Program-made: the position numbers and the translations under genes
Notes under the pieces: generated by a model
What the model was told of the DNA's origin: nothing
Database searches by the model: none
The model's input: the letters and a program-made list of their open reading frames with translations, nothing else
NCBI GenBank assembly: GCA_026984355.1
Contig: JALSSG010000195.1
Coordinates: 1-38,717 of the forward strand
Source of the DNA: Hydrogenothermaceae bacterium
GTDB taxonomy: Bacteria > Aquificota > Aquificia > Aquificales > Hydrogenothermaceae
Direction: 5' to 3'
Length of the DNA stretch: 38,717 nucleotides
In this document: positions 1 to 38,717 of the stretch, piece by piece
Numbering within the stretch: the stretch's first letter is position 1
How the letters are laid out: each line of letters begins with the position of its first letter

Positions 1-2877
1 CCAGTTTCCACCAAATTTTAGATGGCCCCAACCATCAGACATTTCAAGAAGGTTTAGTAAATCTCCAACAACTTCATTATGACATTTATTATTTTTAAAG
101 AATAAAGGCTCCCATCCATGCTCTATGATTATTGCATCCTTTGGTGCAGAAGGATAAAGTTTTGCCATAGCATAGAACTCACCTAAAGCATTAAATACTC
201 TTACTTCATCTCCATCTTTTATTCCTTTTTTCTTAGCTATCTCTGGATTTATCATCACATATGGTTTTCCTCTCTGGAGTCTTAGTAGTATCTTTGAAGT
301 TTTATATGTTGAGTGAATTGACCATCTTGCGTGAGGTGACATTAGAACAAACGGATATCTTTTTGGTCTTATAGGTTCTTTTGCTGTTGGCAATGCTGCA
401 CCAAATTCTATCCATAAATCATGGTCTACATAATAAGTGAGTCTTCCTGATAAAGTTTCAAATCTTTCAAATAAGAAAAGATTATTCTCAAATGAATTAT
501 ATGGTTTATCTGGATAAAGAGGTGATGATTTACCAGCTTTATCATTTAACATTAAGAAACCACCTCTTTTTCTCATAGATTCAATAGTATTTGGTTTAAA
601 CTGGTCTACATTTTCAAGGGCAAATTCTACTGCATCTTTATCACTTCTTACCTTACCACCTATAGTATATTCTTCAACAAGCTTATCTAGTTCTCTGTAC
701 CCTGTTTTACTGTGAGTTGGGTCAGGGATTTTTATAAATCTTTCTGGATTAGAATCTCCCCTTTTCTTAGCTTCTTCATAGTGCTTTAATGCTATTTCTT
801 GAAGCTTTTCTACTATAAGAGTACAGATTTCCCATTCTGATTTAGCCTCGCCTACAGGTTTCAAGTTGGCAGGTGGCTGAGCTAAGTTAGCATATCTATG
901 ATAACCAGGGTTTGTTCTTAAATCCCAAACTTCATAATGAGATTTCGCTGGTAATACTATATCTGCATATTGAGCTGTTGAGTTCATTCTAAAGTCAACA
1001 TATGCAAAGAATTTAGCTTTCTTTAGGAAAGCTTCTCTATAAGTACTTCCTTTATTCCTTCTAAATCTTGAATCAGCAAATATAAGGAAAGTTTCTACTG
1101 TATCCCAGTATGGTTTTCCATCTTTTTTATGTAGATTATCTTTCCATTTTTCATCTGTTCCAAAGTTAGCAAGCGTCTCTTTTACTCTTTTTATATATTC
1201 ATCTTTTGATAACCCTGTTGCTCTTTTTACATCTTCATCTTCATAAAGTTTTTCAGCATCTTTTAACATATTACCTAACACAAATTCACTTACAAAACCT
1301 GAAGCAAATCTAAATTGATACTTGCCTGCAAAACCAGAAAGTTTACCCATTCCAGATATAGCCCATTCATTTTCTGTGTTTAATCCACCATAAGGTCCTA
1401 ACTTTCCAACAAGTCCTGGTATAGATGCAACTGCTCTATGAGAGAGTAAACCGTTAAAGTATTTACCAAGTGTAAATCCTACATTTATCTCAACAACTTT
1501 ATTTAAAGCTATATCTTTTGCTAATTGTTCTACAATTGTTGGATGAACACCTGTTAATTTCCATGTTTTTTCTGCAGAGAACTTTTTAGCTTCTTCCTTT
1601 AGAAGTTCAAATACTGTTGTAACCTTTACTTTAGAGCCATCTTTTAGTGTTACCTCCCATGTACCTTCTAAAGCTGGATCTATATCCCATCCTACATCTT
1701 TTAACCTTAAGGTTGGAACCGGGCATCCTTCAGTTCCTGGCATTAGTGTTAATTTATTTGTTTTTGTATTCCAACAGAAGAAACATGCTTCTGGTTCAAA
1801 TTCTTTACCTTCTGCTTTTTCTTCAAAAGTTTTATAAATTTCTTCATCAAATTCAGCTGGAGGATTTTCTATATCTATATCTGACATCCTAAGTAACTTT
1901 TTGTTATCAAGTCTTACTAAGAAAGGTAAATCTGTAAATACTTTTACAAAACCTTCCTTATAAAGTTTTTTCTGAATTATCTCATTAATAACAGCCATTG
2001 CAAGAAATGCATCATATCCAGCCTTTACCGGAACCCATAAATCTGCATGTATCGCTGTAGCATTAAAATCTGGTGTAATAACTATAACTTTCGAACCGTT
2101 ATATTTTCCTTCCCAAACAAAATGAGCATCAGGTATTCTTGTTTTATTTGGGTCCATACCCCAATAAACCTGTACATCTGTAACATATTGAAAATCCCAT
2201 GAACAACCTATATTACCTTCGCCATAAACTATAGAAACACCCTGAAACATATCACCAACATAAGATGCTATATATGGTCTTACAGCACCAAGAAGTGTTC
2301 CAAGTCTCTTACCTGAAGCTGCTCTTGCTTCTGTAAGCATTCCAGAACCTACATGTATATATAAACCTTCCGGTCCCTTCTCTAACATTGTTTTATATAT
2401 GTTTTCTGCTATCTCTGTTATCGCTTCATCCCACGTTATTCTTTTCCACTGTCCAGAGCCTCTTTCACCTACTCTTTTCAAAGGATATAAAAGCCTATCT
2501 TTTTCATACATTATTTGAGAGTGCTGTACTCCTTTATTACATCCTCTTGGGTTAAAGTCAGGGATTTTTGGATTTATAGGTGTGTAGTTTGCTACCTGAT
2601 TTTCTCTTGTAACGATACCATTATCTACCCAGACATCCCATGCACAGTTACCCTGACAGTTTACACAGTGATACGCTGTACCGTGTTCTTCTTTTTTACC
2701 ATAAGTATAGGCAAACTCTTTTCTATACATATTTTCTGTATATGAGGTATTTGGATAAGAAGCTCTTGGATCTTCTACCCAAACTGCATCCTTTGCAAAT
2801 GCAGCATTTCCTCCTAAGGTTAACCCAGCTCCCGTTGCGCTAAGGGCTTTTAAGAAGTCCCTTCTTGAAAGAGCCAT
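1..2877 (-). CDS. Tat-exported molybdopterin (bis-MGD) oxidoreductase catalytic subunit, type II DMSO-reductase family (Nar/Ser/Clr/Ddh/Ebd-like); C-terminus runs off the window
   Basis: Uninterrupted minus-strand frame from ATG at 2877 to base 1 (959 codons). It is absent from the ORF track because it is open at the edge. N-terminus MALSRRDFLKALSATGAGLTLGGNAAFA/KD is a twin-arginine signal. HCVNCQGNC (H-x3-C-x3-C, nt 2644-2670) followed by NPRGCNKG resembles the NarG-type FS0 4Fe-4S motif. GGAGG lies about 8 nt upstream of the ATG. Confidence 0.85.
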   Translation of the reverse strand, partial: MALSRRDFLKALSATGAGLTLGGNAAFAKDAVWVEDPRASYPNTSYTENMYRKEFAYTYGKKEEHGTAYHCVNCQGNCAWDVWVDNGIVTRENQVANYTPINPKIPDFNPRGCNKGVQHSQIMYEKDRLLYPLKRVGERGSGQWKRITWDEAITEIAENIYKTMLEKGPEGLYIHVGSGMLTEARAASGKRLGTLLGAVRPYIASYVGDMFQGVSIVYGEGNIGCSWDFQYVTDVQVYWGMDPNKTRIPDAHFVWEGKYNGSKVIVITPDFNATAIHADLWVPVKAGYDAFLAMAVINEIIQKKLYKEGFVKVFTDLPFLVRLDNKKLLRMSDIDIENPPAEFDEEIYKTFEEKAEGKEFEPEACFFCWNTKTNKLTLMPGTEGCPVPTLRLKDVGWDIDPALEGTWEVTLKDGSKVKVTTVFELLKEEAKKFSAEKTWKLTGVHPTIVEQLAKDIALNKVVEINVGFTLGKYFNGLLSHRAVASIPGLVGKLGPYGGLNTENEWAISGMGKLSGFAGKYQFRFASGFVSEFVLGNMLKDAEKLYEDEDVKRATGLSKDEYIKRVKETLANFGTDEKWKDNLHKKDGKPYWDTVETFLIFADSRFRRNKGSTYREAFLKKAKFFAYVDFRMNSTAQYADIVLPAKSHYEVWDLRTNPGYHRYANLAQPPANLKPVGEAKSEWEICTLIVEKLQEIALKHYEEAKKRGDSNPERFIKIPDPTHSKTGYRELDKLVEEYTIGGKVRSDKDAVEFALENVDQFKPNTIESMRKRGGFLMLNDKAGKSSPLYPDKPYNSFENNLFLFERFETLSGRLTYYVDHDLWIEFGAALPTAKEPIRPKRYPFVLMSPHARWSIHSTYKTSKILLRLQRGKPYVMINPEIAKKKGIKDGDEVRVFNALGEFYAMAKLYPSAPKDAIIIEHGWEPLFFKNNKCHNEVVGDLLNLLEMSDGWGHLKFGGNW

Positions 2878-2913
2878 TAAACTTACCTCCTAGTTTTTAG
2901 TTTCTATTTTTAG

Positions 2914-2940
2914 ATAAAAAATGGTGGGTTGCCCCACCAC
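2914..2940 (-). terminator. Intrinsic-terminator-like hairpin (7-bp G/C-rich stem, GCAA loop, U-run) between the Cys-tailed rhodanese-like gene and the molybdoenzyme gene
   Basis: Plus strand shows tGGTGGG-ttgc-CCCACCa at 2922-2939, preceded by aaaaaa at 2916-2921. The minus-strand RNA therefore reads stem, GCAA, stem, UUUUUU. Confidence 0.6.
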
Positions 2941-2947
2941 TAAGTTA

Positions 2948-3442
2948 TTATAAACAACCTCCACCACCACCCATTTTTGGTGGCTCATATTCACCATCTT
3001 CTGTTGGTAGACCAGCTTCATCCCATGCTACAACTCCACCTGCAAGGTTTTGAGCTATTTTGAATTTTTGAGCACATTTTTTGAATATCTCTGGGTCTCC
3101 ATCTCTTGATACTATTATTGTTGGGATATATGGATTAATTTGCTCAACCGCTTCTTCAGGAGCTTTTGATTCATCACAATCAGGAAGAGGAATAGCTCCA
3201 GGTAAATGAATGTCTGTATAGTATAGATACTCATCATCGTAATCTTCATCTTCTGGTTCATAAGGTCTAACATCTATTATCTGGATATTCACATTAGGAT
3301 TAGCAAGCTTTTTATATAGTTCTTGAGCTGTAACTGGTATTTGCTTTTGTAATTCTACTTCTTTCTTCCCAAAACTAACAAGTAAACCAGCAAGAACTAC
3401 AATCAAACCTATATATATTGCTCTTTCAATTTTTGGGTTCAT
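2948..3442 (-). CDS. Membrane-anchored rhodanese-homology-domain protein lacking the active-site Cys, with C-terminal GGGGGCL tail
   Basis: 164-aa ORF with an N-terminal TM (IYIGLIVVLAGLLVSF). Rhodanese-like pattern: IIDVRP...HLPGAIPLP...PTIIVSRDGDPE...LAGGVVAWDEAGLP. The loop position normally holding Cys is Ser. The protein ends ...EPPKMGGGGGCL. Confidence 0.75.
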   Translation of the reverse strand: MNPKIERAIYIGLIVVLAGLLVSFGKKEVELQKQIPVTAQELYKKLANPNVNIQIIDVRPYEPEDEDYDDEYLYYTDIHLPGAIPLPDCDESKAPEEAVEQINPYIPTIIVSRDGDPEIFKKCAQKFKIAQNLAGGVVAWDEAGLPTEDGEYEPPKMGGGGGCL

Positions 3443-3585
3443 TATTCTTCACCTCCTTCTTGGAGTTGTACCTGTGCTGATTGGGCTTTCTTTTCTAGGT
3501 CTGAAATTTGAGATTTTAACCCAATCAAACCAACAATAAGAACCACTATTGCTAACCAGTACAGTACTCTTTCTATCATGCTCAT
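3442..3585 (-). CDS. 47-aa single-pass membrane microprotein (not in ORF track)
   Basis: ATG at 3585. Translation: MSMIERVLYWLAIVVLIVGLIGLKSQISDLEKKAQSAQVQLQEGGEE. Its TAA stop (3442-3444) overlaps the ATG (3440-3442) of the downstream gene as TAATG. Its TM segment resembles the N-terminus of that downstream protein. Confidence 0.55.
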   Translation of the reverse strand: MSMIERVLYWLAIVVLIVGLIGLKSQISDLEKKAQSAQVQLQEGGEE

Positions 3586-3610
3586 TTGCTACACCTCTTT
3601 ATATTATTTT

Positions 3611-4741
3611 TTAATCGTATACTTCATCAGCCAATTGTTTAGCCTGAATGAATTTCATCCATCTTCCAAAGTATATTAAATTTGCTGTAAGTATTCCTAC
3701 AATAAAGAATGTTCCAGACTGAGCTATAGAACCTACTGATAAAGTAGGATATGCTGCCAGGAAAGACCCAGTAGTACACCCACCACCAATCATAGCTCCA
3801 AGGGCAAGGAAAAATCCACCAAAGAACACAAGTATAAGTCTAACCCATGGTATTGGTGTAACCGCTACAGCAAATGGCGGTGGAACTACATCAAACTTAA
3901 ATGTTTTTGATAATATAGCACTGATAAATGCTCCTGGTATTAATCCAAGTATCAACCCTGCATGCCATATAACAGTCTCATTTATAGTTGGAACTACTTG
4001 TAGCGGATGACCTAACATATGAGCAATCCATCCTACAAGTGCAAGTGCTGCTCCTGAAAATCCAAGATATTCACCCTGCACAGTAGCCCACGTTATTATA
4101 AGTCCTGCAAGTATTCCTGAAGGTAGCCAGTGCCATTCACCTCTTAACATATCTAAAAGAGAGCGAGGTTCCTGTTCTTTATAATACTTTTTAGCAGGGT
4201 CTAACCAATCAGCTATTATTGCAAATATTATGAATGCTATTCCCCATACTACTGCAACAACTCCATAAGGAAGGCCTAAAAGGCCATATAAAGTTATTTT
4301 CTCTTTCTTTGCCAGTATTCCAGCTTCTACGAGTGTAGGTTGAAGCTCATTATAAGCCAAAATTCCAGCAACAAGACCTATAACTCCTGCAATAGCTAAA
4401 AACTTACCAGCACCAACTCTGGCGACACATGTACCAGGACAAAAACCAGCTGATGCCATAGCTATACCAAATAAAAATCCACCTATAAGATGTGCTATCC
4501 CCATATATGGCATCACTCTTGGATATATATGAGTCATTTCAGCTATGCCTAAGATATCTACAAGACCATAGAGTATAGAAGACGTAGCTACACCTATAAA
4601 TGCAAATTTCATTATTTTAAGGTCTCTAAGCAGGAGCATTCCTTCCACTCTTGAATATCTTATAGCTCCTACTTTGTGTAAAACAGCACCAAATAGAGCA
4701 CCTGTTATTAAACCCATTATCAATGCATGTAGGTGCTCCAT
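3611..4741 (-). CDS. yeeE: YeeE/YedE-family sulfur (thiosulfate) transporter, copy A
   Basis: Polytopic membrane protein with the conserved Cys motifs GFCPGTC and GGGCTTG of the sulphur-transport family. I prefer the ATG at 4741 (MEHLHAL), which is preceded by AGGAGGTGA. The track's GTG start at 4750 lies inside that RBS. Confidence 0.85.
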   Translation of the reverse strand: MEHLHALIMGLITGALFGAVLHKVGAIRYSRVEGMLLLRDLKIMKFAFIGVATSSILYGLVDILGIAEMTHIYPRVMPYMGIAHLIGGFLFGIAMASAGFCPGTCVARVGAGKFLAIAGVIGLVAGILAYNELQPTLVEAGILAKKEKITLYGLLGLPYGVVAVVWGIAFIIFAIIADWLDPAKKYYKEQEPRSLLDMLRGEWHWLPSGILAGLIITWATVQGEYLGFSGAALALVGWIAHMLGHPLQVVPTINETVIWHAGLILGLIPGAFISAILSKTFKFDVVPPPFAVAVTPIPWVRLILVFFGGFFLALGAMIGGGCTTGSFLAAYPTLSVGSIAQSGTFFIVGILTANLIYFGRWMKFIQAKQLADEVYD

Positions 4742-4762
4742 TATAATCACCTCCTTGAAAGG

Positions 4763-5890
4763 TTAGTCATAAACTTCATCTGCTGCTTTTTTGGCCTGTA
4801 CAAATCTACTCCATCTACCAAAGTATATAAGGTTTGCAGTTAAAACCCCTATTACAAAGTAGGTGGCAGACATAGCCATAGGACCAACTGATAAAGTAGG
4901 ATATGCTGATAAAAATGCTCCGGTAGTACACCCACCACCAATCATAGCTCCAAGGGCAAGGAAAAGTCCACCAAAGAACACAAGTATAAGTCTAACCCAT
5001 GGTACTGGTGTAACCGCTACAGCAAATGGTGGTGGAACTGCATCAAACTTAAATGTTTTTGATAATATAGCACTGATAAATGCTCCTGGAAGCACTCCTA
5101 ATATTAAACCAGCATGCCACATAATTGTTTCATTTATATTTGGAACTATTTGCAGTGGATGACCTATTACATGAGCAACCCATCCTACAAGTGCAAGTGC
5201 TGCTCCTGAAAATCCAAGGTACTCACCTTGCATAGTAGCCCACGTTATTATAAGTCCTGCAAGTATCCCTGAAGGTAGCCAGTGCCATTCACCTCTTAAC
5301 ATATCTAAAAAGTTTCTATTTTCTTTTTGCTCATACTTTTTAGCAGGGTCAAACCAGTCAGCTATTATTGCAAATATTATGAATGCTATTCCCCATACTA
5401 CTGCAAGAACTCCATAAGGTATTCCTAAAAGACCATATAAAGTTATTTTTTCTTTTTGACCTAAAATACCTGCTTCTACTAAAGAAGGCTGAATAATGCT
5501 GTATATAACTATACCTAGTATAAGACCTATAACTCCTGCTGTTGCAAACCATTTACCAGCACCAACTCTGGCAACACATGTACCAGGGCAAAAACCAGCT
5601 GATGCCATAGCTATACCAAACAAAAATCCACCTATAAGGTGTGCTATCCCCATATATGGCATTACTCTTGGATGAATATTTAGTGCATCTGCATAGCCTA
5701 AGAGGTGAACAAGGCCGTAGATTATAGAAGTTGTTGCTATACCAGTGAATGCAAATTTCATTATTTTAAGGTCTCTAAGTAAGAGCATCCCTTCTACTCT
5801 TGAATATCTTATGGCTCCTACTTTATGTAAAACTATTCCAAATAAAGCTCCTGTTATTAAACCCATTATCAGTGCGTGTGTATGTTCCAT
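4763..5890 (-). CDS. yeeE: YeeE/YedE-family sulfur (thiosulfate) transporter, copy B
   Basis: 375-aa paralog of copy A with the same GFCPGTC and GGGCTTG motifs. A GGAGGT RBS sits at 5898-5903. Confidence 0.88.
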   Translation of the reverse strand: MEHTHALIMGLITGALFGIVLHKVGAIRYSRVEGMLLLRDLKIMKFAFTGIATTSIIYGLVHLLGYADALNIHPRVMPYMGIAHLIGGFLFGIAMASAGFCPGTCVARVGAGKWFATAGVIGLILGIVIYSIIQPSLVEAGILGQKEKITLYGLLGIPYGVLAVVWGIAFIIFAIIADWFDPAKKYEQKENRNFLDMLRGEWHWLPSGILAGLIITWATMQGEYLGFSGAALALVGWVAHVIGHPLQIVPNINETIMWHAGLILGVLPGAFISAILSKTFKFDAVPPPFAVAVTPVPWVRLILVFFGGLFLALGAMIGGGCTTGAFLSAYPTLSVGPMAMSATYFVIGVLTANLIYFGRWSRFVQAKKAADEVYD

Positions 5891-5905
5891 TTTCTATACC
5901 TCCAT

Positions 5906-5930
5906 AAAAAAACCGACCTGAGAAGGCCGG
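5906..5930 (-). terminator. Intrinsic-terminator-like hairpin directly abutting the yeeE-B RBS
   Basis: Minus-strand RNA reads CCGGCC-UUCUCA-GGUCGG (one G.U pair) followed by UUUUUUU, then immediately AUGGAGGU (the RBS). Confidence 0.6.
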
Positions 5931-5939
5931 CTCCTTTAA

Positions 5940-6914
5940 TTATTTTTCAATTGGAAGAGATGGATCATTACCCCATTCATCCCAAGAACCAACATATACT
6001 TTAGCTTTATCATGTCCTACAAGCTTTAAAGCAGCAAAAACAAAAGAACCTCTACCTGTACCAACGTGACAGTATGTAATTACTGTTTTGTCTGGAGTAA
6101 CACCAGCTTTTTTGAAGTATCTTTTTAGTTTTTTAAGTGGTTTAAATAGTGGTCTTCCTGGTTTTCCTGAAGGGTTTCCAGCTACTTTCTTCCACTCAAA
6201 GAATACAGCTCCAGGTATATGGCCACCTCTTTTAACCTGTATTTCTTTACCTGGCTCATATTCAGCTTTTAATAAAGCTTTTCCTACATATTCTTGAAAT
6301 CTTCTAGCATCTAATATGATGTAATGTTCTTTATCTTTGGTAGCTTTTAATACTTCTTCTTTTGTAGCAAGTATATCCCATCTTATATTTGCTTTAAATG
6401 TTTTTGGCTGTACTTTTGCATGTCCAGTTTCTAATGGATAACCTTTAGCTTCCCATGTAGCAAGTCCACCATCTAACATTTTTACCTGCCCTTTATCTGC
6501 ATCTAAACCGTAAAGATAGAGAAAATACCATACACCAGATGCATTTGGACCTCTTCCATCATCATAAGCTATAGCTGTCATATCATTACTTATACCAAGT
6601 TCTTCTCCAATAAATTTCTCTGCCCTTTCTTTACACATAGGAAGTCCATTACATTCTTTAATATCTTTTAGATAGTGTAAATCGTGAGCAGACGTTATAG
6701 CTGAACCTGGAATATGTTTTTCACATTTTTTTTCTCCATCACTACATATAAACCTAACATCTGGTTTTCCAACTAAAGCTTTAGCATCATCTACCCATAT
6801 TAAAAATGGAGCTGGTGGAGATTTTCTCTCCTTTTTAGCTGCTTGAGCTTCAAATGGCATTACTAAAGAAGCAGCTGCTATACTTAGAACTGCTGTTGAC
6901 AGTATTTTCCTCAT
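5940..6914 (-). CDS. Secreted two-domain rhodanese (thiosulfate sulfurtransferase family)
   Basis: Active-site loop YCHVGTGRGS is in the C-terminal domain. Signal peptide MRKILSTAVLSIAAASLVMPFEAQA/A. I prefer the ATG at 6914 (M39 of the track ORF) because GGAGGT lies 7 nt upstream and this start yields a canonical signal peptide. Confidence 0.85.
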   Translation of the reverse strand: MRKILSTAVLSIAAASLVMPFEAQAAKKERKSPPAPFLIWVDDAKALVGKPDVRFICSDGEKKCEKHIPGSAITSAHDLHYLKDIKECNGLPMCKERAEKFIGEELGISNDMTAIAYDDGRGPNASGVWYFLYLYGLDADKGQVKMLDGGLATWEAKGYPLETGHAKVQPKTFKANIRWDILATKEEVLKATKDKEHYIILDARRFQEYVGKALLKAEYEPGKEIQVKRGGHIPGAVFFEWKKVAGNPSGKPGRPLFKPLKKLKRYFKKAGVTPDKTVITYCHVGTGRGSFVFAALKLVGHDKAKVYVGSWDEWGNDPSLPIEK

Positions 6915-7043
6915 TGATATACCTCCTGTTTTATTTTGTGGGACTTTTTGATTTTTTTGTAGGGTGGGATATAGGTTTTTTGTGGCAGGCGCCATATGAA
7001 GAAGTTTTTTTCTTTTAAAAATAAACATTTTAAATCCATATGC

Positions 7044-7059
7044 GGATATAAATATATCC
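7044..7059. promoter_or_regulatory. Perfect 7-2-7 inverted repeat GGATATA-AA-TATATCC in the rhodanese leader (candidate operator)
   Basis: Read directly from the sequence. It lies just downstream of the candidate -10 element. The AT-rich context raises the chance of a random match. Confidence 0.3.
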
Positions 7060-7069
7060 TAACTGATAG

Positions 7070-7098
7070 ATAATATACCAATTCAGTTAAGTTAACAA
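7070..7098 (-). promoter_or_regulatory. Candidate sigma70-type promoter for the sulfur cluster (TTGTTA-17-TATTAT)
   Basis: Minus-strand hexamers are at 7098-7093 and 7075-7070 with a 17-nt spacer, about 150 nt upstream of the rhodanese ATG. Confidence 0.3.
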
Positions 7099-7215
7099 GC
7101 CTTAACCTATGTTTATTCTTTCTATAAGAAAGTTTTAATATTCTAATTATCAAATGCATTCCATAATTGTAAAACTAAAAAAATAAAAATTTCAATATGT
7201 CAAAAAGGAATAAGG

Positions 7216-9231
7216 CTAACTTTTAGGTAGTTCTATAATAAAGTGTGCACCATTTGAAGACTTTACAGCTTTGATAGTTCCACTATGTAATTCTATTATT
7301 TCCTTTGCTATAGATAGTCCAAGACCACTACCTTTGGCTTTTTTTGAAAAATAAGGGGAAAAAACTTTTTCTAATTCTTCTTCTGGAATACCTGTACCAT
7401 TATCTGTAATATCAAGTACAACTTTATCATCATATTCATACACCTTTAGTTTTACCCATCGTTCCTTTTGTTTTTCTGTGGCTTCATAACTGTTTTGAAT
7501 TAAATTAGCAAGAGCCTGTCTAAGTAAGGTTCTATCACCTACAATTTTAACATCCTCATTTAAGTCAAGGTAAACCTTAAAATCAGATGTTTCATACCTA
7601 TCTTTTAGTTCTTTTAATAAATCACTTAAATTAAATGGTTCTTTTCTTAATTTATCCTGTATAGAAGCAAACTGGTTAAACTCTCTAACAAGATTGGATA
7701 AATAATCTACTTCTTTAAAAATTATATCTGTAGCTTTTTTTAATATCTCTGGAAAGTTGGGATTTTCTTTTTCATACTGTCTTATTATTCTTTCTGCTGA
7801 TAGTCTTATAGGAGTTAAAGGATTTTTTATTTCGTGTGCTATTCGCTGGGCTATTTCTTTCCATGCTAATATTTTTTCAGCATTAACAATATTTGTAATA
7901 TCGTCTATAACTAAAACATAACCTTTTTTTGTATTTTCTATTTTTGTTAATTTCATAAGGAGTATTTTTCCATTATATTTTACTTTTGCACCTTTCTTTA
8001 ATTCATCTAAGCTAAAACCAAGTTCTTTTATAAAATCTACTATATCTTTATTAATAACTTTACTTTTATCTATACCTAATATTTTAATTGCAGCACTATT
8101 TATTTTTTGAATTTTTCCTTCTTCATCTGAGAAGATTACACCTGTTTTGGCAGTTTCAAGTATCGTTTCTAAATATTGATTACTATAAGCTAGCTCTTTG
8201 TTTTTTATTTCTAACTGTTTATAAAGATTTTGTAATTGACTTACCATATGGTTAAATTCATCTATTAAGATTCCTATTTCGTCTTTAGATGATATATTCA
8301 CTCTTACGTTTAAATTACCTTTAGCAAGTTTTTTTGATGCTTCTGCAAGCTGTTCCAAAGGATACGTAAGATTTCTAACTATATAATGGCTAAACCATAT
8401 AGCTGCTAATATTATGAACATTGTGATTATTAACATTGTAAGGATATAACCAATTCTGATTGGATTTTTATAGTATCTAAATTGAGAGTATAGTTTTAGT
8501 ATTGATTTAACCTGCTTATTTTTCTTGGATAGAAAATCTGGTAGTTTTTTGTCTATTATTACAATATTCTGGTTTTTTTTCTTTAAGTATCTAAGGTAAG
8601 CTCTGTCATCTTTATAAAAGATTAGATACTTTTTCTCTAAAAGCCTTTTATAATCTATTGAAGCTATTTTTTGACCGTATATAGCTTTTTTTCCATTTTC
8701 TATAATAACAATAGAGTTTAAGTCAAAGTAAGTTAATAATTTGTCTGGTTGTATCTTTTCATTTAGAATAAGTTCTGCTATTGAATCTGCTATTTTGACG
8801 TACTCTTTTTTATTTTTTTCTAATATTTCATCTATTGTTTTTAAAGCTTCTTCAACTTTACCACTAAACCATATATTTGTAGCATTTGATATCAAACTTA
8901 TAGAAGCTATTGATATTATCATCGAAGGAATTATAACTAATGAAAGCAGTATAACAGTTAGTTTTTTCCTTAATTTTCCCCGAGATTTTCTTTCTTCAAA
9001 AAAAAGTTTGATAAAATATCTTAACGCTAAGGCAAGAATTGTAAGAAAAAATACTACATTTATATTAAGTATAATCAAAAATGCATAAGGATTATATATA
9101 CCTTCTTCTACCTTTGATAACTTGCCATATATATATACATTTCCAACAATAAATACGAACAAAACTATTAAGGCTATAAGTATATTTCTCTTTTTTTTAT
9201 GCCTTTTATTAGCCTGGTTTTCCAAAACCAT
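7216..9231 (-). CDS. NtrY-like membrane sensor histidine kinase (TM-HAMP-PAS-HisKA-HATPase)
   Basis: N-terminal TM segments. H-box IAHEIKNPLTPIRLSAE, N-box NLIQNSYEA, G-boxes DNGTGIP and GSGLGLSIA. Confidence 0.85.
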   Translation of the reverse strand: MVLENQANKRHKKKRNILIALIVLFVFIVGNVYIYGKLSKVEEGIYNPYAFLIILNINVVFFLTILALALRYFIKLFFEERKSRGKLRKKLTVILLSLVIIPSMIISIASISLISNATNIWFSGKVEEALKTIDEILEKNKKEYVKIADSIAELILNEKIQPDKLLTYFDLNSIVIIENGKKAIYGQKIASIDYKRLLEKKYLIFYKDDRAYLRYLKKKNQNIVIIDKKLPDFLSKKNKQVKSILKLYSQFRYYKNPIRIGYILTMLIITMFIILAAIWFSHYIVRNLTYPLEQLAEASKKLAKGNLNVRVNISSKDEIGILIDEFNHMVSQLQNLYKQLEIKNKELAYSNQYLETILETAKTGVIFSDEEGKIQKINSAAIKILGIDKSKVINKDIVDFIKELGFSLDELKKGAKVKYNGKILLMKLTKIENTKKGYVLVIDDITNIVNAEKILAWKEIAQRIAHEIKNPLTPIRLSAERIIRQYEKENPNFPEILKKATDIIFKEVDYLSNLVREFNQFASIQDKLRKEPFNLSDLLKELKDRYETSDFKVYLDLNEDVKIVGDRTLLRQALANLIQNSYEATEKQKERWVKLKVYEYDDKVVLDITDNGTGIPEEELEKVFSPYFSKKAKGSGLGLSIAKEIIELHSGTIKAVKSSNGAHFIIELPKS

Positions 9232-9236
9232 AAACC

Positions 9237-9998
9237 TTAAAGTTCTAATTCTCTAGGTGGTACACCTATATACTCTGCTTCTTTTTCTTCATCTAATCTT
9301 TTTGAAAATGGCTTTTCTAATGTATATTCCTCATAGGTATGAGCCACAAGTCCGGGTATTCTACCTACTATCCATAAACCTTCCCCTATTTTCCAGTCAA
9401 AGCCAAGCTCTGATGCTACAGCAGCTACAGCTCCATCTACATTTAAAATTAATTTTTTGCCTTTTTTCTTTTCTATTTCTTTTTCTATCTTTAATGCAAA
9501 ATCACAGTATTTTCCATAAAAACCAAGGTTTTTAGCAATGGAAAAAAGCTTTTGTGTTCTTGGGTCTCCTTCTTTATAGTATCTGTGTCCATATCCAGGT
9601 ATTCTCTTTTTTTCATTAAAAAATTTCTCTACCACTTCTTCAGGTTTTTTATCTATGTTTTCCTGTAAAAGTTTCATTGCATCTTCTAATGCTCCTCCAT
9701 GAACCTTGCCAAACGCAAGTACACCAGCACCAACTCCTACGTGTATAGGATTACCTCCACTTATAACAGCTCTTGCAGCAATTACAGAAGGTGGTGCTAT
9801 AGAATGCTCAATCATTGTTATAAGTATTGCATCCATCATTTTTGTTTTTCTTTCATCAGGTAGATTTCCAGTAAGGACAAGATATATAGCCTGAGAAAAT
9901 GTAAGGTTGCCTATAAGGTCTTTTAATTTGTAGCCTCTTACATATGCTTCTTTATCAAAATGCCAGCTTATAGCTGTTTTCCATTTTTTCTTCTCCAT
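9237..9998 (-). CDS. Short citrate-synthase-family protein, citryl-CoA-lyase-like
   Basis: 253 aa carrying the citrate synthase catalytic motifs VHGGALE, PGYGHRYYKEGDPR and NVDGA. The size matches the stand-alone CCL type. Confidence 0.7.
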   Translation of the reverse strand: MEKKKWKTAISWHFDKEAYVRGYKLKDLIGNLTFSQAIYLVLTGNLPDERKTKMMDAILITMIEHSIAPPSVIAARAVISGGNPIHVGVGAGVLAFGKVHGGALEDAMKLLQENIDKKPEEVVEKFFNEKKRIPGYGHRYYKEGDPRTQKLFSIAKNLGFYGKYCDFALKIEKEIEKKKGKKLILNVDGAVAAVASELGFDWKIGEGLWIVGRIPGLVAHTYEEYTLEKPFSKRLDEEKEAEYIGVPPRELEL

Positions 9999-10005
9999 AT
10001 CAACC

Positions 10006-12102
10006 TCACATAAATAATTTTCCTACGTTATATATGATAAAGGCTATAGACCATGCAAGAACGAAACTGTATCCAAGAAATAAAAGTGCATATTTTTTTC
10101 CAATCTCTTGTATCATAACAGCAACAGTAGCTACACATGATGTGTATATAAGAAGTAGTATCATATAAGACAATGCTGACAATGGGGTAAAATGTGCTTT
10201 AACTACATTCCTTAATGTTTCAAACTCTTCATTTGCCACTTCAAAAGCTTTTATCTTTATAGAAAAAACAGAAAAGGTAGCATCTTTTATTGATATAAAT
10301 AGTTTTTTTGTTTGATTTATAATCTCTTCTTTAAAATTGAAATTTTCTGATTTTATTTCTTCTTTTACTTCTGCATAATACATAGTACCAAGGGCACTTA
10401 AAGCTATTTCTCTTGCTAAAAAAGCAGGGATTAAAGAAGCAGTTGCTCTCCAATCATCAATACCTATTGGTTCAAAAACAGGAACTAATACCTGTCCTAT
10501 CTTTGCTGCATAACTTTGAGATTGGTCTTTTATATTAGGAGGAAGATTTAAAAGACCCCATACAATTATAGATATTGCAAATATGACTGTTCCAGCTCTA
10601 TATATAAATCCTTTAGTGTGTATCCACGTAACAGACAAAAGAGCTTTTAGTGTTGGTATTCTATATGGTGGTAATTCTAAAGCAAAGTGAGTTAGTTTTC
10701 CCTTGAAGGTAGTTTTTTTAAGGAAAAAGGCTGTAATAAGACCAACTATGATACCAAGCAAGTAAAGAGCCATTATAATTATTACAGGATTATCAAAGAA
10801 AACTGATGCAAAAAAAGCAAAAACTATCAGTCTTGCAGGACATGTCATAAAAGGTATCATCATAATAACTATAAATTTATCTCTTTTATCCTCTATAACT
10901 CTTGTTGCCATTATAGCTGGAACATTACATCCAAATCCAAGCATGAGGGGTATAACCATACTTCCATGAAGACCAAGCTTTTCCATAAATCTATCCATTA
11001 AAACAGCTATTCTTGGAAGATATCCAGACATTTCAAGAAAGGTCATTAAAAAAAACAATACAGCTATTAAAGGGACAAAAGTAAGTACAAATCCAACTCC
11101 ACCTATAACAGCTTCGGTGAAAAAGTTTATAATCAAATCTGAAGCATTTAATGTTTTTAAAATATTAACCAAAATCGGGGATAAAAACTCTACAAGAAAA
11201 CCATCTAACCAGTCCATTAATGGAGATGAAAAATCAAATGCTACTTTAAATAATAAAAACATAATAAAAACGTATATTCCAATGCCTATATATGGGTGAA
11301 GTAAAAATGTATCTAATAACTCTGTAATATCATACTTTTGTTCCTTTTCCTTTTTTACTACCTCCTTTGTAACACCATGGGCAAAACCAAATCTTTCGTC
11401 TTTTATAATATCCTCTAAACTCTCACCGTAAAATCGCTCAAGTTCTCTTCTTAATTCTTCTATTTTATTATTTAAATCTCTATCTTTTACACCATACAGT
11501 AAGATTTTTATAGCTTCATGTTTTGTAAGTTTCTTATTTAATAGTTTAGATAGTCTTGATATTATTTCTTCTATTTTCTGTTCGTACTTTATAGAAGGTA
11601 TCTGTTGCTTTTCATATACTTGTATAATTGCATCTAAAACCTTATCTACTCCTTCACCTTTTCTGGCTATTGTTTTTACAGCTTTTATATTTAGTATTTC
11701 TTCAAGAAATGGAATATTAATACTTATTCCTTTTCTTTGTGCTTCATCATATATGTTTAAAACTATAACTGTAGGTTTTTCAAATTCAAGTAGCTGGGTA
11801 GTTAGAAAAAAATTCTTTTCAAAATTTTGAGTATCTATTACATCTAAAATAACATCTATCTTTTCATTTTCTAAAAAATTTATAGCGACTTCTTCTGCTT
11901 CTGAAAGTGGTTCTAATGTATAAATACCTGGTAAATCTACTATGTGAATTAAATAATCTTTATACTTTATCGTAGCTTCCTTTTTTTCTACTGTAACTCC
12001 CGGCCAATTTCCTACTTTTAAATCTGTACCTGCAAGTAGATTTAAAAGAGTTGTCTTACCTACATTAGGATTTCCAATAAGAGCTACTGTTATCTCTTTC
12101 AT
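10006..12102 (-). CDS. feoB: Ferrous iron transporter FeoB
   Basis: N-terminal G-domain (GNPNVGKTTLLN, DLPG) followed by a polytopic permease domain. Confidence 0.92.
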   Translation of the reverse strand: MKEITVALIGNPNVGKTTLLNLLAGTDLKVGNWPGVTVEKKEATIKYKDYLIHIVDLPGIYTLEPLSEAEEVAINFLENEKIDVILDVIDTQNFEKNFFLTTQLLEFEKPTVIVLNIYDEAQRKGISINIPFLEEILNIKAVKTIARKGEGVDKVLDAIIQVYEKQQIPSIKYEQKIEEIISRLSKLLNKKLTKHEAIKILLYGVKDRDLNNKIEELRRELERFYGESLEDIIKDERFGFAHGVTKEVVKKEKEQKYDITELLDTFLLHPYIGIGIYVFIMFLLFKVAFDFSSPLMDWLDGFLVEFLSPILVNILKTLNASDLIINFFTEAVIGGVGFVLTFVPLIAVLFFLMTFLEMSGYLPRIAVLMDRFMEKLGLHGSMVIPLMLGFGCNVPAIMATRVIEDKRDKFIVIMMIPFMTCPARLIVFAFFASVFFDNPVIIIMALYLLGIIVGLITAFFLKKTTFKGKLTHFALELPPYRIPTLKALLSVTWIHTKGFIYRAGTVIFAISIIVWGLLNLPPNIKDQSQSYAAKIGQVLVPVFEPIGIDDWRATASLIPAFLAREIALSALGTMYYAEVKEEIKSENFNFKEEIINQTKKLFISIKDATFSVFSIKIKAFEVANEEFETLRNVVKAHFTPLSALSYMILLLIYTSCVATVAVMIQEIGKKYALLFLGYSFVLAWSIAFIIYNVGKLFM

Positions 12103-12314
12103 TCCACTTCTATCTCCTTAGCAAGTTCTTCATCAATTACCATTTTTCTTCCTTCAACACTTATTACAAGATTTCTTCCTACTTTAGATAAAACTTTTAC
12201 TTTCTCGCCTTTTTTTAACCCCATAGCTTCAACTTTTTTTAAAAATGGGTTATCAATATTTGGTATTTTTTTTACTATTACTTCTTTATTTTCTGGTACT
12301 TCTAATATTTTCAT
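12099..12314 (-). CDS. feoA: FeoA family protein
   Basis: 71 aa with a 4-nt ATGA overlap onto feoB and an FeoA-like sequence (GLKKGEKVKVL). Confidence 0.85.
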   Translation of the reverse strand: MKILEVPENKEVIVKKIPNIDNPFLKKVEAMGLKKGEKVKVLSKVGRNLVISVEGRKMVIDEELAKEIEVE

Positions 12315-12350
12315 CCTTTCTCCATCTTTTACTAAGATTTAATCTCAACT

Positions 12351-12384
12351 AAATTAATGAATTATAACTTATATGCATTATTAA
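12351..12384 (-). promoter_or_regulatory. Weak Fur-box-like AT-rich element upstream of feoA
   Basis: Minus strand reads TAATAATGCATATAAGTTATAATTCATTAATTT. It matches the GATAATGATAATCATTATC consensus only partially (about 11/19 by eye). Confidence 0.2.
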
Positions 12385-12403
12385 TACTAATTCAAGCTAA
12401 AAG

Positions 12404-13939
12404 TTAAGTTAAATACTTAGAAAGATTTTCTTTTATATCTCTTAAGAAAGATTCTTTAAATTTTTGAGAGTATATAGCAACATAAACTAGTGTTTTTCCT
12501 TCTTTTTCTTCAAGTTTTATCCATACTCTCCTATGAATTGTATAAAATGCGAGCATTGTGCCAAAAACTACTATAATTGTTCCAAGCCATATAAGGTTTG
12601 TACCTGGAAAATTACTTATCTGTAATCCAGAAAAGTACCTTGGCTCAAATTCTTCAATCATTATCAAGTATGGAAATCCATGTTTATAACCAAACTGATT
12701 AAATGCTGGAATAGCTACATTTGGGTCTGCCAGTATAGGTAAATTAAATTCTTTGCCATTATATTTAACTCTAACCACTATAACTGGGTCATATATATCC
12801 TGATTAACTAACATAGGATTTTTGTAATTTAGAGTTTGGTTTATAACCTGCAAAGGTATTCCTTCTACTTTTATTACTCTTTCTCCAAAAGAGTAATTTA
12901 CACGAGGTGCCTGTGAAAATAGAATAATAGACTGTGTTTCTAATTCTTTCATTAGTTTTTGTAATTTTTCTTTTTCCTCTGGTGTCTTTGCTTCTTCAAG
13001 CTGTTTGTTTACATGGGATATAGCTTTCATAATATCTAACATTTTGTTATAGTCTACTACTATAAGTTTTGCTCTTTTTATTTCACCTGTTTTTCCATAT
13101 GAAGCCTGAAAAATTCTATAACCTCCATAAACCATAGGATGATTTACTTTTATAACCTTTTTTTCTACTAATTTTCCTTCTTTCCATATCTCTATTTCAC
13201 TGTTAAAAGACTTTACTGCACCTTTAAACTTTTCACTATCATAGAAATCTAGCCAGAATTTATTTACCTTTATAGTAAATGGAAGCTCCACAACTTCATT
13301 TCCTGGCTGTAGAGAACCTTCTCTAAATTTGTAGAAAATGTTTGCTGCCTCTCCTTCTGCAATCTCTACCTGTCCTCTAATACCAAAATAAGAACCCATA
13401 AAAGCTCCTACCAAGAAAACGATTATACCTATATGAGTCACCAACATTCCAAGCCTTGATACCTTTCCCTTTTCTGCAAACAGATATACAGCATTATCCT
13501 CCTCTATCTTGTCTACACTTTTAAAACCTTTATCACCAAGGAAAGTAAGAACTTTTTCTAAGACTTCTCTGATAGGCTTGTTTACTTCAAACTTTAATGT
13601 TGTTTTTTTCTTTAAAATTTTTTCTGAGAGTTTCTTATTTACTTTACCGTAAGCTGAAAGAAATATCCTTGGAAATCTATCAATGGTAGCAAATATTACA
13701 GATATACCAACAATAACCATAAGAAGTTGATAATACCACGCGTGAAATATTTTATCTAACCACAACATCCATATAATTTTTGCTGCTGTTTCACCGTATT
13801 CTCTTACATATGTAAAGTAAGTTTCTCCCTGTTTTATATATGTAGAACCTATTACAGTTAAGATAGCAAGAATAATAAGTGCAAATACTCCAAGCTTTGG
13901 ACTTCCAAGTATCTTAATAGTTTTATTTATTAGACTCAA
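12404..13939 (-). CDS. resB: ResB/Ccs1-family cytochrome c biogenesis protein
   Basis: N-terminal TMs with a conserved His (FHAWYY), a large soluble loop, and a C-terminal TM. Confidence 0.75.
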   Translation of the reverse strand: MSLINKTIKILGSPKLGVFALIILAILTVIGSTYIKQGETYFTYVREYGETAAKIIWMLWLDKIFHAWYYQLLMVIVGISVIFATIDRFPRIFLSAYGKVNKKLSEKILKKKTTLKFEVNKPIREVLEKVLTFLGDKGFKSVDKIEEDNAVYLFAEKGKVSRLGMLVTHIGIIVFLVGAFMGSYFGIRGQVEIAEGEAANIFYKFREGSLQPGNEVVELPFTIKVNKFWLDFYDSEKFKGAVKSFNSEIEIWKEGKLVEKKVIKVNHPMVYGGYRIFQASYGKTGEIKRAKLIVVDYNKMLDIMKAISHVNKQLEEAKTPEEKEKLQKLMKELETQSIILFSQAPRVNYSFGERVIKVEGIPLQVINQTLNYKNPMLVNQDIYDPVIVVRVKYNGKEFNLPILADPNVAIPAFNQFGYKHGFPYLIMIEEFEPRYFSGLQISNFPGTNLIWLGTIIVVFGTMLAFYTIHRRVWIKLEEKEGKTLVYVAIYSQKFKESFLRDIKENLSKYLT

Positions 13940-14225
13940 TATTTTCCTCCACTTTTATATTCATAACCTCTTTATATTTATCTATTACTGCTCTTCTAAT
14001 TTTTTCATAACTTTGATTAGACAAAGGTTCTATTATATTTATAAAATTTCCCTTAGAACTCCTTTTTTTAGGAAAAGATATAAAAAGTCCTCCATGTTTT
14101 GACTCTACTACCTTTATACCTTTTATTAATATTTCATCATTTATAACTATATCTGCTACTGCTCTAACTCTGCCACCAATATTTCCTGTATCAAAAGGAT
14201 ATATAGTTACCTGTGTTATTTCCAT
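13923..14225 (-). CDS. spoVG: SpoVG family protein
   Basis: MEITQVTIYPF...GRVRAVADIVINDEILIKGIKVVESKHGGLFISFP is a typical SpoVG sequence. Confidence 0.88.
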   Translation of the reverse strand: MEITQVTIYPFDTGNIGGRVRAVADIVINDEILIKGIKVVESKHGGLFISFPKKRSSKGNFINIIEPLSNQSYEKIRRAVIDKYKEVMNIKVEENIESNK

Positions 14226-14256
14226 GACAAAAAAATATATGCTCCTTATGCAATTT

Positions 14257-15231
14257 TTAAATAGTTAGCTTTTTTGTAAGTTCAAAAATTTCTAAATCTG
14301 GCTTTTTTATTTTTCCAAAGGATATATCCAAAGGCTTTGTTTTTATCTGCCCCTTTTCATATGAAACCATAAAGTTTTTTTCACCTTTTAAATATTTTTC
14401 TATAGCAAAAGCTCCAAATCTTGAAGCTATTATTCTGTCAAAAGCTGTTGGAGAACCACCTCTCTGGATATGACCAAGAACAGAGTATCTTATACCTCCT
14501 ATTGAATAGTTTTTTAGTTTTTCTTCTAAAATTGGTACAAGGTCTTGAGCTTTTGCTACTCCTTCTGCCAGTATAATAATAGAAAATGTTTTTCCTTTTT
14601 TATAAGAATCTATAAGTTTTTCTATTACCAAATGTAGAGGAAAAGGATATTCAGGAATAAGCGTAATATCTGCACCTGTAGCTATACCAACATCAAGAGC
14701 TATAAAACCACTGTCCCTTCCCATTACTTCAACAACAAATATTCTTTCATGAGATATTGTTGTATCTCTTATCTTATCAACTGCTTCAACAGCATTATTA
14801 ACAGCAGTATCAAATCCTATAGTATAATCTGTCCCATATAAATCATTATCTATAGTTTTAGGAATACCTATCACGTTTATAGGAAATTCTTTAGCAAAGA
14901 TATTTGCAGCAGTAAAAGAACCATTTCCACCAATAACGATTAATGTATCAGTACCTAAATCTTTTAGATTTTCATAAGCCTTTTTCCTATATTCAGGAAT
15001 TTTGAATCTTGGTTCTCGAGAGGAATGTAGAATTGTTCCACCTTTATTGATTATTCCACCTACAGACCGAGGATTTAAAAGACAATAATCCTTTTCTATT
15101 AGTCCTTTATACCCTCTTTTTATACCTATAACAGAAATATTATGAAAATAGGCTGTCCTAACGACAGCCCTTATGCAAGCATTTAACCCCGGAGCATCTC
15201 CACCACTGGTTAAAACAGCTATTTTTTTCAT
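14257..15231 (-). CDS. pfkA: ATP-dependent 6-phosphofructokinase
   Basis: Motifs GGDAPGLNA, IGGNGS, PKTIDND, MGRDSG. Confidence 0.92.
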   Translation of the reverse strand: MKKIAVLTSGGDAPGLNACIRAVVRTAYFHNISVIGIKRGYKGLIEKDYCLLNPRSVGGIINKGGTILHSSREPRFKIPEYRKKAYENLKDLGTDTLIVIGGNGSFTAANIFAKEFPINVIGIPKTIDNDLYGTDYTIGFDTAVNNAVEAVDKIRDTTISHERIFVVEVMGRDSGFIALDVGIATGADITLIPEYPFPLHLVIEKLIDSYKKGKTFSIIILAEGVAKAQDLVPILEEKLKNYSIGGIRYSVLGHIQRGGSPTAFDRIIASRFGAFAIEKYLKGEKNFMVSYEKGQIKTKPLDISFGKIKKPDLEIFELTKKLTI

Positions 15232-15515
15232 TCTTCATGCATATAACAGTGAGCCTTTGTTACAGCAAACTCTGGATATATATCACCTGTTTTTTTATCA
15301 ACAAAAATATTTCTTACTGTAACACCTATATCTTCATAACCTTCAAGGTATAGCTCACCTATATAGTATTTATCATTTTCACAAACGTGTATTTTTGATA
15401 CATAGTTAGAACCAGAAGCGTACTCTTTTATAAGTTTTTCTGCCTCTGATTTTGATATAGCAAAGCTAGAAGTTGAAATAGAAACAGCTAGCATAAATGC
15501 AAGTAATTTTTTCAT
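15228..15515 (-). CDS. Small secreted protein of unknown function
   Basis: Signal peptide MKKLLAFMLAVSISTSSFA. Two Cys, and a C-terminus reading AHCYMHEE. ATGA overlap with pfkA. Confidence 0.6.
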   Translation of the reverse strand: MKKLLAFMLAVSISTSSFAISKSEAEKLIKEYASGSNYVSKIHVCENDKYYIGELYLEGYEDIGVTVRNIFVDKKTGDIYPEFAVTKAHCYMHEE

Positions 15516-15541
15516 AGAAAAAAACCTCCTAAATTTTATTA

Positions 15542-15937
15542 TTATTTCGCAAGTTCCTGTACTATATCTTTTATAATTTTATCTACCTCATTTGCTATAT
15601 CTGATATGCTTTCTCCGAAAACCTGTGACATAGAAGAAGGTTCCATAGTTGAAATTACTGTTTTACCACCTTTTGTATATATAGCCACTCTACACGGCAG
15701 AAAACAAGCAACCTTACTTTCCTTTGTAAGTGCCTGCTTTGCATAAGATGGATTACATATTTCAAAAATGTAAACTTCTTCTTCTATTGGATGTCCTTTT
15801 TCTTCTAAAAGCTTATGAACATTATATGAGTGTAAAGTACCAAACCCTTTTTCCTTAGCTTTTTCTTCAAAAATATTAACAATTTCTTCAGGTTTTTTTG
15901 TTGTTTCTATTTCGTAAATCATCTTGCTCACCTCCAT
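15542..15937 (-). CDS. DUF302-domain protein
   Basis: GFGTLHSYNVHKLL...FLPCRVAIYTKGGKTVIS matches the DUF302 pattern. An alternative start at 15922 (MIYEI) has GGAGGTGA upstream. Confidence 0.7.
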   Translation of the reverse strand: MEVSKMIYEIETTKKPEEIVNIFEEKAKEKGFGTLHSYNVHKLLEEKGHPIEEEVYIFEICNPSYAKQALTKESKVACFLPCRVAIYTKGGKTVISTMEPSSMSQVFGESISDIANEVDKIIKDIVQELAK

Positions 15938-16017
15938 ATCAACACCTTATTAACTAGATAATATTCTATATTATAATAACTTTTATTTAATCATTTTTTT
16001 GTTTTTCAGGAGGAATC

Positions 16018-16173
16018 ATGGAAACTGAAAGCACATGGTTTGAGCTTGCAGGAATTATATTCTTTACATTCATGGTAGTAACTGTAGGTCTTTTATGGGC
16101 TTTATCCATTAAAGCAAGTTATAACGAAGAAAAGAAAAAACAAAACGAAAAATCTTTGCAGGAGAAAAAATGA
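16018..16173 (+). CDS. 51-aa single-pass membrane microprotein (not in ORF track)
   Basis: An AGGAGGA RBS lies 4 nt upstream. Translation: METESTWFELAGIIFFTFMVVTVGLLWALSIKASYNEEKKKQNEKSLQEKK. Its TGA overlaps the next ATG as ATGA (16170-16173). Confidence 0.5.
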   Translation: METESTWFELAGIIFFTFMVVTVGLLWALSIKASYNEEKKKQNEKSLQEKK

Positions 16174-16658
16174 GGAAAAATCTTCCATTTTTCATTATTA
16201 CAGGTTTAGGTATAGTAGCTACTCTTTTTTTAGTTTACTTTTTTGTATATAACATGGCTGTTGAAACTGTAAGATCTGCTGTCTTTATAGAAAGAGCGTA
16301 TCCAAATATCAAACCTGAAGAGTATGTAAACGAACTAAAATCCTCAGCTAAAAAAAATAATCTTACACTATTAGATATTAAACAAAACAATCAGTATTAT
16401 CTTCTTCAAATGTACGATGAAAATATAATAAATAAACTTTCCCAAATTTCACCAAATCTTGTTTCAATAGGAGTTATAAATCTTGTTGTTTACTCAGTTG
16501 GAAGTGGAACTGGTATCGTTGCTAACAATCCATATTTATGGGATATAGCCATACCTAGTGATTATGTAGATGACCTTTCCGAAAATTTTTCTAACCAACT
16601 AATTGATATATTTGATGGTATTTACTGGCAGATAAAAGAAAAGAAAAAAGAGTTATAA
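16170..16658 (+). CDS. Membrane-anchored hypothetical protein, possibly DUF302-like
   Basis: N-terminal TM. The stretch LVSIGVINLVVYSVGSGTGIVANNP loosely resembles the DUF302 core. Confidence 0.55.
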   Translation: MRKNLPFFIITGLGIVATLFLVYFFVYNMAVETVRSAVFIERAYPNIKPEEYVNELKSSAKKNNLTLLDIKQNNQYYLLQMYDENIINKLSQISPNLVSIGVINLVVYSVGSGTGIVANNPYLWDIAIPSDYVDDLSENFSNQLIDIFDGIYWQIKEKKKEL

Positions 16659-16670
16659 AGGGGGAAAACT

Positions 16671-18044
16671 ATGATAAAGTTTGGAACAGATGGATGGCGA
16701 GATGTTATTGCTGATAAGTTTACATTTGAGAATGTAAAAAAAGTCGCTCAAGCTCATGCAGAACATATAAAAAATAACAATGGAAGAAAGGTTGCTATAG
16801 GTTATGATACTCGGTTTATGTCTGAAGAATTTGCTAAAGCAGTAGCAGAAGTCTTTGCAAGTAATGATTTAGAAGTAATCCTATCTAAAGGACACTGTTC
16901 TACACCTGCATTATCTTTGATAACCAGAGATTTCAAATGTGATGAAGGTGTAATGATAACAGCATCTCACAATACATATCAGTACAATGGATATAAAATA
17001 AAAGGAGGTTATGGAGGACCAGCTACACCGAAAATAGTTTCTGATGTAGAAAAAAGAATAAAAAATATATCTGTAAAAGAAGGCAAAAGAGAATGGGAAG
17101 AAATAGATATAAATGAGTACTATCTGACAAAATTAAAAAATTATTTAATTGAAGAACTTTTTAAACAACACCATAAAAAATTAGTTCACGACCCAATGCA
17201 TGGAGCTACTATAGGCTACTTAAGTCGAGTATTAGATGGAACTTTTTTAGAAACGATAGAAATAAATAACTTTAGGGATGCATTTTTTGGATTTCACCAC
17301 CCAGAACCAATAGAAAAAAACTTACAGCTTTTAATGGCAAAAGTACTCGCTACAGAATCTATAGTAGGTATAGCAAATGATGGAGATGGAGATAGAGTGG
17401 GCATCGTTGCAGAAGATGGAGAGTTTGTAAGCACTCAGACAGTATATGCACTTTTATTACTTCATCTTATAAGAAATAAAAAAATTCCTGGAGCAGTAGT
17501 AAAAACTATCTCTACTTCTTATTTAGTAGATAGAATATGTGAAAAAGAAGGTAGAAAATTATATAAAACACCAGTCGGATTTAAATATATTGCAGACATT
17601 ATGTTAAAAGAACAGGTTGCCTTTGGTGGTGAAGAGTCTGGAGGATATGGATTTGGATTTCATATTCCTGAGAGAGACGGATTGTTATCAGGATTAATGA
17701 TTTTGGAACTAATCCTATTAAAAGAAAAACCATTAACTGATATAATAAAGCAATTACATGACGAATTTGGTACAGCTTTTTATAAAAGAGTAGATATAAA
17801 GGTAAAAGGAAATCAAGGAAGAGAGCTAATAGAGAAACTTAAAGAAAATACACCAGATAGTTTTGCTGGGAAAAAAATAAGAGAGATAGATAAAACTGAC
17901 GGAATAAAACTTATATTTGAAGATGATAGCTGGATTTTGTTTAGAGCTTCTGGAACTGAACCTGTACTTAGAGTATATGCAGAAGCACCATCAAAAGAAG
18001 AACTAAATAACCTTATAAATGAAGGAATAAAACTCATTAATTAG
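16671..18044 (+). CDS. Phosphoglucomutase/phosphomannomutase family protein
   Basis: FGTDGWR N-terminus, phosphoserine loop TASHNTYQYNGYK, metal loop ANDGDGDR, sugar loop GGEESGG. Confidence 0.9.
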   Translation: MIKFGTDGWRDVIADKFTFENVKKVAQAHAEHIKNNNGRKVAIGYDTRFMSEEFAKAVAEVFASNDLEVILSKGHCSTPALSLITRDFKCDEGVMITASHNTYQYNGYKIKGGYGGPATPKIVSDVEKRIKNISVKEGKREWEEIDINEYYLTKLKNYLIEELFKQHHKKLVHDPMHGATIGYLSRVLDGTFLETIEINNFRDAFFGFHHPEPIEKNLQLLMAKVLATESIVGIANDGDGDRVGIVAEDGEFVSTQTVYALLLLHLIRNKKIPGAVVKTISTSYLVDRICEKEGRKLYKTPVGFKYIADIMLKEQVAFGGEESGGYGFGFHIPERDGLLSGLMILELILLKEKPLTDIIKQLHDEFGTAFYKRVDIKVKGNQGRELIEKLKENTPDSFAGKKIREIDKTDGIKLIFEDDSWILFRASGTEPVLRVYAEAPSKEELNNLINEGIKLIN

Positions 18045-18053
18045 GAGGTATTT

Positions 18054-18464
18054 ATGGAGCATACATACCAACCTTATGATGTCAGGATGACAGAAGATGA
18101 GGAAATAATAGCAATAGTTGAACCAGATAGTTATTTAAAAGAAATGATAGAAAATGAAGAAACATGCTGGGAAATAGAACTTGATGTAGACTATGATGAA
18201 GAAACAGAAGAACCATATCTTGTAGTTTATATATCTAAAGACAATGGTCAAATTGTAATGGCATTTCCTTATGGAGAGGCCTGGGATGCTCTATCAGAAA
18301 AAGGAGTAATTACTATAGCTCTTTTGACACAATTTGATTTAGACCATGGAAATGTAAGCGATGCAATTACTGTAACTATGGAGTTAGATGAACACTTAAA
18401 AGGATTTATAGAAGGTGCTTCTAGAATGTGGGAAGCCCTTCAGGATACTATAGAAAAGTCATGA
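18054..18464 (+). CDS. Acidic hypothetical protein
   Basis: 136-aa D/E-rich ORF with an RBS (AGGAGGT) upstream and no motif I recognise. Confidence 0.55.
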   Translation: MEHTYQPYDVRMTEDEEIIAIVEPDSYLKEMIENEETCWEIELDVDYDEETEEPYLVVYISKDNGQIVMAFPYGEAWDALSEKGVITIALLTQFDLDHGNVSDAITVTMELDEHLKGFIEGASRMWEALQDTIEKS

Positions 18465-18856
18465 ATTATGTAGTATATGAAAGGAAAGTTTTTTTCTATG
18501 AAACTGATGCACAGGGGATAGTTCACCATTCTAACTATCCACGGTATTTTGAAGAAGCTAGGGGGTTTTTTTTAGAAAAAAAAGGCTTACCTTATGAGAT
18601 AATAAGAGACAAATTAAATATAGATATAGTTTTATTAGAACTAAAAATAAAATATAAAGAATATTTAAGATTTGGGGATAGGTTCAAGATAAAAGCAGTT
18701 TTAACAGATATGAATAAGTATTTTTTTAGTTTTAAATACACACTACAAACACAAAATAAAAAAGTAGTGTGTGAAGGCTATACAAAACACTGCTGTATTA
18801 ATAGAAATACAAAAAAAATAGTGTCTATACCAAAACAGATAAGTGATTTAATTTAA
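18461..18856 (+). CDS. YbgC/4HBT-type acyl-CoA thioesterase
   Basis: VFFYETDAQGIVHHSNYPRYFEEAR is a hotdog-fold signature. I prefer the ATG at 18461 (ATGA overlap with the previous stop) over the track's GTG at 18428. Confidence 0.75.
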   Translation: MNYVVYERKVFFYETDAQGIVHHSNYPRYFEEARGFFLEKKGLPYEIIRDKLNIDIVLLELKIKYKEYLRFGDRFKIKAVLTDMNKYFFSFKYTLQTQNKKVVCEGYTKHCCINRNTKKIVSIPKQISDLI

Positions 18857-18903
18857 AAGAAAAATTTACGAAAAGTTTATTACAAATTTGAGGGAATTCT
18901 AAA

Positions 18904-20649
18904 ATGAGAGCGAAGAATGTCTCTATAGATTTTTTAAAATCAAAATTTCCTATACTTGCAAAACTTATAGACTTTAATATTCTTCAGGAAGAATTATTAG
19001 ATGATATTAAAGGTAAACTCTACTCCTTTTCTGACCTGACAGAAATACTAGTATATCTAATAGAAGAAAAGATACTGGATGAAAATAAACTAAAATCTTT
19101 CTTTGTTGATTATCTTTCTATAAAACCTTATATAAAAGAACAGATTTCCAAGAATATAGACGATAAACTTTTATCCTCTATACCGTTTCACTATATGGAA
19201 AAGAAAAAATTTTTCCCTGTTGTGTTAAATAAAGACTGTGTACAGATTGTAGCTTTAAACCCTATAGACAAAGATATTCTTCACCAGCTTGCTTTCTTAG
19301 GTTTTAAAAACATAGATACTATGGTTGGAACACTATCGGAGATAGAACAGGGATTAGAATCCCTTGTAGTATCTGATTTTGACCAGATGATATTGGATAC
19401 AGATTTTGACTCAGATATTGAAGAAGAAATAAAAGACAGCGAAGAGATAAATTTAAGAGAAGCATTAGCTGAAGCAGAAGAAGCACCTATAGTAAAAGCT
19501 ACAAGGATAATAATACTAAATGCTGTAAAAATGGGAGCTTCTGATATTCATATTGAACCAATGGAAAAAGAGATAAGAGTAAGATACCGTATAGATGGCA
19601 TATTAAGAACATATCAGAAATTACCAGCTTCTGTAAAAGAAGCTATCATTGCCCGCTATAAAATAATGTCAAATCTAGACATAGCAGAAAAAAGATTACC
19701 TCAAGATGGACGGATAAGAGTAAAGATAGATGGAAAGCCGATTGATTTGAGGGTTTCTACTATTCCTACTGTATATGGTGAAAAAATAGTTATGAGGATA
19801 CAAGATGCTGAAAGTTATACAGGACTTAAACTTGAAGATTTAGGTTTTGAAAAAGACGACCTTGAAAAAGTAAGAAAAGCAATTTATGAACCATGGGGAA
19901 TGATATTAGTCACAGGTCCAACAGGTTCTGGTAAAACTACTACTTTGTATACCGTTTTAATGGAAAGGAATAAAGAAGATGTAAACATTGTTACTGCAGA
20001 AGATCCTGTAGAAGTATCAATACAGGGGATAAATCAGGTACATATAAAAGAAAAAATCGGACTTACATTTGCAGAAGCCTTAAGGGCATTTTTAAGACAA
20101 GACCCAGATATTATTTTAGTTGGAGAGATAAGAGATCCAGAAACTGCAGATATATCAATCAAAGCAGCTTTAACTGGACATCTCGTATTTTCTACACTTC
20201 ATACAAATGATGCTCCATCTTCTATAACAAGACTTCTAAACATAGGTGTAGAAAAGTTTCTTGTAGCTACAGCAGTAAATATGATAATAGCTCAGAGATT
20301 AGTTAGAAAGTTATGTAATAAATGTAAAGTTCCAGCAGATTTTCCAGATAAATTCTGGCTAGAGATGGGATTAACAGAGGAAGATATAAAAGAAGCTAAC
20401 TTTTTCGTTCATAATCCAAAGGGCTGTGAGCATTGTAATTACACAGGATATAAAGGAAGGACAGCAGTTCATGAAGTACTTGATATAGATCCAACGATAA
20501 GAAAAATGATTTTAGAAGAAAAAACAGAAGATGATATAAGAGAATATGCAAGAAAAAAAGGTGTAAGAACATTATATGAAAATGGTCTATCAAAAGTAAA
20601 AAAAGGAATAACCGATATAGCAGAAATAGAAAGAGTACTTATGAGGTAA
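18904..20649 (+). CDS. pilB: Type IV pilus assembly ATPase PilB (GspE family)
   Basis: Walker A GPTGSGKTT, Asp/His boxes, tetracysteine motif CNKCK...CEHCNYTGYKGR. Confidence 0.88.
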   Translation: MRAKNVSIDFLKSKFPILAKLIDFNILQEELLDDIKGKLYSFSDLTEILVYLIEEKILDENKLKSFFVDYLSIKPYIKEQISKNIDDKLLSSIPFHYMEKKKFFPVVLNKDCVQIVALNPIDKDILHQLAFLGFKNIDTMVGTLSEIEQGLESLVVSDFDQMILDTDFDSDIEEEIKDSEEINLREALAEAEEAPIVKATRIIILNAVKMGASDIHIEPMEKEIRVRYRIDGILRTYQKLPASVKEAIIARYKIMSNLDIAEKRLPQDGRIRVKIDGKPIDLRVSTIPTVYGEKIVMRIQDAESYTGLKLEDLGFEKDDLEKVRKAIYEPWGMILVTGPTGSGKTTTLYTVLMERNKEDVNIVTAEDPVEVSIQGINQVHIKEKIGLTFAEALRAFLRQDPDIILVGEIRDPETADISIKAALTGHLVFSTLHTNDAPSSITRLLNIGVEKFLVATAVNMIIAQRLVRKLCNKCKVPADFPDKFWLEMGLTEEDIKEANFFVHNPKGCEHCNYTGYKGRTAVHEVLDIDPTIRKMILEEKTEDDIREYARKKGVRTLYENGLSKVKKGITDIAEIERVLMR

Positions 20650-20654
20650 GTAAA

Positions 20655-21743
20655 ATGATAGAGAGTAATAAAGTTCCAGTTTCAATTGATGAACTTGCAC
20701 AAATAGTAGTACATCACAACGCTAGTGATTTACATATTACAGCTGGTTCTCCTCCAGCTATAAGAGTAGATGGGAAAATAATGCCACTTACTCAATATCC
20801 AGTTCTACAACCTAAAGATACACAAAGTCTCATATACTCTATAATGAACGAAAAGCAGAGAAACAGGTTTGAGCAGGACAAAGAACTGGACTTCTCTTTT
20901 GGTATAAAAGACATAGGAAGATTTAGGGTTAATGTATTTTTTCAAAGAGGAACAGTAGCAGCAGCATTAAGGAGAATTCCTTTTGAAATAAAACCTATGG
21001 AAGAACTTGGATTAATCCCGGCAGTAAAACAGCTATGCCATAAAAGTATGGGACTTATACTAGTTACAGGTCCAACAGGTTCTGGTAAAACCACCACATT
21101 AGCTTCAATGATTGATTATATAAACACTAATTTTCCTTATCATATAATCACTATAGAAGACCCTATAGAATATGTCTATTTCCATAAAAAATCTATAGTA
21201 AACCAAAGAGAAATAGGTAATGATACAGACGCTTTTCATATAGCTTTAAAGTATGCTCTTCGTGAAGACCCTGATGTTATCTTAGTTGGGGAAATGAGAG
21301 ACCTTGAAACTATAAAGGCAGCTTTAACAGCAGCTGAAACAGGTCACCTTGTATTTGGTACATTACATACAAATACAGCTATACAAACTATTAACAGAAT
21401 TATCAATGTTTTTCCAGAAAATGAGCAGGATCAGGTCAGAACTGAGCTTAGTTTTGTTTTACAGGGAGTAATCTCTCAAAGATTATTACCAAAAGTTGGT
21501 GGTGGAAGGATATTAATTCACGAAGTTTTAATACCTACAACAGGAATAAGAAACCTTATAAGAGAAAACAAAATTCATCAGATTTATGGATTAATGCAAA
21601 CAGGTCAGGTAGAAACAGGTATGCAAACATTTAATCAGTCTCTTGCAAGGGCATTAGCAAGAAATCTTATAACCTTAGAGGATGCGTTAAGGGTATCTCC
21701 TGATCCTAATGAACTAAAAAGAATAATGGCTACAATATCATAA
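20655..21743 (+). CDS. pilT: Twitching motility retraction ATPase PilT
   Basis: Walker A GPTGSGKTT and the PilT-type GIRNLIRENK motif. Confidence 0.9.
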   Translation: MIESNKVPVSIDELAQIVVHHNASDLHITAGSPPAIRVDGKIMPLTQYPVLQPKDTQSLIYSIMNEKQRNRFEQDKELDFSFGIKDIGRFRVNVFFQRGTVAAALRRIPFEIKPMEELGLIPAVKQLCHKSMGLILVTGPTGSGKTTTLASMIDYINTNFPYHIITIEDPIEYVYFHKKSIVNQREIGNDTDAFHIALKYALREDPDVILVGEMRDLETIKAALTAAETGHLVFGTLHTNTAIQTINRIINVFPENEQDQVRTELSFVLQGVISQRLLPKVGGGRILIHEVLIPTTGIRNLIRENKIHQIYGLMQTGQVETGMQTFNQSLARALARNLITLEDALRVSPDPNELKRIMATIS

Positions 21744-21755
21744 GAGGGGAGGAAT

Positions 21756-22970
21756 ATGAAGTTTTCTTATAAAGGTATAGACCAATACGGAAGAACTAGC
21801 GAAGGTATAATTGAAGCTACATCCATAGCAGAAGCTGAAGAAAAGCTTACCTTACAAGGTTTAAGAAATATCAAACTTAAAGTTTTAGGAAAAGAAAAAG
21901 GAAAAGAATTAAGTGGTTTTTCTATATTACAGCCTAAAGTTAAAGAAAAAGACCTTGCTATTTTTACAAGACAGTTAGGAGCCTTAATAAGTGCAGGTGT
22001 AGGAATAGCAGAAGCATTGGAAATTTTATCTGAACAACTACCAAATAAAACTCTATCTTCAGCATTAAAAGTTGTAAAAGAAGATGTATCAGCAGGGCAA
22101 TCTTTATCTACAGCTATGTCTAAACATAAAAGAGTTTTTCCAGATTTTCTAATAAATCTTATATCTGCAGCTGAAGAATCTGGTAATTTAGACACAATTT
22201 TACAAAGAGCTTCAGAATATTATGAAAAAATAGCAGCTATAAAGAGAAAAATTATAAGTGCATCATGGTATCCAGCTGCTGTAGTATTTTTTGCAACACT
22301 AATAGTCTTTGGTATTTTAACTTTTATAGTTCCAACATTCGCAGAATTATACAAAGGATTTGGTAGTTCTTTACCATTTTTAACGCAGTTAATCGTTGAT
22401 ACAAGTAATTTTGTAAAAAGCAACATACTCAACATAATGCTTATAATTGTAGGAATTATAGCTCTTAATTCTTTCATATATAAAACACCACAGGGAAAGA
22501 AATTTTATCATCGAGTTTTTCTTTCTATACCATTGCTAGGAGAAATTTTCAGAAAGGGAGCTATAGCGAAATTTGCAAGAACTTTATCTACTCTTGTAAA
22601 TGGAGGAGTACCTATAATAAGAGCTCTTGAAATATCAGCAAAAGTGGCAGGCAACGTAATAATTGAAGAAGCTATTTTAAAAGCCAAAGATGAAGTAGAA
22701 AAAGGTAAAGAACTTTATCTATCTTTAGATAAAAAAGTTTTCCCTCTGATATTTCTTGCAATGATAAAAGTAGGAGAAAATACAGGAAGACTTGATGAAA
22801 TGCTTGATACAATATCAAACTTTTTTGAAGATGAAGTTGATAGAACAGTAGAAGGACTTTTATCTCTTATAGAACCACTCCTTATCATATTCATAGGTGG
22901 GATTGTAGGAACTATAATAGTAGCATTATACTTACCAATATTTAAAATTGGCGAAATCATTCAAAAATAA
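21756..22970 (+). CDS. pilC: Type IV pilus platform protein PilC (GspF family)
   Basis: Two GspF-type repeats with 3 TM segments; follows pilB-pilT. Confidence 0.88.
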   Translation: MKFSYKGIDQYGRTSEGIIEATSIAEAEEKLTLQGLRNIKLKVLGKEKGKELSGFSILQPKVKEKDLAIFTRQLGALISAGVGIAEALEILSEQLPNKTLSSALKVVKEDVSAGQSLSTAMSKHKRVFPDFLINLISAAEESGNLDTILQRASEYYEKIAAIKRKIISASWYPAAVVFFATLIVFGILTFIVPTFAELYKGFGSSLPFLTQLIVDTSNFVKSNILNIMLIIVGIIALNSFIYKTPQGKKFYHRVFLSIPLLGEIFRKGAIAKFARTLSTLVNGGVPIIRALEISAKVAGNVIIEEAILKAKDEVEKGKELYLSLDKKVFPLIFLAMIKVGENTGRLDEMLDTISNFFEDEVDRTVEGLLSLIEPLLIIFIGGIVGTIIVALYLPIFKIGEIIQK

Positions 22971-23167
22971 GGATTAAATTTTATCTCAACACGAGAATCT
23001 TCATCATAAACATACAACTTATTATCATCCTCATCTCTGGCTCTCTTGTGGGAGCCATCGCAGTACGGTCTTTTCTTTGATAGACCACACTGACATATAG
23101 CTATAGTTTCTCCATTTACTTCAAACTTTAAAGGTTTTTTTTCTGTACAAACAACAAGTCTTGCCAT
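22961..23167 (-). CDS. CDGSH-type iron-sulfur domain protein
   Basis: CQCGLSKKRPYCDGSH matches C-x-C-x2-S-x3-P-x-CDGSH. Confidence 0.85.
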   Translation of the reverse strand: MARLVVCTEKKPLKFEVNGETIAICQCGLSKKRPYCDGSHKRARDEDDNKLYVYDEDSRVEIKFNPYF

Positions 23168-23178
23168 TTTAATTACCT

Positions 23179-23409
23179 CTAAGTTTTAATTTTTTTCAAC
23201 AACGAAATATCAAATAAAATTAGTACGAATAATAAACCTGACATAAGTAAAGGATTTGATACTATTAGATTTCCTACAGACGTCCCAGATATACTAAAGA
23301 CTTTCTCAGGAGAGATAGAACCCATCATATATAAGAAAGTGAGAATTAAAAAATAAGAAAGAAATACAAGAAAGACAACTAAGATTTTCCTTAGAAACCA
23401 TTTAAACAT
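23179..23409 (-). CDS. Small hypothetical membrane protein (2 TM)
   Basis: 76-aa hydrophobic ORF, 11 nt upstream of the CDGSH gene. Confidence 0.5.
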   Translation of the reverse strand: MFKWFLRKILVVFLVFLSYFLILTFLYMMGSISPEKVFSISGTSVGNLIVSNPLLMSGLLFVLILFDISLLKKIKT

Positions 23410-23423
23410 TTAATTAAACCAAA

Positions 23424-23495
23424 AGGCGGGGGCGGGAATCGAACCCGCGTATAAGGGATTTGCAGTCCCCTGCCTTACCACTTGGCTACCCCGCC
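23424..23495 (-). tRNA. tRNA-Cys (anticodon GCA)
   Basis: Hand-folded cloverleaf. Acceptor GGCGGGG/CCCCGCC; anticodon stem GGGGA/UCCCU with loop CUGCAAA; T-arm GCGGG-UUCGAUU-CCCGC; discriminator U73; A13.A22 mismatch. CCA is not encoded. Confidence 0.95.
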
Positions 23496-23544
23496 AAATT
23501 AATATCTTAAATAATATTATTTCATATTCAGTTTTTAATCAAAT

Positions 23545-23913
23545 TTAACAAAGATTGTTTAGTTTACTTTCAATCTCTTCTAACTGTTTTTTTAGTTCCT
23601 GTATCTGATTTTCATAAAAGGCTGATTTTTTTGGTTCTACTTTTCTTTTAGTATTTAGTTCCTTTATTTTTCTATTTAGCTTTCTAATCTCTATAAGATA
23701 ACTCCATGCAAGATAATTCTTTGCAAGCTGTACCAAATCTTTTTTTGCTGCTCTATAATCTCTTTTAAATCTTCTTCTTTCCTTTTGTCCTGTATGAAAA
23801 GATAATAAGGTAGCTTCTTTATCTTTTGCCTTTTCTAATAACTGTTCCATTACAGATTTAAAACTTCCCTGAAACTTTACCTTTTCATCTCCTACCTTAG
23901 CCCACAGTTCCAT
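23545..23913 (-). CDS. Basic coiled-coil hypothetical protein
   Basis: 122-aa K/R/E-rich ORF with heptad-like C-terminal half, a GGAGG RBS upstream, and no recognisable motif. Confidence 0.5.
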   Translation of the reverse strand: MELWAKVGDEKVKFQGSFKSVMEQLLEKAKDKEATLLSFHTGQKERRRFKRDYRAAKKDLVQLAKNYLAWSYLIEIRKLNRKIKELNTKRKVEPKKSAFYENQIQELKKQLEEIESKLNNLC

Positions 23914-23991
23914 TAAACTACCTCCAGCTTTATATAATAAGTGGTAGACTATATATTATATCAAATCTTTTTTACATGAAAGCAAAAGCAG

Positions 23992-24537
23992 ATGAAAGAG
24001 ATAATAAAATTAGCGATAAAAATAATACTGTTTCCTAAGAAAACATGGTATGAGATTTTACATAAAGAAATATCTTATCTTTTTATATTCAGATATATTC
24101 TTTTATTAGCATCAATTGGACCTATACTGTCTTTTTTTAGTATGTTCTTTTTAGAAGGAATTTATCTAAAAAAAACAATTGCTTATAGTCTAACTACATA
24201 TTTCCTTGACATAATAAGTGTATATGCTTTTGCGGTCTTTATTAGAATATTTGATAAATCTATAAGTTTTGCTACTGCTTTAAAAATATCAGCTTTTGGT
24301 AGTACAGCCATATGGTTATCAGACATAGTTGATATATACCAGTATCTTAGACCCTTAAGTATAATTGGATTTTTATATAGTCTTTATCTTATATATATGG
24401 GATTAAAACTTTCATCAAAGAAAGACTTGAAATATATTGTTGGTTTACTAATTATATTTTCTGCATTGTATGGAATAAATTCTTTAATTGCAGAAAGTAT
24501 AGTCCAAAATCCAGTTATTAAAGAGGTAATTATATAA
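23992..24537 (+). CDS. Yip1-domain membrane protein
   Basis: 181 aa, about 5 TM, with a Yip1/DUF1282-like N-terminus (FPKKTWYEI). Confidence 0.6.
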   Translation: MKEIIKLAIKIILFPKKTWYEILHKEISYLFIFRYILLLASIGPILSFFSMFFLEGIYLKKTIAYSLTTYFLDIISVYAFAVFIRIFDKSISFATALKISAFGSTAIWLSDIVDIYQYLRPLSIIGFLYSLYLIYMGLKLSSKKDLKYIVGLLIIFSALYGINSLIAESIVQNPVIKEVII

Positions 24538-24538
24538 A

Positions 24539-25297
24539 TTGAATTACATAACTACCATAATTACAGCTTTAATTTTTCTGTATTTTTATAACACGTATGC
24601 TAAAGATAGTATCATTCTTGCAGTTTCTGCTAATGCTCAATATGTGATTGATGAAATTATAAAAGCTTATAAACAAAAACATACAGATGTTTCTATAAAA
24701 AAAATAGTTTCTTCTTCTGGAAAACTTACAAATCAAATCACAAAAGGGGCACCATTTGATATATTTTTGTCTGCTGACATGAACTATCCTATCTTCCTTT
24801 ACAAAAAAGGTCTAACAATAACAAAGCCAAAAACATATGCTTATGGACTTATTGTGTTATGGACTACAAAAAATTTTTCTAAAAAAGACCTGAATATAAA
24901 TATCATTTACAAAGTAAACAAAATAGCAATCCCAAATCCCAAAACAGCTCCCTATGGAAGAGAAAGCATAAAAATTTTAAAAAATTTAAAAGTTTTTAAA
25001 AAGATAAAAAACAGAATAATCTATGGAGAAAGTGTATCTCAGGTAAACTACTATATATTAAAAGGTTTTGTTGATATAGGTTTTACATCAAAATCATCTG
25101 TATTAGCACCTGTAGTAAAAAGTAAAGGTATATGGGTAGAAGTAGACAAAAATCTGTATAATCCGATAAAGCAAGGAGCAGTATTACTGAAAAATGCAAA
25201 GAATAAAAAGCAGGCTTACGAATTTTTTAGATTTCTTTTTTCAAAAAAAGCAAAAGAAATATTCAAAAAATATGGATACCTGGTAAAAGATGAATAA
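24539..25297 (+). CDS. modA: Molybdate ABC transporter substrate-binding protein ModA
   Basis: TTG start, signal peptide, SSSGKL and DIFLSAD motifs, sits in the mod operon. Confidence 0.85.
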   Translation: MNYITTIITALIFLYFYNTYAKDSIILAVSANAQYVIDEIIKAYKQKHTDVSIKKIVSSSGKLTNQITKGAPFDIFLSADMNYPIFLYKKGLTITKPKTYAYGLIVLWTTKNFSKKDLNINIIYKVNKIAIPNPKTAPYGRESIKILKNLKVFKKIKNRIIYGESVSQVNYYILKGFVDIGFTSKSSVLAPVVKSKGIWVEVDKNLYNPIKQGAVLLKNAKNKKQAYEFFRFLFSKKAKEIFKKYGYLVKDE

Positions 25298-25685
25298 GCT
25301 AAAAGGCTTTATATCAAAGGTCAGTACCTCCGGAAACATATCTATAGTAGAAGTAAACATTCAAAGTGAAAAAATTTTCTCAATAATTATAGGAAATAAA
25401 GAAGAATTCTTAAAAATAGGAAATGAAGTTTATGTACTTTTTAAAGAAACAGAAGTGTCAATAGCAAAAGATTTCAAAGGAGAAATTAGCTTACAAAATA
25501 GACTAAACTGTAAGATATTAAAAATAAACAAAGGAAAACTTTTAACAGAAATTATTATGCAGTGGAAAAATGAAAAAATTAAATCAATCATAACTACAAA
25601 ATCTGCAGAACGACTATCTCTAAGAGAGGGTGATAACATAACAGCATTTATAAAAACAAATGAAGTATCTCTTATGGAGATATAA
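25290..25685 (+). CDS. mop: Tandem TOBE/Mop-domain molybdate-binding protein
   Basis: Two repeats of about 65 aa. The second, NRLNCKILKINKGKLLTEI...IITTKSAERLSLREGDNITAFIKTNEVSL, matches the Mop pattern. Confidence 0.75.
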   Translation: MNKLKGFISKVSTSGNISIVEVNIQSEKIFSIIIGNKEEFLKIGNEVYVLFKETEVSIAKDFKGEISLQNRLNCKILKINKGKLLTEIIMQWKNEKIKSIITTKSAERLSLREGDNITAFIKTNEVSLMEI

Positions 25686-25687
25686 AA

Positions 25688-26374
25688 GTGCAAATAGATA
25701 AAGATTTTATAGAAACATTAGTTATTACATTCAAGCTTGCCTTTTTAACTACTTCCATATTAGTAATAATTGGTATCCCTCTTGGATACTTTCTTGCATA
25801 CACAAAAAGTAAATTCAAACCGATAATTGAAACAGTTATAGCTATGCCTTTAGTTCTTCCACCTACAGTAATTGGTTTTTATTTTCTTGTATTTTTTTCC
25901 CCAGATGCATATATAGGGAAATTTCTAGAAAACATATTTAATATAAAACTTGTATTTACATTTGAAGGATTAGTGGTAGCCTCTATACTATACAGTTTAC
26001 CTTTTATGGTTCATCCTTTACAGTCTGGGTTTTCATCTATTCCAAAATCTATTATAGAAGCTTCATATACATTAGGTAAATCTAAACTACAAACGTTAAT
26101 TAAAGTACTAATCCCCAACACAAAATCATCTATTATAACGGGAATTGTACTTTCTTTTGCTCACACAATAGGAGAATTTGGAGTAGTTTTAATGGTTGGT
26201 GGTTCTATTCCTGGTGAAACAAAAGTAGCCTCTATAGCCATATATGAGGAAGTAGAAGCACTTAACTACAAAAAAGCTCATCTTTATTCCTTAGTACTAT
26301 TTGGTATATCCTTTTTAATCTTACTGATTCTTTTTTATGTAAATAAAAAAATTATTAAAGCTGATAAATTATGA
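25688..26374 (+). CDS. modB: Molybdate ABC transporter permease ModB
   Basis: GTG start, 5 TM, EAA-loop EASYTLGKSKLQTLIKVLIP. Confidence 0.88.
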   Translation: MQIDKDFIETLVITFKLAFLTTSILVIIGIPLGYFLAYTKSKFKPIIETVIAMPLVLPPTVIGFYFLVFFSPDAYIGKFLENIFNIKLVFTFEGLVVASILYSLPFMVHPLQSGFSSIPKSIIEASYTLGKSKLQTLIKVLIPNTKSSIITGIVLSFAHTIGEFGVVLMVGGSIPGETKVASIAIYEEVEALNYKKAHLYSLVLFGISFLILLILFYVNKKIIKADKL

Positions 26375-27240
26375 TAGAAATTAAAATAAAAAAACACCTT
26401 ACTGGGCAAGATACAGAATTTGAGCTTAATATAGATATACATATAAAGGATAAAGAGTTTATTACATTATTTGGCAAATCTGGTGCTGGAAAAACAACTA
26501 TTCTCAGAATATTAGCTGGGTTAACTCCTGTAGATTATGGTTTTATAAAAGTTAAAGAAAAAATATGGCTTGATACTGAAAGGAATATAAATCTTCCACC
26601 ACAAAAAAGAAATATAGGTTTCGTTTTTCAAGATTATGCATTATTCCCAAATATGACTGTAGAAGAAAATATAAAGTTTGCAATGGATAAACAAAATCAA
26701 GAATTTTTAGATAGCATTTTAGAAACTATGCAACTAAAACATTTAAAACATCAAAAACCAGATAAACTATCAGGAGGACAAAAACAAAAAGTAGCTATAG
26801 CAAGAGCAATAGCAAGAAAACCTGATATTCTTCTTCTTGATGAGCCTCTGTCAGCTCTTGATTTGGACACAAGACTAAAATTTCAAGAAGAGATAAAAAA
26901 AATACATAAAGAGTTTCAGCTAACTACTATATTGGTAAGTCATGATTTTTCTGAAATATTTAAGTTATCAGATAGAGTATTTGTGTTATCTAATGGAAAA
27001 ATTATCAAAAGTGGAAAGCCAGAAGATGTTTTTATCCAGGAAAAACTAAGTGGAAAAGTAAAACTAACAGGGCAAATTATAAAAATTGAGAAAGAAGATA
27101 TAGTTTATGTAATATCTGTTCTAATAGGAAATAACATAATAAAGGTTGTTGCTGTAGAAGAAGAGATAAAAGACCTAAATGTTGGAGATAACGTTATAAT
27201 AGCAACAAAAGCATTTAATCCATTTATAATAAAAATGTAA
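26371..27240 (+). CDS. modC: Molybdate ABC transporter ATP-binding protein ModC
   Basis: Walker A GKSGAGKTT, signature LSGGQKQKVAIARA, Walker B LLLDEP, C-terminal TOBE-like domain. Confidence 0.88.
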   Translation: MIEIKIKKHLTGQDTEFELNIDIHIKDKEFITLFGKSGAGKTTILRILAGLTPVDYGFIKVKEKIWLDTERNINLPPQKRNIGFVFQDYALFPNMTVEENIKFAMDKQNQEFLDSILETMQLKHLKHQKPDKLSGGQKQKVAIARAIARKPDILLLDEPLSALDLDTRLKFQEEIKKIHKEFQLTTILVSHDFSEIFKLSDRVFVLSNGKIIKSGKPEDVFIQEKLSGKVKLTGQIIKIEKEDIVYVISVLIGNNIIKVVAVEEEIKDLNVGDNVIIATKAFNPFIIKM

Positions 27241-27276
27241 TATCATTATATAAAAATTTTCAAAAAGGAGGAAATA

Positions 27277-27756
27277 ATGGAAAAATTTGGCTTTGGAGAA
27301 CATCCTTCAAATATATTTGAAAGACTTTTAGAAGGAGGAGCTTTTCCAAAATTTATACAGCTGATAGAAGCAACAGGAATAAAAGAAGAGCTAATTACTG
27401 GAGGTCCATATACTGTTTTTGTTCCTTTTGATGAAGCTATAGACTTAAGTTCAAAAGAAAAAATAGAAGAATTTGAAAAAGCTCTTGAGGACCCAGTACT
27501 GGCAAGAAAAATTTTAAGAAGGCATATGGTAAGCGGTGAATACAAAATAAAAGAGCTTATAGAACGTGGGAAGGTAAAATCATTAAGTGGAGATGAGCTT
27601 AGTATCAAAGTAAGCTGTGAAATAAAAGATGATTACGATTTAGAATTAGATATTGAAGCTGGCAAAATAATAGTATATGTAAATGATGCACAGGTAAAGT
27701 TAGCTAATGTCCCCTGTTCAAATGGAATTTTACATATAATAGATAAACTACTTTAA
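27277..27756 (+). CDS. Fasciclin (FAS1) domain protein without obvious signal peptide
   Basis: H1-like YTVFVPFDEAI and H2-like NGILHIIDKLL motifs. Confidence 0.7.
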   Translation: MEKFGFGEHPSNIFERLLEGGAFPKFIQLIEATGIKEELITGGPYTVFVPFDEAIDLSSKEKIEEFEKALEDPVLARKILRRHMVSGEYKIKELIERGKVKSLSGDELSIKVSCEIKDDYDLELDIEAGKIIVYVNDAQVKLANVPCSNGILHIIDKLL

Positions 27757-27760
27757 AGCT

Positions 27761-27779
27761 TGCCCGCTTCTAGCGGGTA
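27761..27779. terminator. Hairpin between convergent fasciclin and purL genes
   Basis: tgCCCGC-ttcta-GCGGGta. The U-runs are weak on both strands. Confidence 0.4.
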
Positions 27780-27784
27780 ATATC

Positions 27785-30040
27785 TTATTCCAGCATTGAA
27801 GGCAACGTACTTTCCCACAACTTTCTCAACGTTTCCATATCTTCTCTTATTTCGTACTTACCTATCTTCAAATTTAAATAAGGTTCTTTTATAACTTTAC
27901 CTAAAATTTTATAAGCAATCTGACTATTTTCTAGCCTTTGTATAAAATCCTCAAGATTTTCTTTAGAAACTGTTAAAACTATAAGAGTTCTCATCTCATC
28001 AAATAGTTCAAAATCTGGTCTATAATTAGTCTCTATATTAACATCTATTCCAAATGTATTTTCTTCTGAAAAAGCTGATTCTAAAAGAGATGTTATTAAA
28101 CCACCATCAGATACATCATGAGCTGATTTTATAATAGACCTGTTTTCTCTAAAAAAGTTTGATAGTTTTAACTCTAACTCAAGATTTACAGGAGGTATAG
28201 CTCCCTCAACTTTATTGTGTATCTCTTTTAAATACTCACTTCCATTTATAGTTGGTTCCTTATTTACTTCTCCTATAAGGATGATTATGTCCTCAGGATT
28301 TTGATAAAAAGATGATATAGCCTCCTGTGGACTATCAAGAACACCTACAGCAACAACTATTGGAGTTGGATATATATTTTTTCTTTCATTTTCTATAACA
28401 GTTTCATTATAAAGTGATACATTACCACTTATAACTGGAACATTTAGATATTTACATGCTTCAGCCATTCCTTTTGTAGCTTGTTCAAACTGCCACATAA
28501 TTTCTGGATTTTCCGGATTTCCCCAATTCAAGCAGTCTGTAATAGCTAAAGGCTTTGCTCCTGTAATATATAAATTTCTAACAGCTTCTACAACAACCCT
28601 TTTGCCACCTTCATATGGGTCTAAATAAACCCATCTACCATTTCCATCTGAAGATATTGCTATAGCTTTTTCACTTTTTATTTCAGGTTTTACAGACCAT
28701 TTTATTCTTAAAATAGCACTATCACTTCCCGGCTTAACAACTGTATTTATCCCAACCTCATGGTCATACTGTCTATAAACCCATTCTTTTTTTGCTATTG
28801 TAGGCGAAGATATAACCCTTTTTATGCTGTCTTTTAGATTAACTTCCGGTAATAAATTTTGATTAAACACTTTTGTTTTTTCTATATATTCTGGTTTTTT
28901 TCTTGGTCTGTTATAAACAGGAGCATTATCAACAATAGCTGATATAGGTAAATCTGCTACTTTCTCACCTTTATAAAATACCTCCATTCTGTTAGTATCT
29001 GTTGTTTCTCCTATAACTGCAGCCTCAAGTCCATACCATTTAGCTATTTTTATCACTTTATCTACTTTATCCTCATCTACTGCATACAGCATTCTTTCCT
29101 GTGATTCTGAAAGTAAAATTTCATAAGGAGTCATACCCTCTTCTCTAAGAGGAACATTCTCTAAATATATCTTTACACCCATTTTTGATTTAGAACCAAA
29201 CTCTGACGTTGAACCAGCAAGACCAGCCGCACCAAAATCCTGACAACCTACTATTAAATTTTTTTCCATAACTTCTAATGTACACTCTATTAACCTTTTA
29301 CCAAAAAATGGGTCTCCTATCTGAACATTTGGTCTTTTTTCCTCTGTTTCTTCAGAAAATTCTGCAGAAGCCATAGTAGCTCCATGAATTCCGTCTCTAC
29401 CTGTTGCAGAACCAACCATCACCATCTTTTGACCTATTTTTGTAGCTTTTGCCCTGAAAATCTTATCCTTCTTAAGAATACCTAAGCAAAAAGCATTCAC
29501 CAAAGGATTACCTGCATAAACCTCATCAAAAACAACTTCTCCACCTACTGTAGGTACCCCAATACAGTTTCCATAAAATCCTATACCTTTAACTACGCCA
29601 TGAACCAAAGGTTTACTATCTTTTATAGCCTTTCTTTTTCCATCATTTCTTGGGTCTCCAAACCTTAAACTATCAAAAGCACATATTGGTCTTGCTCCCA
29701 TAGAAAGTATATCTCTTATAATACCCCCAACCCCTGTAGCAGCTCCGTGAAAAGGTTCTATATAAGATGGGTGATTATGACTTTCTATTTTAAAAGCAAC
29801 TGCATATTTGTCATCTATCTCAACAACACCAGCATTTTCACCAGGTCCCTGTAAAACCCAGGGAGCTTCAGTAGGAAAAACCTTTAAAAAAGGTTTAGAA
29901 GATTTATAAGAACAGTGTTCACTCCACAAAGCTCCAAATATTCCAAGCTCTACTTCATTAGGCTCTCTACCAATTAATTGAACAATCCTCTTATACTCTT
30001 GTAAAGAAAGACCGTGAGCAGATAATAGTTTTTCATCCAT
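27785..30040 (-). CDS. purL: Phosphoribosylformylglycinamidine synthase subunit PurL (FGAM synthase II)
   Basis: N-terminal [18 protein letters not shown] signature, duplicated AIR-synthase-like domains, 751 aa. Confidence 0.93.
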
Positions 30041-30146
30041 TAAATAAACCTCTTTTCAATCCTTTTTTGAATATTTTACATATTTTAAACAGAAAAATTT
30101 GCAAATTTAAAAAATTCTAATATTATAAATTTTTGCAAGATTTTTA

Positions 30147-30176
30147 TTGAAATTAAATATAGTTTTGTATTATAAT
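30147..30176 (+). promoter_or_regulatory. Candidate sigma70-type promoter for speH (TTGAAA-18-TATAAT)
   Basis: Hexamers at 30147-30152 and 30171-30176. This implies a leader of about 100 nt. Confidence 0.45.
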
Positions 30177-30228
30177 GTTTTTTCTCAATCCTAGAATAAT
30201 TAATAACCTTACAGGAGGTTTTTTCGTC

Positions 30229-30312
30229 ATGGGCAGTATTAGCCCGAACATCTTCAGAAAAAAAAGAAAGGAGGATAGAAAATGGAAAAAACCCTCGGAC
30301 TGCATATCTTAG
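30229..30312 (+). CDS. Candidate 27-aa leader ORF overlapping the speH RBS and start
   Basis: Translation: MGSISPNIFRKKRKEDRKWKKPSDCIS. GGAGG at 30214-30218 lies 10 nt upstream. It ends at TAG 30310-30312, 31 nt into speH in another frame. Confidence 0.25.
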   Translation: MGSISPNIFRKKRKEDRKWKKPSDCIS

Positions 30313-30692
30313 CGGACTTATATGGAGTAGAGTTCGATAAAATTGACCATGTAGAAGACGTAAAAGCACTTTTAGAAGGTGCTGTTAAGTACGCAGATTT
30401 AAGCAAACTATCATCACACTTTCACCAATTTTACCCTCACGGAGCAACAGGCATCATCCTTTTAGAAGAATCTCATATATCTATCCATACATGGCCTGAA
30501 CATGGATATGCAGCAATAGATGTTTACACATGTGGTGGTAAAGAAAAAACGTTTAAAGCTATGGAATATATACTAAAGGTTTTAAAACCAAAAAGAGTAG
30601 ATGAAAAAATTGCAGAAAGAGGGGTAGTTCCAATAAGTCAGGCTAAAACAAATATAGAAAAAATACAACTTGAACCTGTATCCTCCAGTTAA
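30282..30692 (+). CDS. speH: S-adenosylmethionine decarboxylase proenzyme (small bacterial/archaeal class)
   Basis: Self-processing site LEESHISIHTWPE, plus IDVYTCG. An AGGAGGA RBS is present. Confidence 0.9.
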   Translation: MEKTLGLHILADLYGVEFDKIDHVEDVKALLEGAVKYADLSKLSSHFHQFYPHGATGIILLEESHISIHTWPEHGYAAIDVYTCGGKEKTFKAMEYILKVLKPKRVDEKIAERGVVPISQAKTNIEKIQLEPVSSS

Positions 30693-30737
30693 AATAAGGT
30701 ATTATTTAACTATCAAACTTAAAACTGGAGGAATATT

Positions 30738-31172
30738 ATGGATAAATTAGATAAAAATCTTCTGGACTTGTTAAAGGAATTAACTCCTTCTGTAGTTGCT
30801 ACAGTAAGTCCTGATAATAAACCTTACACTACCTTTGTATCATGGCTTATTGCTGTAGATGAAGAAACTATAAGATTTGCTATTAGCTCTAACTCAAGAA
30901 CTGCAGAGAATATAAAAGGAAATCCAAATGTATGCATAGAAGTCTTTGGACCAGATATTGCTGCAAGCATATCAGGTACAGCAAATATAACAAAAGAGAA
31001 AATAGAAGAACTATCATTTCCAGTATCTGTAGTAGAGGTAAAAGTAGAAGAAGTAAATAATAACCTCTTTCCAGGTGCTACTATAACAGGGGAAATACCA
31101 TTTAAACACACTGGGAATATTCAAAAAGCACTTGAATTTGATAATATAGTATTAAAGGCTTTGAGGGAATAG
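30738..31172 (+). CDS. Pyridoxamine 5'-phosphate oxidase-family (FMN-binding split-barrel) protein
   Basis: The size and the pattern VATVSPDNKPYTTFVSW...IRFAISSNSRTAENIKGNPNV are typical of PNPOx-like proteins. Confidence 0.6.
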   Translation: MDKLDKNLLDLLKELTPSVVATVSPDNKPYTTFVSWLIAVDEETIRFAISSNSRTAENIKGNPNVCIEVFGPDIAASISGTANITKEKIEELSFPVSVVEVKVEEVNNNLFPGATITGEIPFKHTGNIQKALEFDNIVLKALRE

Positions 31173-32018
31173 CTTTTTTCTCATCTCTACTTCTTTTAGC
31201 CAGTTATTATATATAATCTCTCTAGGTGTAGATAAAGTTTTATCTCTCATTACACAAGCATAAGGGGATGTTTTTATTCTTATTTTTTCTTTTTCTGGTA
31301 AAGGAGGGATTTCTCCTCCTTTTGTAGCAACTGTTGAATAACTTTTCCTACCAACAGGTTCTACAAGCCCAATTTTAAAACCTACATCTAACAATGCTTT
31401 TCTAACAGATAAAGCTGCGCTATATGTAGCTAAAATGGCTTCTTTTGTCATAAGTTTAAAAACAATATTAAAAATATCTAAAGTCCACATTTCAGCATTC
31501 ACCTTTGGAGAAAAGGCATCATAAAAAACAGCATCAAACAAATATCTTTCCTCAGCAAGATTTTTTAGTATATTCCTACCATCCCCAAATATTATTTTTA
31601 AAGAAAATTTATTACTGTTAGCTTCATAAACCTTATATGTTTCTTTACCTATTTTAAACTCAGAAACCTTTCCCTTTAAAATTTCTTTTATTATAGGCTT
31701 TAGCTGTAAAGGATAGTTAACTAAATTTAATTTAGTAAGAATACTTTCATCTATTTCCACAGAAATGATATCTAGCTTTGAGTTTTTATCTGTCTGACTT
31801 GCTACATATACAGCAGATGCAACGTTATAACCAAGGCCAAAACCAACATCTAAAATCTTTATACTATTTTTTCTTTCAGCCAGTTTATCTATACCACATG
31901 GATAAACAAACTTATATAAGCTTTCTGTAAATGCTCCAGCTTTAATAGAATGGTATGCCTCTTTAAATAAAGGATTAAACAATGTTTCACTTCCATCTTT
32001 TGTTTTTAACTTTTCCAT
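31152..32018 (-). CDS. mnmC: Stand-alone MnmC-type SAM-dependent tRNA (mnm5s2U34) methyltransferase (DUF752)
   Basis: FKEAYHSIKAGAFTESLYKF, ILDVGFGLGYN, DAVFYDAFSPKVNAEMWT and ATYSAALSVRKAL match the MnmC methyltransferase domain. Confidence 0.7.
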   Translation of the reverse strand: MEKLKTKDGSETLFNPLFKEAYHSIKAGAFTESLYKFVYPCGIDKLAERKNSIKILDVGFGLGYNVASAVYVASQTDKNSKLDIISVEIDESILTKLNLVNYPLQLKPIIKEILKGKVSEFKIGKETYKVYEANSNKFSLKIIFGDGRNILKNLAEERYLFDAVFYDAFSPKVNAEMWTLDIFNIVFKLMTKEAILATYSAALSVRKALLDVGFKIGLVEPVGRKSYSTVATKGGEIPPLPEKEKIRIKTSPYACVMRDKTLSTPREIIYNNWLKEVEMRKKLFPQSL

Positions 32019-32020
32019 AA

Positions 32021-32767
32021 CTAACTTTTAATAAAATTAAATTCAGGTAAATCTTTTATAAGGTTTAACTCATGTAAATACGAAGAAAAAAGTTTAAGAC
32101 TTAAAATATGCTCTTTACTAAGTGAAAAATCAAGATTTTCCAAATAAGTTTTAATATTATCAGGATATGTACTTATTTCTTCTTTAAAAAAACTTTTTAC
32201 ACTGCTTTTTAATTTATTCTTAAAAATATTCACTTTTTGAGGATGTTTTTCGTAAAAATCTTTTCTTACACACCACAAAGCAAAAACAAAAGGAAGTTTA
32301 GTATATGAAAACCATATCTTAGACAAGTCATAAACGTATTTATATCTATTTTTATATTCTAAAGCTTTATTTCCTATTAAAACAGTTCCACATTTTAAAA
32401 ATTCATCAGAGAAACCAAACCTTATTTTCCTTTGGAAAAACTTATTAAAAATAACCTGTATTAAAAAATTAGATGTTTTTGAATCCTTAGAAAGACACAC
32501 ATACTGTATATCTTCAATTGGAACATCTGATACAAGAACCACAGAATAAACATCTTTATAAGAGCTTATAGATATATCTGGCAAAATAAAATATTTATCA
32601 AAGTGTTGTATATACTCTCCAGAAGAAATAATACCAATATCAACATTACCATTATAAATAAGATTGTTTATAAAAGAAGGTACACCTTTAACTATAGTAA
32701 AATCCTTTTTTAAAACAGCACTTTTAAAAGGAAGTGTATTATAAAACTCTATCCAGCCAACTCTCAA
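32021..32767 (-). CDS. mqnA: Chorismate dehydratase MqnA (futalosine pathway)
   Basis: MRVGWIEFYNTLPF, VDIGIISSGEY and LPFVFALWCVR match the MqnA/VitK2-biosynthesis family. Confidence 0.75.
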   Translation of the reverse strand: MRVGWIEFYNTLPFKSAVLKKDFTIVKGVPSFINNLIYNGNVDIGIISSGEYIQHFDKYFILPDISISSYKDVYSVVLVSDVPIEDIQYVCLSKDSKTSNFLIQVIFNKFFQRKIRFGFSDEFLKCGTVLIGNKALEYKNRYKYVYDLSKIWFSYTKLPFVFALWCVRKDFYEKHPQKVNIFKNKLKSSVKSFFKEEISTYPDNIKTYLENLDFSLSKEHILSLKLFSSYLHELNLIKDLPEFNFIKS

Positions 32768-32774
32768 TATATGT

Positions 32775-33818
32775 TTACCTTTTTAATTGCTCAAGCTTTA
32801 TTTCAATATAAACCTTTAGTCTATGTGTAAGCATACTAATTATAGCTCCAAAGATTATACTTACAACAATTGTTAAAATTCCATACATTGATGGATGTTC
32901 ATATGCGAATTTTGCGATAAGATTATTTTGAAGGATATCTATACCTACCTTAACAACCTCTTTCTTTTCAAAGAATAACTGATACATACTAAGCCCTGCA
33001 ACAGCAGTAACTATTATTGCAAGAATTAATTTTGTGTACTCTTTTTTTATCTTCTGTCCAAAAGCAGCTCCAAAAACTGCTCCAAATGAAGAACCAAACA
33101 TAAGCAGTAAACTTAAGACAATATCCACACCATAGTTTACTGTTGCATGAAAATAAGTAAGAAAAGATGTAACAAAAATCATCTGAAACAAACTCATCCC
33201 AACAGCTTTATGTACAGGAAAACCAGCCAGATAAATCAGTGCAGGAATGATTACAAAGCCACCTCCAACTCCCATGATAGCAGCTAAAAAACCAGCAACA
33301 AAACCTATTCCTACTGGAATAAATATAGAAAAAGTCCCTGAAGCAAAAGAAACTTTTAATGGAAGATTTGACAATGCAGTCAGTAATTTAGACTGTTTTT
33401 TCTCTTTCTTCCCTTTAATCACATCTACTAGCATAGTTATTCCAGTAAAACCTAAGTAAAAAGAATACAGTCCAAGTAAAACCTCTCTAAACATTCCCAT
33501 ATCTTCCAGTACTCTTGTGATATATACACCTACACCTCCACCGATAAAACCTGATACAACCATATAAATCCCAAGCTTTACATCAATATTTTTAAGCTTT
33601 AAGTGAGCTAAGAAACCTGAAACTGTAGCTCCTACCATCTGAGAAACAGAAGTTCCAACTGTAACAATAGGAGGAATGCCAAGTTTTATAAGAGCAGGAT
33701 TTAAAATAATACCTCCCCCAATTCCAAGTAATCCTGATAAGAAACCTACAAACAGACCAAGAGCTAAAACAATAAATACATTAACTTTTACTCCTGCAAC
33801 AGGTAATAAAATCTCCAT
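32775..33818 (-). CDS. TauE/SafE-family (DUF81) anion permease
   Basis: Polytopic membrane protein with duplicated GIGGGII / GVGGGFVIIPAL motifs. Confidence 0.75.
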   Translation of the reverse strand: MEILLPVAGVKVNVFIVLALGLFVGFLSGLLGIGGGIILNPALIKLGIPPIVTVGTSVSQMVGATVSGFLAHLKLKNIDVKLGIYMVVSGFIGGGVGVYITRVLEDMGMFREVLLGLYSFYLGFTGITMLVDVIKGKKEKKQSKLLTALSNLPLKVSFASGTFSIFIPVGIGFVAGFLAAIMGVGGGFVIIPALIYLAGFPVHKAVGMSLFQMIFVTSFLTYFHATVNYGVDIVLSLLLMFGSSFGAVFGAAFGQKIKKEYTKLILAIIVTAVAGLSMYQLFFEKKEVVKVGIDILQNNLIAKFAYEHPSMYGILTIVVSIIFGAIISMLTHRLKVYIEIKLEQLKR

Positions 33819-33994
33819 AAGTACCTCAAAATCCTTTACATTTTATTATTCGAATATATATTATTAATAATAACCTTATTTTATGATGTTAATCATTAAA
33901 GGTCAGAATTATAATAACCGAATAATATTGTTTTTTCTCAAACAATGATTTATGCTAGTTTGAATAAATAATGTTAACTAAGTATAAAAAAGTA

Positions 33995-34023
33995 TTGTAA
34001 AGAATATAAGAATATGCTAATAT
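33995..34023 (+). promoter_or_regulatory. Candidate sigma70-type promoter of the efflux operon (TTGTAA-17-TAATAT)
   Basis: Hexamers at 33995-34000 and 34018-34023. Confidence 0.4.
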
Positions 34024-34028
34024 TATAT

Positions 34029-34050
34029 AGAAACATCGAAAGATGTTTCT
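34029..34050. promoter_or_regulatory. Perfect 9-bp inverted repeat with GAAA loop at the predicted transcript start of the efflux operon
   Basis: AGAAACATC-GAAA-GATGTTTCT, read directly. It ends 22 nt before the tolC-like ATG (34073), and the GGAGG RBS follows it. Confidence 0.5.
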
Positions 34051-34072
34051 TAACACGCTGGAGGTTTATAAG

Positions 34073-35596
34073 ATGAAGCGGAATTGGGCATTTTTACTTT
34101 TTGTAGCCCTAATATTTAGCGGAATATCTGTTGCCCAACAGAAACAAAATAGAGTACACAGAGTTTCACCAGTAAAGTTAACGTTAGAAGAAGCTATAAA
34201 TCAGGCTCTAAAACATAACTATGAACTAAAAGCTAAAGAAAAGGAAGTAAAGTCTAAAAAATACGAATACAAAGCTGTTTTTGGAAATCTATTTCCTAAA
34301 ATAACCTTTTCTATGCTTGCACTAAAAACAAATAACCCTGGATGGGGAGCTTTCTATAAAGTTTTGCAAAAAGATGTTAGTTTGAAAACTTTTGGTAGAT
34401 ATATGGACATGAGAGATGCTAAAGTTCTTCTTCAGATTCCTAATATGGGATTTGGAACATTTATAGAAGGATTTCCAGTATTTGGTGGGTTTTTTGGAGA
34501 TGTGCTACCTGATTTTCAACAGGGATATGAAATAATAAAGTCAGAACCAGACTATCCATGGACTGGTAATTTTTCTATTAAGTTTGAAGTTAAACAACCT
34601 TTATATACAGGTGGAAAGCTACTTACTGGTCTTGGAATAAGGAAAAAGGATTATTTAGCAACAAAAAGAGAACTAACAAGGTCTAAAGAAAAAGCTATAT
34701 ACGATACTTCAAAAGCATTTTATGGAGCACTTTTGGCAAAGGAAGCTATAGAGCTAGCCAGACAGGCATATAAAGCAGCAGAGAGACACTATAGAACAGC
34801 TCTACAAATGCATCAAAATGGACTTGCAGTTTTTGCTGATGTGCTAAGAGCAAAGGTTTATATGCTGGAAGCAAGAAGTAGAATTACAGAAGCAAAAAAT
34901 AACTATCTCATAGCTAAAAGAGGCTTGTTGCTTGCTATGGGCATGGAAAATTTAGACCCGAGAGACATAGATGTACAGGGAAGGTTGATATGTGAAACAG
35001 TAAAACAACCTGTTACCTATTACCAGGATTATGCAATGAAGCACAGGTCAGACCTTATAGCTATGAGAAAAAAAGTAGATATCTCCAAGGATATGATAAA
35101 AATGCAACTTGCAGCCTTTAAACCGGAAGTAGGATTGTTTTATAACTATGAAACATTTAGTAATGTGCTTGGAAGAGTAGATAGAAGAACCGGATACCAT
35201 ACATATGGTATTGGTCTTGATTGGGTAGTATTTAATGGTCTTCAAAGGGTTTATAAATATAAAGCAGCAAAGTCAACTTATAAAAGATATAGACATGGAG
35301 AAAAGGGATTTGAGGAGTTTATAAAATTTAATGTATACAAAGCATATGAACAAATGCTAATACATAGAAAAAAACTCATGACAGCTAAAGAAAATCTAAA
35401 CTATGCAAAAGAAGTACTTAAAATTACAGAAAATAGCTATAGAAATCAATTGGTATCTATAATTGATTTACTGGATACACAAACAATGTATGATAAAATC
35501 AAATTTGATTATGCTAAAGCAAATCATGATTGTCAGGTTGCAGTCTTAGAACTTAAATATCAATCAGGAATGCTTATGGAGGGTTTTGAGCAATGA
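34073..35596 (+). CDS. TolC-family outer membrane efflux protein
   Basis: Signal peptide MKRNWAFLLFVALIFSGISVAQQ and two OEP-type coiled repeats. I prefer the ATG at 34073 (GGAGG 8 nt upstream) over the track start at 34043, which lies inside the hairpin. Confidence 0.85.
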   Translation: MKRNWAFLLFVALIFSGISVAQQKQNRVHRVSPVKLTLEEAINQALKHNYELKAKEKEVKSKKYEYKAVFGNLFPKITFSMLALKTNNPGWGAFYKVLQKDVSLKTFGRYMDMRDAKVLLQIPNMGFGTFIEGFPVFGGFFGDVLPDFQQGYEIIKSEPDYPWTGNFSIKFEVKQPLYTGGKLLTGLGIRKKDYLATKRELTRSKEKAIYDTSKAFYGALLAKEAIELARQAYKAAERHYRTALQMHQNGLAVFADVLRAKVYMLEARSRITEAKNNYLIAKRGLLLAMGMENLDPRDIDVQGRLICETVKQPVTYYQDYAMKHRSDLIAMRKKVDISKDMIKMQLAAFKPEVGLFYNYETFSNVLGRVDRRTGYHTYGIGLDWVVFNGLQRVYKYKAAKSTYKRYRHGEKGFEEFIKFNVYKAYEQMLIHRKKLMTAKENLNYAKEVLKITENSYRNQLVSIIDLLDTQTMYDKIKFDYAKANHDCQVAVLELKYQSGMLMEGFEQ

Positions 35597-36762
35597 AGAA
35601 AATACTTAGATTTTTAATCATATTCTTTATACCAGTAGCATTTTTCGTATTATGGCTTGCAGGATTCTTTAATGAAAAAGTACCACCAGGAGAAGAGTTA
35701 AAGAATATAAAAGTAGTTACAGGTGTTGAAACTATGAAAATCCAAACTGTTAGACTTCCTGAATTATATCAAGCTGACGGTATGATAACTTCAGATGAGA
35801 ATGCAAAAGTAGCTACAAAAATTATGGCAGAAATTGAAAGAATAGAAGTAGATGAAGGAGATTTTGTAAAAAAAGGTCAGATACTGGCAATATTAGATGA
35901 TAGTGATATTGTACAAAGAATAAAACAGGCAGAAGCAGGATTAGAAGAAATAGCCAAAGCTAGACAGGAAGCTTTAGCAGGTAAAAGAGCAGCAGAACAG
36001 GCATATAGATTTGCAAAAAGAACTTATGAAAGATTTAAAAATCTGTACCTTCAAAACTCCATATCAAAACAGCAATTAGAAGAGATAGAAACCAAAATGA
36101 TTGGTGCAAAATCACAACTAGATGCGATTATTGCAAAACTAAAACAGTTAGATGCTAAAGAAAAACAAGTAAGAGCCCAATTAAAACTAGCAAAAGTAAT
36201 GTTAAGTTATACCATTGTAAGGTCACCATTTGATGGATATGTCCTTAAAAAACTAAAAGATGTAGGAGATATGGCTACTCCAGGGTATCCTATATTTGTT
36301 ATAGGAAATACAGATTTTGTATACTATGCTCAACTTGATGAATCTTTACTTCCATATGTAAAACTTGGTCAAGAAGTAACAGTACACATAGTTAATCTTG
36401 GAAAAACTGTAAAAGGAAAAATCATTGAATTAAATCCAAATATAGACCCTAAAAATAGAAGTTTCTCCATAAAAGTGAAAATACCTCAGCTAAAAGGTTT
36501 ATCATCAGGTATGTATGGAGTATTAAATCTTACAATAAAAGGTAGAGAAAAAATAATAATTCCTAAGTCTGCTGTCATAGAATGGAATCAATTAAAAGCT
36601 GTATATAAAGTTGGAACTGATAACATCATAAGATTAACCTATGTAAAACTTGGAGAGGATTATGGAAATGAAGTTGAGGTTATAGCAGGCTTAGAAGAAG
36701 GTGATGTAATCATAATAAGAAATGTAGAAAAAGCCTGTGATGGATGTAAGTTGGGAGGATAA
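35593..36762 (+). CDS. Efflux RND periplasmic adaptor (membrane fusion protein)
   Basis: N-terminal TM, lipoyl-like VKKGQILAILD and IVRSPFDGYV motifs, central coiled coil, ATGA overlap with the tolC-like gene. Confidence 0.88.
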   Translation: MKKILRFLIIFFIPVAFFVLWLAGFFNEKVPPGEELKNIKVVTGVETMKIQTVRLPELYQADGMITSDENAKVATKIMAEIERIEVDEGDFVKKGQILAILDDSDIVQRIKQAEAGLEEIAKARQEALAGKRAAEQAYRFAKRTYERFKNLYLQNSISKQQLEEIETKMIGAKSQLDAIIAKLKQLDAKEKQVRAQLKLAKVMLSYTIVRSPFDGYVLKKLKDVGDMATPGYPIFVIGNTDFVYYAQLDESLLPYVKLGQEVTVHIVNLGKTVKGKIIELNPNIDPKNRSFSIKVKIPQLKGLSSGMYGVLNLTIKGREKIIIPKSAVIEWNQLKAVYKVGTDNIIRLTYVKLGEDYGNEVEVIAGLEEGDVIIIRNVEKACDGCKLGG

Positions 36763-36764
36763 GA

Positions 36765-38717
36765 ATGAAATTAGGGATAGCAGGAAGTATAGCTAAGTTT
36801 TTCATAAAATCTAAATTAACTCCAATATTAGGTCTTACAGCAATTTTACTAGGTATATTTGCAGTAATTACCACACCTAAAGAAGAAGAACCACAGATTG
36901 TGGTTCCTATGATTGACATATTAGTACCTTTCCCTGGAGGAGAAGCCAGAGAAATTAACCAGCTCGTAGTAAAACCATTAGAAAAACTTATGTGGGAAAT
37001 ACCAGGAGTAGAATACGTTTATTCTTATGCTGGTGAAGGATTTGGTATGACCACAGTAAGATTTTTTGTAGGAACAGACCCAGAATATGCCCTCGTTAGA
37101 CTTTATAGTAAACTGATGTCAAACTACCATAAAATGCCTCCAGGAGCTTTAAATCCAATAGTACAGGACTATTCAATTAACGACGTGCCTATTTTAGCAA
37201 TTACTTTATATAGTGATAAGTATACATCTTATGAAATAAGAAGAGTAGCAGAAGTAGTGGAAGATGAGGTTAAGAAATTAACTAATGTTTCAAGGTCTTT
37301 TATTCTTGGCTCAGAATCAAAAAAGTACATTATATACTTTGACCCAGCAAAGTTAAATGCTTACAAAATATTACTTCCGCAATTAGTTGAAGCTATAAAA
37401 ACTGCTAATGTATCTTTAGTTGCAGGAGAGTTTGACAAAACAAACTATAGATTTAAGCTTAGAGCTGGTAAGTTCTTTAAAAATAAAAGAGATATAGAAA
37501 ATCTTATCGTTACTGTTTATCATAACAGACCAATATATTTAAAAGACGTTGCTACTGTTGTAGAAGGCGAAGGTGAAATAGATAATTATGTTCAGTTCGG
37601 ATGGGGACCACAGGGAGAAGGAGATATTAACAAACTATATAATGCTGTAACTATTGCAGTAGCTAAGAAAAAAGGCAGTAATGCTGTAGTTATAGCAGAA
37701 AAAATCATAGAAAAACTAAAAGAGATGGAAGGTGAAGTCATACCTCATGATATACACGTAAAAATCACAAGAAACTATGGTGAAACTGCTAATGAAAAAG
37801 CAATGGAACTTATTGAACACCTTCTCATTGCTACATTCTCTGTTGTACTTCTTATAGCGTTTGCACTTGGATGGAAAGAAGCAATAATTGTAGCATTTAC
37901 AGTTCCTACTACACTATCTATAGCTTTATTCCTTAGTGAAATGTATGGATTTACACTTAATAGGGTTACTCTTTTTGCTCTAATCTTTGCTATAGGTATA
38001 TTGGTTGATGATGCTATTGTTGTTATAGAAAATATCCATAGATGGTTTGAAGAAGGAAAAGAAGAAGACCCAGAAGTAGCTGCAGTAAAGGCTACAGATG
38101 AGGTAGGAAACCCTACAATATTAGCAACATTTACAGTTATTGTTGCTCTAATGCCAATGGCATTTGTTTCTGGTATGATGGGTCCTTATATGAGACCTAT
38201 ACCTATTAATGCTTCTGTTGCTATGTTCTTCTCCATGATAGTTGCTTTCATATTGACACCTTATATGGCTCTTAGATTGTTAAAAAAGGTTCACAAACCT
38301 AAACCAGCAGAAGAAAAGGCAAAAGAATTTGAGGCAAGAGCAGGAATTATATCTCTCTTACTGGAAAAAATATATCTACCATTATTTGAAAGTAGACTAA
38401 AAAGATGGTTATTTTTAGGACTTATAGGCTTATTAATGGCAATTTCTGTAGGTTTACTTGTAAGTAGGATAGTCCTTGTAAAAATGCTACCTTATGATAA
38501 TAAAAGTGAACTTTTTGTAGTTCTTGATATGCCAGAAGGGACAACTCTTCAAGGAACTTACGATGTAGTAAAAGATATAGCTTCATATATTAAAACAGTT
38601 AGAGAAGTTGAAAACTATGTACTATATGTTGGTACTCCAGCTCCATTTGATTTTAATGGTCTTGTAAGACACTACTATTTAAGAAATGGAAAAAATCAAG
38701 CAATGATAAAGATAAAT
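36765..38717 (+). CDS. RND efflux permease (AcrB/CzcA superfamily), C-terminus beyond the window
   Basis: Open frame of 651 codons from the ATG at 36765 to the window end. It is not in the ORF track because it is open-ended. Translation begins MKLGIAGSIAKFFIKSKLTPILGLTAILLG..., with large periplasmic loops and a TM cluster near VLLIAFALGWKEA. Confidence 0.88.
   Translation, partial: MKLGIAGSIAKFFIKSKLTPILGLTAILLGIFAVITTPKEEEPQIVVPMIDILVPFPGGEAREINQLVVKPLEKLMWEIPGVEYVYSYAGEGFGMTTVRFFVGTDPEYALVRLYSKLMSNYHKMPPGALNPIVQDYSINDVPILAITLYSDKYTSYEIRRVAEVVEDEVKKLTNVSRSFILGSESKKYIIYFDPAKLNAYKILLPQLVEAIKTANVSLVAGEFDKTNYRFKLRAGKFFKNKRDIENLIVTVYHNRPIYLKDVATVVEGEGEIDNYVQFGWGPQGEGDINKLYNAVTIAVAKKKGSNAVVIAEKIIEKLKEMEGEVIPHDIHVKITRNYGETANEKAMELIEHLLIATFSVVLLIAFALGWKEAIIVAFTVPTTLSIALFLSEMYGFTLNRVTLFALIFAIGILVDDAIVVIENIHRWFEEGKEEDPEVAAVKATDEVGNPTILATFTVIVALMPMAFVSGMMGPYMRPIPINASVAMFFSMIVAFILTPYMALRLLKKVHKPKPAEEKAKEFEARAGIISLLLEKIYLPLFESRLKRWLFLGLIGLLMAISVGLLVSRIVLVKMLPYDNKSELFVVLDMPEGTTLQGTYDVVKDIASYIKTVREVENYVLYVGTPAPFDFNGLVRHYYLRNGKNQAMIKIN

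Follow-up and report, generated by a model that had tools for sequence, protein, structure and literature searches.

Which process could bring together tandem yeeE genes, a secreted rhodanese and a Tat-exported molybdoenzyme in a member of the Hydrogenothermaceae, at a locus where the usual small partner of YeeE seems to be missing? The stretch analysed here (the window, 38,717 nucleotides of contig JALSSG010000195.1) carries on its minus strand all the elements of the original prediction: the rhodanese, two YeeE proteins, a 47-aa microprotein, a Cys-tailed protein, two hairpins and the molybdoenzyme (Table 1). The absence of TusA, DsrE and YeeD, which had also been claimed, holds across the window: no ORF has a CPxP motif of the TusA type at a plausible site, phmmer searches with E. 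coli TusA, YeeD and YedF gave a best E-value of about 3, and Pfam scans of the remaining genes returned no TusA, DsrE or YeeD. Such an ORF was also not found in the 10 kb past the left end (L001/L002). A tusA or yeeD gene just outside the window had been envisaged as the case that would undo the argument; none of the loci searched has a TusA/YeeD-like ORF within about 10 kb to either side.

Table 1. Position of the genes and signals of the cluster in the window
Feature	Position	Strand	Evidence or remarks
HAMP-PAS histidine kinase, directly upstream of cluster	7216..9231	-	Pfam; synteny
Candidate promoter region, within the 300-nt AT-rich gap upstream of Rhod2	7146..7195	-	Two 10-of-12 sigma-70-like matches; consensus match only
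Rhod2, secreted two-domain rhodanese, 324 aa	5940..6914	-	Pfam Rhodanese 4.5e-21; NCBIfam two-domain 3-MST model 1.9e-30; RBS and signal peptide
Hairpin 1, terminator- or attenuator-like stem-loop with U-tract, right after rhodanese stop codon	5905..5938	-	-18.5 kcal/mol, z -4.4
YeeE copy 1 (YeeE/YedE family, PF04143)	4763..5890	-	Pfam 4.1e-32
YeeE copy 2 (YeeE/YedE family, PF04143)	3611..4750	-	Pfam 2.8e-31
Microprotein, 47 aa, one transmembrane helix and polar or acidic tail	3442..3585	-	Stop overlaps CysTail start (ATGA)
CysTail, 164 aa, rhodanese-homology protein	2948..3442	-	Pfam Rhodanese 1.6e-7; ends PPKMGGGGGCL
Hairpin 2, terminator-like stem-loop with T-run, between CysTail gene and moA	2920..2941	-	-15.2 kcal/mol, z -3.8
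MoA, catalytic alpha subunit	1..2877	-	Tat signal MALSRRDFLK; Pfam Molybdopterin and Molydop_binding; gene runs past left end

A conserved eight-gene module

The cluster in the window is the first half of a conserved module of eight genes, which runs Rhod2, YeeE, microprotein, CysTail, MoA, MoB, MoC and MoD. This order recurs in 22 Hydrogenothermaceae genome loci, in three more Aquificota loci (L027-L029) and in seven loci from other lineages (L026, L030-L035; 44-73% G+C), some of them labelled Myxococcota. The full set accompanies all six non-Aquificota MoA homologues whose gene context was looked up. Rhodanese, YeeE, microprotein, CysTail and molybdoenzyme are a fixed gene set, intact across distant bacterial lineages, and no description of a comparable system was found in the literature. 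Whether the Cys-tailed protein and the microprotein accompany YeeE in relatives had been raised as a question at the outset; at all these loci CysTail stands between YeeE and the molybdoenzyme, and the microprotein does so at nearly all of them. The tandem arrangement of YeeE, by contrast, is real here (the two copies share 83% identity) but does not belong to the conserved plan: a single copy is found at most loci and three at one, the mark of a local, lineage-specific duplication.

An assimilatory YeeE thiosulfate-uptake operon could merely adjoin an independent molybdoenzyme operon. YeeE/TsuA is indeed an assimilatory importer in E. coli (PMC11073785), and terminator-like hairpins stand on both sides of the yeeE block in the window. 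However, the adjacency is kept over distant lineages of 30-73% G+C although the flanks of the module vary from lineage to lineage, in L032 the supposed boundary is bridged by overlapping genes, and CysTail homologues are found in module context only. In addition, MoD, within the enzyme operon, bears the same G-C-L tail as CysTail, so that the molybdoenzyme is tied in more closely than the "possibly" of the first proposal suggests. Chance adjacency is largely refuted by this synteny and is considered extremely unlikely.

Gene overlaps or gaps of 9-33 nt in several lineages imply co-transcription; overlaps of CysTail with MoA and of MoC with MoD, for example, are seen in L032 and L035. An equivalent of hairpin 1, a GC stem with a U-tract, follows the rhodanese gene in 11 Hydrogenothermaceae loci. 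Hairpin 2 is kept in a few relatives only, most having a gap of 26-33 nt or a gene overlap at the CysTail-moA junction. With a hairpin after the rhodanese gene in Hydrogenothermaceae and another before moA in the window, transcription of the parts may be partly uncoupled.

The surroundings of the module differ. In Hydrogenothermaceae a Psr/Ttr-like FeS-NrfD-Mo unit, its genes in B-C-A order, comes after the module; this unit is missing at L027/L028 and at every non-Aquificota locus. Genes near the module in other lineages are, among others, those for an ArsR+rhodanese regulator, the sulfite dehydrogenase SorAB, a small cytochrome c, SCO1 and an oxidase of caa3 type. At L031, a ThiF+rhodanese gene sits inside a Moco biosynthesis block.

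Rhodanese, YeeE and the cysteine tails

Rhod2 orthologues stand first in the cluster in all lineages, and export signals are predicted on Rhod2, MoA and MoC. Translation of Rhod2 had been placed from position 7028; the most likely start, judged from the signal peptide and the AGGAGG ribosome-binding site, is the ATG at 6914 (MRKILS...). The C-terminal domain keeps the catalytic cysteine in its active-site loop CHVGTGRG (YCHVGTGRGS), and the N-terminal domain has a conserved C-x-G-L-P-M-C pair.

Three cysteines are invariant in the YeeE proteins of the module (35/35 distinct sequences); in copy 1 they lie in the motifs C-P-G-T-C and GGGC-TTG. The true start of copy 2 is likely the ATG at 4741. 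The characterised counterparts are the YeeE/TsuA-YeeD/TsuB systems of E. coli and Spirochaeta thermophila (PDB 6LEO, 8J4C), which share with the module a PF04143 channel with essential pore cysteines and a small Cys-bearing partner encoded beside it. In the comparison with StYeeE from the PDB (2.6e-11), the equivalents of C91 and C293 are kept and C22 is aligned to an arginine. The YeeE of the module is nevertheless distant from the TsuA family (5e-20; 72 bits against a 400-bit cut-off) and has an extra cysteine (CPGTC). Furthermore, its partner is not of the TusA family but a membrane-tethered, putatively inactive rhodanese with a terminal Cys arm, together with the microprotein, and the setting is a respiratory molybdoenzyme rather than assimilation.

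The channel also bears on the idea of a selenium or tellurium module, in which a Ser-like selenate reductase would work with a YedE-like selenium channel while rhodanese and Cys arms carry selenotrisulfide or perselenide. Selenate respiration occurs in some Sulfurihydrogenibium species, L030 has a YedF-C-terminal-like gene close to the module, and weak matches link YeeE to YedE/FdhT (NCBIfam, 1.6e-7) and Rhod2 both to ExtH, a rhodanese of selenite/tellurite operons (3e-9), and to a family of rhodanese-related selenoproteins. All these matches are, however, far under the family cut-offs, YeeE is nearer to TsuA than to YedE by score, and the neighbouring genes are those of sulfur oxidation. Persephonella species and S. 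yellowstonense, which are not known to reduce selenate, have the module too. A role in selenium or tellurium metabolism thus appears very unlikely.

The slot of the microprotein, which has no Pfam match, is occupied by a single-TM ORF of 42-52 aa in nearly all loci (with a tblastn miss at L016 only). CysTail comprises an N-terminal transmembrane helix, a rhodanese-fold domain and a Gly-rich arm, predicted to be disordered, which ends in G-C-L-COOH. A serine stands in place of the rhodanese catalytic cysteine; by sequence, CysTail is a membrane-anchored inactive ("dead") rhodanese. The fold is supported by an AF2 model (pLDDT 87, tail disordered) and by Foldseek matches to rhodaneses at 4e-6. 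Since the charges flanking the transmembrane helix vary between lineages, the topology is ambiguous. All 22 aligned homologues keep C123 and C163, and nearly all keep C89; homologues of all lineages end in GGGCL.

MoD, the fourth gene of the enzyme operon, lies just beyond the left end of the window; it abuts or overlaps the gene for the gamma subunit, MoC. It encodes a secreted OB-like protein with a signal peptide (a lipobox in L035), whose tail, like that of CysTail, is predicted to be disordered. The shared G-C-L terminus is present in every lineage examined: MoD ends in (F/A/S)FKGCL in 27/28 aligned homologues and at 6/6 loci of other lineages. The tail is the one feature that argues for a carrier role, because MoD is OB-like rather than SoxY-like and a structure search gave no significant match.

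The terminal C-L might instead be a processing or maturation signal, clipped to expose a terminal glycine as in QbsE (GG-CF), or serve as a plug of enzyme or channel or as a chaperone, with MoABC acting on a free small molecule. QbsE/QbsD provides a precedent for such C-terminal processing, GG directly precedes CL in CysTail, and a Cys-free sister family of CysTail (P0304-P0307) stops at ...G, the very point after which CL would come. Yet in this same family all three CysTail cysteines are missing together, the tail cysteine co-varying with the two others. Moreover, MoD has a single glycine before CL and resides in the periplasm, which offers no ATP-dependent activation of a C-terminal glycine, and no JAMM protease or E1-like gene was found in the Hydrogenothermaceae loci. 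We regard this explanation as having a low probability. The gene set probably carries its sulfur on cysteines in flexible arms of its proteins.

The molybdoenzyme and a possible sulfur relay

The first 959 of the 975 residues of MoA lie inside the window, the full length being read from L002. MoA had been called NarG-type; it is better placed in the type II DMSO-reductase family, its best PDB matches being PcrA (4ydd, 1e-115) and EbdA (1e-96), with NarG at only 4e-55. With the type II enzymes (PcrABC, EbdABC, SerABC, DdhABC, ClrABC, pNar/Nxr) the module shares a periplasmic location, a Tat-exported alpha subunit with the H/C-x3-C-x3-C FS0 motif and the Asp Mo ligand, a four-cluster beta subunit (MoB) above the TIGR03478 cut-off and an EB_dh heme b gamma subunit (MoC). 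It differs in that alpha and gamma fall below the family cut-offs, in the c-type cytochrome domain fused to gamma (a weak SoxX match), in the secreted Cys-tailed protein that replaces a NarJ-like chaperone as fourth gene product, and in the rhodanese/YeeE set that always precedes the enzyme. Since MoA scores below the TIGR03479 cut-off (816 against 985 bits) and, when aligned to PcrA, matches the Mo-ligand Asp but not the gate residues, no known specificity can be transferred to it.

The best reading of the module, which we propose tentatively and at somewhat less than even probability, is a Sox-like system with carrier arms, in which sulfur would pass from rhodanese to Cys arms to molybdoenzyme, with YeeE moving sulfur. 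Taken as a whole, and just as tentatively, the module may join a dedicated set of sulfur-handling genes to a periplasmic molybdoenzyme of the type II DMSO-reductase family. Within this reading we infer the substrate, the direction of the reaction, the order of loading and the membrane side of the CysTail domain. The secreted rhodanese would form a Cys persulfide with sulfane sulfur of thiosulfate or polysulfide and hand this sulfur to the penultimate cysteine of the flexible G-C-L arms, one on secreted MoD and one on the membrane-tethered CysTail encoded beside YeeE. The molybdoenzyme would oxidise the arm-bound sulfur, in parallel to SoxCD acting on the SoxY arm, and the electrons would travel over the Fe-S clusters and hemes b and c to soluble cytochrome c and a terminal oxidase. 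YeeE, a channel lined with cysteines, may act with microprotein and CysTail in carrying sulfur through the membrane, for oxidation or sensing in the cytoplasm; CysTail would then take the role for YeeE that the TusA-family YeeD/TsuB has for TsuA.

The parallel with Sox lies in the carrier, with its cysteine in a flexible Gly-rich C-terminal arm (GGCGG in SoxY, GGGGGCL and FFKGCL here), and in the proposed action on arm-bound sulfur of a molybdoenzyme with an attached c-type cytochrome, electrons going to cytochrome c. In contrast, MoD (OB-like) and CysTail (rhodanese fold) are unrelated in sequence or fold to SoxY, which is Ig-like, and the enzyme belongs to the DMSO-reductase family (bis-MGD and Fe-S chain), whereas SoxC is of the sulfite-oxidase family. 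The module encodes neither SoxXA nor SoxB; the likely loader of the arms is the rhodanese. YeeE-like SoxT proteins have themselves been linked to Sox sulfur import, and SoxT is proposed to import into the cytoplasm the sulfur carried on the SoxY arm (PMC11582611). Rhodanese persulfide also feeds a Mo/W-pterin enzyme in Wolinella Sud-Psr, in Aquifex SbdP-sulfur reductase and in metallopterin-dependent ergothioneine synthase (PMC9516567), but these lack YeeE and Cys-armed carriers and have catalytic subunits of Psr or acetylene-hydratase type, not type II.

The module could also run reductively, MoABC being a terminal reductase of an oxidised sulfur species (thiosulfate, tetrathionate or protein S-thiosulfonate, for example) fed by cytochrome c, with rhodanese, Cys arms and YeeE serving to capture its reduced sulfane product and bring it into the cell. 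Cytochrome c can be the electron donor of type II reductases (Ser and Clr, for instance) or an electron acceptor, so the direction of electron flow in MoABC is not fixed. That c-type cytochromes supply the electrons of Ser- and Clr-type enzymes is in keeping with a reductase, as are the reductase activity of PcrA, the nearest solved relative, the known partnership of rhodanese/Sud proteins with sulfur reductases (Wolinella Sud, Aquifex SbdP) and the Psr/Ttr-like unit of Hydrogenothermaceae. This unit is, however, confined as described above, other lineages show SorAB and a caa3-type oxidase adjoining the module and no other anaerobic reductases, and the SoxX-like cytochrome fused to the gamma subunit hints weakly at oxidation. 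A reductive role is judged unlikely.

Possible regulation upstream of the module

Across the gap upstream of Rhod2 as a whole, sigma-70-like matches are no commoner than in shuffled sequence. The HAMP-PAS histidine kinase, a possible regulator of the cluster by its position, is kept beside it only in the closest relatives and in L027/L028. An ArsR-HTH+rhodanese fusion replaces it in 5/6 non-Aquificota lineages with sequence upstream of the rhodanese gene (all but L031).

Gene content and conservation of the cluster

All the predicted elements of the cluster are present on the minus strand, as judged by ORF listing, translation and Pfam/NCBIfam scans (see table). They form the front half of a longer gene set, read leftwards on contigs identical to the window and reaching 10 kb beyond its left end (L001/L002): a secreted two-domain rhodanese (Rhod2), YeeE, a microprotein, a membrane-anchored rhodanese-homology protein with a Gly-rich tail (CysTail), the alpha, beta and gamma subunits of a molybdoenzyme (MoA, MoB and MoC) and a fourth enzyme gene, MoD. 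The Rhod2 start was placed at ATG 6914, which has an AGGAGG ribosome-binding site and is followed by a typical signal peptide. The active-site Cys of Rhod2 (YCHVGTGRGS) opens a six-residue loop after the central beta strand and is kept in all lineages. The remainder of the window consists of ordinary housekeeping genes.

Features of the window, with coordinates on the forward strand
Feature	Position	Strand	Remarks
MoA, Tat-signal molybdopterin enzyme alpha subunit	1-2877	-	runs off left end of window
Hairpin 2	2920-2941	-	-15.2 kcal/mol, z -3.8; T-run after; folds far better than shuffled sequence
CysTail, 164 aa	2948-3442	-	N-terminal TM helix, rhodanese-homology domain, C-terminus ...PPKMGGGGGCL
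Microprotein, 47 aa, single-TM	3442-3585	-	stop overlaps next start (ATGA)
YeeE/YedE-family genes	3611-4750 and 4763-5890	-	both full-length
Hairpin 1	5905-5938	-	-18.5 kcal/mol, z -4.4; T-run after; folds far better than shuffled sequence
Rhod2, two-domain rhodanese	5940-6914	-	active-site loop CHVGTGRG
Histidine kinase	7216-9231
Citrate synthase-related protein, 253 aa	9237-9998
Divergent intergenic region	~15940-16170
Molybdate-type ABC uptake set	24539-27240
TauE/SafE-family putative sulfite exporter, 347 aa	32775-33818

A genome scan with a CysTail profile made from 10 closer sequences recovered 22 Hydrogenothermaceae loci, in Persephonella, Hydrogenothermus, Sulfurihydrogenibium and MAGs. 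A tblastn map of these bears out conservation of the neighbourhood: the order from Rhod2 to MoD is kept wherever the contig reaches, and the upstream flanks are alike in the closest relatives only. The module also extends outside Aquificota. A contig of 73% G+C (L026) carries the rhodanese, YeeE, a 43-aa ORF, CysTail and the start of a Tat MoA, and the complete set is found in identical order around all six non-Aquificota MoA homologues whose context was looked up (44-72% G+C). Downstream of the module, five of these six have a gene for an ApbC/Mrp-type Fe-S carrier ATPase, three have one for a small cytochrome c and two have a caa3-type oxidase; in two, the sulfite dehydrogenase SorAB lies divergently upstream. 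A regulator combining ArsR-type HTH and rhodanese domains precedes the module in five of the six non-Aquificota loci with upstream sequence (not in L031; that of L035 is cut off). CysTail and MoA overlap in one of these loci (L032), as do MoC and MoD in the same locus and in L035. Cultured carriers include Persephonella marina, P. hydrogeniphila, Sulfurihydrogenibium azorense, S. subterraneum and S. yellowstonense. A few loci are irregular: frameshifts affect CysTail in L030 (9440-9934) and several genes in L034, and MoA is inverted onto the CysTail end in L025, which looks like a chimeric short contig.

Conserved order, translational coupling, an arm motif common to two of the proteins and the fact that CysTail occurs exclusively together with MoA show that the rhodanese/YeeE set and the molybdoenzyme constitute one functional module and are not two chance neighbours. 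Two independent operons lying side by side are effectively excluded, being contradicted by the synteny. Within the module, the hairpin 3' of the rhodanese gene keeps its GC stem and U-tract in 11 Hydrogenothermaceae loci, which suggests attenuation or a higher dosage of the rhodanese; the corresponding rhodanese-yeeE gap is 9-18 nt in non-Aquificota lineages. The hairpin before moA was seen in only a few loci, most relatives having gaps of 26-33 nt there. In a sigma-70 promoter scan of the region, matches were no more numerous than in shuffled sequence.

A Psr/Ttr-like unit comes after the module in most Hydrogenothermaceae (L002:8881-12865; L029:10543-17098). It encodes, in B-C-A order, an FeS protein (~200 aa), NrfD and a 1,090-aa Tat molybdoenzyme. 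Its best PDB match is the Thermus polysulfide/thiosulfate reductase 2vpw (1.6e-35), and the best NCBIfam match of its B subunit is TtrB. Next in line are genes for a chaperone of TorD/NarJ type, a polyferredoxin of 334 aa and a FadL-like outer-membrane protein. The unit is absent from L027/L028, two further Aquificota loci, and from all non-Aquificota loci.

YeeE and its candidate partners

Both YeeE copies match PF04143 (Sulf_transp) at ~1e-31 over profile positions 10-306 of 310, that is, over the whole protein, and are 83% identical at the protein level. On the NCBIfam TsuA equivalog model YeeE reaches 72 bits, below the 400-bit cut-off. Cysteines equivalent to C91 and C293, both essential in S. 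thermophila YeeE, are conserved; the position of C22 is occupied by Arg in the window proteins and by Ala in the matched PDB construct. An extra invariant Cys generates the motif CPGTC. All 35 distinct module sequences have three invariant cysteines in the motifs CPGTC and GGGC, the counterparts of C91 and C293 among them. The original prediction had treated tandem YeeE as a trait of the cluster. This was not upheld: most loci have one yeeE gene, the window has two and L005 three, so the tandem is a local duplication, and the idea of a designed heterodimer was rejected on the same ground. Contigs L001-L003, which are identical, break within yeeE copy 1, which is what a tandem repeat would lead one to expect.

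YeeE/TsuA systems are expected to include an adjacent TusA-family partner (YeeD/TsuB) with a CPxP Cys, and none is present here. The predicted absence of a TusA/YeeD/DsrE-like ORF holds throughout the 38.7-kb window by ORF search, CPxP scan, phmmer and Pfam. A tusA or yeeD gene just outside was also looked for: in none of the loci searched is there a TusA-like ORF at a distance of up to about 10 kb. The search for TusA, YeeD and YedF, a CPxP scan combined with phmmer over all six-frame ORFs of the window and loci (E. coli queries), gave no small CPxP ORF and no phmmer match below E=1.

The CysTail AF2 model has a long N-terminal helix, a rhodanese fold (pLDDT 87) and a disordered tail. The position of the catalytic Cys within this rhodanese fold is Ser (IIVSRDGDPE), nearly invariant, with Gly or Thr in a few homologues. 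Two internal cysteines, C89 and C123, are conserved together with the tail Cys, and the counterparts of all three are missing together in a Cys-free sister family ending in Gly. This family, to which the retrieved proteins P0304-P0307 belong, is TM-anchored, has a rhodanese fold with zero cysteines and ends in ...RGxxxG in place of ...GGGCL; another protein, P0301, is intermediate, ending in PAGCL and lacking the two internal cysteines. The charges flanking the TM helix of CysTail differ among lineages, and the positive-inside rule gives no consistent side, periplasm or cytoplasm. At its N-terminus and TM helix, the Aquificota microprotein (MSMIERVLYWLAIVVL) is similar to the anchor with which CysTail begins (MNPKIERAIYIGLIVVL); the two may dock to a common partner, or a partial duplication may lie at their origin.

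The molybdoenzyme and the shared G-C-L terminus

MoABC, with subunits of 975 (alpha), 370 (beta) and 396 (gamma) aa, belongs to the type II DMSO-reductase family. Against the curated models, the beta subunit scores above the cut-off (532 bits against 481, TIGR03478), and the alpha (816 against 985, TIGR03479) and gamma (118 against 170, TIGR03477) subunits score below it. The gamma subunit joins an EB_dh heme b domain to a c-type cytochrome domain weakly resembling SoxX. The enzyme had been described as a NarG-type molybdoenzyme; it is a molybdoenzyme, but the solved structures closest to its alpha subunit are PcrA (1e-115) and ethylbenzene dehydrogenase (1e-96), NarG being far more distant. 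MoA carries the Tat signal MALSRRDFLK, its Mo-ligand Asp (VGD) aligns to PcrA D170, and its FS0 motif HCVNCQGNC...C113 (residues 70-78 and 113; type II H-x3-C-x3-C...C pattern) is invariant in 120 homologues. This motif fits both type II H-x3-C-x3-C and type I C-x2-C-x3-C, PcrA having Leu at the extra Cys. Perchlorate reductase was considered as an identity, PcrA being the best PDB match, and was rejected: of the aromatic gate residues F164, Y165 and W461, the first two are replaced by Ile and Ala. W167 aligns to Tyr. Because of the gate replacements and the alpha score below the type II cut-off, the MoA clade is regarded as uncharacterised. More than 2,000 relatives fall below 1e-50 in public data; the best 120, among them Anaeromyxobacteraceae, Myxococcus and Archangium, are 58% or more identical.

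MoD is a 150-aa protein with a signal peptide and an acidic linker. Since it has this signal peptide and no Pfam or NCBIfam match, a NarJ-like chaperone was rejected as its identity; in the Persephonella-type locus L029, a TorD/NarJ-like gene is not reached until ~5 kb further downstream. In its AF2 model MoD forms an OB-like barrel (pLDDT 81), the tail being of low confidence, and Foldseek gave no PDB match below E=0.01, so that a SoxY-like fold was likewise discarded. In Hydrogenothermaceae the protein ends in ...PKPKPGFFKGCL (27 of the 28 aligned homologues), and in other lineages in ...KPGAFKGCL or ...KPGSFKGCL. CysTail ends in ...GGGCL in every lineage, as do ~15 full-length members from an exhaustive profile search. 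MoD and CysTail, otherwise unrelated, therefore both carry a flexible C-terminal arm whose penultimate residue is Cys. The C-L dipeptide could instead be a processing signal that is cleaved off, for which QbsE, with its cleaved C-terminal dipeptide, is a precedent; against this, MoD is periplasmic and only one Gly precedes its C-L. One Aquificota lineage has multiplied both proteins (L027 9469-10522 and 15871-17478, and the same region of L028): it encodes three MoD paralogues, the third without the GCL end, and two CysTail paralogues, the second with an extended tail, ...GGGCGSGGNEVSIVYSW.

Possible function, and other features of the window

That the module deals with sulfur is indicated by its parts: a periplasmic rhodanese with a catalytic Cys, YeeE with its lining of cysteines, the ArsR-rhodanese regulator and the SorAB neighbours. 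A selenium-handling role is suggested by sub-threshold matches only, to YedE, ExtH and a selenoprotein rhodanese. An oxidative direction is indicated, with less certainty, by the c-type cytochrome domain fused into the gamma subunit and by the cytochrome c and caa3 oxidase encoded downstream. A reductive role for MoABC is possible, given that its closest structure is a reductase and that a Psr/Ttr-like unit follows the module in Aquificota.

The closest working analogy is the Sox system, in which the GGCGG arm of SoxY holds sulfur and SoxCD, a molybdoenzyme with a cytochrome, oxidises it there. YeeE-like SoxT proteins have been proposed to import arm-bound sulfur (PMC11582611). The likeness is functional only: SoxY has an Ig-like domain and pairs with SoxZ, whereas here the arms end in GCL, MoD is OB-like and CysTail has a rhodanese fold. 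By this analogy, the module may combine carrier-arm sulfur oxidation with a YeeE-partner system. Rhod2 would load sulfane sulfur onto the G-C-L arms, MoABC would act on MoD-bound sulfur, and YeeE, the microprotein and CysTail would replace the TsuA-TsuB/TusA pairing for transmembrane transfer. In its full form, the proposal is of a new periplasmic sulfur-oxidation pathway in Aquificota, Myxococcota and others, with a type II enzyme oxidising MoD-arm sulfur in parallel to SoxCD/SoxY but of independent evolution, and with the same G-C-L arm, on a membrane-tethered pseudo-rhodanese, passing sulfur through the Cys-lined YeeE in a TusA-free, Cys-to-Cys persulfide relay across the membrane; this we hold to be a tentative and rather doubtful possibility.

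Every domain belongs to a known family; the novelty lies in the system as a whole, which brings together an uncharacterised type II clade, two new carrier-like proteins, a microprotein and a partner of YeeE other than TusA. No description of the gene set, of a function for the MoA clade or of G-C-L-tailed proteins was found in the literature, where incomplete full-text coverage makes this absence of evidence only. The Thioalkalivibrio 'Soe-like' candidate (PMC6620896) is distinct, being a cytoplasmic enzyme. How sulfane sulfur crosses the cytoplasmic membrane, and the cargo and recipients of YeeE-family proteins, are open questions in the physiology of sulfur oxidisers (PMC11582611). The module offers a compact and widely conserved test case in which the partner of YeeE would be a tethered protein arm, not TusA, with the same arm motif on a subunit-like protein of an uncharacterised molybdoenzyme clade; its presence in cultured strains makes it directly testable. 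If the proposal were true, protein-bound sulfur would be a new substrate class for the DMSO-reductase family, carrier-arm sulfur oxidation would have been invented a second time, independently, and a function would be gained for MoD, CysTail and the microprotein, three families without functional annotation here.

Several other features of the window were recorded. The match of the 253-aa protein to citrate synthase is confined to the C-terminal part of the latter, which would fit citryl-CoA lyase, an enzyme of the Aquificota reductive TCA cycle. This gene and that of the adjacent histidine kinase, which has no response regulator next to it, accompany the cluster in L027/L028 and in the closest relatives. 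Gene orientation flips at the divergent intergenic region, as does GC skew (from about -0.2 to about +0.2), which may mark a replication landmark or reflect coding-strand bias alone. The molybdate-type uptake set, consisting of a periplasmic SBP_bac_11 protein, a TOBE-domain protein, a permease and an ATPase, lies ~17 kb from the molybdoenzyme cluster. The putative sulfite exporter, a further membrane protein of the window with a relation to sulfur, is unlinked to the cluster in other loci.

Follow-up and report, generated by a model that had tools for sequence, protein, structure and literature searches.

A membrane-anchored, Cys-less rhodanese domain with a conserved C-terminal Gly-Cys-Leu arm in a sulfur-related gene cluster

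R164 is a 164-residue protein encoded at 2948..3442 on the (-) strand of a 38,717-nucleotide contig from a Hydrogenothermaceae bacterium (JALSSG010000195.1; hereafter the window, with all features described below on the same strand). It combines an N-terminal transmembrane (TM) anchor, a rhodanese domain without the catalytic Cys, and a tail ending in G5-C-L. Its working residue is the next-to-last one, a Cys exchanged for Sec in some lineages, on a disordered Gly-rich arm. With a probability of roughly 0.55, R164 carries sulfane sulfur on this arm, tethered to the membrane and probably on its periplasmic side, within a proposed relay for which we infer the cargo, the side of the membrane and the order of hand-off. 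The sequence-only reading of this DNA had proposed that a dead rhodanese serves as a membrane-tethered sulfur carrier; the dead fold, the anchor and the arm all stand, and sulfur remains the presumed cargo.

The R164 gene is defined by the open reading frame list, its Pfam match and its homologs (sets of 58 and 36 sequences), and the translation at these coordinates is identical to the one quoted in the sequence-only reading. Residues 8–25 (3368..3421) are hydrophobic and lie within a helix that the AlphaFold2 (AF2) model places at residues 3–34 with pLDDT above 90; this hydrophobic core is present in all 42 full-length homologs, in agreement with the TM anchor proposed earlier. The acidic insert PYEPEDEDYDDEYL (residues 60–73; 3224..3265), also singled out in that reading, is real, though variable. 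In two homolog alignments it is found in Aquificota members only, being absent from the non-Aquificota homologs, and alignment to E. coli SseA pairs it with the corresponding loop in the N-terminal, non-catalytic domain. Pfam searches with R164 reveal the generic rhodanese domain only, and NCBIfam has no model for the family.

Residues 36–150 (2993..3337) form a single rhodanese homology domain (PF00581; alpha/beta fold). The PF00581 match covers residues 38–142 with E=1.6e-7 (32.1 bits against a cut-off of 22.2), the AF2 model has a mean pLDDT of 90.8, and Foldseek searches with the model return rhodanese folds only, including 3nhv, 1urh, 3ilm, 5hbo and 1qxn as well as the rhodanese domains of MKP7, DUSP16 and USP8. 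The best matches in a PDB search with the single R164 sequence were spurious, to designed helical-repeat proteins.

Catalytic rhodaneses have a Cys at the first position of a CX5R/S/T loop, and R164 does not. The corresponding loop, S112-R-D-G-D-P-E118 (3089..3109), begins with a TCA codon (3107–3109) encoding Ser112 and is acidic, as can be read straight from the sequence. In a profile-profile alignment (hhalign) with the catalytic domain of the periplasmic rhodanese from this cluster, S112 falls on the Cys of YCHVGxGR; in the model it comes directly after the strand at 108–111 and opens a 5–6-residue loop ahead of the helix at 117–124. The position is occupied by S in 72 homolog clusters, by T in five and by C in none. 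Ungapped HMM alignments to PDB chains are two residues off around the loop and were left out of the assignment. The single-domain fold, the Ser at the catalytic position and the acidic loop are thus all as first described, and because the fold lacks the catalytic Cys, no canonical sulfurtransferase activity is possible from it.

The C-terminal arm EYEPPKMGGGGGCL (residues 151–164; 2951..2992, with the Cys163 codon at 2954–2956) ends GGGGGCL, and residues 159–164 have pLDDT below 50. The tail Cys is conserved among homologs, with GCL as the terminus in 77 of the 90 clusters, and a chance origin of the tail is ruled out by its conservation in both AT-rich and GC-rich genomes and down to ~35% identity. 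Cys residues are absent from the 40 positions upstream of C163.

Both by sequence and by fold, R164 is closest to the non-catalytic first domain of tandem rhodaneses, as in SseA of E. coli (1urh) and 1yt8 of P. aeruginosa. Shared features are the IIDxR...HIPGA region, a similarly placed insert and the sequence GGxxxWxxxGLPxExG, the point at which tandem rhodaneses pass from their N-terminal domain into the interdomain linker. R164 differs in having a TM anchor and no catalytic C-terminal domain, and its 'linker' stops after ~14 residues in G5-C-L. The suggestion that the Cys has moved from the loop to the arm is unsupported as worded. The tail begins where the interdomain linker of tandem rhodaneses begins, and the domain is more like their naturally Cys-less N-terminal domain. 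A specific derivation from the N-terminal domain of the cluster's own rhodanese was also considered, and is weak in that only the last 25 residues align.

Four distant homologs (L005, L036, L038 and L040) are annotated as ending in -G and could be taken for a tail-less subgroup that speaks against conservation. This was rejected, as the DNA of all four loci reads TGA-CT(C/G)-stop (i.e. TGA-Leu-stop), with the TGA aligned to the Cys of GCL, such that the predicted end is G-Sec-Leu. Bacterial selenoproteins are expected to show an in-frame UGA in place of Cys, a SECIS-like hairpin downstream of it and Sec machinery in the genome, and by these signs Sec is predicted for the subgroup. The hairpins begin 11–17 nt downstream of the TGA in the Sec-type homologs; the z-scores of the SECIS hairpin energies are mostly unremarkable and the energies are not significant alone, so the Sec call rests on the codon pattern together with homology. 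In these Sec-type loci the YeeE genes, too, have an in-frame TGA, which takes the place of the first Cys codon of GFCPGTC, and at L006 the gene for p133, a second protein of the cluster, ends FFKG-TGA-CTG-TGA with selB 5 kb away. The exchange of Cys and Sec at the penultimate residue is independent evidence for this residue, on its flexible arm, as the reactive centre. The earlier proposal of a reactive Cys on a flexible arm is supported to this extent, and we infer sulfur as the cargo and the side of the membrane.

Residues of this kind near a C-terminus are familiar from other proteins. In mammalian thioredoxin reductase a G-C-U-G arm works with an internal redox-active dithiol. In the bacterial near-C-terminal selenoproteins UXX-star and SaoC, the Sec or Cys is separated from a flexible C-terminus by one to three residues (PMC13188914). 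R164 shares with all three a Sec or Cys at this distance from a flexible end, but their folds and systems are unrelated to it, and the NCBIfam models of the UXX-star and SaoC families match neither R164, nor its Sec-type homologs, nor p133.

The internal cysteines C89 (codon 3176..3178) and C123 (codon 3074..3076) are located after the HxPGAIPxP strand and at the end of the helix following the dead loop, respectively. The hhalign alignment and the secondary structure exclude either as a catalytic-loop Cys, a placement that the sequence-only reading had named as counting against its proposal. In 44 aligned homologs the two are both present or both absent, and both are missing in all Sec-type homologs and in P0079; they may form a disulfide or redox pair. 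An exported TlpA-like thioredoxin gene follows the homolog in three of the five C89/C123-less loci for which downstream DNA was read. This pattern bears on an alternative in which the arm shuttles reducing equivalents, forming transient disulfides or selenylsulfides with YeeE, the rhodanese and p133 and being recycled by C89/C123, much as the thioredoxin reductase arm cooperates with its dithiol. The co-occurrence or joint loss of the pair, the frequent insertion of a TlpA-like gene beside the homolog where the pair is absent, and the penultimate Sec, which is typical of redox arms, all point towards such a role. However, the neighbouring genes encode sulfur-transfer and transport proteins and no source of reductant, L038 has neither the Cys pair nor an adjoining TlpA gene, and redox and carrier roles are in any case compatible, as in DsrC. 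We consider a redox arm rather unlikely.

The R164 gene belongs to a conserved eight-gene module in the order periplasmic tandem rhodanese, YeeE, a ~45-aa TM protein, R164, Mo enzyme alpha-beta-gamma and p133, with the number of YeeE copies varying from one to three. In the window, the two-domain rhodanese (5940..7028) has its catalytic Cys in TYCHVGTGRG and is matched by Pfam in two stretches and by an SseA-like NCBIfam model; its signal peptide, read from the sequence, starts at the internal Met39 (MRKILSTAVLSIAAASLVMPFEAQA), and the gene is conserved in the cluster. Two tandem paralogs encode YeeE/YedE-family membrane transporters, copy b (4763..5890; PF04143, E=4.1e-32) and copy a (3611..4750; PF04143, E=2.8e-31), the latter with GFCPGTC and GGGCTTG motifs. 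A 47-aa Cys-free single-TM protein is encoded at 3442..3585, and its TAA stop codon overlaps the R164 ATG by one base; in every Cys-type locus, L034 among them, an ORF of like design (39–52 aa) stands before R164.

YeeE is immediately upstream of the R164 family gene in 40 of 41 loci, and the alpha subunit gene lies no more than 1.3 kb downstream in 37 of 38. These loci span the Aquificota and MAGs labelled Myxococcales, Bdellovibrionales and Pseudomonadota, and include Sulfurihydrogenibium yellowstonense SS-5 and many Persephonella. At L034, R164 remains between the rhodanese and alpha, with YeeE relocated to the operon end, and at L040 an Amt gene is found downstream of the R164 homolog in place of alpha. 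In the window a terminator-like hairpin with a T-run (2920..2941; 9-bp stem with 5 GC pairs and a T-tail), located by a consensus scan and a pattern match only, separates the R164 stop from the alpha start. The hairpin and the Amt gene at L040 indicate that the coupling of R164 to the Mo enzyme is not absolute. In members of the Aquificota, a Psr/Phs/Ttr-type operon adjoins the cluster. Judging by the predicted periplasmic rhodanese, YeeE, Mo enzyme and second GCL protein, the neighbourhood is clearly concerned with sulfur. The sulfur-disproportionation 'YTD' and 'Moly' clusters were considered as possible matches to the module and are different systems.

The alpha subunit (1..2877) belongs to a type II DMSO-reductase-family Mo enzyme and is cut by the window edge, with 959 of about 975 aa present. 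Its translation contains a Tat motif (RRDFLK) and the FS0 motif HCVNCQGNC, and the enzyme has the features of the type II family, i.e. a Tat signal, HxxxCxxxC, alpha-beta-gamma organization and a haem b EB_dh gamma subunit. An alpha homolog matches TIGR03479 with E=1.8e-241, and the best NCBIfam matches of the enzyme are TIGR03479, TIGR03478 and TIGR03477, alpha and gamma scoring under the curated cut-offs. The closest solved structures to alpha are PcrA, EbdA, NarG and NxrA, and the substrates of the enzyme's nearest relatives are perchlorate, ethylbenzene, nitrate and nitrite. A cytochrome c is fused to the gamma subunit. The whole cluster, including the Mo enzyme, is present on L042/L043. 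The last gene of the module encodes p133, a secreted protein with a signal peptide that is unrelated to R164 and is the second protein of the cluster with a G-C-L-COOH arm; its terminus is FFKGCL in 43 of 46 clusters, and its Foldseek matches are weak and OB-fold-like only, all with E above 0.1.

The R164 domain probably faces the periplasm. Export signals are present on p133, the tandem rhodanese, alpha (Tat) and gamma. The N-terminal flank of the TM helix in the R164 family always contains Lys or Arg, and the C-terminal flank can be uncharged, as in P0090 and P0063, which also have AxA-like sites. By count, Lys and Arg number 70 on the N-terminal side and 133 in the C-terminal flank of 15 residues, but densities and net charges are similar and the totals are ambiguous as to topology; the invariant positive charge before the helix would mildly favour N-in.

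The opposite orientation would make R164 a tethered functional analogue of YeeD/TsuB, with a cytoplasmic domain and an arm that accepts or decomposes imported thiosulfate in the inner vestibule of YeeE. In most members KK or RRR stands right behind the TM helix, which would suit a cytoplasmic domain. R164 sits after yeeE as yeeD does in E. coli, and the cluster contains no TusA or YeeD gene. As far as the account of PMC11073785 summarised in PMC11582611 goes, YeeD, a small Cys-bearing protein encoded beside yeeE, requires its conserved Cys and is essential to YeeE-mediated uptake. YeeD/TsuB differs in being a soluble cytoplasmic protein of the TusA fold with an N-terminal CPxP Cys, and R164 has no match to the TusA family, having a rhodanese fold and a TM anchor instead. 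Several observations speak against the cytoplasmic arrangement: the G-C-L end recurs on p133, whose signal peptide is cleavable; the thioredoxin encoded where C89/C123 are missing is exported; the flanking residues are as described above; and at L034 R164 stays between the rhodanese and alpha, and YeeE does not stay with it. On this evidence a cytoplasmic domain is unlikely.

For a periplasmic carrier arm, the following relay can be proposed. The periplasmic rhodanese would load its own Cys with sulfane sulfur from thiosulfate, polysulfide or S0, with release of sulfite, and the sulfur would then pass to the Cys/Sec arms as a persulfide. From the tethered arm of R164 it would enter YeeE, whose channel is lined with Cys/Sec, and so be imported, or else go to the Mo enzyme, which would oxidise the oxyanion product and deliver electrons to cytochrome c. 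The relay is directly testable, because the cluster is present in cultured thermophiles (Sulfurihydrogenibium and Persephonella).

Several characterized systems resemble parts of this arrangement. Two kinds of protein, SoxY (GGCGG-COOH) and DsrC/TusE (G-C-V or K-C-I-COOH), bring bound sulfur into the active sites of partners on an arm at their C-terminus. Like SoxY, R164 would be a periplasmic carrier with a reactive Cys on a Gly-rich C-terminal arm, and both are associated with a Mo enzyme, SoxCD in the case of SoxY. SoxY has a beta-sandwich whereas R164 has a rhodanese fold and no SoxY Pfam match; the SoxY end is GGCGG whereas that of R164 is GGGCL with a penultimate Cys; R164 is TM-anchored and its cluster has no SoxZ partner; and its Mo partner is of DMSO-reductase type II rather than the sulfite-oxidase family. 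In Pfam and NCBIfam neither R164, p133 nor their neighbours match SoxY or SoxZ, and R164 is not a member of the SoxY family. DsrC/TusE resembles R164 in the end of its flexible C-terminal arm, where the penultimate Cys precedes a single aliphatic residue, but it is cytoplasmic, has another fold and, in DsrC, a second Cys 10 residues upstream that R164 lacks. Despite the penultimate Cys, R164 has no similarity to the DsrC/TusE family in Pfam or NCBIfam and is not a member.

Sud of Wolinella succinogenes (PDB 1qxn) is a periplasmic polysulfide-sulfur transferase thought to supply a Mo-bisPGD enzyme with bound sulfur. It is both a Foldseek match and a weak profile match to R164, and, like R164 with its probably periplasmic domain, it combines an extracytoplasmic rhodanese fold with gene association to a Mo-bisPGD enzyme; unlike R164, which has Ser in the loop, it is a soluble dimer with the canonical loop Cys and no Cys tail. 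E. coli YgaP also joins a rhodanese domain to a membrane anchor (Foldseek matches 5hbo, 5hbl and 2mrm), but in YgaP the loop Cys is retained, the TM helices are C-terminal and the domain is cytoplasmic. In Hyphomicrobium denitrificans, sulfane sulfur is proposed to be passed along the channel cysteines of the YeeE-like SoxT transporters by the Cys arm of SoxY together with a periplasmic thiol-disulfide oxidoreductase and a single-TM protein of 56 aa (PMC11582611). This proposed thioredoxin-assisted hand-off from SoxY to a YeeE-like protein is a further likeness between SoxY and the arrangement proposed for R164.

The module might instead handle selenium or another metalloid, with a SerABC-like selenate reductase and in which case the arms, the rhodanese and a YedE-like channel would capture and move selenium or selenite in the form of selenotrisulfides. 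Selenate respiration occurs in some Sulfurihydrogenibium species, and alpha falls in a clade containing oxyanion reductases. NCBIfam matches the cluster rhodanese to ExtH (selenite/tellurite operon) and YeeE to YedE/FdhT, but weakly and far below the curated cut-offs. The cluster-bearing S. yellowstonense SS-5 and Persephonella are sulfur, thiosulfate or H2 oxidisers and are not known to respire selenate. The cytochrome c-fused gamma would suit a dehydrogenase feeding an oxidase, although a reductase is still compatible, and the adjoining Psr/Phs/Ttr-type operon points to sulfur chemistry. A selenium or metalloid role is accordingly quite improbable. A tail with no chemical role, R164 being a scaffold or anchor on an inactive rhodanese domain, as in the MAPK phosphatases and USP8 among its Foldseek matches, in which such domains are often interaction modules, is very improbable given the conservation of its last three residues, the replacement of Cys by Sec only, and the identical terminus on the unrelated p133.

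A bolder version of the carrier reading is that R164 and p133 are the substrate arms of an unrecognised periplasmic sulfur-oxidation system, in which the type II Mo enzyme would oxygenate arm-bound sulfane sulfur, and/or the R164 arm would thread YeeE so that a persulfide passes the channel Cys/Sec across the membrane. We offer this tentatively, as possible but on balance doubtful. If true, it would be a Mo-bisPGD counterpart of SoxYZ/SoxCD in the Aquificota, whose Sox systems, to our knowledge, lack SoxCD, and Sec-type loci would hold up to three new selenoprotein forms per operon (YeeE, R164 and p133).

Full-text literature searches returned no description of the R164 protein or its cluster, as the sequence-only reading had supposed of the architecture, which adds an inactive rhodanese scaffold bearing a reactive terminal arm. 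The family probably includes new selenoprotein forms, which gene callers now truncate or split in two, and the natural Cys-to-Sec replacements mark residues worth mutating. A single operon combines a periplasmic rhodanese, two Cys/Sec-arm proteins, a Cys/Sec-lined YeeE and an uncharacterised cytochrome-fused Mo enzyme, and touches on three old questions about sulfur oxidation by microbes: how extracytoplasmic sulfane sulfur crosses the membrane, what YeeE-family channels carry and what replaces SoxCD where it is missing.

The gene at 2948..3442 on the minus strand runs from ATG to TAA and encodes the 164-aa protein R164, identical to the protein quoted in the sequence-only reading, which had described a rhodanese domain with Ser in place of the catalytic Cys and a penultimate Cys on a flexible tail. 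A Pfam rhodanese match spans residues 38–142 (E=1.6e-7; 32.1 bits, cut-off 22.2), and an AlphaFold2 model computed from 44 homologs is confident (mean pLDDT 90.8, pTM 0.79), with pLDDT below 50 at residues 159–164 only. The model has a single long helix (residues 3–34, hydrophobic at 8–25) followed by a rhodanese alpha/beta core, and its Foldseek matches in the PDB are exclusively rhodanese-fold proteins, including BH2092, SseA, Alr3790, YgaP, Sud, and the inactive rhodanese domains of MKP7 and USP8.

Profile-profile alignment of the R164 family with the catalytic domain of the periplasmic rhodanese encoded in the same cluster pairs PTIIV-SRDG with KTVITYCHVG, placing S112 on the catalytic Cys. 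In the model S112 directly follows strand 108–111 and heads a 5–6-residue loop into helix 117–124, and the predicted loop geometry is that of the rhodanese CX5R loop. The position is Ser in 72 clusters of the family, Thr in five and Cys in none. C89 lies after the HxPGAIPxP strand and C123 at the end of the post-loop helix, and the two co-occur or are jointly missing in all aligned full-length homologs. Since both are outside the loop and S112 occupies the catalytic position, R164 is not an ordinary rhodanese with a misaligned internal Cys. It belongs to the rhodanese homology superfamily without the defining feature of the catalytic members, and the scaffold is dead.

The family comprises ~90 clusters from two combined searches (5.8 billion sequences, 58 matches; an exhaustive representative search, 36 matches), of which 77 end in GCL, mostly after PExxGEYxPPxxGGG; the tail Cys is thus shared by homologs. 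The others comprise fragments, calls with frameshifts, two paralogs with extensions, and four proteins whose annotated end is -G. Reading the DNA past the annotated stop in all four gave G-UGA-Leu-stop in register with the G-C-L-stop of their relatives: GGT TGA CTC TAG (L005 720–728), GGA TGA CTG TGA (L036 2234–2242), GGC TGA CTC TAA (L038 10451–10459) and GGC TGA CTG TAA (L040 921–929), each with a hairpin beginning 11–17 nt 3′ of the UGA. A Leu codon and a stop are expected behind a stop codon by chance in ~0.4% of genes, and four of four such endings aligned to a conserved Cys are the standard selenocysteine signature. These proteins probably end G-Sec-Leu and probably constitute an unannotated selenoprotein form of the family, so the apparent exceptions strengthen the case for tail conservation. 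The Cys/Sec exchange marks the penultimate residue as the chemically active one, carried on a thin, disordered arm. Tandem R164 paralogs occur in L039 (9469–9969 and 10001–10522), the second running on beyond the Cys (GGGCGSGGNEVSIVYSW); P0053 has a similar extension, ending VVYSW.

In alignments with tandem rhodaneses, the R164 segment GGVVAWDEAGLPTEDGEY falls where their non-catalytic N-terminal domain ends and the interdomain linker begins. By this alignment R164 looks like an N-terminal domain in which a Cys-tipped linker replaces the catalytic partner, rather than a catalytic domain stripped of its Cys. The proposed dead scaffold with a reactive Cys on a flexible arm stands, but the suggestion that this Cys had moved off the active-site loop of a catalytic domain is not supported as worded. 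The closest fold is the N-terminal domain of SseA-type sulfurtransferases, and the closest functional analogues are SoxY, DsrC/TusE, Sud and YeeD. Assignment as SoxY, DsrC/TusE or TusA/YeeD was rejected, as R164 lacks the defining features of each.

In the window, R164 is preceded on the minus strand by a two-domain rhodanese that has both a signal peptide and the catalytic Cys (5940–7028), two YeeE paralogs (4763–5890 and 3611–4750) and a 47-aa Cys-free single-TM protein (3442–3585) whose stop overlaps the R164 start (TAATG) and whose N-terminus (MSMIER + TM) is similar to the MNPKIER + TM start of R164. The Tat-signal molybdopterin subunit alpha (1–2877, minus strand, cut at the window edge) follows 70 nt after R164. 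Between the stop codon of R164 and the start of alpha is a terminator-like hairpin with a T-run (2920–2941, minus strand); transcription passing from the rhodanese-YeeE-R164 genes into those of the Mo enzyme could be attenuated or broken there. YeeE is present as a tandem pair in the window (3611–5890, minus strand), as a triple in L008 (6398–9834) and singly in most loci; neither copy in the window has a Cys around position 22, the site of the first conserved Cys in TsuA. Directly upstream of the cluster (window 7216–9998, minus strand; L039 3945–6760) are a HAMP-PAS histidine kinase (671 aa) and a 253-aa protein matching the C-terminal part of citrate synthase only, with no response regulator seen beside them in either. 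Genes for a ModA-like binding protein, a TOBE-domain protein and an ABC permease, followed by a 289-aa ORF (24539–27240, plus strand), resemble a molybdate-type ABC transporter, with the Mo enzyme cluster about 20 kb away.

The full cluster was read from contigs encoding an identical R164 protein, where the downstream order is alpha (975 aa), beta, gamma, p133, then a Psr/Phs/Ttr-like B-C-A operon. The best models for alpha, beta and gamma are TIGR03479, TIGR03478 and TIGR03477 (type II DMSO reductase); among solved alpha subunits the nearest are PcrA of perchlorate reductase (1e-115), EbdA, NarG and NxrA, and gamma is a fusion of an EB_dh haem-b domain with cytochrome c. The B-C-A operon lies directly 3′ of p133 in Aquificota loci (L002 16268–20492; L043 8881–12865) and encodes FeS, NrfD and ~1080-aa Mo subunits with weak best matches to PhsA and TtrB. 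Across the loci examined (29 drawn from a species-level genome collection, together with contigs retrieved by their exact protein), alpha is ≤1.3 kb downstream of R164 in 37/38 and YeeE directly upstream in 40/41. Carriers include the Hydrogenothermaceae Persephonella, Sulfurihydrogenibium (with the isolate S. yellowstonense SS-5) and Hydrogenothermus, and MAGs labelled Myxococcales, Bdellovibrionales and Pseudomonadota. The Bdellovibrionales MAG has YeeE shifted to the operon end, with R164 and its small TM partner still between the rhodanese and alpha.

The p133 gene follows gamma (L002 15742–16143; L043 8254–8706, just past the window start) and encodes a 115–170-aa product with a cleavable signal peptide; this arm protein is certainly exported. 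It has no family match in Pfam or NCBIfam, its Cys pair is conserved, and its beta-rich core is modelled confidently, the final ten residues excepted, with weak OB-like fold matches only. It ends PKPKxGFFKGCL in every locus extending that far and in 43/46 protein clusters. In L006 (5549–5902) the end is FFKG-TGA-CTG-TGA, read as G-U-L-stop, followed by a GGCCCC/GGGGCC hairpin, and selB is 5 kb away. Two unrelated proteins of one operon thus share a G-C(U)-L-COOH end.

Probable selenocysteine codons extend to YeeE, in which an in-frame TGA replaces the first Cys of GFCPGTC (presumably the equivalent of TsuA Cys91) in L006 (6879–7985), L036 (669–1778) and L038 (8876–9985); gene callers divide these genes into 90 + 264 aa, and a conserved hairpin (GCGGCCAGGUUGGCCGC) lies 15 nt 3′ of the TGA. 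In all five Sec-type loci (L005, L006, L036, L038 and L040) both C89 and C123 are absent from the R164 homolog, and the small TM ORF, kept in all Cys-type loci, is missing. In three of the five, a gene for a TlpA/ResA-like thioredoxin (FWATWC) carrying a signal peptide separates the R164 homolog from alpha (L006 8472–9005; L036 2233–2805; L005 763–969), an insertion found only where the homolog is without C89 and C123. The pattern suggests a thiol-disulfide function supplied in cis by C89/C123 and, elsewhere, in trans by the exported thioredoxin. L038 also has a TauE/SafE-family (sulfite exporter) gene upstream of the cluster (6734–7522) and two cupredoxin/COX2-like genes downstream (15200–17478).

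The flanking-charge count of the R164 TM helix is ambiguous as to orientation. A cytoplasmic domain would accord with the KK or RRR immediately behind the helix in most members; however, the N-terminal flank is invariably positive and the C-terminal flank is uncharged in P0090 and P0063, the identical terminus is on exported p133, and every other soluble protein of the cluster has an export signal. The thioredoxin substituting for C89/C123 is likewise exported, which places this chemistry in the periplasm. We favour a periplasmic domain (N-in, domain-out) at about 70–75%.

R164, its Sec forms and p133 are without a model in NCBIfam release 20.0, and a full-text literature search found no description of R164 or the cluster. 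A 2026 review of prokaryotic selenoproteins (PMC13188914) includes five rhodanese forms whose catalytic loop contains Sec, families with near-C-terminal Sec and a YeeE form whose motif (GUxSG) differs from the GFCPGTC site, and nothing R164-like. A reactive cysteine on a C-terminal arm is a known idea; what appears undescribed is this architecture, along with the pairing of arm proteins, the Cys/Sec exchanges, and the association with a type II Mo enzyme and YeeE. The original observation is confirmed, and its interpretation is partly supported and extended.

Anchored at the membrane, R164 shares its operon with a catalytic periplasmic rhodanese, a Cys/Sec-lined channel, a cytochrome-linked Mo enzyme and the other arm protein. 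From these we infer a pathway in which the rhodanese would take sulfane sulfur from thiosulfate or polysulfide, releasing sulfite, and load it onto the arms as persulfide or selenopersulfide; R164 would then offer the sulfur to YeeE for import, and the oxyanion would be oxidised by the Mo enzyme. A published parallel is the SoxT module of Hyphomicrobium denitrificans, in which sulfur transfer from the SoxY arm cysteine along the channel cysteines of the YeeE-like SoxT is proposed, aided by a periplasmic thiol-disulfide oxidoreductase, and which also has an unexplained 56-aa single-TM protein (PMC11582611).

Alternatively, the arm may insert into the funnel of the Mo enzyme for S-oxygenation. 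Such chemistry is within the family, since DMS dehydrogenase, also a type II enzyme, oxygenates sulfur. A Sulfurihydrogenibium-like Aquificae bacterium has a Sox system without soxCD (PMC4912159), and S-oxygenation of the arm in the Mo enzyme would provide a substitute for SoxCD.
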